A DNA stretch of 64,000 nucleotides from Phallusia mammillata (Eukaryota). Where the stretch lies: assembly GCA_965637545.1 (NCBI GenBank), contig OZ281497.1:19654001-19718000 (forward strand). Direction: 5' to 3'. A program made the position numbers and the translations under genes. The notes beneath the pieces were generated by a model, which worked only from the letters and a program-made list of their open reading frames with translations, was not told where the DNA came from and did no database searches. Shown piece by piece: positions 1-64,000 of the stretch (its first letter is position 1; the number at the start of each line of letters is the position of its first letter).

Positions 1-649
1 ACGCTTTGTTTCTGTAATCGCCAGTTTTTACATGCTAATGTAAATAAAGTCAAGTACCAAAATGAGCTATTTAGATCTGGCTATTTAAACTTTTGTGACG
101 GTTTAGCGCTTAGTTTGGAATAGCGTGATTGATCAATTAGAATTTTTGGCATGTCAAGACAATGTTGATGCTGTAGATTAAAATGAATGTTGTAAACAGT
201 GACTACTGATATCAACATTGATGTACATTCACAGCTAAATCCAGTGCAGTATATTAGCAGTTTCCCGAATTTCGATGCATTACTAAGTTTAACAGGGTTC
301 AGTCGGTACCACTTAATACAGTTATAAAAACATTAAAAACGTAATTTTGCCCTCAAAAACAAGATTCCTCATTAAAATTAGTGCAGAGGTTCCGAAGGGT
401 TTTAAAAATGCACAATTATTAAGGCTAAGGAATAAAAAAAACTTTTTCGAAAAATAAAACAGAAGATTGGTTAATCTTGAAATAAGCCAAAAAGTTAAGA
501 ATCGCCGACCTAAGAAAAGATCAAATAGCATCTAATTTTACGCAGGACTACAGTATCAGCCTTCAGGCGTTGGTAGGAGCGACAACGTGCCACAATACAG
601 TACATAGGAATACATGACTACTTGGAAGATGAATCATATAGAGTCTTAC

Positions 650-3600
650 CCGATAAAGGTCAGGTGTTATGCAATAGGGAAAGTTGGCTGGTGCTGGCGA
701 CACGTCGATTTTCATCTTGCCTGGGATGCACTTGAGACGCTTGAGAATGTTGCTTGGTCGTTTCAGGTCTATCAGAAACTTGTAGAGATCCTCGTCCTTA
801 AGTCTCTCGCCCTCCTGCCAAAGAGGTTGAGTTTTCAACAGGCGCAAAGTAAACACTTCGAGAAATTTTGAGTCTTTGAAATGCAACATTTTACTTTGGA
901 AACATGAAATGTTGCTCCACTTTGTTTTTACTTGATAATTTGGAAGTTCAACCCTAACCCTTTCAGAAATTTAGCTAAAAATAAGTTTTTTTTGTTTTTT
1001 ATCAAAAAATAACGCCCACCATCCCTTAATCAAAATGAAAACAGTAAATAATATTGCCAGTGTCTTATATTTTTAAAGTGTTTTCAGGCTTAAAAAATAA
1101 AAAAACAAGGACCTTCTTCAATCGTCACAACTTGATAACGCATTTATCACTTGGCAACATAGCACTGACAATTTAGGCGTTTCCTAAGCAATAAAAATGA
1201 CACTATTTTCAAGGAATTTCAAACAAACGCTCTTTCAGCGTCAAACACCATAACATGGAAATGTTTTGGCCTTGATTACTTTCTACATCGTGCTCACCTG
1301 TTTAAAGAAGCTGGACACGGTAAGAGTGACGGGTTTAAACGATGAGAGCATGTGAAGTTCCATGTCATTCAAACTTATCTGACGAGTCAACGTACTTCGA
1401 CGATACTGACTGTCCAGGGTTGAAGATCTACTTCCGTCATCTACACGACAAAATTATTTGCATTAAGTTTAAACGCTGAAAATAGAAATGGCAAACAAGC
1501 CGTAACAAATGCCCCTAACTCGCACAATATTGTTAAAATTATATTCTTGTATCGTTTATATTTTCCTTGCCCATTAAGACTAAGGCCTATAACCAGGATT
1601 ACCACACGGTCTGTATTTCTAAAATTTGTTCTTATTTTGAAGGGCAATGTATTAGAAAACATTATTGTCTTTAATTCTAAGAAATGTCCTTGTGTTTAAT
1701 TTGAGTCCTTATCTTGTCTTAATTTCAACAATTACAAGTCAAATCCCTGCTACAAGTAAAACTAAACCTTAAAATGTGAGCTGCTGTGAGATGCACCAGG
1801 TATTTTCTGCGAACAAGGAGTTGCAGCAACAAACTGTTTCGGGCAAAAAATATGACATGTGATATGTCATGGCTCGTATAAATGCAAAGACTTGTTCGAA
1901 AACATTTCTTTCGTTTCGTATGAAAATTCAATTTTTTTATCGGCATTATTTTGGGATTCATTTGGATGGCAACCCTGCCTATAACAGATTTGGTTCAATA
2001 AAATATAATGCACTTAGACTGTATCTTAACGGGAAACTAAATGTTAGGTAAAAGTTCTACCACCAACAATATTTGCCTAATACACATACCTGAGCCATTT
2101 GAGTTGGAAACAGTTTCCTCTACAGGTCGTAGGTTTGTTGCGCTGTTCACTATATTCATGAGATGAATGGCTGTCCACGCGAAAGGCATACGGTAACGAC
2201 CAAGACGATCACAAAACCACCTAAAAATATTTAAAATATGGATCGAAAGCAGAAGTCATGAATGAATGCAACCCATTCAATGCTTGCAAAACATTTTACA
2301 TATTTAAACGTCAAGGACGATTGTTTATAGATTTAGCCTACTTTGCATTTTGCCGAGCTTTATCCTTTTGCTTGTCCGTCGCGTCCTTCATGTAAGCTTC
2401 AGCACACTCCCCTATATCACCTTGCTGCAACACCTGATGAAAAATTTAACATTTTATTGTGCTTGTTCGTAATAAGACAGGACTTGTGGGTGGTTTAGCT
2501 TGATGCTGTTTTAAAACCAGTTTTAAAGTGGCAGTGTAAGGCTGTAAGCAATGTCTTGATTTGCTTCAGTTTAGTGTTTTTATACTTCACTTTGTTGTGT
2601 TTTACTTTTATTTACTTTTATTTATCTTTTGTTCACGCTTTATCCTGAGGTTTTGTAGGAACTTAAGATGTCAGTTAGGTGAAACATATATTCCATGATA
2701 TTAGTTAAAACATTTCACTACTTGAAAAAATATTTTTACATTCTTGCTTAATTGGGTATTTTACTTTAAAAATCATGCTAGAATGTAAGTTTTTTAAGAT
2801 AAATATGGGTATAAATGCAATACATGTTTTGAGATAGGAGGGAAAACACATACATATGAATATTTACCTTTTCAAGTTTAATTACAATGAAGACATCATG
2901 TGATGGATGGGTAAGGGAAAATATGGCGGATCTTGCAAGGGTTGAGATGGATGCTGAACCCTGAAGAAGAAAAAATCACATAATTTAGTTTTTATTTGTC
3001 AGATAAAGTGTGAGCTTGAAGAGGACCAAACACACAAACTTAAAGTGAGTTGGTAGAGAAAAATACAATCATATATAGATCTTTCAAAAACTCATTGCTC
3101 ATTACCATTGCAGGGTGGTTGTTTAACTTGAAAGAATGGTAACTAATGACTGTAAAACAAGGCGTCCAGCAGTTTATGCTGTTATGGACCTTAGGTTAAA
3201 AGTCTGAAACTAACACAACTTAATAACCAAAGTATTTCACCTCTTGTCTCATCATTTTTTTCATGGCGTCAGAATTGAGATCAAAATGAAAGTTTTCTGA
3301 AATTTTCTTCTTTTGTTTGGTATCATACAAAGCAATTGATGCAAATATTGGCTCCACATCCATTTCCAGTCTGTAACCAAAACATACAACAAATGAACAC
3401 AACTGCAAAGATTTATCATTTGAGGACCAGCATTTCGACAACTCATTCCGGACACCTTTATCAGGATTGTGTTAAGTAGCTGACATTACCTGATAAAAAA
3501 AAACTTATAAGTCATTGAAATGTTGGATGATTTGTTTACATTTTCCAGTTGACCAAAAAGGAAAAGTTTATGAAATATACCTACTAACACTATATTTATT

Positions 3601-6600
3601 CAAACATTTGGTTTGGTGTTTACTTCAAATTTGTTTTTATGGCCAATACATACTCAAGACTGAGGCATTTCACTAGAAGTCTGTATCCAAAGTGTTCCAT
3701 GGGTGTAGGTGGGCTGTCCAGGGTTTCTATTGGAAATTCGCTGTCCTCGAAAGTTCCCTGACTGGCATTTGAAGATGAGTTTGAATTGTGACATGGCAAG
3801 TACAAGGAAAAAAGATGAGGAAATCTTCCTTCTGAACGAAGCTTTGCATTTTCTTCATCAATTTCATCCTAGATTGCAAAAAATAAAATAAAGTAAATGA
3901 GTTTTTTAATTTCCCAAACCTTTTCCTTAAACGTTGTAATTTCTGATAAACAAAGGATGGGCCTACCAGCAATCTTTTTAAATTGTAAAATATATTTAGT
4001 GAACATTTCAAGGCTGTAAGGTAGCCTGCTGCGTATATTAGGGAAAGAAGACAAGTTTAATGGCAACTTAAATGTAATCATTTACGTCAGAAACTATAAC
4101 TATAAAAAAATAGTACATTGATTTAAAAATGGATCAAAGAGTTTTAATGTAGTACCTGGGGTGTAGAGTCAAGCACTGTTTCCATGAGAACATCAGCCTG
4201 TGAGTTTTTCAAGTTAATTACACTTGAGGCCCAACTTCCTCTTGACTTGGACTGGTCAGAACTATTGTTTTCATTGGCAATCTAAATAGTAGCAGATTAT
4301 TAGCAAAAAAGCCTCTTTAATCTGTGAGATATACAACTAACATCAAGCCCATCAGCTTGTTACAAATTTGATTTTTGACTATTCAACCAGTATGAACGGC
4401 AAGAAATAGCTGTTAAGTAATTAAGATAGGCACTTTAGTGTATTGGATTGCATACTGGTACAAAAAAGATACAAAAAAGTGTAGTTAGTACTTGCCAAGC
4501 ACACACAATTAATGGTTTTTTAAAACATTACATCCTTGTTTTTTCATAAAGTAATTCACCAATCCAGCTTACCTCTTCAGCAGTTGGTTCCTCCTCTAAA
4601 TCTCCTTCAAACACTTGTTTAGGGAGTTGGCTTTTCAGGTCACTTTCCCTTTCCTTTGCTTTTTGCACCAATTTACCAGAGCTATAATCCTCATAGTTTC
4701 GTTGAACAACCATGTAATCCTGTGTAAATGTTCTGAAACAAAAAATATTAGTTTTCTTTACAACCAGGGTTGGATTTTTAGGGCGTCAAGGAAAAAGAAA
4801 CATTACAGATTTTTCAATGAATAATTTTACTGCTGACACTGCATTTACATGTACCACCAAGTGTGATTTGTTTAATTGATACTGCATTATCAGCTATGAT
4901 TGTAAATATTGTAACAAAACAACAATTATATCAGATTTCAGACTTGACTTGCACAACAACCACCAACTCTGCACAGATATATTGACATTAAAGTCACAAG
5001 TGCTTTGGTCTCTTAAACCTTAAGACACCCCTGCTTACCAAAATAGTATAAATGAGTATAATATAAATAGCAAACTGCTTACTTAATGCAACCAGCAAGT
5101 TGAGTAGTTAGCTCAAGACCATCTTTTGGTATCGGAGGTTTAAGTGTACGATGTTGCCTTTCATTTACAACCATCTGAAGAATAAAAAACAAATACAAAT
5201 CCATTGTCAAAAAGAGTTACACTTAAAACACATAGTTGAGGATTTATCTTCTATTATCAAAGTGTTATTACCTGTAAATCATTTACTGGAAAGTCAGCAA
5301 GGTCTCTGATACAATCATCTTTACCCACAACTGCCTCCAGTTGAGCCTCAATTTCTTGCTCCAAGTCCAGCGGCTCAACTACATCCATCCATGATGTCTA
5401 ATTATCACAAAAATAACCGTTTTTGTATTGTTTAATGAAAACATCGAGTAGTTTGTAATTAGATGAAACCAAAGCAAAAGCTAATCGAAATATATTAGGA
5501 AAATTGTTCTTGAATTTCAATTTGAACAGATGAATTGTTTAGTATAGGGAAATTTTTGTACTCACATTAGATCCATATCCAGCATTTTCCACTAGTGAGG
5601 CGTGCGATGACACAGACTCAAGATACTGTGATGGTATTTGCCTTCTCCCCTCACTCTGGGATCCACTGCTTTATAAAATATAAAAGTATGTTAATACAAT
5701 AGAACAGAACAATCTGTCTAAACTTTAAACCACTGGTTTCTTTGTAAATTGCCAGCAAATATAAATATTTATATGATACCCAGCATGCATAACTATCTAT
5801 TACAAAAAGGTGTATCGATTTTAAAGTAGGTATAGCTACTATATTTTGACTATGAAATAACTGAAACATTAAAACTTTGAAACACAGCAACTACAATTTC
5901 CCTAATTTCGCACCTGCGAAGTACAAAGGTCCCAAAAACTGGGGCTGACAAGGCATCCTCGTGTTCTACTGACATCACACCTTTCTGAAACTAACCTAAG
6001 CTGCCATGTACAAATCTAATATGCTGTAACTAAGTTAACATTAATGTTTAATACAGTTTTAAACTTTATTGGTTATGCTGCTTTCAAGGCACTGTAAGCT
6101 TCACACAGTTTTGTGTGTTTAACCAGAATGTTTTGATGTGTTCCTCAATAACCTTCTATTAGCGTTTCACAAACACAGGAAACTGGGAGGAAATGACATA
6201 GCAGGCAACAAATTAGAGCCAAGCTGTGCTGTGTTGTTGACTAATTAAGTCATATAGTGGCTTACCTACTAACAATACACTTAAAACAAACAGTAGCAAG
6301 AGTGTGAGATTTGTACAGGGAAGATTTACTAAATATAAGTTTTTTTGTCAGTTTATTAGGCTTTTAAATAAATAAATAAAAAAACTCTGCAATTATGCAT
6401 TTTGGAAGCATTAATATTTAAATTTAGCAATTTCTTAGTATTAGAACCTTTCTGAATATCAGTATTTATTCAGTAGTAAGTTACAGTTTTATTTTGAACC
6501 AGCTCAAATATTAATATTTTTTAAAAACATAAAAAGTAGTTTAATTTGTGTGAAAACTTTTATTAACAACAGATAAACAAATTGTTTATCCTCTTTTTAC

Positions 6601-6903
6601 CAAAGTTTTTTTTTACAAGTATGAGTCTTTTAATTTTTTAAAAAGTGTTTTGTTTGTTCTTCCTTGATACTTCCAACAGTGTTTATTGTTTGTTAACCTT
6701 GACTTAAGGGATTCAAATGAGGCTATTAAGCACCTCATAACATATATAGAACTATATTTCAACTTTATCTTGGTTTCTTTATGTGCTGTTTTAAATACTT
6801 ACCGAAGTTTAACACTTCCGTATCTTGTTCCAAGGCCAGACCCCACATCAATTGCACTGTTTAATCCACTCAAAATGTCAGCAATTTCAGATGACATCGA
6901 CAT
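650..6903 (-). CDS. DOCK7: DOCK-C family (DOCK6/7/8) Rac/Cdc42 GEF, 5' part (558 codons, 13 exons); continues beyond the left edge
   Basis: GT-AG exons with consistent phases: 6903-6803, 5665-5566, 5397-5272, 5174-5083, 4732-4573, 4281-4156, 3868-3654, 3370-3241, 2960-2868, 2433-2342, 2220-2090, 1440-1298, 814-650. They encode DOCK7-like motifs [80 protein letters not shown] and [18 protein letters not shown]. The first exon is less certain than the rest. Confidence 0.93.
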
Positions 6904-8923
6904 TTGTATTTTTTCGAAACAGTGAAATATCTTAGAGCAGATTTACTTACATAGTAGCCTTCACTTTGCTCCCTAAAAATCTTGTCAAATAATATTAGAT
7001 TAACATAACATTATTATAGATGACATAATGCTAAAATATTTTTTAGTACTGATTATAAATCACAAAATAAATGCAACTATTCTCTTTCCCAAAAAGCTGT
7101 ATGGTCACACAATATATATGAAATTTATAAAAATACAGCACATTTAACTAAACGTTTTCCACAAACAGACATTTATACAAAGATTAAATATAATTTTAAG
7201 TAATTTGACACTAGGTGATATATTGGCAGGATAATGTTTGTTTAATTATTTCATTGAGATGTGACAAAATTTTTTTAATAAGGTGTACATTTTAAAAAAA
7301 TGTTAATGTGGTATTTTTCAAGAACAGAAAGAATGCTGTATACAATTTTCAAACAGATAAAAAAATATGTAAAAATACTTTGTAAAATGTTATTTCAAAA
7401 ACATGTTACAACTTTTTTGAAAACCAATTCTGTTTTAGCTGTTAAACAAAGTCAGAAATACTAAAATAAATCAACAAATTTAATTATGACAAAAACTCCA
7501 GATTTTTCCACCTTTACCAGTGACTGTTACTTGTTAAACAGTAGGAGTAAAAGGAAGTAAATTGCAGCCAACCTGTTCTTTCAGAGTTATTGCATTAAAC
7601 AGTTTTCACGTCATGTAACAACTAACAACCACAATTACATAAGCTTTGCAAAATACACACAAAAGTTTATCGTTTTTTTCAAACATTTTTGTAGACTTGC
7701 ATAAGCACAGCACAGCTATCAAAGATTTACTTCCTAGTTAGTTTCTAACAAATTATAATAACTGGGGGGTTGGTCATGCATCCGCCGTCTGCTCCTTACT
7801 CCCACCACTTGCTCTTTTGTTGACTCCTTTTATTTGTTTGTTTTGCTTTTAGCAGTGCGTAGTTTTTTTTAGTAACTGCACCGTTTTGTTGCCGTGTGCT
7901 CTGGTACCGGCTGAGACTTTAATTAAGTTTATGAACAAGAGTCATAATATAAATTGTATTGGTATCGCCCATTTACGCTATCTTAGCAATTTACTTAAAA
8001 CTACAATGCTGTCCGAGTGTCCGCCTTTGATGATATTTAGTTAACAAACGTCAGTCACGCGTGTCCACTACGCAGTATTTTTATTAACGCACCACAAGAT
8101 ACAATCAAGTTTCTTCTTGCAATCTGTAGAAGTGAAGTAAACTTATTTTTGACACCAAGTGTTTTGACATTTTGCATCACCTTTCTCACAAGCAAAATCC
8201 GTATCTGTGTGCAATAGCTTTCAAATTCTGATTGACTTCCTGTATGGTAGCCTACTGTTGAGCGGTATTATTGAATTCTAACGATAGCATACTATTACTT
8301 TGTAAAAGAGGTTGTCATCCACAATATCATAGACGAGTTCCATACACCTCTTCATATAAAATATCTCTCTGCGCTTGGCAATAGGATATTGCATAAACTG
8401 ACTCGGCCTTTCGGACATAGCGCAAAACGGAATCGAATTTAACGTAAAGAAAACAGGAAAGTCGAAACCCACGTGTGTTGCCTGAATCAGAAACCATCTC
8501 AATCAAGTTGATTCCAATCCCTTTTTAGTGTGTTGTAAAAGTAAATTTTACCTATCTCAGCACTGGCGTAGCTATAGGGTTGGCCAAAGGTACCACGCAC
8601 CCCTTACAACATTTTAGATTTATTAAAAAAGGCTTCTCGTAAAACACAGGTTAGTAGGCTACGCCAGCGATCTCAATTAATCCCTCGTTGCCATATCGCA
8701 AACATATGTTAATTCGCAATATTAGCCTACCTGGACTTTGATATTAACCTTTTTTAATTTAAATTTAAACCACAGAGTTAAAAAACTCATGAAGCAACAA
8801 TCTAATATTTTATTTATGCAACCAATTGAAGAAATTGGAAAGAATGGTGTAAAAGTCGCGAAAATAAGTTACAAAAAGCTACAAATGCTAGAAATTTCCA
8901 TCAAATCAAAACCATGTGGGTTT

Positions 8924-11313
8924 CTATGACGAGAAGCCGGTAAGTTCTTCGCTAACTTCCCACAAACGTTTAGCCTCGTCGAGTTTTTTTGCGGCGTTGC
9001 TTTCATTGGTAATCTTGCAGTCGCTGAAATGTGAAAAAATTAGGATCGTAGGCTATAATTGCTTTCACGCAACGGTTCATTTCAACGAAGAATAAATTTT
9101 AGTTTAGTACTAGGCCTATATGAAAGAGTCCAAAAAATAGTCTACATTTTCATATTATTGTTGCTATATTTCAGTTTTAACCCCGATTCCTAAAACCATT
9201 ATACCTGAAATATTTTCCACTGACGTTTTCCAATTCAGGGGCGATCGCGCAATAAATACTGGTCTGTGCCCCATGAACGGCAGTTTTGAACGCAGCTTTT
9301 CGTATGGGATACATACAGCAGTTCAAACAGGACCTCCAGCACGATACATTGCCGTCGTATAAATGCCTCCACAAATCTGTTTGCACCACGCCAGGATGTA
9401 AAGCGTACGCCGACACATTTGTTCCTGAATTGATATGGAAATGATAAGAATGGAAAATGTTAGCACCCAATCGTCGGGCCGGACTTTTCCGCATGGGTTT
9501 GGCTTTAAGTTTTCAATGAAATGAATCTGACTTAACACTCCGCAATAGTTTTATAACTTACTTAAAAAATACCGGTAGGATCAGGTTCGGGTCCAAATTT
9601 CGCACTTGCATACAGCTTTGTATAGCACCAATCATTCGTATAATTTAAGGTTTTGTATTGCTAAGCGCATTTTAACCATGGATCGCTCATCAAATATCCC
9701 GTTTTTATTTCCGTCGGTCTGATCGAACTTGTTTCAAATTGTGGCCCTACCGGACCAGCAGCAACGTTACTTTTGGCTAAAACAATAATTACATGCAATA
9801 AGTTTATTCTAGAATTCATTTCAAAGGAATCGATAATTACTATTTTCACAAAACTGTTCGAAACCAGTGACCGGCAACAATTGTGGAAACAAACATAAAG
9901 TCCGATCGGACCAACGGCCATGGACACGGGATAGAAGAGAGCACCGCAGCAACGACATACCTTTAAGGCGTTCAGCAAGTTCTTTGACAAAAAGGACGTT
10001 CATCAGTTTGCTTTGGCAGTACGCATCACTGGCAGAATAGTTCTTGCTCATGTTCAGGTCGTCCCAGCGAATTTTTCCGCACTGTTTGTGTGCAGCAGAC
10101 GAAAGCACGACGATACGGCTGGGTGCACTTCTCTTTACCAATTATATGATAACACGTGGTTAGACCCAAGACGGGTAAGTTTTTCTGAATTGGCATTTTG
10201 AATTTAGTATGGGCTAAGCGTGACCAAAAGCCGTTTTTGTCAGTCACGTTTGATGATAACGCGAGTTATATATGTGATCCAAAGGCATAGATTAGACACA
10301 AATAGTGAAAAAATAATAATTACTTCAAGATTGCCTTCGTTCCTAAACCGTTTTTAGTAACTCAGGCAAGTAGTAACACATTTTAACTCGTGAACTGCAA
10401 AACTACAGGTATTTCTTTTGGTAGCATGTATAACAATCGTAGCTGTGCGGTCACAAACCTTAATCAAATCGAGCAACAGGTTGGTTAAGAGAAAATGGCC
10501 GAGATGGTTTACTCCAAACTGGATTTCAAATCCGTCCTTTGTTTTCCCTTCCGGGCACACCATTACACCTTAAAACATGTTGGGTATCACCTTTCGTGGA
10601 CTTAAACAGCTTCGTTGAGGCATAGAAAACTCGCCGGGGCGCGTTTTACGCACTGTCATGCTTTGGTTGTTTGCCAGGCTATAGCCCCAGAAAATCAAAC
10701 AAAAAACGGTTACAAATGCAAATATAGAATATCATACCTGCATTGTTAATGAGGATGTCAAGCCTTTCTTCCGTTTCATTGACGTCAGCAGCAAACTGTT
10801 TGATTGAATCGAATGACGAAAGGTCCAAATGTTTCACAATAATTTTGGAGTCGTCACATTCCGTTTCTTTTATAACCTATAAAAAATCGACAATGACCCA
10901 ACAAACTTACACTGTCAAAGGTTTATGAAGGTTGGTCAATGAAATGTGTTGATGCGACTTGATTACACCAAAGTAAATAAGAAGCGATGGAATGTAAGAT
11001 AACCAAATCAAACATATGGGCGGAAATACAATGGTCTCTCTTAAGCCTAGCCTGATGGTAGCCTATATGTGACCTAACATAACACAAATAGCTTGGAAAA
11101 GATATGATATAAAAACCGTACCCTGCTTTTTGCTTCACCGGCACGTTCCAGGCTTCTGCAAGCTATAATTACTTTGGCATCTCTCTTGACCAAATCAATT
11201 GCAGTTTCAAGACCGATGCCTGTGTTAGCTCCTGTGATTACTACTGTCTTTCCAGTTAACGTTACGTTGCTTCTCACCCAACTGCCTGATGCTGATTTGG
11301 TATTTGATGGCAT
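8924..11313 (-). CDS. RDH11/12/13-like short-chain dehydrogenase/reductase, copy A (type 1), intact, 310 aa
   Basis: Exons 11313-11122, 10876-10738, 10568-10459, 10132-9961, 9424-9205, 9023-8924 (933 nt, in phase). Motifs [61 protein letters not shown]. Confidence 0.92.
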
Positions 11314-14300
11314 TTTATACACTTACGCAACGCACGTACTCACAAGAATAGTTGCTGGCAACTCGGAAGTCAGACAGTAGATCTACGCCGCAAGCGTAGC
11401 ATTTAGAAAAAGGCGTACGTATCTCGTAACCAAGCAGTGTTAATTATTAAGTCGCAACAATGACTCAGCATTTTGGATTAGGTAGTTGCCAACAAAAAAT
11501 AAGCAACGTTGTTCTTTTTCTTGATACTTTCAATTCCAGCATTAACGACCGTTGTGACGTTATGAGATGCAATTGTTACGTTATTATACCAAGGAATGAA
11601 TTGATTGAAACAATAAATGAATTTATGCTAGGTGCGTACGTGTACTGAAGTATGGAACTGACTTGGGTCCCAATATGCGAAATTATGCAACATTGCAATG
11701 ATGTGAAACACATTTAAGAGTTGGCAAATTACCATGGCAAAGTATTTCTGTTTTTGCTATTGATACAACAAAATATGCAAATAAGAAACATACAAAACCA
11801 AAGTAAAATGGCTATTTTTTATTTCATTTGCTGAGTTGGTTTAAGTCCTGTGAGTTCTTCGCTCACCTCCCACAGCCGTTTTGCGTCTTCAACCTTTTTA
11901 GCGGCACTGCTTTCATTTGCAATCTTGCAATCGCTGCAAAAGGAAGCACAAAACTCATTGGAAAATTAACTCAATAGCCAAGACTGTTATTTAAGGTGCC
12001 CATTTTGGGAAAATGAAAGAGTCACCTACATTTGTAACATGCAGCTGGCTGTCTGTTGACTACAAAAATTCCAGCCAAGTAGCCAGCCTTAACGCAAAAA
12101 TTGTTTATGATTACCAGTGCAGTGCAGCTCACCTGAAGTATTTACCGCTAACGTCTGTCAGTTCGGGGGCGATTGCGCAATATATACTGGTCTGTGCCCC
12201 CATGTACAGCAGTTTTAAAAGCAACTCTTCGCATTGGATACGTGCAACAACCTAAACAGGACATCCAGCATGATACATGACCATCAAACATATTATTCCA
12301 CATATCAGTTTGCACTGCGCCAGGATGCAGTGCGTATGCCGACACATTTGTTCCTAAAAAAAAGTAGACCTGGTAGAAAATTAAGAATTTGCGTATTTCT
12401 TGAGATTAAATACGCACTTTCTGTTTGTATTTAATCGTAAAATATCAAAATTGCCATCATTTAGTGGCTGACGTAAGACACAAAAACAAATTAGGTCTAA
12501 CGCAATACAGTCTTTTTATAAGTTGAATATAAAACGAGTTCGGCATACCTTCAAGACGTACAGCCAGTTCCTTTACGAAGAGAATATTCATAAGCTTGCT
12601 CTCAGCATACTTCTCGAACGAACTCGAAGTGTTTTCAGTGTTCAACTTATCCCACTGTATACGCTTTGCCTGTTTATGTGCTCCTGAGGAAACAACAACG
12701 ATACGAGATCGAGCACTCCTCTGCAACAAGAAGTGTAACTGTTTTAACACTTGTATCCAATCATTCATAAATTTTTAAATTAGAGATGCCCGGAAATCGA
12801 CTATTTTAAGTTCCTTCGAAACCAATAACCTAAGAATAATTTATTATTCGTCAGTTGGTAGTTGAAATTCATATATATACACATATAAAACACATGCATA
12901 ATTATGTACAATGTAACCATTGTCATTTTGTCTTTGTCGTAAATTCCTTGTTGGCACATTTAACTTAGGCGTTTGTGATATTCTTTTTGTTTAAAATTTG
13001 CACAAACTTATTTTAGTCCTGATAATGACTATATATGGCACGAACCTTAATCAGGTCGAGTAAGAGATTTGTCAACAGAAAATGACCTAAATGGTTCACT
13101 CCAACATTTATTTCGAATCCATCACTTGTTTTCTTCACGGAGCTTCCCATGATACCTGTCACAAAATAGTTTCATTTTCGTGAGCTTCGGTCAAACTTTC
13201 TGATAGATTCAAATGACGATAGATTCAGAACTTCCAATGTTGTAAAACCTTACTGTGTGGGGTCTTCCAATGTTGTAACTCTACCCAATACACCTAAGCA
13301 ACTATTCCATTAATCTTACCCGGTCTTTAGCATCACCACCTCGTTCCAGGCTTCTGCAAGCAATTATCACTCGTGCTTTTCTCTTGACCAAATTTACTGC
13401 AGTTTTAAGGCCAATACCTCCCCAGATAGCAAGGCTTAGTTGGGTAACCGTTGGCCAACATCTTTTTGGTTGGCGTTGGCTAATCGTCTAAATATATAAT
13501 TGGACAAACGTTGGCTAACTGTTAGTGTTAAAACTCAAAACCTCCTTGAAATGCGTAAAATCTATTGACATGTAAAGAAATTAGAAATCCATCCGTGTTT
13601 CTGTGGTGGAACAGTTTGAAACGTACAAACAAACTCAATAGCATTTTCCCAACGATGGCGCTCTGTCGTTGGTTTTCTGTTGGAGTGTGCCAACGTTGGC
13701 GCTATACATTGAACATTTTTTACTTAAAATTTTTGTTGCTCTTGATTGTGATATACGTAGTTGTGTATCATATATGAAACAAAAATTATTTACTCAATAA
13801 AGTATAAACTGTTGGAGGCAGTGTGTTTTACGACAAAACAATTTGTTTTGGGATTTAAAATTTGACTTAAATTTGTAGAAAAGTTACTAGAAAGTAATAC
13901 TAGTGAAAAACTGGTGTTGGTGCCGTGAAAAACGTTTATTTTAATTAAAAAAAAACTATAACAGTTATAACAATTTTTGATTTCTATGAATTGCAGGTCT
14001 CGTGATTCGATTTCGCGCCCTTTCTTCCCTTTCGGTGGACAAAAGCAACGAGGAAGGTTGGTGAAAAAAATATGTTGAATTTATGTAAACTACATGCAAA
14101 TTGAAGTTTTTAATTAATATTTTAATGTAATCTTGACAGAAACGTTTTCTGTTTGTTCTCGCCAACTATATTTGCGCTATAACTACCAGCTTATTAAAAG
14201 TAAAAAAACGAAATTTTAGCTTTGCATTACATTTACCCAATTTTGGCTGCAACTTTCTGCCAGCCATTATAAAATCTAATAAACTGTGTGATATGTGTGC

Positions 14301-14346
14301 TACTGTTGGTGCATTAAAAAACTAAGTGTGTTAATTTGTAATTATA

Positions 14347-16126
14347 ATGATTCCAAGAGAAAAATCGTATTGGACAATTCGACGTAGAGTTAAGCAAAAA
14401 GTTCAAGAATGCTATTTGGAAGTTTCTTCACAGAATAAAGCTTCCCCAAATCCCCATCCTCGAACTTTGGATTTACAAAATGGTGACTGTCTTTTGGAAA
14501 ATAGTGGTAGTAGTTCTAACCATTTTACAGATAATGTTAGTACAGGTTCAAGTGACACTGAGTCAGACATGCAATGTCAAGTCGAAGAGAAACATTCTGA
14601 TGACGATTTGTTTTCTATAGACCAGGGTTTAAAAAATGATGCTGATATTTTCAACCTGCAGGCTGAAATTGCTTTGTGGGCAACATAAGAGTAAAACATC
14701 CTGACCTTCCTAAAGACCCTCGCACACTGCTGGGAACATGTACATCATACGAAACAAAACAAATTTCTGGTGGGCAGTATTACCATTTTGGCATTAGTAC
14801 ATGTATTTGCAAAGAGTTAAAACGGGTTTCATTATTGCCTGAATGTGGTAGCACTTTGAGACTGCAAATAAATATTGATGGGCTGCCACTCTTTAAAAGT
14901 ACCAATGATCAATTTTGAAAGCAAGCAAGGAATGTTAACAAAGCAAGGAATGTTAAGGGTTTTTTTAAATGAAAAACCATTTCTTATTGGCATCTATCAT
15001 GGCCTGACAAAACCAAAACCGGTTAGTGAGTATCTTGAGGATTTTATCAATGATATGACATCCATTCAGAAAGACGGTCTATTGTTTAACGACATGCAGT
15101 ACAGAGTTATTTTGTCAGCGGTTATATGTGATGCCCCAGCTCGGTCACTGGTCAAATGTGTCAAGCAACACAATGGATATGCCGGTTGTGACAAGTGCAC
15201 GGATCATGGCACTTGGATAAATCATAGAATGACCTTTCAACAGAATGCAGAACTGAGAACGGATTCTTCATTTAAAGATATTATAGATGAAGAACATCAT
15301 ATGTCTAGGTCACCACTTTTGTCACTTGATATTGGAATGGTCTCTAACTTTCCTTTGGACTATATGCATTCAGTGTGCTTGGGTGTAATGGAGCGCCTAA
15401 TATTTTTATGGTCAAAAGGCCCATTGCCGCTGCGAATCAGTAGCCGACATATAAAAAGTATATCCGAGTCGTTGCTGTCTTTGCGGCAGTATATACCTAG
15501 TGAATTTGCCCAGAGGTTTAAATGAGTTTGAAAGATGGAAGGCAACAGAATTTCGCCAGTTTTTGTTATACACTGGCCCAGTTGTGTTAATTGATATTTT
15601 GGATCCCGATGTGTATGAAAACTTCATGCTTTTACATGTCGGAATATTAATACTTGCAAGTCCAAAATTACATCTCAAACTACACGATTATGCAGACAAA
15701 TTGCTGATAGCTTTTGTTCAGCACTATTCTGCTTTATATGGAGCTGACAGCATTGTGTATAATGTACACAGTTTAATACACATCAGTGAAGATGTTACAA
15801 TTCACGGTCCCCTTGATACATTCTCATCATTTCCCTTTGAAAACTATTTACAATTTTTAAAGAAAATGGTGCGTAAACCAGAGTCTCCACTGCAACAAGT
15901 TCTACGACGCCTTTCTGAGCAAAGTTTAACTACCCCTAACAGCAAAAAGCCAGTAAAATTTCTTCACCGACATAGCAATGGTCCTTTGCTCACTGAATGT
16001 AATTTTAATATGTTACAATACAAAAAACTGCAATTTTCTTGGTACACAGTTGAACTGCATGAAAGAGATAATTGTTTTTCCATTTCTGAAATTGTGTTTT
16101 GGGTTTTATTTTTTTGTTACACCTGA
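14347..16126 (+). pseudogene. EnSpm/CACTA-like transposase with at least 3 frameshifts
   Basis: Consecutive frames give KHPDLPKDPRTLL, NIDGLPLFKS, CDAPARSLVKCVKQHNGYAGCDKC, FPLDYMHSVCLGV, ERWKATEFRQFLLYTGPVVL, VYNVHSLIH and FSSFPFENYL. Frame breaks occur near 14685, 14915-14955 and 15515; the C-terminus appears truncated. Confidence 0.88.
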
Positions 16127-16324
16127 CTGCTTTTAACAAGTAATTAGTTGGGGATAAAGCAAATAAATACTATGGAGTAATGTGATGAATATATACATAG
16201 GTATCCTTTTTGTTGTAAGTCATTGTGAACAATGGTAAAATGAACCATTGTAGTTTTTCGCTGCTTGTAGTTATGTGTTTTTATTTCATTTTTTTGTTGT
16301 TGCAGATTTTTTGAGTAACTGAAA

Positions 16325-18119
16325 ATGTATGCTGTGGTTGAATTTACACAACATGATGGTGAATGTAGTGTGGAAATAATTCCACAATTATGGTTGGAGA
16401 ATGATGGTCAGTGCTGCGGCTGGCCTCCATATCAAGATAATACAAAAATTACCAAAGCTGTAAAGAATCAAATTAATGCACTTCCATCCTGGCCAAAGTA
16501 TGGCATTGAAAGAATAATGTACCAAACTGGTGAGTTGTTTAAAAGTTTTTTTTTCACATTTAACACATTTTAATGTTGTTTATGTGTAGATTCATATTTA
16601 AAAGCACGTGAGAAGTTAAAGTTGGCAGAAGACTTTTCAGATCTCCAAACTGATACAGACCACACTCCAAAAGCAAAGCGTAAAAAGAGGCAAGATGATG
16701 TTGGCATAGTTTGTATTATAAGTAAAACTGCAATATGTAAATGCAGCATATATTGAAAATATGATACCAACATATTTGTCACCAGTTTAAATTATTTATT
16801 TAGACCAATCATCAGATATGATGATGAAGATGAAGTGTGTTCCCGCCCTAAAAAGCGTTCGGCACCAGTTGTTCCACTTTTAAGAACAAGCAGTGCCATT
16901 ACAGAAAGTCAATTAAAAGAGCAACTGCTAAACAATGAAGTATTTACATCAGAGAGACACCACATTGTAAGCTCAGATGACACTATTGAGGTCTCTCCAT
17001 CCTCATCATCAATTGAATCGACAAGAAGGCACAAAAGCAAAACTGCCTCCACACAGAGAACTATTGAGAGACCCTATTACACAATACCTTCCAGTAAGTG
17101 ATTTTCTTAAGAATTTTAACAAGTTTGTAGTGTTTACAAATGTTACTTCGGCATGTTTTCAGCTGTTGAAAAAAAGATACTTGCAAGTTTGGAACAAATA
17201 AAGTTGCAAATTGCAAACAACACATTCCTTATTCGGTCATTGGCCAATGCCAATTCACTGTCAGAAGTAATACTGCCACCAGGAATTGAACTTCCTTTGG
17301 GCAATATGGAAACTTTAAACACTGTTGAAGAACTATTAAGTGACTGTAAAACAGAAAAACAGCTGGTAAGTTTAACAGAGTTTGCAATTGTTTACTGATG
17401 AGTCGAAAGAAAGCTAAAGTCCTATCATCCGTAATGCTGTGCACATGTTAGAAAAAGTTATAAATATCCAACTCTACTTTTGTAGTAGCACTTCTGTTAT
17501 TTGTTGCTTGTACCAATTTAGACATCATTCCTTGGTGCAGTGGTTCTTAACCTTTTTTCCTTGCTGCACCCCATTCAAATCACCAACCAATTTTCGCACC
17601 CCCTTTCAAATCACTAACCAATTTTCGCTCCCCCTTCTGTAATTGCTTAAATAGAATAGACCTAACCAACCTTAATGATTCAGCATCCCCGCACCCCCTA
17701 GGAACAGTTCTCGCACCCCTTGGGGGTGCGTGCACCCCAGGTTAAGAACCCCTGCCTTGGTGGCATTGGTGGAAAAGATGTGGCAAACACAACCAGAAAT
17801 ATCATGCGCCACCTTTTGGGGAATACTGTAGCACAACAATTTAATATGAAGGGAAAAGGATCAAAGTGACCCTTTCTGCTTCTGAAGCTGCATAAAGTGG
17901 TTCAAAGTAAGAAAAAAATTGAGCAAATAAAAACACCAGACCAAAATCTACAGAAACTGTTTGGTTAAATGTATACCTAGTTTTACCAGTAATTATTTTG
18001 CAGATGCTGTTCGAAAAAACCACCGGACAGCTACAGCAACAGGTGCTGAAATTGATGACATCATAAAAGACTGGCTGCGCTTCGCCAAAGACAGAGGTGG
18101 AGGGCGAAAAGAGAGCTGA
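16325..18119 (+). pseudogene. Second (accessory, DUF4806-like) spliced gene of the EnSpm-type element
   Basis: Exons 16325-16529, 16590-16689 (GC donor), 16804-17093, 17163-17365, ~17522-17909 (interrupted by a MITE, with an in-frame TGA), 18004-18119. It begins MYAVVEF..VEIIPQLWL..CCGWPP and ends DWLRFAKDRGGGRKES, as in accessory ORFs of animal CACTA-like elements (recalled, not searched). Confidence 0.72.
17538..17754. mobile_element. hAT (Charlie-like) MITE, 217 bp, nested in the EnSpm-type element
   Basis: TIRs CAGTGGTTCTTAACC and GGTTAAGAACCCCTG; perfect 8-bp TSD CCTTGGTG at 17530-17537 and 17755-17762. Confidence 0.93.
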
Positions 18120-19594
18120 ATGAAAGTGCAGGTCATTACCAGTTTAAGTGTAACACACTATCTAATACAGTTTGTCGAATTAAACTTGGCTGTCTGTTTA
18201 ATGGTGTTTTGAATTCATGTGCCATCTTGAACCTAAACATTTAAGTGTGTAATCTCTTAATTTCAGTAAATAATTAAACTCCAATGTAACTATGGAAGTA
18301 AATTAAACTTTTTAGTTGCCATTGTACAAGTATTAACATTTTTGCCTTTCATTACAGACACGTCTTTGTCGTGATCCCTGAAGAGACTGCAGTAGGATTG
18401 ATGGAGTAGGATTCGTTTGTTTAATAAACTTTTGTTACAACAGAACGTTGTGTGCTCTTGTTGGCCCATTGTAGGGAATTAAGATTGTGTGGTAATGTTG
18501 GTTCTACGAAGGCGAAAGTTAGAGAAATTACGTCGGGCCATCACTATTGATAGTTGGGGGAACGTTGGTTATTACAATTCATTTTCAAAGACCAGTTGGC
18601 CCAATGTTGGTCTAAGGTTTACGCCAACCGTGGGCCGATGAGCAAAAACACATTACTCCAACGTTTTACCGACAAAGTTGGGCCGATTAAAAGCAACAGT
18701 ACGACCAACGTAACGCCGACCAAAAAATGTTATCTGGGTCTGTTAGCTCCTGTGATTATCACTGTCTTTCCAGTTAACTTGATGTCACTCCTTACCCAGC
18801 TACCCGATGCTGACCTCGTGTTCGTAGGCACATTTTAAATTTACGTGGTTAAAAGATGCTTTGCACAAGAAACATAACATTAACTATACTCGATCGGTTA
18901 TGCAACAAATACAAGGCGTCGCATTTTTTAGTAAATATTGCTTTGGTCGCGAGTGTAGATCCAGCAATAATAGTAGACTGTCATGGCTTTATCATGGAAG
19001 TCGAAGCAAGACATATTCTAACCAGGCCGTGCTTGTCTATCAATTAACTTAAGTCCAACTACATGTAACAAAAGCTGTTTAATCAACCTTGCGCTTAATC
19101 ATCAACCTAAAGTTAGAAAACAATTAACTTTTTAAACCGTTCTCACAATCGTTGTTGCTGTAAAAGTAAACTGTACCGAACAAAAGCAAAGACGGGACAT
19201 CTGTATGTAACGAAAGCCTAGGACGTGGGATTGCAAGCATGAACCATTACACTATCACGACGTAGCTTACAGTTTCCTGAACATTCGTGCTAGGTACAAT
19301 AATCAGACGCTATTTTAGTCCGTCCACTGTCATTTGGCACATGATAAGTGTGTGCTTTCACATGAGGTGCCAACAGTCATTTTTCCAGAAAATACAGAAC
19401 AGGCGCTTCGTCCTAACACATGGTACCTATAGGTCTATGTGATTAGGTCTAACTTTAACAAAGTCTATGATAAAACGATTTTTATTAACGCGCCACAAGA
19501 TACAATCAAGTTTTTTACTTGCAATCTGTAGAAGTGAAGTAAACTTATTTTTGACACCAAGGGTTTTGACATTTTGCATCACCTTTCTCACAAG

Positions 19595-21750
19595 CAGTGG
19601 CGGCTCGTGCCTAAAATTTGTGGGGGTGCTGCCCATTGTGACGCAATAATGTACACGAGTGTAAACAGCAGACGGCATCATTTGTGTATTTTGTTTACTT
19701 GCACAGCGACGGGCTAAACACAATAACTTGCACAGCGACGGGCTAAACACAATAACCCATTGTGACGCAATTTTATTGTGACGCAATAATGTACACGAGT
19801 GTAAACAGCAGACGGCATCATTTGTGTATTTTGTTTACTTGCACAGCGACGGGCTAAACACAATAACGTTCAGTCATAATGTGAAAAACAAAAACATACG
19901 TGGCACAGCTTCGAAACGAAGCGGTTGTAAATACGGTAAAACACAACAGGAATTTCAGTTCGACAACAAAAATTTTCATGTTTCATTTGAGTAAATTTAG
20001 TCACAGTCAGCGTTTTCAACATATTCTATGACACTTCACAGATTATTGTCACACAAAAAAAACTAGCCATACAGCTTTTTATTGGTATCATAACTAACAA
20101 ATTTAACAACCACATTACATTGGTTTCAGAACTTGTTCATTTAAACATCTTTCTTGAATTTTTGCGTACAGACTATTAATTGTATTTTAGTTTCTTAACT
20201 GCAATAATTGCTGCTTGCTGACAAATAGCTTGTAATTCCTCCTTCAAGTTCAAACCGCCTTCAAGCTTTAAAATTTACAACACTCCCACTTAAATTTAAA
20301 CCATACTATTAAATCTTGTGCTTCCTTTTTCCAACCAAAATGAATCATGAGGTTATAGTTAGGGCATGATAATTGATAGCTTCTTCCTTAATCCCAAATG
20401 ATAACTAAGAAAATGTTTTTCTATTTAGTACTAGCACTGCAAGTCTTTTGGATATATTGGTGTTCCTCAGCAAAACTGGCATCTTTGTCAGTGTTAAAAA
20501 GAACTGTTTTGCCTTTGAAGGAATCATGGAAACAGCAAAAAAGGATTTTTCATCCTAGTAGTTTAACTTGTCAAAACATCATCTCTAGATTAATTATTTT
20601 CAAAGTAATCATGAACATCAGATCTACAGAAACATTTTGAGTAGCTAGCTGTTCTTTGTCAACAATAGGATGTGCTTGGTGTCACTACTATCTTGTCTGT
20701 AGAATAATCATTCTTAAGCAACACTTCCTGTGAAGCAATTTAGCAGCTACTGTTTAGACAAACAGTACATGTCCATTATATCAATACACATGATTGCACT
20801 TGGTTGCAAATAGTATTTGTATTTGCCAAATACTGTCCATATGGTGTGTTAAGAAATCCACACTTTAAATTGTCTTCACTCTTTTTTGTCTTCATTTCAA
20901 AATTCCTGTTGCTTGCAGTTGTTAGTTCTGCATTTGATATTGCCTGAATTTCAGTAAGGCATTTAACTTCACAGTCACAAATTTAATTATTGTTTGGTAG
21001 CATTAGGAACTAAAACTAAGTATTTCTTGTTGTTGCTTATTCCTGCATGACATTGGAGTAGCAGATGTTTTGTCCCATACTTTCATAACTCTTTTAAATT
21101 CAGTTATTTATTATAAAGGTTAATTGTGACTTTTGAAGGTGTTAGATGACCTTTTTTTTCTTTTTCAAGGTGTTAGATTAGATACACTTATTTAATTCAA
21201 TGATAACTGTAAAACCTGAAACCCACTTACAGTCATCTTAAAAAGTCACGACTAACAGTCAAACAACAAATTTAATGATAGCAAAGTAATTCTTTAACTG
21301 CACTTACTGTCGAACTTAAAAACACAGTACACGGGTTTGGCTTTGGAGCTCACTGATGCGAAGCAGACAACACAACTAGCGCTACGTCACGCGAGGGGCT
21401 GCGCGAGCCACAGCCCCCTCTCGCCTATTTCGCCCGGCATGTAGCTTTTCCAAGTGCGCATGCGCACAACTGAAAACGTCATGAAACGTCACGAAACTGG
21501 AGCTGCAGCTCCGCCATAGATAACATATTATTATTTTTTCACAATTTTTTTTTTAAATAATACAAAATTTTTATTAATTTTATTTTAATAAAATGCCGAT
21601 TAATGCCATAAAAGTTATTCTTAGTATACACTGATCAAACATAAAAACTATATGTAAAGATTGTTTTGTATAACAACTTGGAATAGGAATGTCAAGTAAA
21701 AATACTGGGGGTGCTGCAGCTCCGCAGCCCCCTCGCACGAGCCGCCCCTG
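19595..21750. mobile_element. Non-autonomous hAT element, 2156 bp
   Basis: TIRs CAGTGGCGGCTCGTGC and GCACGAGCCGCCCCTG; 8-bp TSD CTCACAAG at 19587-19594 and 21751-21758. The paralogous site at ~8185 is empty. The interior is AT-rich with no intact ORF. Confidence 0.93.
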
Positions 21751-22475
21751 CTCACAAGCAAAATCCGTATCTGTGTGCAATAGCTTCAAATTCTGCTTGA
21801 CTTCCTGTATGGTAGCCTACTGTTGAGCGGTATTATTGAATTCTATCGATAGCATACTATTACTTTGTAAAAGAGGTTGTCATCCACAATATCATAGAGG
21901 AGTTCCATACACCTCTTCATATAAAATATCTCTCTGCCCTTGGCTGTGCCCTAATCTGAATCGGCCTTTCGGACATAGCGCAAAACGGAATCGAATTTAA
22001 CGTAAAGAAAACAAGAAAGTCGAAATCCACGTGTGTTGCCTGATTTAGAAACCATCTCAATCAAGTTGATTCCAATCCCTTTTTAGTGTGTTGTAAAAGT
22101 AAATTTTACCTATCTCAGCACTTGGGTAGCTATAGGGTTGGCCAAAGGTACCACGCACCCCTTACAACATTTTAGATTTATTAAAAAGGCTTCTCGTAAA
22201 AAACAGGTTAGTAGGCTACGCCAGCGATCTCAATTAATCCCTCGTTGCCATATCGCAAACATATGTTAATTCACAATATTAGTCTACCTGGACTTTGATA
22301 TTAACATTTTTTAATTTAAATTTAAACCCGAGAGTTGAAAAACTCATGAAGCAACAATCTAATATTTTATTTATGCAACCAGTTGAAGAAATTGGAAAAA
22401 ATGGTGTAAAAGTCGCGAAAATACAAAAAGCTACAAATGCTAGAAATTTCCACCAAATCAAAACCATGTGGGTTT

Positions 22476-24799
22476 CTATGACGAAAGGCCGGTAAGTTCT
22501 TCGCTTACTTCCCACAAACGTTTAGCCTCGTCGAGTTTTTTTGCGGCGTTGCTTTCATTGGTAATCTTGCAGTCGCTGAAATGTGAAAAAATTAGGATCG
22601 TAGGCTAATTGCTTTCACGCAACGGTTCATTTCAACGAAGAATAAATTTTAGTTTAGTACTAGGCCTATATGAGTCCAAAAAAATAGTCTACATTTTCAT
22701 ATTATTGTTGCTATATTTCAGTTTTAACCCCGATCCCTAAAACCGTTATACCTGAAATATTTTCCACTGACGTTTTCCAATTCAGGGGCGATCGCGCAAT
22801 AAATACTGGTCTGTGCCCCATGAACGGCAGTTTTGAACGCAGCTTTTCGTATGGGATACATACAGCAGTTCAAACAGGACCTCCAGCACGATACATTGCC
22901 GTCGTATAAATGCCTCCACAAATCTGTTTGCACCACGCCAGGATGTAGAGCGTACGCCGACACATTCGTTCCTGAATTGTCACGCAAATGATAAGAATAA
23001 AACGTATTAGCACCCAATAAGGTGTAAGTTGGGCTGGACTTTTCCGCTTGTGTTTGGGTTTGACTTTAAATAAATAAAATCCGACTCAACGATTCGCAAT
23101 TGTGTCATAATTTATTTGAAAAAAAAGACGGGTCGTGTCACGTTGCATACAGCTTTGTAGCACAAATCATATGTATAATTTAAGGTCAACGTACGGGTTT
23201 TGTATTGCTAAGCGCATTTTAACCATATGGATCGCTCATCAAATGTCCCGTTTTTATTTCCGTTGGTCTGACGGAACTTGTTTTAAATTGTGGTCCGATC
23301 GGACTAGCAGCAACCACATTACTTTTGGCTTAAACAATAATTAAATTCAATAACTTTATCCTAGACTTTGTTTTAAAGGCATCGATAATTACTATATTGT
23401 CACAAAACTGTTCGAAACCAGACACCGGCAACAACTGTTGAAACAAAAAAAAAATTCCTATCGGATCAACGGCCATGGACACGGGATAAAAAAAAGCACT
23501 TCAGCAACGACATACCTTCAAGGCGCGCAGCAAGTTCTTTGACAAAAAGGACGTTCATCAATTTGCTTTGGCAGTACGCATCACCGGCAGAATAGTTCTT
23601 GCTCATGTTCAAGTCGTTCCAGCGAATTTTTCCGCACTGTTTGTGTGCACCGGACGAAACCACGACAATACGGCTGGGTGCACTTCTCTTTACCAATTAT
23701 ACGATAACACATAGTTAGACCCAAGAGGGGTGAGCCGTTTTTGTTTTGCCAGTTACGTTTGATGATGACGTGAGACAAATTTGACCCAAAGGCAAAAAAG
23801 ACAAATGCTTAAAGGTTGCGGTCGTTTCTAAACTCTTTTTAGTAATCTAGGCAAGTGGTAACACATGAAAACTCGGTCAACTGCAGTATAGGGTTATTTG
23901 TTTCAACAGCATACGTAACAATCGTAGTTGTGTGGTCACAAACCTTAATCAAATCGAGCAACAGGTTGGTTAAGAGAAAGTGGCCAAGATGGTTCACTCC
24001 GAACTGGATTTCAAAACCGTCTTTTGTTTTCCCTTCCGGACACAACATTACACCTTAAAACATCTTGGGTATCACATTTCGTGGACTTAAAAGAGTCTCG
24101 TTGAGGCATAGAAAACTCTCCGGGGCGTGTTTTACGCAATGTCATGCTTTGGTTGTTTGCCATGCTATAGCCCCAGAAAATCAAACAAAATGGGTACAAA
24201 TGCAAATACAGAATATCATACCTGCATTGTTAATGAGAATGTCGAGCCTTTCTTCAGTTTCATTGATGTCAGCAGCAAATTGTTTAATTGAATCGAATGA
24301 CGAAAGGTCCAAATGTTTCACAATAATTTTGCTGTCGTCACATTCCGTTTCTTTTATAACCTAAAAAATCGACAATGACCTATCAAACTTACACTTTCAA
24401 AGGCTTACTCATGTTGGTCAATGGAATGTGTTGGAATGACCTGATAACACCAAAGTAAACAAGGAGTGAAGGAATGTGAAATAGCCAAATCAAACATATA
24501 GGCGGAAATAGCCTATAACTGAGCAATGGTCTCTCTAAAGTCTAGTTAAATATATGTGACTTAACACAACACAAATAGCGTAAAAAGACATGATTTAAAA
24601 GTCTTACCCTGCCTTTTGCTTCACCGGCACGTTCCAGGCTTCTGCAAGCTATAATTACTCTTGCATCTCTCTTGACCAAATCAATTGCCGTTTCAAGACC
24701 AATGCCAGTGTTGGCTCCTGTGATTACTACCGTCTTTCCAGTTAACGTAACGTTGCTTCTCACCCAACTGCCTGATGCTGATTTGATATTTGATGGCAT
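22476..24799 (-). CDS. RDH11/12/13-like SDR copy C (type 1), intact, 310 aa
   Basis: Exons 24799-24608, 24360-24222, 24053-23944, 23687-23516, 22971-22752, 22575-22476; same exon sizes and motifs as copy A. Confidence 0.92.
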
Positions 24800-25355
24800 T
24801 TTATACACTTACGCAACGCACGTACTCACAAGAATAGTTGCTGGCAGCTCGGAAGTCAGACAGTAGATCTCTGCCGCAAGCGTAGCATTTAGAAAAAGGC
24901 GTACGTATCTCGTATCCTAGCAGCGTTAATTATTAAGTCGCAACAATGACTCAGCAATTTGGGTTGGGTAGGTGTCAACAAAGATATGTACATGTGTTTC
25001 GGTGCAAACAGGTGTTGTAGTTGGAGCATAACATAAGAAGCGTTGTTGTATTTTCCTGAGAGTTTCAATTCTACCTACAACTACAATTGTGACGTCTTTA
25101 TATGTAATTGTTACGTTAAAACAAGGAATGAATTTTGGAAAACAAGGAATAAACATGTTAACGCAATAAATGAATTTATGCCAGGTGTACATAAAGTGTG
25201 AAACTGCCTTGGGTTCCAATGTGCAAAGTTATGTAACGATGCGAAACACATGTAGTAGTTAGCAAATTACCATGGCAAAGTATTTCTGTTTTTGCCATTA
25301 ATGACACAAAATATTCAAATAAGAAACATACAAAACAAAAGCCAAATGGTTATTT

Positions 25356-27800
25356 TTATGTTGTTTGCTGGGTCAGTGTAAGTCCTGTGAGTTCTTCACT
25401 CACTTCCCACAGCCGTTTTGCGTCTTCAAGCTTTTTAGCGGCACTGCTTTCACTGGCAATCTTACAATCGCTGCAATACAAAGCATACAATTTATTGGTA
25501 ATGGTAAGTTAACTTGACAGCCAGGACTGTTATAAAGGGTGCCCATTTCGGTAATAGGAAAGAGTCACATACATTTGTAACATGCAGCGGGCTGTTTAGC
25601 TGTCTGTTGACTACAAAACAATCCAACAAATAGTCAGCCTTAACGCAAAAAGTGCTCATGATTGCTAGTGCAGCTCACCTGAAGTATTTACCGCTAACGT
25701 TTGCCAGTTCGGTGGCGATTGCACAATATATACTGGTCTGTGCCCCATGCACTGCAGTTTTAAAGGCTACTCTTCGTATTGGATACGTACAACAACGTAA
25801 ACAGGATCTCCAGCATGATACATCGCCGTCAAACATGTGATTCCACAAATCAGTTTGCACAGCGCCAGGATGCAGTGCGTACGCCGACACATTTGTCCCT
25901 AAAAACAAGTAGACCTGGTAGAAAATTAAGAATTTGAGTCTTTCTTTACATTAAATCATTAAATATGCACTTTCTGTTTTTATTCAATCGTAAAAATTGC
26001 TATTATTCGGTGGCTGACGCAAGACACAAAAACAAATAAGGCCCAACGCACTATACTCCAGTATGTTTATGAATTTAATATAAAACGAGTTCGGTATACC
26101 TTCAAGACGTACAACCAGCTCCTTTACGAAGAGAATGTTCATTAGCTTGCTCTCAGCATACTTTCCGAACGAACTCGAGCTGTTTTCTGTGTTTAACTTA
26201 TCCCACTGTATGCGCTTTGCCTGTTTATGTGCTTCCGAGGAAACAACAACGATTCGGGCTGGAGCACTCCTCTGAAACACCAAGGTTAACTGTTTTAACA
26301 CTTGTGTTCAATCATTCATAAATCTTGAAATTAGAGATGCGCCGAATCGGCTTATTTTAGGTTGTTCGAAACCACATATTCGTCAGTTTTGCCGAATCAA
26401 CTGAATCATTTATGACGTCACGCGAAGTTGTAAGCTACGCTTCCGGCATGTAAGCATAAGTTTTTCTACCAGGTTATCTGCGGTGTTATACCATAGACAT
26501 AGAGTCTATGTCTATGGCATAGACAACTTAAAGTTATCTATGGTTATACCACAACAGAAAAGTTGTGCTTTACTATCATTTTACCACTGTGGATTTTAAG
26601 GCTAGCTGGGGTGTCAATCCAACCTGCCAACGAAATACTGACTTTTTTCAAAACAATAGTGTTTTAAAAATCATAGTAGGTGATGTAACTGTAGTTATCG
26701 CCTATGTTTGATAAGCTATCAAATACCCGTAATAGACTAAATTAGATAATAGATTTTTAAATCGTGATACGTACAAATAAAAAATATGACTTCAAGATTA
26801 ATCTATTTTTTGTCAGTTGTCAATTGTCAATGAAACATATTGTCCTATATAAACATAGAAAACACATACAATGTAACATTGGCATTCGTCGTTATCGTAA
26901 ATTCGATGTAGGCACGTTTAACTTAGAGTCCGGTTAGGCGTTCATGTGAAATTCTTTTGTTTAAAAAGTGCACAAACTTTTTTCAGTCCTGAATGACTGT
27001 ACAGCACCAACCTTAATCAGGTCGAGTAAGAGATTGGTCAACAGAAAATGACCAAGATGGTTAACTCCGACATTTATTTCAAATCCATCACTTGTTTTCT
27101 TCACGGAACTTCCCATGATACCTGTCCCAAAATAGTTTTATTTTCGTGAGCTTCTTTCAAACATTAGCATCAACAAAATTTCCTTTTATTTCGTACCTGC
27201 ATTGTTTATGAGTATGTCAAGCCTTTCCTCAGAAGCATTGACGTCGGCTGCAAACTTTCTGACAGATTCAAATGACGAAAGGTCTAACTGTTTGACGACC
27301 ACTTTCTCTTCATCACAATTTGTTTCCTCTAATATCTATCAAAATTATCTCGTTAAACCATTCGAGATGTCAGCAAATTGCAAATTATTAGATCACGGGA
27401 ACTGAAGACGCAAATATAATGTGTATACCGGTTGATTTGGTTTGGCATAGAGTTTTATACACTAGATTTTGATCAAATTGCAAGTGATTACTCCCATAAA
27501 GAACATTACACCGAAAAATAAACACCCACATGTACGTGTTATAAAACGGTGATAGAACAGGCTATAACTTTACCCACAATACACCCAGCGCTATTATTCC
27601 AATCTTACCCTGTTTTTTGCATCACCACCTCGTTCTAGGCTTCTGCAAGCAATTATCACCCGTGCTTCTCTCTTGACCAAATCTATTGCCGTTTCAAGGC
27701 CGATACCTGTGTTAGCTCCTGTGATTATCACAGTCTTCCCAGTCAACTTGATGTCACTTCTCACCCAGCTACCCGATGCTGACCTCGTGTTCGTAGGCAT
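25356..27800 (-). CDS. RDH11/12/13-like SDR copy D (type 2), intact, 315 aa
   Basis: Exons 27800-27609, 27335-27197, 27121-27012, 26271-26100, 25898-25679, 25470-25356; motifs [26 protein letters not shown]. Confidence 0.92.
26492..26542. mobile_element. 51-bp double-hairpin insertion with CATAGA...TCTATG ends
   Basis: CATAGACATAG-AGT-CTATGTCTATG, then G, then CATAGACAACT-TAA-AGTTATCTATG; flanked by a direct repeat GTTATAC at 26485-26491 and 26543-26549. Confidence 0.6.
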
Positions 27801-28709
27801 ACTTTAAATTCACTTGATTAAAATATGCACATGCGTTTGGACAAGAAACATAACAATAACTACTCGATCGGTAATGCAACAAATACAAGGCGTCGCATGC
27901 GACAATGCATTTTTCAATACATTGCTTTGTTGCGAGTAGAGATCCAGCAACAAGAGTGGACTGTCATGATTTTACGTAGTAGGCCTATCTGTTTAAAAAT
28001 CGAACCAAGACATATTCTAACCAGGCCGTGCTTGTCTATCAAGCAACTTGAGTCCAACTGCATGTAACAACAGTTGTTTAATCAACCTTACGCTTAATCA
28101 TCAACCTAAAGTTAAAAAAAATACCATTTTAAAGTTTAAACCCTTCTCTCAATGTCTGTTGCTGTAAAAGTAAACTCTACCGTACAAAGGTAAAGGCAAC
28201 TGCACGTAACTCTGAAGTGGGATTGCAAGCATGAACCATTACACTATCACGATTCACGACGTAGCTTACAGTTTCCTGAACATTCGTGCTATGCACACTG
28301 ATCAGACGCTATTTTAGCCAGCCCGATACCATTTGGCACATGTCAAGTGTGTGCTTTCACATGAGGTAATGACCCACAGTCAGTTTAATGCCCATTTGAA
28401 AAAGCCAACTATTGGTCAATATATCAGTACATAATATATCATATATAGGCCTAACCATATGTTTAACAGTAGATGTTTAACACAACCCAGATAAACAGTG
28501 ATTTTGAAACCTATGACTTACAGTTAATTAGTTTTAGGGCATAATGCTTTTTAGCGGATGTTCTCAACAGGCGGTAAATTCCCCATAGTCTATAGCGGCG
28601 TTTCTCAAACTTTCACCCTTGCGTATATAACCCTTCAAAAATGCATGTTTCAAGCACGCGCATTTTCAAAGATCTGCAAAAACACATATATTTTCATGTA
28701 TATATAGGT

Positions 28710-29144
28710 CAGTGCTCTTCAACCTTTTTAGTGACGCGGAACCCTTAAGGTATTTTGTCAAACTTTGCGGAACCCCCCTAAAAATAATTTTAATGAATGT
28801 AATACAAGCAGGCTACATCAAGGAAAAAAGATGCGTACACATCCAAAGCACATCACAAAGGTTGACTTAAATTAAACGGTTAACTGAAACGCATTGCCGT
28901 GTTATTTGTATCGGTCGTTTCTACATTAATCTCGCAACTTAGCTAGAGTGTAACAAGGTTGTATATATTACGTCACAATTGATCAATGGTATAACAAAGG
29001 TTAACAATATCGCACAGGCGAGCATTGCTGTTCGAAACAATGATACTATGAATCATTCGTGTTCGAATTGCTACTCCCCGTGCAACCCTTAAAGTTCACG
29101 GAACCCCTGAAAGGGTTGTACGGAACCCCGGTTGAAGAGCTCTG
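28710..29144. mobile_element. hAT (Charlie-like) MITE, 435 bp
   Basis: TIRs CAGTGCTCTTCAACC and GGTTGAAGAGCTCTG; TSD ATATAGGT / ATATAGAT (7 of 8 match). Confidence 0.85.
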
Positions 29145-29994
29145 ATATAGATTGCATATATAGTTGTATGACAGACACGACTGGTGTAATTTTCTAAATG
29201 ACTTTGTGCAGTAGCCTAGTTCTGAGTCAATAAAAAAAACATATATGTACAATTTAACGCTTTTATCCAGATTGTATACCCCTTCGTTCGTAAATATTCA
29301 TTATATGCATTCAATCTTTCTGATCTGTGCCAAGACATAATAAACAAACAAATTAAAGTGCAAGATACTTGGGTGTGAAGCCAAAGACTGTCCTTGCAAG
29401 CTCCAAGCTTGGAAGGTTAGGGACAGTGATATCCGTTTCGTTTGTTTTGATTTAGTTTACCTTTAGACTCATAACAAACATCATGTTGTAATGTATTCCT
29501 ACAAGTTTTCACCAAGCAAAATCATCGAAGGAATAATTAAAACAAACGTAGTAAACACTAGGTGTCGCCTTGTGGTCGAATTTATTTTACCCTCCCCTCC
29601 ATTCCATTCGACCATTCCATTCCAAGCGTTTGTTCGGTAGCGTTGATGCGCTTCATTTGCTTTTGGCGTCGCGCGCTATGCGACAGTGAGGTTTGATGTT
29701 TTTCCGAAGGTTGCCAGGACAGATAAATTTGTTTATTCACTAATGCCAGAAAAACACGGCATTAAGGATATACCGTTTTACAGATTGTTGCTGTAATAAT
29801 ATTGTTTCAAGGACGTTGTGTAAACGCAAACCCGAGTTTAAGTATAACTTTATATTTGCAGCATAGTTTGCTTACTCAGTTAGGCCGAAGTTTCAGTGCT
29901 TGACTGTGTTACAGTATTTTTCTAATGTTAACAACAAACGAATGAAGCTTCAAACATGTGACCAGCAACTTTTGATTATTGGGGCACGTTCATT

Positions 29995-32900
29995 ATGAGT
30001 GAAGTACTCAACAACACTGTAGAAATGGCACCTACTATAAATCAATGGGATGTACATGAAACTACATTTAAAAGATCGCAGTCTATGCCACCTGAACGCC
30101 GCAAAAGACGTCTCCAACAGTATATACCTGATTCTACACAGACTCGGATATCTGAATCCTCCGAAACAAATGATCAACCAAATGGAAATGCTGAAACAAA
30201 AGGAGTGGAGATTAGAAGAAATAAAAACGGGTTCAAAGGAATGTCATTCAGAGGCCGAAAGGTAAAAGTTTGAAATATTTCTTATTTGTGTGCTACTGCT
30301 TTGCATTTTCTTGCAATGGTTGCATTACTATAATATATATACATATATGTTTTTCAGACTGATGTTCGAGTTAGTACAATTAACCCTGATCAGCTTTTCA
30401 TCACAAATGAAATGAAATCAATGCTGCAAAATGGAGGAAAACCACCTTTGCAAAATGGGTCAATGTCACATGCAAATGGTGTCGTAACTAAACCACAGAC
30501 ACCAGTCAACAGAACAAAGCACTCAAAAGGCAATGGACTTGTTAAAATGCTACAAGGAGGTGTTCGACGTATTAGCAGTCTATCAGAAAAACATGGCCCT
30601 TCCACGATCCTTACAAAAACTATAGAAATAGATCGAAGCAAAGATGGAAGTTTAGGAATCTTTATCAAGAAGCGCAAAGTTCCAAAACAGTTTGATAATG
30701 GTGCTGCAAAACAGGGAATATTTGTAAGTCGCCTTGATACATCATGTAAAGTGTCAAGGGAAAATCTTTTGCATGTGGGCGATCAAATATTGTCAATCAA
30801 CAATGTTGACATCGTAGACCAGGATGTTAAGATGGTTGCTGGGATGATGTGCTTACCCAATAATCTTGTTCTGAAAGTCCGTTCCTCGCACAAGTCTACC
30901 AGTCGCCCTAAGAACTACCAAGTAATTAAAAATCCCCAACTGCAACGTATTGTGGAAGGAAAATCAAGTGATGTTGACAAAGTGGCTTTACCGAATTCAA
31001 ATCACAATGTTGTTGTTGCTGAACCAAGTAACAAAACTGCAACACTGAATAGCATGTATGACAATGATAGAGTGGACTTATCTTTGCCTGTCAAAAATAA
31101 GAAGCCAAACAACAATCTAGCACGAAATTCAGTCCAGATAAGGTTTGATGAATCCTTCCAAATTTTACTTGATGCAATTGCAGACTGTGAAAAACCAAAA
31201 AATGTAAACAACAACAACTGTAGTAGTGAAGTTATTCACAACTCAAAGGGTGTTGACGATGCAAACTTTCAAAGTGATTTGCTTTCGTCAACCACAGCAC
31301 AGTCAGAAGATATTCCAGAGGACTGTAATAGTTTGGTGAATGACATTTTAAGCACCATAAACGGCCAGGGGACACCTACAGAATTAAAAACAAATCCAGG
31401 TCACCCTGATGTTGACAATTATTCCAGCAGTAATGGATTAAGAAATGTCCCAACCACTTCAGATAGCAACAGTGCTCATTTTCACACCACCATGAAACTA
31501 ATAGATGACCCGGACTATGACGAAGTTCCCACTACGGATGATGAATCCTCATACAGCTGCAATGACGAAGTAAATGTTGATGCATTTGGTGATCATATAA
31601 AGTATTCACGCAAATACGGACAACATGAGAAGAATCCAAGTACATCAACTTCATCATCATCCCTGAACTCTCAAGGGGTTGAAACAGTTTCTCACCACAC
31701 ACATATGAAGGGTCATAACCCTGACCTTACCAGGTCACTCTCAGATGCTGGCTGGCAATCGTCAGCAGACAGTGTCATACACCAACAACCATGCTGCAAA
31801 AAAGCATCCATGCCACGCTTTCCTGTTGCCCACACTGACTTTACAACACGAGAGTGCAGTTGCATGTCTCGACAGTCCAGCAATTCAATTAACAGTATTA
31901 CAGTTGACAAAAAGCGACAATGGCTGGAATCAGGGCCGCAAGTTTCTGATGAGTTACAAATGCGACTGGATGGACTGCATCACTCGACAAAAGAAGGAAA
32001 ACTAAAAGAATTGCCCCCTCGAAAAGTCAGTGTCACCTCGCAAAAGAATGGAGATTTAAAGGTTGATACAAAAGTGAGGAATTATAATTAATATTGCACA
32101 CAAAGCATCAAAATTTTTTCAGGAATTTTACTTAATATTCTACACAAACTTCTAAATTTACATGTGCAACAAATATTGCTTTTTGTAAAACACATGAATT
32201 TTTTGTTCAAACAGAAAAGAAACAGCTGCAAGCGTCGACCTTCAGAGTCGTCAAGTAGCAGCAGTGGACATTCCTCCAACTCTCCTGGAATCCCACGATC
32301 CCACAAAAGTTCTCTGGACAGCCCAAGCTCTGTCAGTGATTTCACATTTCACAGAAAAAACAGCATAAAAAATCCCATGGAGAAATCTGCTAAAAGCATG
32401 CTGTCAGTTAGCTCTCCATCTTCGCCAAGCCCTAAGACATTTATCTACAGTGATAAATCCGAGAATGATTCTGAATGCTCAGTACCACACCCCAAGGCAG
32501 AGGACTCTGGCATTACAGCGACAGAAAAAGTTCCACAAACAACCAAGGTTTCCCATCCTACTTTGTTGGTCAATGGAAGTCCGGAAGGTAGGATTTATTT
32601 TCTTTGCCGAGAGATTCATAGTGTTTTAAATGAGATTTGTGCTGTTAGGAACTTGATGCATTAGTGACCTATGCCCAGTGATTCACAAATAATACCTTGT
32701 TTCCTGTGCAAAATTAGATTACATTTGCTGTATTTGCTTGGCTAATGCTTGAATCAATATTAATTACACTGAATGCCCCTTTAGGTATGTTCGTGAGATT
32801 CAACTTTGGATATTGTATCTTTATTGTTGGAAAGAAAGAATGTAATTTAGTAGGCCACGGGGAAAGGGGAATTGTTGCTTTGTTGTCTTTACTCAAAAGT

Positions 32901-35900
32901 TTTGGAGTAATGTTCCTGTCCTGAAAGTATGAATAACATGACGTAACCCTGTTGACATAAAATCGCCCTTCAATAGTTTGTAACACAATGGCAATGGCCA
33001 TTACACTTTGTGGTTATGTTTATCTTTCAAGTGGTTATGGATCTCTTTTCATATGGACAAATGTTTTTTTGTGTTTCTAGATCTGCCCATCTACTATGTA
33101 GCATTGACTTGTGCTATGCTATCCCATTCTTGTTTAAACATTTTATGTGTATGACTGTCTTTTTCATTTACAGAACCAGGTAACTCCAATACCAGCAACA
33201 GGTCCTTTACCGCAGTGAAAATAACCTCACCATCACGATCAAGGAAAAAGAATTGGGGCAAAAAATTTACAAAGAAATTCAAACTTGGAGGGTTGGTGTA
33301 ACTGTTCATACATTTATTGTTACATTGTTAAACAACCATACACCATAGTTTAAGGGCATAATGTTCCAAAACTTAACAGAAATTATTTTCTTAACCAGTA
33401 ACACATTGCAATGGCTTCAAGTTATAACAAAATTTTTCAAATTAGTGTTTTGCATTTTTAGTAGTTCTGAAAATTCGATGAGTGAATATGCATGCTGGAT
33501 GGGGGAAGATGAACAACAGAAGGTTGAAGGCAATTTACTTGCAGACAGCTCCAAGGTGTCAACACAACACAATCTACAGAAGATCATAAATAAAAGTGAT
33601 TCAGCGGTGCTAAATCGTTATCACCTCGATATCAGCATGGTAGGCAGCAGTCACAGTTGTTGGTATTGTACTGGAGTCACAAGGGCCGCAACTCAGCAAA
33701 TTTACAATAAAAACTTGTTTTATATTTTGTTGTATTAACAGCATTATAAGATAATATATATAAGGGTTTATTAGCAGGGCACCTTTGATCTGTTCACTAA
33801 GTTTAACGAAATGGTGGAATTGTTAACCTAACTAGAATGTATGTAATATATAAAGGTCTGTTCCCTTTCTCTGTCGTTATCTTTCACATAAGTAAACAGA
33901 TTCAATATTTGTATTTATTAGGCACACCAGAGAAGATTAAGTAGACAGTTGGAATGGGATAACGTTTTGCCAGATCCATCAATCAAGGCACTCACACTGT
34001 CCCAGTTTAAAAAATACAAACCTGTTTCTGCTCTCCACCATCAGTTTTTGCCTGCTATCGATGGTAAGCATTTGCTTTCGCTTTTGTTTTCACTGCACTG
34101 GGCAAAAGTTTTTACATCTGTTTTGGGTGCAGGCTGTCTTGTAATAACACTGTACGGGGTACGGGAACTTAAAAAGACCTTGTGTGAGGCCTACTGCCTT
34201 GTACAAGTGGACAATGCCACAACAAAGCGAATCGGAACCACAATGCAAACCTGCCGTGGCGCTGTGGCATGGAACCAGTGCTTTGAGGTAAACCCTGTTT
34301 TGATTTGCTTTGCTTGAATTGTTTATTTCAGCAAAATATAAAAACCCATGCTAACAAGGAATATTTTGAAAAATGTTAAAATGTGTTTTATATGTTTGCA
34401 GAGTTTGTCCAAGAAGGGTTACATGATTTTGGTAAAAAATATTAAATAGCAAAAACCCTCATACAAACAAAACAGTCAACATATAATTTAGTTTAGCAAC
34501 TGCATTTACAATCGTTCCAGTTAATTAGTTTTTTAACGTTTACTGCACAGCTATGAGGTTTACTGGCATTTATGACTTCCCTTTGTGGTGGGTTATTGGG
34601 CTATTGAAGCCTGGGGTTTATGGTCAAAGGATTAGCTGTTGTGATTAGTAGAAAGCGTTTAACAACATTCCATTGCCCTGACTAACGAGCAACATTTCAA
34701 TTTTGACAACAAATTTGCCTTCAGGCCTATTTGCTATTATAACGGCATATACCTGTGTTATGTGTTACGTATGCATGTACACAGATACTTGAATTATGTG
34801 CTATTTCCTTACATGTTGTATATCATATACCAAGTGAAAACTATTGACCCATTAACCTCACATTCCTGGGATGTTACTTATAGCCTGGGGCAAGTCAAGT
34901 GGTAGTCAATTTCTAGCTTGATTTTCCCCTTATTAATTGTTGTGGTCTTGTGGAAAATAGCACTTTCTGCAAATATGAAAGTACACATTTGTGATTTTGT
35001 TTGCAAATCTTATCCTTGTCAATGTGTACAGCCACTTGAAGTGTATTGAAAGTTTAGCATAACATGTAATTGTGGTCGGCACTCAAAATTTATTCCCAAC
35101 AATTTACTTAAAAGGGCACACCTTGTGGTTAATCAAAGAGGGTGTTCATCTCTAAATAATTGCTACCTTCATCTTTTCTACAGCGCCCTTTGCTCTTAAA
35201 TCACAGTGGTCAATTCATATGTTGTTTTCAGCTGATGGTCAACAAGGCCAGGGATTTACACGTCACACTTTACACATGGGAAACAAGAGGTGGCAAGCAC
35301 AAAGTTTGCTCATATGCCACTCTTAATCTCCCAACACTAATCCAAGGTGCCAAACTTCAATCCAACTTTTCTGAGCGACTTGCAGTGAGACTGGAACCTC
35401 GTGGCACATTGTACATGAAGGTAGTAACATGATCGTTTTACAGTTGTAATGGGTATTTGATTGATCTCAACAATGCAATTTGATGCAAAACAAATGTTAC
35501 ATTGCAGGTTGCGCTGGAAAAGAATCCATCTAGCCCCGGGCCACTAGTTTTTGGTGCTGACCTTCAAAGTATTGTAGACCGTGAAAGTTCTGGATATGGC
35601 ATTCCTTCATTAGTGCATTCTTGCATAGAAGAAGTGGAAAAACGTGGAATGCAGGTAAATACATAAAGAAATTTTAAGGATCATAATTTTTTTGCACAAT
35701 ATTGTGTGATTGCATTTTTTGGGGTCCATTTTCAGTGCAATAGCTTGCTACTGGGAAGTGCTCTAAAATCTATTTGTGAACTGAAATCTGAGACAAATAT
35801 CTGTCATGCATGCCACAAGTGTTGGCACCTTAACTTTGATGAAATTAAACGGTGGCTTGTGGCAGTGTGCAGCCGTTCAGGTGCCACTAAACGTACAACG

Positions 35901-38900
35901 GTCATGCTTGTTATCTTGCAGTCAACTGTAAAGTCTGTGGCCCACTGGCGTGCGTGCCGGCGTGCACGCGAGGGTGAATGAGCGTGTGCTTGAGTGCATA
36001 TGCTGGTATGTGCCTGTTTGAAGAATATCATTGTGCCAAAACTTTTTCTGTTTGCTTACCAAACAAGATCTGACCATGTCGGGTCAGCCGGATTATTTGC
36101 TCTTTTTCTGTGCAAAAAAATGGGACTGTATTTAATCGAACATGTGGTTTTGTGCTGTGTGTACAGACTTCATTAATATTAGGCTGCTCTATTTGCTCTG
36201 ATGTGCGGTGACCACAAAAATCCATTTCAGTCCCATCGTGGTACACAAGTATTTGGGACTGTTGAATATTACTTGGCCTGCTTGTTTTGCTGACAACACT
36301 TTGTGAGCCAGCATGGCGCGGACATAATGTCTCACAAATAGAATTTGGGCACTTAGTATTTCTTGGACTGTTGGTCGTGGTTGACTGCTGAGGTGGAAAT
36401 AAGCCTGGCTATCACATTCCTGAGTAGTTGTCACCATATGTTCATCTTGCCTAGAGCTATATATCACTGCCGTTACACTGCATCTCGTATTGACTTAAAT
36501 TGGCCTAATCCTTGATTTGTTTGACAGAGAATACCTAAATATGACAATCCCATAATTTAGTTTCAATAAAACCGCATCTGAAAGTTTTGTAATATGGTAG
36601 TTATGTTCACTAAATCATGCAAAAAATGTATTAGCTTTTAGATATTTAGATATTACAATATTTGCTTGTATAGATGCTTTCAATGCATATATAAGTATAA
36701 TCTATGCTTTCTGTGCCTTATTTAGTGGAATGTTTATTGTATGTGTCTCAATTTTAACATTTTAGATTTAGTCTATCTCAATTTTAAATTAATATTAAAA
36801 AAGCCATTAGTATCATATTAAACTTCCTTTGCCAAAGTCTCACTTTGCAGCACAAACCCAACATATGCTTGTTGTCCCTGGTGGGAATGTGTGTCAAAAA
36901 CAGCCTCCCCTGATGATGTTACTTTTCACATCCACCCAGCATCTGTTTACATTTCCTGGCCCACAAACTTTAACAGCAAACTGATGATGCCCTGGTTTGT
37001 AATGGCCACTTCACTGATGTGTCTTTTTCTCAGACTATGTATGGGCAGAAAAGACAGCAGCACCAAACACATATATTATATAATTTGCTGTAAATTTCCT
37101 GTACAAAGTGGTTCCGTTGTTATGTGGAGATAAAGTTTAAGTACATTACATACAGTTAGCAGTGTTGAACACTTTACATGCACATATTAACAAGCATTTT
37201 GAAGAATGTAATGGAACAAATTGACAGCATTTGCAGAACTGTTAAAAAATTATGTCACTTTTTCGTCTATTTAAGCCATTACCACTGTATTTTAGGCATA
37301 GTTTTAAAATCAACCATTTTCCTGGAAATACATGCCTGTGTTTGCTTTTACACACATAAACATACAGTTCTGTTTCACATTGGTGATTCAAAACCACACG
37401 AAAGCTATAAACTTAATGTTCAATGGCATTCCTCTTTACATAGTCACTCACACACCAGTAAGTGAGGCATGAAAAGGAATTTATGCTCGCTCATGAGTAA
37501 TCGTGTTTTGTGCAGGTGGTGGGCATATATCGACTATGTGGTTCCGCAATTGTAAAGAGGGAGCTTCGACGAAAGGTTGAAGAGGCCAAGGGTGTAACTC
37601 TGCTTACCTCTGACAACTACCCTGATGTGAATGTCATAACAGGTATTATGGAGTGTAAAACATATGACTTTCCTCTGTCAATAACATGCTTTTCCCTAAA
37701 TCCATGGTATGCAGTTCAACCATCAATTTGCTGAAGACTCTAAATAGCACAAATCAAACTGTAAACATCACCTTTTACAATATTTATGTACATTTCAATA
37801 AAATACATAAAAATTCAATGTTGAGCATAAAATTCATCAAGGTATTATTTTACTTTTTTTGTTTAATTAAACACTTATCAAATTAAAATCTACTTAACAC
37901 ATGTCTATGATAAGCATTGGTTTTTATTGCATGTTATATGCACATTAAATGCAAAATGCCAGTTATCACATGAGAAAATTGTTTTCCATTTTCATTGGAA
38001 AGCTTTCTAGGAAACATGTTAAACACAGTTACTCCGTACAGAGTTTTAATGACTCCCCTTATTGCCTTGCTTCTAGGAATTCTCAAGGATTTCTTGAGGG
38101 AACTGCCTCAACCACTGTTCCCACCAGAACTGCTCGAAGCTGTCACTACAGCTATGGAGAAAAATCCAGGTACATTCGACCACAAGCGGAAAAAAAGTCA
38201 AACAATATTACAACACTCAATAATTTCAAAATGATTGATAAGCAAGGTCGCACCAAGTGCAGCTGTTGGTGTCTGCCTGATTTTCTCCCTTGGGATTTGG
38301 GTGCAGTTTCTATGACTTGTGTTATTGGCCCTTCCCATTGTATGACATGTGTAGATAGACAGGACCTTTTGAACCAGGAAAACGCCAAGCATATGTCATG
38401 TTTGCCAAATGGCAATTTTGCATACATTATGCATGAATTTAATGGATGAAATTTAAACCATTGGCAAGCCCATCCTCATATTGCCTGACAATGTTCTGCA
38501 ACAGTATGTTGTGTTACGCATTATAGTATTCACGCTTTTACCTTAAACAATGAAAACGAATAAGAAATTTTGAATTATTTCCATGTGAATACACTAAAAT
38601 TGTTTTCATACCAAAATAGAATTTTCGGTCAACATTTTTCCTTTCTTAGGTCCCACCCCAGCAACCGTCGTCAAGGAACCATTTGCACCCGACCCCACCC
38701 TCACTACGTCGATACCTGGGTCTCAACCTGCTACCGAAGAAGAACAAAAAATGCGAACAAGTGCCTTGCTGCAGCACATCAAAGTATTGTCAGCCGCACC
38801 TGCGGAACGAGCAACTTTATACGCGCTTCTCAACCATTTGAAGAAGGTTGCAATGCACCATGAACAAAACAAGATGACTTGTCAGAATTTGGCAGTGTGC

Positions 38901-39861
38901 TTTGGTCCGGTTTTACTTGGACCTGTCAATGCAAGCCTTGGCAATGGGTGAGTTTTCTAAGATATATCCATCGGTTTTTGTAAGCACAATACCGAATATA
39001 AACTTGTTTTAATAGTTGAAGGAGCTCAAATTAACAGCTGAAGTGGAAAAAATGTTTGTTGTATTTTTTCGTTTCAGAATCGACCTCAGCGCTGCTATCG
39101 GCTTCAAGAGACACATTCAAGTGTTGAATTACATGCTTTCAAACTGGCCAAGTGAGCCGGTTGCTGTTCCTAGAGCTCCGTCACCCGAAACTAATGATAC
39201 TGCAGGTACAGCTGGCTTTTTTACATGCATCCCACGCAAAACCTAGAGCATATAGAGGCGTGCATTGACAATTTTAACGTTTTAGAATTAGTTCGTTTTT
39301 ATTCTTGCCGGAATGTCTTGTAAATCTGTAAATTTTATATCAATTTTATGCACAAAAGTCTACATTAAATATACATTTGTTGGTTTATAGGGTGTTTACG
39401 TGTGGATTTCTTTATTTTCATTTTCTCACTCAACAGAAAATCGAAACTCCGTAAATCGGATGAGCTGTGTGAGCCTCACGCGACGTTTAAGCCGGGTGTT
39501 TATCGTGGATGAGAGCGAGGCTCGTACAGATGATGCCGCGTTGCCTAGTAACTGCACCGACAAACGAGGGACTCTGATCAGCATGGGACGGAGCGAGTCA
39601 TTGGTAGCAATATTGTATTTGTTTAAATATAGCGTGACCTTTGCGCCAACCACCAAATCATTAAAAAGGCATTTGTAGAAGTTCCATTTTGTTGACCAAG
39701 TTGGTTTCACCTTACTGCAAAGGGATAGAACGTGTTCTAATTTTGTTACATTTGGTTTTACGAATATTTATTTTTTTCAGACCAGTATACTGGAAACATC
39801 CGACCAGTTTGAAGATCCTCAACTCGATTTACGTAGGATGCAAGAATCAGAAGACTTGTGA
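29995..39861 (+). CDS. SYDE2: SYD-1/SYDE/RhoGAP100F-like Rho GTPase-activating protein with PDZ, C2 and RhoGAP domains (~1374 aa)
   Basis: Exons 29995-30261, 30358-32073, 32215-32587, 33174-33291, 33462-33639, 33922-34063, 34133-34287, 35232-35420, 35508-35654, 37516-37642, 38077-38169, 38650-38947, 39078-39151 (alternative donor at 39205), 39437-39603, 39781-39861; phases are consistent. Motifs: [24 protein letters not shown]; C2 ending [13 protein letters not shown]; [78 protein letters not shown]. The last two exons are less certain. Confidence 0.88.
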
Positions 39862-42090
39862 TATCAGGGCCTTTTCGTCCATCTGTAAGTATGCTTCTAA
39901 GTTTGTTTAGAGAGATTTTAAAGATTAGACATTTTCAAAGATAAAGATTAGACATTTTCAACCGCTAAATAGTGGTCAATCGGACGGTTTGTGTATTTTT
40001 TCTTACTCCTACCGAACTACTGTCACCGAAGCAGCTATGTTTTGGTATAAATAAAATAAACAGCGGGCTTAAAAATATAGACACTGCAACCACAATTAAA
40101 AAAACAGCACAATAGATAAGCCAAGCTAGACTGATCAGTGTGCAAATTGTGCTTTGGGTCTTTCTTACAAAACCTTTTATTCAGGTGGATGCGTCAAGCT
40201 GGTTCCAACACATGTATATAACCCGAACGGAACGTCTTCGACCACGAGTCTCTTACAGATGAAAAGTCACAAAGAAGAACATCTTACTCTTGTGCCAAAC
40301 ACTTGTTTTTATAGATCACTTGTTCCATACATAGATTTCTATATATTCCGCCCGTCGTGGCGTCGCCTTCTCTTCATACATCGACTGACCATTGATGCCA
40401 CAAGTCACATTGTTTAACGCTTCGCGAGTAGATTGGTTTGTGTTTTTTATACTGTCACAAGATTTTACGGTGCGTGTTTTATTTTTAAGGTGCTACTTTT
40501 GCCGATCCGTGCCTTAGGTGCATTGTTCTGATTCTATATTGTGTATGCGTGTAGAGCTATGTGTTTCAGTTAGCGTCGACGAGCTTGATGCGACAAACGA
40601 CGCTCTCTGTCGCCCTCAAGTGATATAGTCGTAGAGTGACAAACCGCGGTGGGTTAGGGAGCTTACATAGGAACTTGTATCATGTTGACTTGGCGAAGTC
40701 CCATCTTTGGATCATGTTGATCAAAATCTTTTTTAACTTTCATGATTGCTAACTCCGATTTTTTTGTACATTGCCAATTTTTGCGCCCGCCCTGAAGCGC
40801 TGTGTTAGATATTACACAGCATTCTTTGTCGATTGTGTCTCTTATCGCTCGCGCTTTGTATCATTCTGATTTTCGCCGTTCTGGCCACGCTAAATCAAAC
40901 TGAATAGAAAATAAGTCAGCACAGTTAACTATTTAACCCCGTTGTAACCCTAAACATATACTTTTCCATCACTTTAATTGTTCAAAAGAAACTTAACCAC
41001 ACATTAAAATTGTGGTTGCAGGCATAACCTCTTATGAGTGCATTGCTCTATAACACGATTTGTTCATCATGCTTTAGTCAACGTAAAACCGTCGAAGCCT
41101 TTCTTTTTTCTGCAGATGCGTACCCCCTGGCCGTTTCTAATAGTAAACCTCACAATTCTGCTGGTATCTTGCCCACACGCGTTGGCTTTGCTCGCCAAGC
41201 CATAGACGAGGTACCTCCCTTATACACTTTAGCGCACACGGTACAACCCCACACATGCCCGTAATCTCTCCGCGTGCATCTTATTATTCCGATTACCTTC
41301 GTGTACAAACCGCTTGGCGCAAGAAAATGAATTCAAATCCCTAACTACCTCGCATAGCGCTGTGCCCGACCTCGCCATTGTACAGTATTACATTCTCCAT
41401 GTACTGCGGACATTGCATATTGGCGGGGGGCACACAGGCAGAAGCGTGCGTTTTCTTTCGGTACACAAGATGTTCATATCTTTGTTTTTCCACAGCATGC
41501 TTTTCGTTCTTTGTAACTGCCTAATAATAATAATAATAAAAAGCATGCATCTGTGCTTCGTTTTTTTGTAATATTGCTTGTGCGTTCGGAAATTTAGCTA
41601 CTCCGAATCACTGCAGTTTTGCAATACAAGATAGACCGAATTCCTTAAAACAAGTGCAGATACGACTTCATCTCCAGTTATAAGGCATTTTACCATATAG
41701 CCTACGGACTTATGGCACAGCGGTATGGGTGTGCCGATATGTAAGGTTGGTTTACACCTTGGTTACGAAACCAATGCTCTGTTCTGTCAAACCATAAATA
41801 TGCAAGAGATATGCTCAGACATAGGAAAGCCTTGCTGGTCGCACAAAGTCTATACTTGCAAGATTCTGAATACAGCCTTAGATGTTCTTTATTAAAGGTT
41901 TGATCATGTCAACCTTACCAAAGTATAAAATGATGTTGGTGGTTTGGTAGGCAAAAAATCTGAACAAATTGACAATGGATACAGAACGACTGGAATATCC
42001 ATAATATCTGGGTTTGGGTGCAGTAAACATAATTTGAAAGCAAAACTGCATAAGGTTTGATTGGAAAATACAAAGATTTGGAGACTTGTA

Positions 42091-45000
42091 TCAGTTGACA
42101 AGCGAAACAACGATCTCATTGAGTGTCTCGGCAAAGTTTTCAAATGAAAATCGTTCGACGACACGAGCCCTCCCAGCTTCTCCCATCGTCTCCACGAGAT
42201 CCGGGTTCTGCATCAGTTTTAACCTGCAACCAAACAACATTTTGCGTGAAGCTTTAACGCTTGCATTTTTACGAGATTTGTACCAACGACGCTCCGATCA
42301 AGTTTTTAACGTCTGAATTTGGGTCAAGCGCCCCAGACCATTCGGCCAAATGGGTGGCATGATGCTTAAAACTTAATGAACTACTAAAGTAAGCCTAATG
42401 GGTAAAACCTTACTATACAACTGTGTGCTGTATGCTATTTTATCACTGCTTCACACTTGATACGGTTTTCAATAATTACGAAATAAAGCGGGACAAAAAA
42501 TCAAGATCTAAGTCGGGTTCAAGTTTTTATGCTTGGTATCTTGTCGATAAAGCAAAGCACCAGGCATTTGAATCTCTTTAATTTCTGTAACTCGAATATT
42601 CGTTTAGGCATGAGTCATGACTTGGGACTGGGGACCTTAAACAGTGGGTAAATTTGTTCTCAGGATACAATCAGACATGCTTTGAGGGTAAACTAAAGTG
42701 AGTAAATATTTTGCCGTTACAAAAAGCAGCCTCTCTCATAAACCGTTGCAACATTGCTATACGTGATTCACCAGTCACCCTTGTTTGTAAATGAATAGTT
42801 CAATATATTCACCTGACGGCTTTCTATTCGGATCAACAGTCATTTGCCGCTCGTATACACGACAAAGTTGCATGCAAATTTCTCAAGTACTCACATAGCG
42901 GTCGCAAAACTTTCTGAATTCGGAGGACGAAGAAATCCAGTTTGGCCGTCGGCAATTGTTTCAAGCGGTCCACCACTGTTTACCGCAATAACTGGTTTCT
43001 GGAAAAGTAACGTGCGGATTAAACAGTTGTGCCGAAAGCAAATTTGTTTTGTGCCTTGTTTATTTATTCATTCCCTATCTATAGTTTGTTTTTAGCAACT
43101 CAAGGTAAACAAGATGTATTTTTAACAACCAAAAAATAACTGCACTTAAATGAATGTACGCAAGTCGGTTTTATGCGGTCAAAAACACTTAGAAAACTAT
43201 TTCGATTCCGTCTATGCACTGAAGGACTTCAAGACCCACCGGCAGACGAGTCGATTGCGTTGTGCAACAACCAAGCTATTTTAGTCGTGCAAAAAAATCT
43301 GTCTGTTTATGCAAGCAGTTACGATTTTGAGGAAACCTATTAATGTCAGGATTGGTTTCTACCTAAAGTTATAAAAGTAACATGTTTTTATTACCAAGCA
43401 ATTGAAATTACACAAACGTGATTTTTTTATGTGAAAGGACAATAATAGTTCACGTCGTGCATGCGAATGTGTCAGTGCCCAATAAAAATGCAATTATTTC
43501 GGTCACGCATTATTCCTGAAAGCAAAAACGAAACAACATATCGGGCAATGGCAAAGTATGGTATGGTTCATTGTCTATACAAGTATGGTTCATTGTCTAG
43601 TTACTTCGCTGTACGATGGCGAAAACGAACCAAATACAATATTTTTACAGGATAAAAGTTCCTTTCTAATGCATAAATGACGAGTATAAAAGTTCCTTTT
43701 TTAGCTCGTTTTATTTTTTGTAGCAAGCATACACTCCGAACTGGGGGCTTATACATGAGATCTTTAACGCCGTGAGTAGCTGGTTTTACTGAGGGATGGT
43801 AAACCATTGGCCGTAACCATTTTCCAAGTACGTCATCGTGCTTGTAGCAAACAATACACCCTGCACTATGGGTTAATCCAGTGATTTTCAACAGGTGTTT
43901 CGCAAGAAATTTGTTAATTTGACTGGTGTTCGATGGAAAACCGGTCGAAATTCACTGGTTTATACAATTGGTGAAAAAAAGCTTTTCTTTCAGGAAAGTA
44001 GTCGCATTCAACAATTTTAATGTTTCGTCGGTTTGCTTGATTTATTGTAGTGTAATATTTAAATTCCTTGTAAAATGTTAAGGTGGTAATTGCGTTGGTG
44101 TTCCGCAAGATTATTTAACGCATTAAGTGTTTTGTGGCTTCCGAAACGTTGAAAAACAATGGGTTAATCCATACAACAAGTGTTCATTCCTACTATTTGC
44201 TAGTTTATCGCGATTCGCGAGGTTTAGTAATCAATACATAAATGATATGAGGTTAGGTTGTATAGATCCTCACCTTCAAGTACATTGCCTCGATGGGAAC
44301 GATGCCAAAATGCTCATTGTGTGGAGTGTAAAGTACACCAGTTGCACGGCGATACAAGGCCACCTTCTTCTGATTGGAAATGGACTGCAGAAATGACACC
44401 TTATCGTCTACTTTAAGCTTCTCTGCAAAACACAAAGGCAAAACTGCGGTAATAAATCGATTTCGTAAGGGAATCTAAAATTTACTTTTCTCAAACATGC
44501 TGAAACTTTTTTAAAAAGGTTCTCTAATACGTTAAATATTTAACACCAAGTTTCTCTAATCCACTGAACATTTAACATCAAGTGTCTTTAACCCTCTGAT
44601 TCCCATTACCTTACAAACATTTTGCATACTTTCATTTACCCCCAAAGGGACATGTTTACCAATTTAAGGTATTTTTATCGGTTGAGAACCTTAGTCTTGG
44701 GATAATTGCGTTTCAAAAACGAGTAAAATTTGGAAATGTCTAATAATAATGTGTCATTTTCAGCTACAGCGCACCACGATAACAATATGCGTACATAAAA
44801 CCATCGAAACCGAAAATTCACAAACATATAGGTATGGGAGTATATTAAGTTGGCTTTTACAACAATCTGTTAGTCTTGAACGTCACCTACATGTGCTGCA
44901 AATGGCGGCAGAAACATGGCAGTCAGCGAGGCGAACCACGACACAACATTTGACCTTAATCGGGTTTTTAAAAGTGCTGGATGTACAAGGTCATAGCACG

Positions 45001-48000
45001 AAAGCCCAAGAGCCGTAAATTACCCGTAATACAAGTTTGCGGTAACTTTTTACTGCTAGGCGACTTCTCAAGTTAAAACAATGCACATAGTTGTGTTTAC
45101 GGAAACGGTGGGTGAAAACTTGACCCTAAATGCGGCTTTGAAGAACGAAGCGAGTAGTCGCAAGACTTGTTTGTTGTTAGAGATTTGCAGTACAAACAAG
45201 GCTTAAAAGCAAAAATGAGAGCAATGCGACGGGTTACGTTCCTTTTTGTGACCATACACAAACCAATTACAAACATATTTTCTACAGTAAAAAATCACTT
45301 ATCAGACAGAATTGCCATAGAAAACAGACTGTGACTCGGTAGAGCTACTAACACCATGACGAGAATCAGAACTTCGCTTTCACAAGGGGGCGTAAAGAGC
45401 TGAATTTTTTTTATAAAATGGGTTGGGTTGGGAAATATTTACATAAAATTTTTACATTAGTAACTAATTTTTTGGGTTGGTTTTATCGAATTTTAAGTGC
45501 TAATACCTTACCCCGACCCTAATAGCCCTAACCGTGAGTATTTTTGGAGATATAACCAATCAAATTTGGGGGGTGATTCTCGTTGTGGTGTTAGTAGCTC
45601 TACCCTGTGACTCATGCCCCTAATAATAAAATACGCAAAAGCGACACGTATAAGAAAACTTGGGCTGTAAAAAATGCAAACAATGTGACTGCAATGAATG
45701 CTAATGCCCCGTGATTTGCAGAGAAGAACAAAAACAACAATAAAAGTATTAATCGCCTGTCTGTACGTCACTTCCGAAACGCGTTTTGACTGATATGTAA
45801 TCAAACAAGTCAATTTGTTCATACTCGGTACAAACCTATGAAGCAAACGCTTTAGGCATGTTTGACAAACAGGGTTACCGTTTTTCCGCTAATAGATCAT
45901 TTTGTTTATATCAAAAGCGATCTACATACTAAAAACCACATCTAAACAATAATTCAACATTTTCAACAATTGCACCCCTCTTTAAATCCCCATTTTTCAA
46001 AATCGTTGATTTTTGCATTACGGCAAGTTGCCGTAACACCAAACTGCAAAAAAGACGATTTATCGGATTACAAAACGCGGTTTCTTAAACACACGATTAG
46101 CGCCGAAGTACGTGCACTGTCTGTTTAAGCTGCTGTAATGCATCTCTTCGGGCAAGTCCCATGATTCAGAATTGTGGTTTCGTTACGAGCAAAACGGTTT
46201 CAAATTGCAAGGCCGACCAAAGCGGTTGTATTTCTTGTTTATCTGAATAAACGGAACTAGCCTTGTTTTTGCCCGGTCGTTTTACACATTGCCTGAAAAA
46301 CATGATTACTTCCCTCCATGCTACGACCAGTTGCCCTAATTTCCTGTGCACACGTGATAAACCGGCAGGAACAACGAATGTCGAAACATTTGCTTTAACA
46401 CAGACAGGACGATGTTAGTGTAAATACATAAATTATGCGATGGACGTCGATGGTTTGTTTATATGTGGCCATGATTATCCGCCTATGCTGTGAATAACAA
46501 TATCAAGGAAAGCAGATCACGCAAATGGGGCGTAAGCGCCGTAAAAGCACTGCTATTTGTTTAGTCAGAAGCATGACCCACATTGACATGGCGGTTACCA
46601 CCCACAACGGACAAACTTCTATGTTTTGATGCTTTAGTCGCTTTATAAGAAATTCTATCTTTCAAGATATGCCATTATCCTGACGAAGACGTCTCCTATG
46701 GGGCGCCGAAACGTCCATTATTTATGATAAAACTGCTAGAAGAGTAATACACCCGTATAAACACTTCTAAAGCGTTTCTAGATTAACTGTTGAAATATCG
46801 ATTGTCGTGATGTTCACAATAAAAGTCAACTTACCGGCCAATTTTGACAGCTCCCTGTAATGGTTAACGTTTTCCTCGACTCGTTGGTCGTAACCACCCG
46901 CCATCACAAGATGAACTTTTTTCCACTCGGCATCGGTGACCCGGTCGCGAACAAGATCTGCAACAAACAACTAAATTGTTGATGAGTGATGAACACGAGC
47001 AAAACAAGGTGAAATGGGAATTTTCACACGTCCTAAGATAGTTGCGCATGCGCAGACGTTGTTTCCCATGACATAGCATGATTGAACAAATGACTCGGAG
47101 ACTTGAGGTTTAAAAATAGAAAAAAAACGTGAAACATATGACTCCTTCGGGAGCGTTTCAAAAAGCGACCTATTTCCGATGGAATTTTTATGGCTAATAT
47201 GTGCTTCCGGTCTGTGAAATACTACCAATGTGTTTACCCGAAATATTTCGAGGACAATAGTAGAAACACCAAAGAAAACGTTGCTATAAAAGGAATTCTA
47301 TGAAGGGAGCATGTGATTTTACTGCGACACGCACGTCACAGACAAAATCCGACACACAAACTAAAAAAGCAAATTGCTATTTGAGGGTCACATAAGCATG
47401 GGTCGATTTATCAACCTCGCTATAGGATTGGCAAAAGGTGCGTTTTAACGTACTTTGCGGGTGGAAACAATGCGCGCATTTTACGTCGCAGAATCGGCGG
47501 CACCGTAAATGGCCCACAAAACTGTACGCGTTTGCCACAGGTGAAAAAGGTCAAATTACAAGCACAACCAAGTTACGCCTGGTTGCGCCGTGTAAACAGG
47601 ATGACACAAATTGGACTAAACAATTGAAAAACCAAGGAGTGTTTAATATTTGGCTTTTTGAATAGAATATGACAGAGCAAAATTTTTCACACTTTTCAGT
47701 CCCACAAATCTAAAATTTGGCAAATAATCTAAAAAAAAAACTTAGAAAAACGAAGGTCCTTATATAGTCGTTTGGCATGTGTCCAGTGTTATTTTTTTGG
47801 AGTTGATAGAAGGGTTGCGTAATGTGCTCAGGGTGACCAGAAATACTTGGCAGGGGTTATTAGTTAAATAAACAAGGCGGTTGCTAATGAAGTGAAGTGT
47901 TAGATTTGGTGCCGTTTCACCCACAACACGCACCCACGTAACAAGAGCAGGTAAAATTGTTGTCCGGTCATCATTTTTTTAGCGGTGTCACATTGTAAAA

Positions 48001-50245
48001 TGTCAGGTAAATTTTCTTTTCCTGCCAACCGTGGGCGACTTTTCTACGGTACACAACCTTACGTGGGCGAAATTAGGACAGGGCTCAGCTAGAAATAGTC
48101 AAAACACGATTCCCAAGCCGATGGCATGAAAATTGGCTGCCACGAAACGATAAATGGTTTGTGAAACCATGCTTGAGTGGAGTTTTCTGCTTGTCGTGGG
48201 TGCGACATTTCGAGAAGTTTCTTCTGAATGGGGACTATTGCCGAACTGGCGCCTTGAGGTTAATCAGCTTGTTTTTGGTATGTTTCATTTTTAATTTCGT
48301 TTTGTAAACTTGTTAAATTCTTGACCTTTTTATATAGCGTATCGTGTAACACAGCTTTAGCATATTTGGTACACTGTAAGCTAATATGCTACATACATAT
48401 CGCAGAAAACAACCTAAATAGAAAAAAAACTGTTCCAAATTTTCTGATAGCAAAACGTGCGCAACGAAAGGGCGCAAGTGACCTGTGTCCTGCCAAATAT
48501 CAGTAAAAGAGGGCAAAAAGTGTCTGGTTTACAAAAAGACTGACGATTTAATAGGGCGTGTGCTAAAAGCTAAATAAAAAAGTACCTAAAGCTTCTATCG
48601 CCAAGCTAAGATTCTTCTTGCGCTCGTAACGGTTAATTGAAAGGAAAACGTGCTCAGCTCGTGTCGGCAGACTGGACGAATCCAAACGGGTTGGCATCTG
48701 CATGACTTGATCGTAGTGCTTCGTATTAAGGCTTGGGTACAAAACGTGCGTCTCCATATCACGCAACGTCTTAAAAGTCTCTTTGAAGATTTTCTCTGGA
48801 CAAAACAAACACCAATCGTCATGATGACTGAAATTCAATTGGTATCACATGTCTTAATATATATGCAGTAAAAATACTATAAGTCAACCCAAACACTAAA
48901 AAAAGTATAGTATTCACAATTAATAGCGATCCACATATGCCTGCCAATACCAATTCTTTGTAAAAGCTTCTATTTAAGTTGGGTGGCTGAGCATTATGAA
49001 TAATGCTTGTTGATCCCATGAGTGAAAGTTCAAAGAAAGTTTAAGTTAGGATGACAAGATTTATTAAATACTTTCTCCCTGTAATTGATTTATTTCGTGA
49101 CACCAGTATGCCTTTGTTAAAGGTCAGAATCTGAAACATTTCTGGTTTGGAGGTAAAGCATATGGTAAATTGTTTGTTGTTATGGCATGCTCTGCTGAGC
49201 AAGCACTGGGGATTAACATTAAATTTTGCAATTACTGTCCGCTAACCTTTCACGACACTAAGTCCATCTACAATTAATAGGTGTGCATAAAGTATGTATG
49301 ACTAACCTGTAAATTGGCTGTTGACAAACAACATGTCCGACATGCCAGTAGATTTTTCTTCCAACCAATCAATTGGCATTCGATAAAGAGATTTAATTAA
49401 AGATGTTCGTTTTGTTAATAGCTGGTCTGGAAAGTGACAGTAGAAAACAATTTTGGCTTTGGTAAAGAACCTAAGAAAAGCAATACAAGCTTGTCATTTT
49501 GATTTTATAAAAGTACATATCTTTTCAAATTTCTTACTTCAAAAATGGTATACATGCAGAAATTTGATCACAAAATATGACATCTGGTTTCAGAGCTGAA
49601 ATCAATATGAGATAGAAAGAAATGTAAATCATTTTGAAGTAAGCCAAAAAGGCATGGAACATTCCAAACACACTGCGAGGAAGCCAGCCCCCGACCACAT
49701 TCACAGAAAATGTCCCATTCTTTGTTTCTGCAAAAAAACTCAAATTCAAATCATTGTTTTAGTACGTGACCATTCACAATTAAATGTCTTTAGTACATAT
49801 TTTGCGAATAGTGTCAACATAAGTATGTACACAGTTTAGGTGAATCATTACAGCTTTGTGTTTTTTAGGTTTTACATTTTAAATTTCATTCAATGTATTT
49901 ATTACATTGTATGATTGTGTGAAATTAAACATAATCACAATTCGCTTTTGTCTTTCATTTGTAAAAACTGAAATCGCTAAGAAATGTTTTTTACTAACAT
50001 AGCAATACCGTAAACCTATTAACAAAATTATTATATTATTTCTTTGCTAGCACAGCAACTGGAACCTAAATCAATGGGCAAAATGTAAAATCCAGACACA
50101 AACCTTCAAAGCAATGTTGTCGATCATGATGTCCGGTCATAAAACTGACCCGATGACCTTTTTCTTTGAGAGCAAGGGCGGCATCAACCACAAGACGTTC
50201 AGCACCACCGATGCCCAAATCAGGATGAATAAATACGATTTGCAT
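42091..50245 (-). CDS. ALG2: Alpha-1,3/1,6-mannosyltransferase ALG2 (404 aa)
   Basis: Exons 50245-50104, 49727-49538, 49470-49307, 48795-48586, 46957-46835, 44422-44274, 42998-42895, 42223-42091 (1215 nt). Motifs [85 protein letters not shown]. Confidence 0.96.
45338..45604. mobile_element. MITE with GG-starting TIRs and 9-bp TSD (Merlin- or Mutator-like), 267 bp
   Basis: 31-bp TIR GGTAGAGCTACTAACACCA(TG/CA)ACGAGAATCA (29 of 31 match); perfect TSD CTGTGACTC at 45329-45337 and 45605-45613. Confidence 0.9.
46672..46722 (+). ncRNA. Decayed minimal type-I hammerhead-ribozyme-like motif (Penelope-type)
   Basis: CUGACGA (46680-46686), hairpin GACGUCUC-CUAU-GGGGCGCC, GAAA (46708-46711), then CGUC. 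The first pair of stem I is a C-C mismatch. Confidence 0.4.
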
Positions 50246-50918
50246 TGCAAACGCGAAAAGTTTTTAATATACAACTGTACCTGCACAAAAGTGACACATG
50301 TTAGCACAACATCGTCGGCTAATTTCAACAAGCTGACTTAATAACTGGTTACAACGTGGCTGTTCACCACATAACATTCTGCCTTCAACTAAAGTCATGC
50401 CGCACTTTACTATCCTTTTCAGCTGATCGTTGTCACGAACGCATCACCGCGCATCGCAACTGGAGCGTGACGACAATTGCCACAACGTTTATCGGTATGA
50501 CGTCACCTTGGCTTTGCTGGTAATAATGAGTAACAACAGTGGATCCAAACGGCGACGGGGCCCAGAGAAAATTTGGCCAGTTAATACGAGCACCCCGACA
50601 AACCCATTTTGTTCGCATATCTTTTTGGTTTAAACATAAGTTTTTTTTAAACAGAAGCTAAAAATGTTTCTATTTTGCAACCGACGTGAACAAACGATTG
50701 TAGTCACAAATTATTTTTTTTACAAAGGAGGGTTTTGTAAAAGAAGATTGAAAAATATGCTGCTTTCATAAACAATGTGCTGCTTTTACAAAACCGAATT
50801 TCGATAGAAACTTGCTGTAATGTATTGTATTAGCAAACGGACACTTGAAAAAAGGCAACAAAACAGTTGGTAGAAAAATACGTTGTACAGTGGGTGAAGC
50901 TCCATTTATTTTTCATAT

Positions 50919-53900
50919 TTACTGGGTGAGAACCATCGGGGGCAGCCGTCCACCAGATGGCGGTCTTCTCATCAGTTGATCCTCCAAATCCATGATCTGC
51001 AAATGTCACAAAAGATGTCAAACTTAAATAAAGAACAAAAGTAGCAATAAAGAAGTGGTTCTCAACAGTTGGTAAATGTATCCCCAGTGTGAATTTGACA
51101 TGTTATGGAAGAAATTTTGTATGAGCATAAACTATATTAGACCTACTGGATTAGTGTGTCCAGATATTTGGTAAAAGATGGAGGTAAATGAGATAAAAAA
51201 AACGGAGAAAATAATGGAAAATAGGTATTTTAATTGTCACCTGATTTCGAAGTTTTCGTATCTCAGACTTTTGTATGTCAACGATACGGGGAAGTTCCTC
51301 CTCAGGATTTTGTCTTAGAACACTTTGTCCACCACTTCCTTCAGAGCCTGCAATTATAACAGCATTGTAGCACATACCAAATTATACCTATGTTTTAAAA
51401 CTGTTTCAACAAACAGTGCTGTAGTGACCTGTTGCAGCGGTATCAGATCGTTTGGTGGCCTTACTTCCAGTCATATTTTTAGATCTGTTGGTGCCAAGTG
51501 TTGCTTCGAGGTCGTGCACCTGTGTACGCGTGGATTTCAACTCACGCCTTAAGTCGTTTATCTCCTTGATGAGAGTAACATTCTCCTGTAAACAAGGTCA
51601 AAATGTTGGATAACAAGTTTAAAACATCGCAAAAAATATAAATAGTCCATTCTTTCGAGAAAGGGGATAGTTTTCATGAAATGTGCAAAACCAAAACTAA
51701 ACATCCGCAGTCAAAGGCTTAGAAGATAACGGGGGCAAAGACAGACAAATGTTCGTTTTGCACACTAAAAGGAAAACACTTTGAAGCCCTGGGTGTGAAA
51801 GCAACACAATATCTAGTACTGTGATATTATGTTTATTGTATTTAGATTTACCTGCATTATGCGGACGTTGTCGGCTCGGTGAATTTCTGTGTCTTTCGAA
51901 AGCTTCTTACGAAGGGAAGCGACCGAACGCTCAAGGTGTTCACGTTGGCGAGAATATTCTTTTTGAATGTCCGTGTCAACACTCGCCGACTCAGCCTAAC
52001 ATACATCATGTTGGGGTTTTCGCCTGGCTAAAATGCGAGTAGTAAAAGGCGCAAACTTTCCTCGAGGGAAGGATTTTCCAGTGCATGCAAACATACTTTC
52101 GTTCAAAAAACATTGATAAATGATTTTATTTCGAATGGACTGTCCGTATTTGCACTCACAAACGAATTAAATATTTCTGTTTTCCCACAAGTTTTGGCAT
52201 AACGTTTGAGTGAAGCTTAATTACTGTAGTAAGTTAATTTGACCAGGAGATCCCATCTTACATTTTACTCATATAGTAAGGCCTTTAACAAATTTCCGGA
52301 AGCAAGCAGTGACCCATCCATGGAACAGGGGTGACTAATATATTACTCATATTTTCAGTCGCAATATAGTTTGCCATGGCATTGTTTTCAAAGGTGACTG
52401 GGGCCAGGTCAGTGCGTTTCCGTCTCAAAATAACTGCACTCCAAAACGAAAGAACCTGGTTGAACCAACGTCAAGGAGTTCTCACTCCCGAGATAATTGC
52501 TTGTTGAGTGCTTTTGTAACTGTCAAACACCCCTATTTGTCATGACTGTCATATCCATAGTAACTAAACAATACTAATTGAACATGCCACATTCCCTTTT
52601 ATGACAGTCAAAACGAGTATCTTTATAACAGCCGCGGCTTTATAATTTCCGAGTTAGCAATCTTACCACATCGTCATGCACGTACGCCTCGTATACTGAT
52701 TTGATGGATTCCTTGAGTTTCTTAGGCTCTTGGAGGAATCCCACGCAGTTGTGGATGTCAGTTTTCATTCTCTTGCTTACAGCCTCTGCATCACGAACCT
52801 GAAAAATAGGTATGCGTAAAATAGGAATTTCTGCTTTTCGGCAAATGCTCATGCCATCATCAGTGATATGAAGGCCACGTCAATTGCATCCATTTATATA
52901 CACTTAGTCGCATAAAAGAAACGTTTGAACAATAAAGCATGTCGCTTTTTACGTCTATTTGGGCCGTTATTTTTACCATTAAACTTATGAACAGATCCGT
53001 ATATAGTGTTCCTAAGCCTAATTGTTTTGTTTAAGCGCGATATCATTGTCGCGGTTTCCAAACAAAGCCCAAAAGTCAAGTTGAATCCACAAAATTTAAA
53101 GAAGGTTTTTTAGGAGAGGTTTGTGTGCCCTATTTAATGAAATGTGTGCTAAAATATTTACATGCTGACCACATTTTTCAGTCAGACGAAGCTTTTTGAA
53201 CTTTCAGGAACTTACCCTCTGTCGCTCATAGTGGAGCTCTTTGTCTGTAGCTCTCAACTTTTGCTTCAGTTCAGTAATGGTCAAATCGAGCTGTGTGTTC
53301 TGTTTGTGGAAGCGTTCCAATTCACTCTCCATTTCCTACAGACATGAGCAATTCTTGTAAACTTGCAATAAGAACGTATGATTGTGTGTTCCATAGAAAT
53401 CGTTATAAACGTACCTGGATCTGCTCCTTCATTGCTTTAATGTCGTTTTCTCGCGGTTCGATTTGTTTCTTCAGTTCTTTGATCTTGTAGTCGAGGACAA
53501 ACTTGAACTTCTCAAGTTCCTGATTCTTTTTCTTCAGATCGTAGATGCGCTTTTCCTGTTTACAAAAAAGCGCTAACATATAACACATCGCAACAACGAT
53601 ACACTTTGACAAAAATTTTGGAGAAAGTAAAGATATTAAAATCAAATCATAAGCCTGGTGTATGGAATAAAAAAACGAAACAAAACTCCGCATACCTTGT
53701 CTTGTATTGTTTCGTCCCTTTCCTGAATTTCCTTCTTCAGACCGTGAATGTCCTTCTCCAAGGACTTAATAACGTTTTCCAGTTTCTGCTTTTCCTGCTG
53801 CATGGTCTTGATTTCTTCGTTCTTGCTGTCAATCTCTTTGTTCAAGCTGTTAAACTGCACAATAATACAAAAAAAGGTGTTTCATAATTAAATAGATAAA

Positions 53901-56900
53901 GACATGTGAAGAGCCACAACAGTTGCAGCCGTTTATGTCCACTTGAGTCACGTAAAAGATAGAATATTTTCATCATTAAACTTACGAACAGATCCGTATA
54001 TAGTGTTGCAAATTACCTCTACATTTCAACGTTTTACTTGTCTTTTCATTTTGTTATACTTCACATTTATCACTACCTTCAGTTTCAACTTGTATATTTT
54101 ACAATTATGATACGAGTGTATGAATCAATAGCAACAAACCACTAAAAATAACTGTTGTTGGCCAAAACGATGTGGGAATAAACATTAGATGGCGCCCTAC
54201 CTTTTTGCGCATAATTCCCGACTCGCCCTTCAGTCTCATGTTGGTCTCGATCTCGTCGCGCAAACGTCGTTCATACTTGTTCTTGATGTCGAGAATCTCG
54301 CGGTCGGCGTCTTCCTCGATCTGGCGCTTGGTTTCTTCGTATTCGCGCTGTTGCTGTCGTGCCTCGTCATTCGCCTGAGAGACAGGTTGAGCACATTAGC
54401 CTTTCAAGCCGACCCGCTATTGAATCACGACCATCTGGTCTGGATCGCAGCGTGCCAGTTATTAGATTCACATGCAAGGGTGACGGAGATGGAACGACTC
54501 AGTGAGCAACTGATATGCCAAAGGTCAAAGGTCAGCCGTCGCGGGGCACTGATATGACGTCCTGGGTAAGGGTTGCTTTGATAAAGTTTAAACGGATAAA
54601 TAGAGTTAGTGTAGTTGGCCGAACCAGTGCCTGGGTACAAGGTACGTGTGGTGTTATAAGAGCAAAACATGTTTGGCTGAGCACTGTGTTAACCATAAGA
54701 CGCTCTTTGCCCGGCGGATTGCTACACTTTGGATGATTCCTAAAAGTTAGGAAGGTTGGCATAAAAGCACCAACGGTCAATCAGTCGCAAGTTTTATCGC
54801 AGGAAATTAAAATCCATCAAGCCTGAACTTCCTAACAACGCAGTTTACCTGAACAGTGCCTATCTATTCAACAGTTGCTTGTTTGTTAAATGGAATGCAT
54901 GTCTTATTATCGTATTACTAAAGATCTAACAAACAATGTGAAAAGTTTTTAGTTTTCTGTTTGTTCCAGCACAAATTACCTGTTCCAGCTGAGAGCTCTT
55001 TTCCTGAAGTTTGGTTTCGTAAAACTCGGTAAGCTCCTCTAGTGCTTGCTCCTTACTCTCATCCGCATCCTGGAGCTGTCTCTCATAATCTTCCTGCATC
55101 CGCTGTGACTTGGCTTGCAACTCCTGGTATTTCTCATATTCCAACATCAGCTTCTGGTTGTTGGTAGATTCTGTAGTAATATTATCATGTAGGTCTCATA
55201 ACAGAAACTTGTGGTATTGAGTGTAAAGTACAGGTTTAAAGGTGCCAACTATGCAAGAATCTATAGCGGGGCATAATCGTGTTTTCTTGATGACAATTGT
55301 TTCGCATTAGGTGCGACAAGACATGGTGATTTGTAATAAACTACCGACGAAAAAACTTGTGTCCGGGTTGAAAGAAAATATTCCTTGTGTTTCAAACGAC
55401 TAGAATTGTATGTCGGATCAGGCTTTTCAAAGCGATTTATTTATATAATTTTACAGGAATGTGCATGCAGACGGAATGGGTATTAATTTATTACGAACAG
55501 CCATACATTGGGCAGATCTTCACGAAATACCGTCAGCCAAATTGTATTATTCGTTAAACTTTTGGGCCAATCTATGGCTTTTTAATAACATTTTCGGATT
55601 CGGACCGAAAAAAGTTAGATCCTGGTTACACTCACCAGGCACCACCATTAAGATTGTCATACCGTCGGTTTGCAAAAAAAAACTTAATAAATGTATAAAT
55701 CTCACCCAGGTCTTGCATGTCCTTTGAGTGTTTATCGACGACCTCAGCCAACTCTTCTTCATGTTTTGCAATTTCCTTTTCCTTCTCAGTTTTCAAAACT
55801 TGATTTTTGGTTTTCAAGCTTTCCATTTCCTGTAAAACACAATAAATAAAAAAAAATGCACGAAAGCACAACAAGAAGAAGTTGTAAAAGTCACTTTTTT
55901 TTACTTTGAAATCGGGTCATTTAAATTTTTGGATTTGAGACAAATGAATGAATTTCTACCTGGATAAATTTCTCAGTTAGTTCCTTGATCTTTTCATTGT
56001 AATTCATATCTTTCAGTCGAAGTTGGTATTCGTTTTCCATCTTCAGCTCTTCAACCCTCGTTTTCAGTTCCGACATCAGTTGATTCTAAGGTGCAAAAAA
56101 GACCATTGATCCAACAGGCCCTTTAGCATGAATTTTTCGCAATTTGCAACAAATCTTTGAAAAATACCTTTTCTTCGAGATCGGACTTGGTGATGAGAAT
56201 CTCCTCAGCGTAGGGGACTTCCCTGTCGTGTTTTACTCCCCTCCCTTCTTTGTCAGAAACTCGCCAGATCGCCAAACACGCGTCCTCGGACACAGTCACC
56301 AGGAACTGATCGTCGTAAGTTATTTTCATCTGGAATCAAAATCATGAGGTTAAAAGGTTTGCGTGCCATATTTCTGAGGTTTTGAAATGTCATGTTAGGT
56401 TTTGTCTGGTTTAAAATCAAATACAGGTAAAAGCATTAACCGCAGGTTACCCCGAAGAAAGTGAATTTCTGTGCATTTAAACATACTTGATTTACACGTT
56501 TTGGATTTTGGTTTGAAATTCGTTGAATATTAAAAATAAAAAGATTATGTAACTATTTGTGACCTATACATCATCTTACGATTTAAATAAAACTAATCCT
56601 GTATTATGTGCATTTGTTTTGCAAACCTTGGTTATTTGTGATGCGTGTCCCTGATGTTCCGTCCATTCACCAACATCAGTGAGTGGATATTTGATGGAAC
56701 GAAGAGCTCCGGTCATTGTACCACAGAAGAGCATTCTCCCGCTATGGGACATCGCCACTTGGGTGAGGGTCATTCCACTTGCATCCACAGTTCTCAGGAT
56801 CTACAAAAAAATTGATATGTTTTGGCATATTGACAAATTTGTACAAGGTTTGTTCGAAGCGATGCTGTTTTATATAGCGCGGCATCTTAGCCATCTTCCA

Positions 56901-59900
56901 AAGTCAAAACTTGTGACCAGCCTACGTTTAAGTGTAATGCAATAAGGAAGTAAAGCCGTAAGCGATTTAATCTACCAAAGCACATAACGCTTTATATTAC
57001 GGTGTTGCTGCAGCGCGTTCAGCCATCATCCACCAATTGCGCCCGCCACTTTTTTGCCATTTTATAACGTTTCAACGTTTAAATTTCCAACTTGGTGATT
57101 GTTTAAATTTCCAACTTGGTGATTAATTGTGTTGCTCAACTCAACTCAACTCAACTCAAGCATTAACAAATTGTTGTTAATAACAATCCCGTAATATATA
57201 AAGAGTAGCCAAGTCGTACTGAAAAGTGTACCAGTGGTAAGTAAAAAGTTTTGTTGTACAAAACTACTGGTCGGGAAATTTAGCGATTTGAACAAACCTG
57301 CGATTCGGTGATTTCCTTGATAGTTTTGTCTGAGCCAACAGCGTATGTGTGCTTGCCGCTAGGTGACACTGCAACTCCGGAGTAAGCGCAAGTTTTTAGC
57401 ACGACCTCGTTCATCCGCTTGGCGGCAGTAGGGGACCACTCATACACAGCGCCGTCCATTCCACTGGAAATCAACTTGCTGTCGTCGGCACTCCAAGCGA
57501 TCGCACGAACCTGTGAATACGGAGATTGTGAAAAAAACTTGAACAATGCATTTAGCACACTGTTCGGTCGCTTTGATTAAAACTTTTTTGTGCAGGATAT
57601 CTTTTAGATTATCTTTGATTTTAACCCTCATAAAACACCACAAGTTTATATGCCCATACCAACTAAAAATGACCACAAGCTGAATTCTACAAATCTGAGT
57701 AAAACACTGTTAAGGGATTAGACCAGTTGGTTTACTTCATAAAAGATTGGTAAACAATAAAGGATTTCGGAAATATGTACAATATGTCTACTCTGTAACA
57801 CAAAACTTATAACACTAAACAGTGGGACAACTTGCATATGCAAAAATCAATTTCCACTAGTTGCATGCCAAATAGGCAAATTATTAACAACATAAAAAAT
57901 GTATGCTGCAGACACAACAAACCTTGCCATTGTGACCCTTTAGGTTGGAGACATTTTCAAATGTTGTGGAAGAGTAAACTTGGATAACATTTCCATGCAC
58001 GGCAGCAAACAGATGTCCACCATTGCTGAATGCACACTAGAAAAAAAGTATGCCTTTACAAATACTGTCGAAGTACTTTAATAATACTGAATTTAATAAA
58101 TCAAAGAGCTATGAATTTAAAAGTCATTTGCTATTACAAAGATGTTTTTAGTTTTACCTCTCTGCACCCTCTGATAGTAAGCTCTTTGAACATCCGGATG
58201 TCATCAATAAGAATGTTCATCATTCTTAACTTGTCACTGAAGCCAACCAGTATATAGAGACCAGAGGGATGCAGAGCAATGCTGTATGCCTCTTCTTGGA
58301 AAACCTTGTATAGTTCAAGGGTGCTGGGAACAAAATATTTTCTTATTCCTTAGCAAAAGTATTTTTTGTTGTTTCATATAAATCAGATACAACCAGTGGT
58401 GGGATTCAGCCAGTTCGCACCAGTTCTATAGAACCATCCCACGAATTTTTATGACATCAGCGAACCGGTTAGCATTACTGGTTGCTGTCAATAAACTGAC
58501 TGAAAATATGACTTTGTGATAGAACCGGCTGACAAAAAATTGAAATCTCACTACTGGATACAACCACTGGGAAACGGCTAGTAACTTTATTATTAAACAA
58601 AAAAATGGTAAAATTACTCACTTGGTTTCATAATTCCATATTCTGACTGATCGATCCAGTGAGCATGTTGCAATAAGCGGTTTGCGAATACAGACGTCAA
58701 GACCAGTGATGCTGCTGCTATGAAAGGAGTGTGTGAGTGGTTCAAAAGTTGCTTGTTCACCTGCAAATAAACACAGATGTCAAGAAAATCATACTGAGTT
58801 AAGTAAAGTAAAGCATAGGAATAGGGTTTTTCAATAAACAAGGCATTCATTCATTTTATGAGAAAAAAAATATTTACAAGTTCTATCAAGACAAGAATGG
58901 ATTTCACGTTAACCCACCTTTTCCCAGATCAGCAGAAGATAATGCAATTCCATACAGCTGACTATGGTCAGTAGCTGCCACCAACATTTCCTCACTTGGA
59001 CTTACTGTCAATGCCACAATTAACTGATTTTCAGCTTGTGTAGGATCAGTGCTATGTGGGTCGGGTGGTATCTGAAAACATAATTTCCAGGCATTCAATA
59101 AAATAGATGACATCAAAACATTTTAAATGTACAAAGCTTACTTTAACAATTCTTGTTTTGCGATAGAAGTCTTTCTCGTCAGTCTTCTCAAACAAGTGCA
59201 CAGACCCTGTCCCACCAGCACAGGCAAAACCTTTAGAATGAGCAACGACTGATGTGATTTGGGTTGTGCCAAGTCCACTACCTGATGCACTCACAGCATC
59301 CTCAGGAATCACACTTGTACTGGCCCTGTTGGACATGTTTATTGCAAACACTTTCGCATTCATATGAAAGAAAGTCGTATGTGCATCAACTGACCTTATG
59401 CTGTTGGTCTCAGCAGTAGATCCTGCAGGCAGAGCAGCATGAAATTCAGACTTTAGTTCTCCATTTTCAAACAATAGCAATCTTCCAGTGTCACTTCCCA
59501 CTACAACACGCTCATCAGAAACCTGTTAATTGATTTATAATCATGCATTTATACTGGTAAATTACTTCAAAAAAGCTGGTAAAAACGGCCTACCCAGGCA
59601 TGTGACAGGTAGTTTTGTGGTTCCATTTTTTGAAAGCCAAACTGCTTCAGGTTGCCCTCAGCATACCGAAAAAGTTTGAAGATGTGATTTCCAGTAACAC
59701 AAATTTGAGTGTTGTCTTGAGGATTAAAGCTAACCTGTTATTACAGGACATAGTTTTAAATATATTCACGTAGTGTCGCTCAAGCCCAAAACAAAGTATA
59801 ACTCGAGTTTACCTGATAGACTGGCTGGCCAGTTTGGTTTGTGGTTTTCATTGTAGCCATAATTTTTGACTTTTCCCAAGCCCAATACACAAGCATCCAT

Positions 59901-60411
59901 TCTGGTCTAGCCCCTTGAGCTATTAGGTACTTTGAGTCTGGGGAAAATGCAAGGCTCACAAATTCATGAGTTTGTAGATCGGGTGCAGTCAGAGTCTAGA
60001 TTTAAAAAAGGAATATAAAAACACTTAGTAAGGAAGTAAAACACCTTAATACGATTTGTTACCTTCCTCTTCTTTGATTGATCGTGCAACATATCATACA
60101 CAGTGACAGTTGGCTTTTCACCTTTTTCCGCAATTGCCACATAACGTCTGTTAGGACTGAGAGCTATTGCAGTCATACCTAACACATATGTTTAATATTA
60201 GTTTATATTTAACAAAAAGCATAACAGCAAACTTACCTTGTGATTTTTCGGATCCAGGTATAAATCTCTGCTGCTTTTGATCAATGTTAAATCGAATCAC
60301 CTGGTTGCCAGATGGAAAGACTATCGTCTGCTCATCCAGATAGCTAATGCTACCTGTTATGCTGGGCCGAAGCCCGAACATGTGGTGTGATTGTGCCACT
60401 GCTATGGCCAT
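50919..60411 (-). CDS. CFAP57: Cilia- and flagella-associated protein 57 (WDR65), complete, about 25 exons
   Basis: First exons 60411-60237, 60178-60063, 59995-59813, 59734-59594; last exon 50996-50919. Motifs [142 protein letters not shown]. Confidence 0.96.
54522..54534 (+). promoter_or_regulatory. Perfect DR1 nuclear-receptor response element in a CFAP57 intron
   Basis: AGGTCA-A-AGGTCA, exact consensus, inside a GC-richer intronic block (~54390-54730). Confidence 0.45.
57077..57159. repeat. 24-bp tandem duplication followed by a (CTCAA)5 microsatellite
   Basis: GTTTAAATTTCCAACTTGGTGATT x2 at 57077-57124; CTCAA x5 at 57135-57159. Confidence 0.9.
58394..58556. mobile_element. hAT MITE, 163 bp, in a CFAP57 intron
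   Basis: Imperfect TIRs CAGTGGTGGGATT and AATCTCACTACTG; perfect 8-bp TSD GATACAAC at 58386-58393 and 58557-58564; internal GAACCGG motifs. Confidence 0.88.
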
Positions 60412-61113
60412 GATGAAGCACAGCTGATTTGCTGGTAAACTAATTTGCACAAATCAGTTTTCCTAAATCTTAACTCATACACTGTAACAAGTCATGCAGT
60501 AATTTCAATCATGGCTGCATTTTAGGAAAGATTGTTAACATAATTTTTTACATTTATAAACAGAACAAAATTCAGTGTGAAAACCACCAAATTGGTCCCT
60601 GTATTTATTTGTTTTACAAAAACAACTGCATTTTGCCTTTATAAGCATCAACTGTGTCTGAAAACAATACAAAAACGGGAGACAAAACAGACACTGATGA
60701 TGCTTATAAAAGCGAGTGCATTTGTTTTATAAAACCAATAAAATATAGCAACCGATTTTGTGCTTTTCACACTGACTTTTCTTGATCTGATTTTAATGAC
60801 CCTGAATCGTCGCAGTTGCTTTATTTGAAATAAGACTTCATTAATAAGAAAAGATTTACCACGATACACAGAGCTGTTAAGCAATCTTAAACTGCTGTAT
60901 TTAAAAATAAGTTGTTAGAGTGAAAATTTTCAACCATTTACAACAAAGATCTTTTGTATTTTTTTTTCCTTTTATAAATTCTGCAATTTCATGTACAAGC
61001 AATACAAACGAATTAATTGACAACCAAACACTTAGATTCAAACATATTTTAGAAAAAAATCATTCAACATCTCCGATTCTCCGTCCACAAGTTAAAATCT
61101 AAAGTAAATTTTA

Positions 61114-61127
61114 GTTGCCATGGTCAC
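61114..61127. promoter_or_regulatory. RFX X-box upstream of CFAP57
   Basis: GTTGCCATGGTCAC, near-consensus with an imperfect 3' half-site, ~700 bp upstream of the ATG of a motile-cilia gene. Confidence 0.65.
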
Positions 61128-62392
61128 GTTATGACGACACCTAGCGTTCGTGTACAAAACGCGTGGGGTAAAATATTGGGGGTTGCCTTATTTTAAAAAA
61201 ATTCGTAAATTAAACAAAAATATATTTTAAAAGTTTGTCCTAATTGCATAAAATGTGGTATACCCATGCATCGGGTTATGTTCACCGGCAAAGCGAAGCA
61301 ATGCTTGCTTTCCATTGACGTACCATTTTTTTGAAGTTATCTCTCTGCAATGGCATAAACATCATGCTTACCGTATAGTTGGATTATTGACTTGGAAGAT
61401 AACGAATATATCTCATTAGGTCCGATTAGGATTATGTTATGACTACATATTTAAATTCATTAGGATTGTTCCTGTATGTTCTTGCATTATAGCCTATACT
61501 TCAAGACGCAACTTTAAAAAAGAAAAGCATTTTTATCGCAATTGCGCAAGAAGTATGACTCGTACAAATAGCTGTCATGTTCACAAGGGAAGAACAAATG
61601 TTTGAAGTCAAATAAAACACCTCCGTTCTTTATGTGATGCGATACTACAAAGGGCCTCCTATAGTCTCTTCACTATCTGCGCTATTTTAGTGACACACTC
61701 TTACCAGAAATCATCGCAACAAAGCCTATGTGTCATATTTTTGGTAACGCCTATAACTCAACATTTACTATATCACTTAAGTAACGGATGTGTGCTACAC
61801 AAGAAGGATATGTCCTGATAAGCAAATGTAATTCTAATTAACGCACCAAGATAGGAATAGAGGATTCAACAAAAGGCAGCAATGTGTCAAAAAGTAGTAG
61901 ACATGAAATTACAACATAAAAAACAAAACACACAAAGACGTCAAATGCATTGGTAAAAGTAAAATTAAAAAAAAGACGTCAAATAATTACATTGGTAAGA
62001 AAAATCTTGGATTACAAAACATATGTTGATTTTAGTAATGGTTCGGAAAAATCGCGAAATTAAAAGTATTTTAAACTTTTTAGAACACCAACAGCTGCCA
62101 GCATTAATAAAAAATCATCCTTTTTATCCGCGGCGTGTGTTTGCCAATGGAAGCGAGGGAAAAGAAAAACTGCTGCCCCCGCCTTAAGTAAAACTTGCAC
62201 CCGCTTAAACGGTAAGGAGAAACTAACATAATTGCTTGCGGACCCTTTCTTATTTTAGGCTGCCCAAAAAAAGAGTTGTGTAATCATTGACGTGTGCGTG
62301 CATTGCGTCCGAAACTGTGCAAACAGGATCGTGACGGTTCCCAGGCGAATTCATATTCGGATACCCTTTTTTTCCCAAGCAGGTCGCGCCTG

Positions 62393-62400
62393 TATAAAAA
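62393..62400 (+). promoter_or_regulatory. Candidate TATA box of the neuropeptide gene
   Basis: TATAAAAA preceded by GC-rich CGCGCC, ~270 bp upstream of the ATG; strong acceptor TTACTTTGCAG at 62601-62611 in the 5' UTR. Confidence 0.45.
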
Positions 62401-62667
62401 CGTCGAAGAGCATCCCATAAGATCATGTCTTCAGTCTTTGGACAGCATGGGCGTTCGTGGTAGAAAAGAAGAGCACAGCCTATATGAATTGAGGAATATT
62501 GTTAAGCACCAACGCTTAGACCAAGAAGAAAATTACAATATATACAAAACTATTTTATTTTCTGTGTATTTATCACTAAAATGTCGAATTTTAACCTTTT
62601 TTACTTTGCAGAAAAAACATTTTTTATTTATTAAACTATTGTCGAAAATTGATATTTAAAAAACAAT

Positions 62668-63680
62668 ATGAGTATGCATCACAAATCAAACATGTTCCAA
62701 TGGCTTCTCGCTGCGGGATTTCTACTTGTTGCCGTTTCAGCTGCCGACGCCGATCATTGGACAAAGTGGTTTAAACCAGGAATGCAAAATACGGGCGGAA
62801 AGAGGTATTAAAAAAAACTCTTTTTGTTCGTAAATTTTGCAATACGTCAAAAATGTTCTTTTTTGAATAAAAACAACAACAGCAACAAATTTGTCCCGAC
62901 AGTTCAATTTATCATGCAAATTATAACTTAACAGAAATGTGACTTTAAATAAAGTCGTTTTCTTAAAAAATAACCCTAAACCCGATCTAAGAGTCCCTAC
63001 CCGACTTTCGACTCTGATATAAATTCCGGCCGAACCATTTTTGTTTTTAGCTGAACAAATTTTAACAACAAAAGAAAATTATTTTAATTTGTAATCTCAT
63101 ATTAATTTTTTCTTTACAGGAGCACAAACGATTTAAATATGGAAAGGCTGTTTAACTACAGAATAAGCAGGCCGACCATAGACAGTGCGGGTCTCTACGA
63201 CAAATTTGATCACGCTATTACCGCCGAACTTATGAAAACAAGCCGAGACAATCTAATGGGACTGCTCCGGGTAAGTTTTGCACCTCTTTAAAATTTAAAT
63301 TGAAACAAACAGCAGACCTTTAAATTGTTTATCGTTTTATACAGGCGTTGGCGCAGGACGCAGTTGCAAAAGAAAACGGCGAATATTCGGTAAGGAAAAC
63401 AATCTTTATTTTATGAGCGCTGTACTTCCAGTGGACTCTTTATATGCGTATTTTCGGTTTTCAATTTTTCTCAAATGAAAAAACATTCACGCACTTTTAG
63501 AGCAGTGTTTTACCAATTTGTCCTTACACTCACTTTCTGTGAAACAAACGTTTTAGTTTGACAGACAAAAAGTGTTTTGTGAACATTAAAACTCTTTAGT
63601 TGGGTTGCGGTAGTTTTAATAATATTAAATAATCTTCTCTTTCACAGAACAACGTCGATGAATGGACAAATCGAGATTAG
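62668..63680 (+). CDS. GnRH-family (GnRH-X-like) neuropeptide precursor, 121 aa, 4 coding exons
   Basis: Exons 62668-62804, 63120-63270, 63345-63389, 63648-63680 (GT-AG, in phase). Translation: MSMHHKSNMFQWLLAAGFLLVAVSAADA-DHWTKWFKPGMQNTG-GKR-STNDLNMERLFNYRISRPTIDSAGLYDKFDHAITAELMKTSRDNLMGLLRALAQDAVAKENGEYSNNVDEWTNRD*. It has a signal peptide, an HW.....PG core, an amide-donor Gly and a dibasic site. Confidence 0.85.
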
Positions 63681-64000
63681 ACCTGTTTCAGGAAATCCAA
63701 GCCGAATTGAAACCCCGTTGCCGTCCCTTCGCTATTGACTTTGCACATCCATTCGGTCGTTATAGTTTAAGGAAAACATTTCGTAACATTCCTTCGTATT
63801 TATATTGTATCGTAACTGTGCTTAATATTACCGTGCTGTGATCTGCTCACCGCATACTGTTTACCCGTTGTACTTGTTACTTATTGCTTATATTTATGAG
63901 ACTGATTCGCATTTATCCGCCCTTTCTTGCAATGCGAATCTTTTCAATACAACTCTTGCCAATCACTCTGCCTTGCTTCGTTACGACAGGAAGCCAGAAT

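What the first reader, a model, noticed from the sequence alone, without database searches (positions are those of the whole stretch)
62668..63680. Hidden GnRH-X-like neuropeptide gene whose mature peptide starts with Asp rather than pGlu
Seen: a 4-exon, 121-aa precursor absent from the ORF track because every exon is under 60 aa. It has a hydrophobic signal peptide ending A-D-A, then DHWTKWFKPGMQNTG (62752-62796), then G-K-R, with the Arg codon split by intron 1. Known: GnRHs follow pQHWSxxxxPG-amide, and Ciona GnRH-X (recalled as pQHWSNWWIPGAPGYNG-amide, reported as inhibitory) is a C-terminally extended form. This peptide keeps H2, W3, W6, P9, G10 and a terminal G-amide, with conservative S4T and W7F changes. 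Inference: it is a 15-residue GnRH-X ortholog that cannot form the pyroglutamate cap. It is cationic (two Lys) and encoded in a single copy. Loss of pGlu1, a residue important for GnRH receptor activation, could mean an antagonist or modulator, or a co-evolved receptor. If the signal is cleaved earlier (after A26), the D-A dipeptide could be trimmed by a dipeptidyl peptidase to give the same N-terminus.
Basis: partly seen in the sequence, partly recalled or inferred. Interest (0 to 1): 0.85.

Follow-up and report, generated by a model that had tools for sequence, protein, structure and literature searches.

The report
Sea-squirt GnRH-X gene without pyroglutamate cap
This is a real, spliced and expressed small hormone gene in a sea squirt, the counterpart of Ciona's inhibitory GnRH-X peptide gene, and its predicted 15-residue peptide begins with aspartate, so it cannot carry the pyroglutamate cap found on every tunicate and vertebrate GnRH in the reviews read here.

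Summary
A 4-exon, 366-nt coding sequence (62668-62804, 63120-63270, 63345-63389, 63648-63680, + strand) encodes a 121-aa precursor. Its order is signal peptide, DHWTKWFKPGMQNTG, G-K-R, then a 73-aa tail.

- **Transcription.** Assembled contigs from four sequencing studies skip exactly the three predicted GT..AG introns and show no base differences. The mRNA and the Asp codon (GAT, 62752-62754) are therefore real.
- **Orthology with Ciona GnRH-X (NP_001034971).**
  - The peptide sits in the same place, directly after the signal peptide.
  - Intron 1 splits the Arg codon of GKR after AG in both genes.
  - Exons 2 and 3 are 151 and 45 nt in both genes.
  - Both genes lie in one conserved block: GnRH-X, CFAP57, a GT4 glycosyltransferase and a SYDE-type RhoGAP.
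- **Sequence searches.** Two very large protein searches and a metagenome scan found no other relative. The precursor is too diverged for sequence search alone.

Not shown: the signal-peptide cleavage site, the mature peptide, any receptor activity, and whether Asp1 is restricted to this lineage. I rate it a new variant of a known kind and of moderate interest. The literature I could search describes no GnRH-X outside Ciona. Earlier agents of this scan call the genome Phallusia mammillata; I did not verify that.

The parts
62611..62667 (+). 5' UTR. Two RNA contigs begin at 62611 and 62612, directly after a pyrimidine tract and AG (62610-62611).
   Evidence: table 8; sequence.
62668..62751 (+). 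Predicted signal peptide, 28 aa, ending A-D-A. It has an n-region with Lys6 and a hydrophobic core at F10-V23.
   Evidence: hydropathy peak 2.8. The ungapped alignment places A-D-A|D opposite Ciona I-E-A|Q. The cleavage site is inferred, not shown.
62752..62796 (+). Predicted mature peptide DHWTKWFKPGMQNTG (15 aa). The Asp1 codon GAT is at 62752-62754.
   Evidence: RNA contigs show no other letters here.
62797..62804 (+). Gly (amide donor), Lys, and the first two bases (AG) of the Arg codon. The third base is 63120.
   Evidence: The same AG|gt split occurs in Ciona at L001 10118-10119.
62805..63119 (+). Intron 1 (315 nt, GT..AG, phase 2).
   Evidence: joints, seen in 4 runs.
63120..63270 (+). 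Exon 2 (151 nt), the associated peptide. It carries the ME...NYR motif in the same register as Ciona.
63271..63344 (+). Intron 2 (74 nt, GT..AG, phase 0).
63345..63389 (+). Exon 3 (45 nt, the same length as in Ciona).
63390..63647 (+). Intron 3 (258 nt, GT..AG, phase 0).
63648..63680 (+). Exon 4 coding part (10 codons plus TAG).
63681..63955 (+). 3' UTR as far as the RNA contigs reach (63900-63955).
   Evidence: table 8.
50913..60411 (-). Neighbouring CFAP57 gene, head to head with the peptide gene. This is a synteny anchor, not part of the gene.
   Evidence: exons 73-100% identical to L001 34010-47612; best PDB hits are CFAP57 chains in 8j07 and 9d2f.
42091..50245 (-). GT4-family glycosyltransferase gene (ALG2-like; the name is inferred). 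Synteny anchor.
   Evidence: One search matches to L001 49154-55301, whose product carries Glyco_transf_4 and Glycos_transf_1.
30598..39828 (+). SYDE-type RhoGAP gene. Synteny anchor.
   Evidence: One search matches to L001 58726-80114, whose product carries C2_SYDE and RhoGAP.

Best explanation
The region holds the ortholog, in an ascidian that earlier agents call Phallusia mammillata, of the Ciona gene for GnRH-X ('GnRH-like hexadecapeptide').

Shown:
- It is transcribed and spliced from four coding exons into a 121-aa prepropeptide.

Inferred from the sequence and from the mass-spectrometry-defined Ciona product:
- Signal peptidase cuts after Ala28.
- A prohormone convertase cuts after Lys-Arg.
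- A carboxypeptidase removes Lys-Arg.
- Peptidylglycine amidating monooxygenase converts the exposed Gly into an amide.
- The product is DHWTKWFKPGMQNTG-NH2, plus a 73-aa associated peptide with no dibasic sites.

The peptide keeps His2, Trp3, Trp6, Pro9-Gly10 and the extended tail ending in Gly-amide. It carries a free N-terminal Asp in place of pGlu, and Thr in place of Ser4. An Asp cannot cyclise, so the peptide should be uncapped and carry about +2 net charge (my hand estimate).

Its most likely role, by analogy only, is that of Ci-GnRH-X: a neuropeptide of larva and neural complex that modulates or partly blocks the receptors for the decapeptide tunicate GnRHs rather than activating them.

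The confidence given (0.8) is for the gene, its orthology and the general precursor logic. I put the exact 15-residue Asp-started product at about 0.6 and the modulator role at about 0.35.
For: **Gene and transcript**
- Intact reading frame and canonical splice sites.
- Spliced contigs in four studies with no sequence differences.
- Several same-species runs hold none of it, which fits restricted expression.

**Orthology**
- The Ciona precursor P0001 (NP_001034971) has the same order: signal, single peptide, GGKR, tail.
- BLASTP aligns 43 residues across signal end, peptide, GKR and ME..NYR at 37% identity.
- Ciona coding exons are 119/151/45/21 nt, against 137/151/45/33 nt here. The first intron is identical in position and phase, AG|gt inside the Arg codon.
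- With the register fixed by exon length, exons 2+3 share 11 of 65 residues (shuffle P = 0.0024).
- The four-gene block GnRH-X / CFAP57 / GT4 transferase / SYDE RhoGAP is shared.

**Peptide**
- 5 of 10 core identities with Ci-GnRH-X and 6 of 10 with tGnRH-1, QHWSDYFKPG.

**Function of the Ciona peptide**
- Partial antagonist, expressed in larva and adult neural complex.
- pGlu1 sits in the receptor core, contacting R1.35, K3.32, Y6.51 and F7.39.
Against: - No peptide has been detected.
- Signal peptidase could equally cut after Ala25 (V-S-A|A) or Ala26 (S-A-A|D), which would give an N-terminally longer peptide.
- No signal-peptide predictor was available.
- Beyond the GKR the two precursors are barely alike. 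A local alignment is not better than shuffles.
- Neither precursor reaches Pfam's GnRH threshold: the Ciona peptide scores 9.9 bits against 18.5, and the window exon gives no hit.
- Only two species could be compared, so the direction of the Gln/Asp change and its spread are unknown.
- Gene orientation relative to CFAP57 is inverted, and Ciona has an extra 940-aa gene in between.
- Receptor pharmacology is entirely unknown in this species.
Confidence: 0.8

Rival explanations
1. Same gene and orthology, but a different mature product. Signal peptidase cuts after Ala25 or Ala26, so the secreted peptide is ADADHW... or DADHW... (17-18 residues). It either stays that way or has an X-Ala dipeptide trimmed by a dipeptidyl peptidase.
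For: V-S-A|A and S-A-A|D both satisfy the small-residue rule at -3 and -1, which is established knowledge of signal peptidase. The hydrophobic core ends at V23, so all three sites lie 2-5 residues after it.
Against: The ungapped alignment with Ciona puts A-D-A|D exactly opposite I-E-A|Q, the junction that precedes the pGlu of the isolated Ciona peptide. An acidic residue sits at -2 in both. A 5-residue c-region is the more usual length.
Confidence: 0.25
2. The gene is the GnRH-X ortholog but has left GnRH signalling. Loss of pGlu1 and Ser4 reflects relaxed or redirected selection, and the peptide (or the tail) acts on an unrelated receptor or has no signalling role.
For: Two of the four N-terminal consensus residues that all twelve described ascidian GnRHs keep are changed. 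The precursor evolves so fast that exhaustive sequence searches find nothing.
Against: The frame, signal peptide, amidation and cleavage signal, His2-Trp3, Trp6 and Pro9-Gly10 are all intact, and the gene is expressed in many runs. A gene free of constraint would not be expected to keep exactly these positions.
Confidence: 0.15
3. Chance resemblance: an unrelated small secreted protein that happens to contain HW..W..PG.
For: The peptide core is short. Pfam's GnRH model gives no hit.
Against: Shared microsynteny of four genes, identical intron position and phase, identical lengths of exons 2 and 3, and the same precursor layout. The pattern is expected 0.003 times per window.
Confidence: 0.02

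Closest known systems
Ci-GnRH-X (GnRH-like hexadecapeptide, NP_001034971 / Q2AC14) of Ciona intestinalis
   Same: A single peptide copy directly after the signal peptide. His2, Trp3, Trp6, Pro9-Gly10, and a C-terminal extension ending in Gly-amide before GKR. Four coding exons with the same intron positions and phases, and exons 2 and 3 of identical length. The same chromosomal neighbourhood (CFAP57, GT4 transferase, SYDE RhoGAP).
   Different: Asp1 in place of Gln1/pGlu, Thr4 in place of Ser4, Phe7-Lys8 in place of Trp7-Ile8. The tail after Pro-Gly is 5 residues rather than 6 (15 versus 16 residues in all). It should be cationic rather than near neutral. The gene is inverted relative to CFAP57 and lies 2.2 kb from it rather than 23 kb. 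The associated peptide is only about 17% identical.
Tunicate decapeptide GnRHs (tGnRH-1 to -11; Ci-gnrh1, Ci-gnrh2)
   Same: The HW....PG core. 6 of 10 residues are identical to tGnRH-1 (QHWSDYFKPG), including Phe7-Lys8.
   Different: The reviews describe those genes as encoding several decapeptide copies per precursor. All have pGlu1 and Ser4 and end at Pro-Gly-amide.
Vertebrate GnRH precursors
   Same: The layout: signal peptide, one GnRH, GKR, associated peptide.
   Different: Decapeptide with pGlu1. No sequence similarity in the associated peptide. A different intron position (my own knowledge, not tested here).
Echinoderm corazonin-type peptide ArCRZ (HNTFTMGGQNRWKAG-NH2)
   Same: Described as an ortholog of arthropod corazonins, a family paralogous to GnRH. 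It has 15 residues, ends in Gly-amide and has an uncapped N-terminus. A free N-terminus is therefore not unprecedented among GnRH/corazonin-type peptides.
   Different: It belongs to the corazonin branch, has no HW..PG core, and is not orthologous.

Membership tests
GnRH-X (Ciona GnRH-like hexadecapeptide) orthology group | Orthologous locus (conserved neighbours) | tested here: met
   CFAP57, GT4 transferase and SYDE RhoGAP are adjacent in both genomes. Orientation is inverted, and Ciona has one extra gene in between.
GnRH-X (Ciona GnRH-like hexadecapeptide) orthology group | Same exon-intron plan | tested here: met
   Phase-2 intron inside the Arg codon of GKR in both. Exons 2 and 3 are 151 and 45 nt in both.
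GnRH-X (Ciona GnRH-like hexadecapeptide) orthology group | Single GnRH-like peptide after the signal peptide, with Pro9-Gly10 followed by an extension that ends in Gly-amide | tested here: met
   Sequence. Amidation is inferred from G-K-R.
GnRH-X (Ciona GnRH-like hexadecapeptide) orthology group | Detectable precursor sequence similarity | tested here: inconclusive
   Pairwise BLASTP gives 33 bits over 43 residues. The fixed-register test gives P = 0.0024. Database-scale searches find nothing.
GnRH-X (Ciona GnRH-like hexadecapeptide) orthology group | Partial antagonism of tGnRH action at GnRH receptors | not testable with these tools
   Known only for Ciona.
GnRH peptides (chordate type) | N-terminal Gln cyclised to pyroglutamate | tested here: not met
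   Codon 62752-62754 is GAT (Asp) in the genome and in RNA contigs of four studies.
GnRH peptides (chordate type) | His2-Trp3-Ser4 | tested here: not met
   His2 and Trp3 are present, but position 4 is Thr.
GnRH peptides (chordate type) | Pro9-Gly10 with the Gly amidated as the C-terminus | tested here: not met
   Pro9-Gly10 is present but followed by five more residues. The amide falls on Gly15, as in Ci-GnRH-X.
GnRH peptides (chordate type) | Pfam PF00446 match above the gathering score | tested here: not met
   No hit for the window exon. Ci-GnRH-X itself scores 9.9 bits against an 18.5-bit cut-off.

The most novel reading that the evidence does not exclude
GnRH-X is not a Ciona oddity but an old ascidian gene, shared at least by the Ciona and Phallusia lineages. 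In this lineage it has become a naturally uncapped GnRH-type peptide. The free, charged Asp1 replaces the pGlu that docks in the receptor core. That would make it either a purer endogenous antagonist of the decapeptide GnRHs or the ligand of a co-evolved receptor. Either way it would be a natural structure-activity experiment on position 1 of GnRH.
Probability: 0.3. Interest if true: 0.7.

Novelty: new variant of a known kind. Interest (0 to 1): 0.55.

Why it matters
Reviews present Ci-GnRH-X as a unique, species-specific product and as the only endogenous partial antagonist known in a peptide hormone system. A second, syntenic ortholog shows that the gene predates the split of two ascidian families. 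It also identifies what selection has kept: His2, Trp3, Trp6, Pro9-Gly10, the extended Gly-amide tail, GKR, and an ME..NYR motif in the tail. What it has let go is pGlu1, Ser4, and positions 5, 7 and 8.

pGlu1 contacts four residues in the receptor core. A natural Asp1 form is therefore a ready-made probe for how antagonism and agonism are encoded in this family.

The finding also shows that small, fast-evolving peptide genes missed by sequence search can be recovered through synteny and the exon plan.

Tried and rejected
**Searches that found nothing useful**
- The search for homologous proteins with the 121-aa product found nothing at E <= 10.
- I reached the Ciona precursor only by searching with the published Ciona peptide placed in the window's precursor frame.
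- Exact look-up of NP_001034971 found no contig. Its allelic variant XP_078485624 did.
- Exhaustive phmmer of the Ciona precursor against 1.84 billion representatives returned only itself.
- A two-species profile against 5.8 billion proteins returned only the Ciona protein.
- A metagenome scan gave 339 pattern matches, none confirmed.
- No third species could be added, so the direction of the Gln/Asp change is open.

**Tests that failed or were irrelevant**
- Pfam gave no usable GnRH hit.
- Local alignment of the post-GKR tails is not better than shuffles. Only the register fixed by exon length gives a signal.
- An alignment of separate exon pieces was misaligned by MAFFT and was dropped.
- The bacterial promoter/terminator scan does not apply to this eukaryote.
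- My first Ciona exon-3 coordinates were off by one base. They are corrected.
- A first composite regex had the wrong spacing. It is corrected.
- A PDB search to name the GT4 gene found nothing, and one reference was out of frame.

**Limits**
- No signal-peptide predictor is available here.
- Species identity (Phallusia mammillata) comes from earlier agents' notes and was not verified by me.

Full report
**1. What is in the sequence**

Positions 62668-63680 (+) contain four short coding exons: 62668-62804, 63120-63270, 63345-63389 and 63648-63680. They join in frame to 366 nt, giving 121 aa plus TAG. Every intron is GT..AG and has a pyrimidine-rich acceptor.

No exon ORF reaches 60 aa. The ORF list shows them as 47-aa and 50-aa fragments, which is why the gene was invisible to an ORF track.

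The product reads as follows:
- a 28-residue N-terminal segment with a basic n-region, a 14-residue hydrophobic core (9-residue hydropathy peak 2.8) and A-D-A at its end;
- DHWTKWFKPGMQNTG (62752-62796);
- G-K-R, with Arg split as AG|G across intron 1;
- 73 further residues without any dibasic site.

The GnRH-like core pattern occurs once in all six frames of the window. The core-plus-processing pattern is expected 0.003 times per shuffled window.

**2. It is transcribed and spliced as predicted**

Thirteen public runs of one organism hold part of the stretch. Eight runs from three studies hold 0.37-0.44 of the sampled words. By my hand count of 31-mers lying within the exons, about 0.43 is what an mRNA covering only the exons would give.

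I laid contigs from four runs of four studies on the window:
- Every run shows the three joints 62804/63120, 63270/63345 and 63389/63648, with GT..AG ends.
- Three single contigs of 643-664 nt span the whole coding sequence.
- No other letters or indels are reported, so the GAT Asp codon is not an assembly error.
- Transcripts run from 62611/62612 to about 63900-63955.

Four further runs with the same species label hold essentially none of it. That fits stage- or tissue-restricted expression, although contigs cannot quantify this.

**3. Relation to Ciona GnRH-X**

The published Ciona peptide is pQHWSNWWIPGAPGYNG-amide. It was isolated from neural tissue and is a partial antagonist at Ci-GnRHR-1 and -3. 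It is expressed in the larva and the adult neural complex.

Its precursor (P0001, NP_001034971, 111 aa) has the same layout as the window's product: signal peptide ending I-E-A, one peptide, GGKR, then a tail. BLASTP aligns 43 residues at 37% identity, running from the end of the signal peptide through the peptide and GKR to a shared ME...NYR motif.

The allelic form XP_078485624 is encoded on a Ciona chromosome record, fetched as L001. There the coding exons are 10001-10119, 10522-10672, 11017-11061 and 11191-11211.

| Feature | Ciona (L001) | This window |
|---|---|---|
| Coding exon sizes (nt) | 119 / 151 / 45 / 21 | 137 / 151 / 45 / 33 |
| Intron 1 | after AG of the GKR Arg codon | after AG of the GKR Arg codon |
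| Introns 2 and 3 | phase 0, same aligned positions | phase 0, same aligned positions |

Because exons 2 and 3 have identical lengths, the tails can be compared without gaps. They share 11 of 65 residues, with shuffle P = 0.0024 for identities and 0.019 for score. A free local alignment of the tails is not significant.

**4. Synteny**

A tblastx comparison of the window against L001 matches three neighbouring genes:

| Gene | Window | L001 |
|---|---|---|
| CFAP57 | 50913-60411 (-) | 34010-47612 (+), exons 73-100% identical |
| GT4 glycosyltransferase | 42091-50245 (-) | 49154-55301 (+) |
| SYDE-type RhoGAP | 30598-39828 (+) | 58726-80114 (-) |

The CFAP57 assignment is supported by the best PDB matches, CFAP57 chains in 8j07 and 9d2f.

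Read in the direction of CFAP57, the gene order in Ciona is GnRH-X(+), a 940-aa gene(-), CFAP57(+), GT4(+), SYDE(-). Here it is GnRH-X(-), CFAP57(+), GT4(+), SYDE(-).

The peptide gene thus lies 5' of CFAP57 in both genomes, 23 kb away in Ciona and 2.2 kb here, but in inverted orientation. A single inversion of the two-gene block (GnRH-X plus the 940-aa gene) would explain this. The window ends at 64000, so I could not check it.

Microsynteny, the identical exon plan, the identical precursor layout and the conserved peptide core together make orthology the only reasonable reading.

**5. What sequence searches say**

- The 121-aa product finds nothing among 5.8 billion proteins.
- The Ciona precursor finds only itself among 1.84 billion representatives read exhaustively by HMMER.
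- A two-species profile adds nothing.
- A metagenome scan adds nothing.
- Pfam's 10-position GnRH model gives 9.9 bits for Ci-GnRH-X against a cut-off of 18.5, and no hit for the window's exon.

GnRH-X precursors therefore evolve too fast for sequence-based discovery. Within the library I could search, only three papers mention GnRH-X, all reviews from one group, and none describes it outside Ciona. The Phallusia/GnRH search listed 14 titles. None is about a Phallusia GnRH; I opened only one of them, which names Phallusia only in its reference list.

**6. How it most likely works**

Shown: the gene, its splicing, its expression, and the encoded sequence.

Inferred from established prohormone processing and from the Ciona product:
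- Signal peptidase cuts after A-D-A. This is homologous to I-E-A|Q in Ciona, with an acidic residue at -2 in both.
- A convertase cuts after K-R.
- A carboxypeptidase trims K-R.
- The exposed Gly is converted to an amide.
- The product is DHWTKWFKPGMQNTG-NH2.

Compared with Ci-GnRH-X, the peptide keeps His2, Trp3, Trp6, Pro9, Gly10 and the Gly-amide end. It makes conservative changes at position 4 (Ser to Thr) and position 7 (Trp to Phe). Its Phe7-Lys8 matches tGnRH-1.

Asp cannot form pyroglutamate. The N-terminus would carry a free amine and a carboxylate side chain, and with two Lys and the amide the net charge would be about +2 (my hand estimate; the computed figure, +0.85, is for the free acid). 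Ci-GnRH-X is near neutral.

In solved GnRH-receptor complexes, pGlu1 contacts R1.35, K3.32, Y6.51 and F7.39 in the core. All twelve described ascidian GnRHs keep pGlu-His-Trp-Ser. The Ciona ortholog is already a non-activating partial antagonist. The most economical guess is that this peptide also modulates or blocks, rather than activates, the receptors of the decapeptide GnRHs. This is analogy, not evidence.

An uncapped N-terminus is not unknown among GnRH/corazonin-type peptides. Starfish ArCRZ, described as an ortholog of arthropod corazonins, is a 15-residue Gly-amide peptide beginning with His.

**7. Rivals**

- **Earlier signal cleavage.** A cut after Ala25 or Ala26 would give a longer peptide, possibly trimmed by a dipeptidyl peptidase. 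This is plausible and cannot be excluded without SignalP or mass spectrometry.
- **Functional drift.** The gene may have left GnRH signalling. This is possible, but the exact retention of the processing sites and core residues argues for constraint.
- **Chance resemblance.** Excluded by sections 3 and 4.

**8. Verdict**

It is a new variant of a known kind. It belongs to the GnRH-X orthology group by locus and gene structure. It fails two of the features that define chordate GnRH peptides (pGlu1 and Ser4) and, like Ci-GnRH-X, is C-terminally extended.

Interest is moderate. The finding removes the "Ciona-specific" label from GnRH-X and offers a natural position-1 variant. Product, receptor and taxonomic spread are still open.

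The organism name (Phallusia mammillata) is taken from earlier agents' notes and was not checked here.

Noticed in passing
window 62596-62612: Two independent RNA contigs begin at 62611 and 62612, directly after a pyrimidine tract and AG (ttttttactttgcAG). This looks like a 3' splice acceptor 57 nt upstream of the ATG. It could be a spliced-leader trans-splice site or the end of a 5' UTR intron rather than a transcription start. Ciona has a similar tttttatAG about 50 nt upstream of its ATG (L001 around 9941-9950).
   Followed up: partly
L001 10001-77998: The Ciona record gives the gnRH-like hexadecapeptide gene (isoform X2) a 68-kb range that engulfs CFAP57, the GT4 transferase and part of the SYDE gene. 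All exons needed for the 111-aa product lie within 10001-11211. The long range probably comes from a read-through or chimeric transcript model.
   Followed up: partly
L001 15067-33060 (-): A 940-aa Ciona gene with no Pfam hit lies between GnRH-X and CFAP57. It has no counterpart in the 2.2-kb gap at window 60450-62610. Its ortholog may lie just beyond the window's end if a two-gene block was inverted.
   Followed up: no
window 63140-63160 and L001 10540-10563: An ME...NYR motif sits at the same distance (+7 to +14) after GKR in both precursors. It is the only conserved island in the associated peptide apart from L-L at the exon 2 end and L-A at the exon 3 start. Its function is unknown.
   Followed up: partly
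window 50913-60411 (-): CFAP57 is very strongly conserved between the two ascidians, with several exons 96-100% identical at the protein level. This contrasts with the neighbouring peptide gene.
   Followed up: partly
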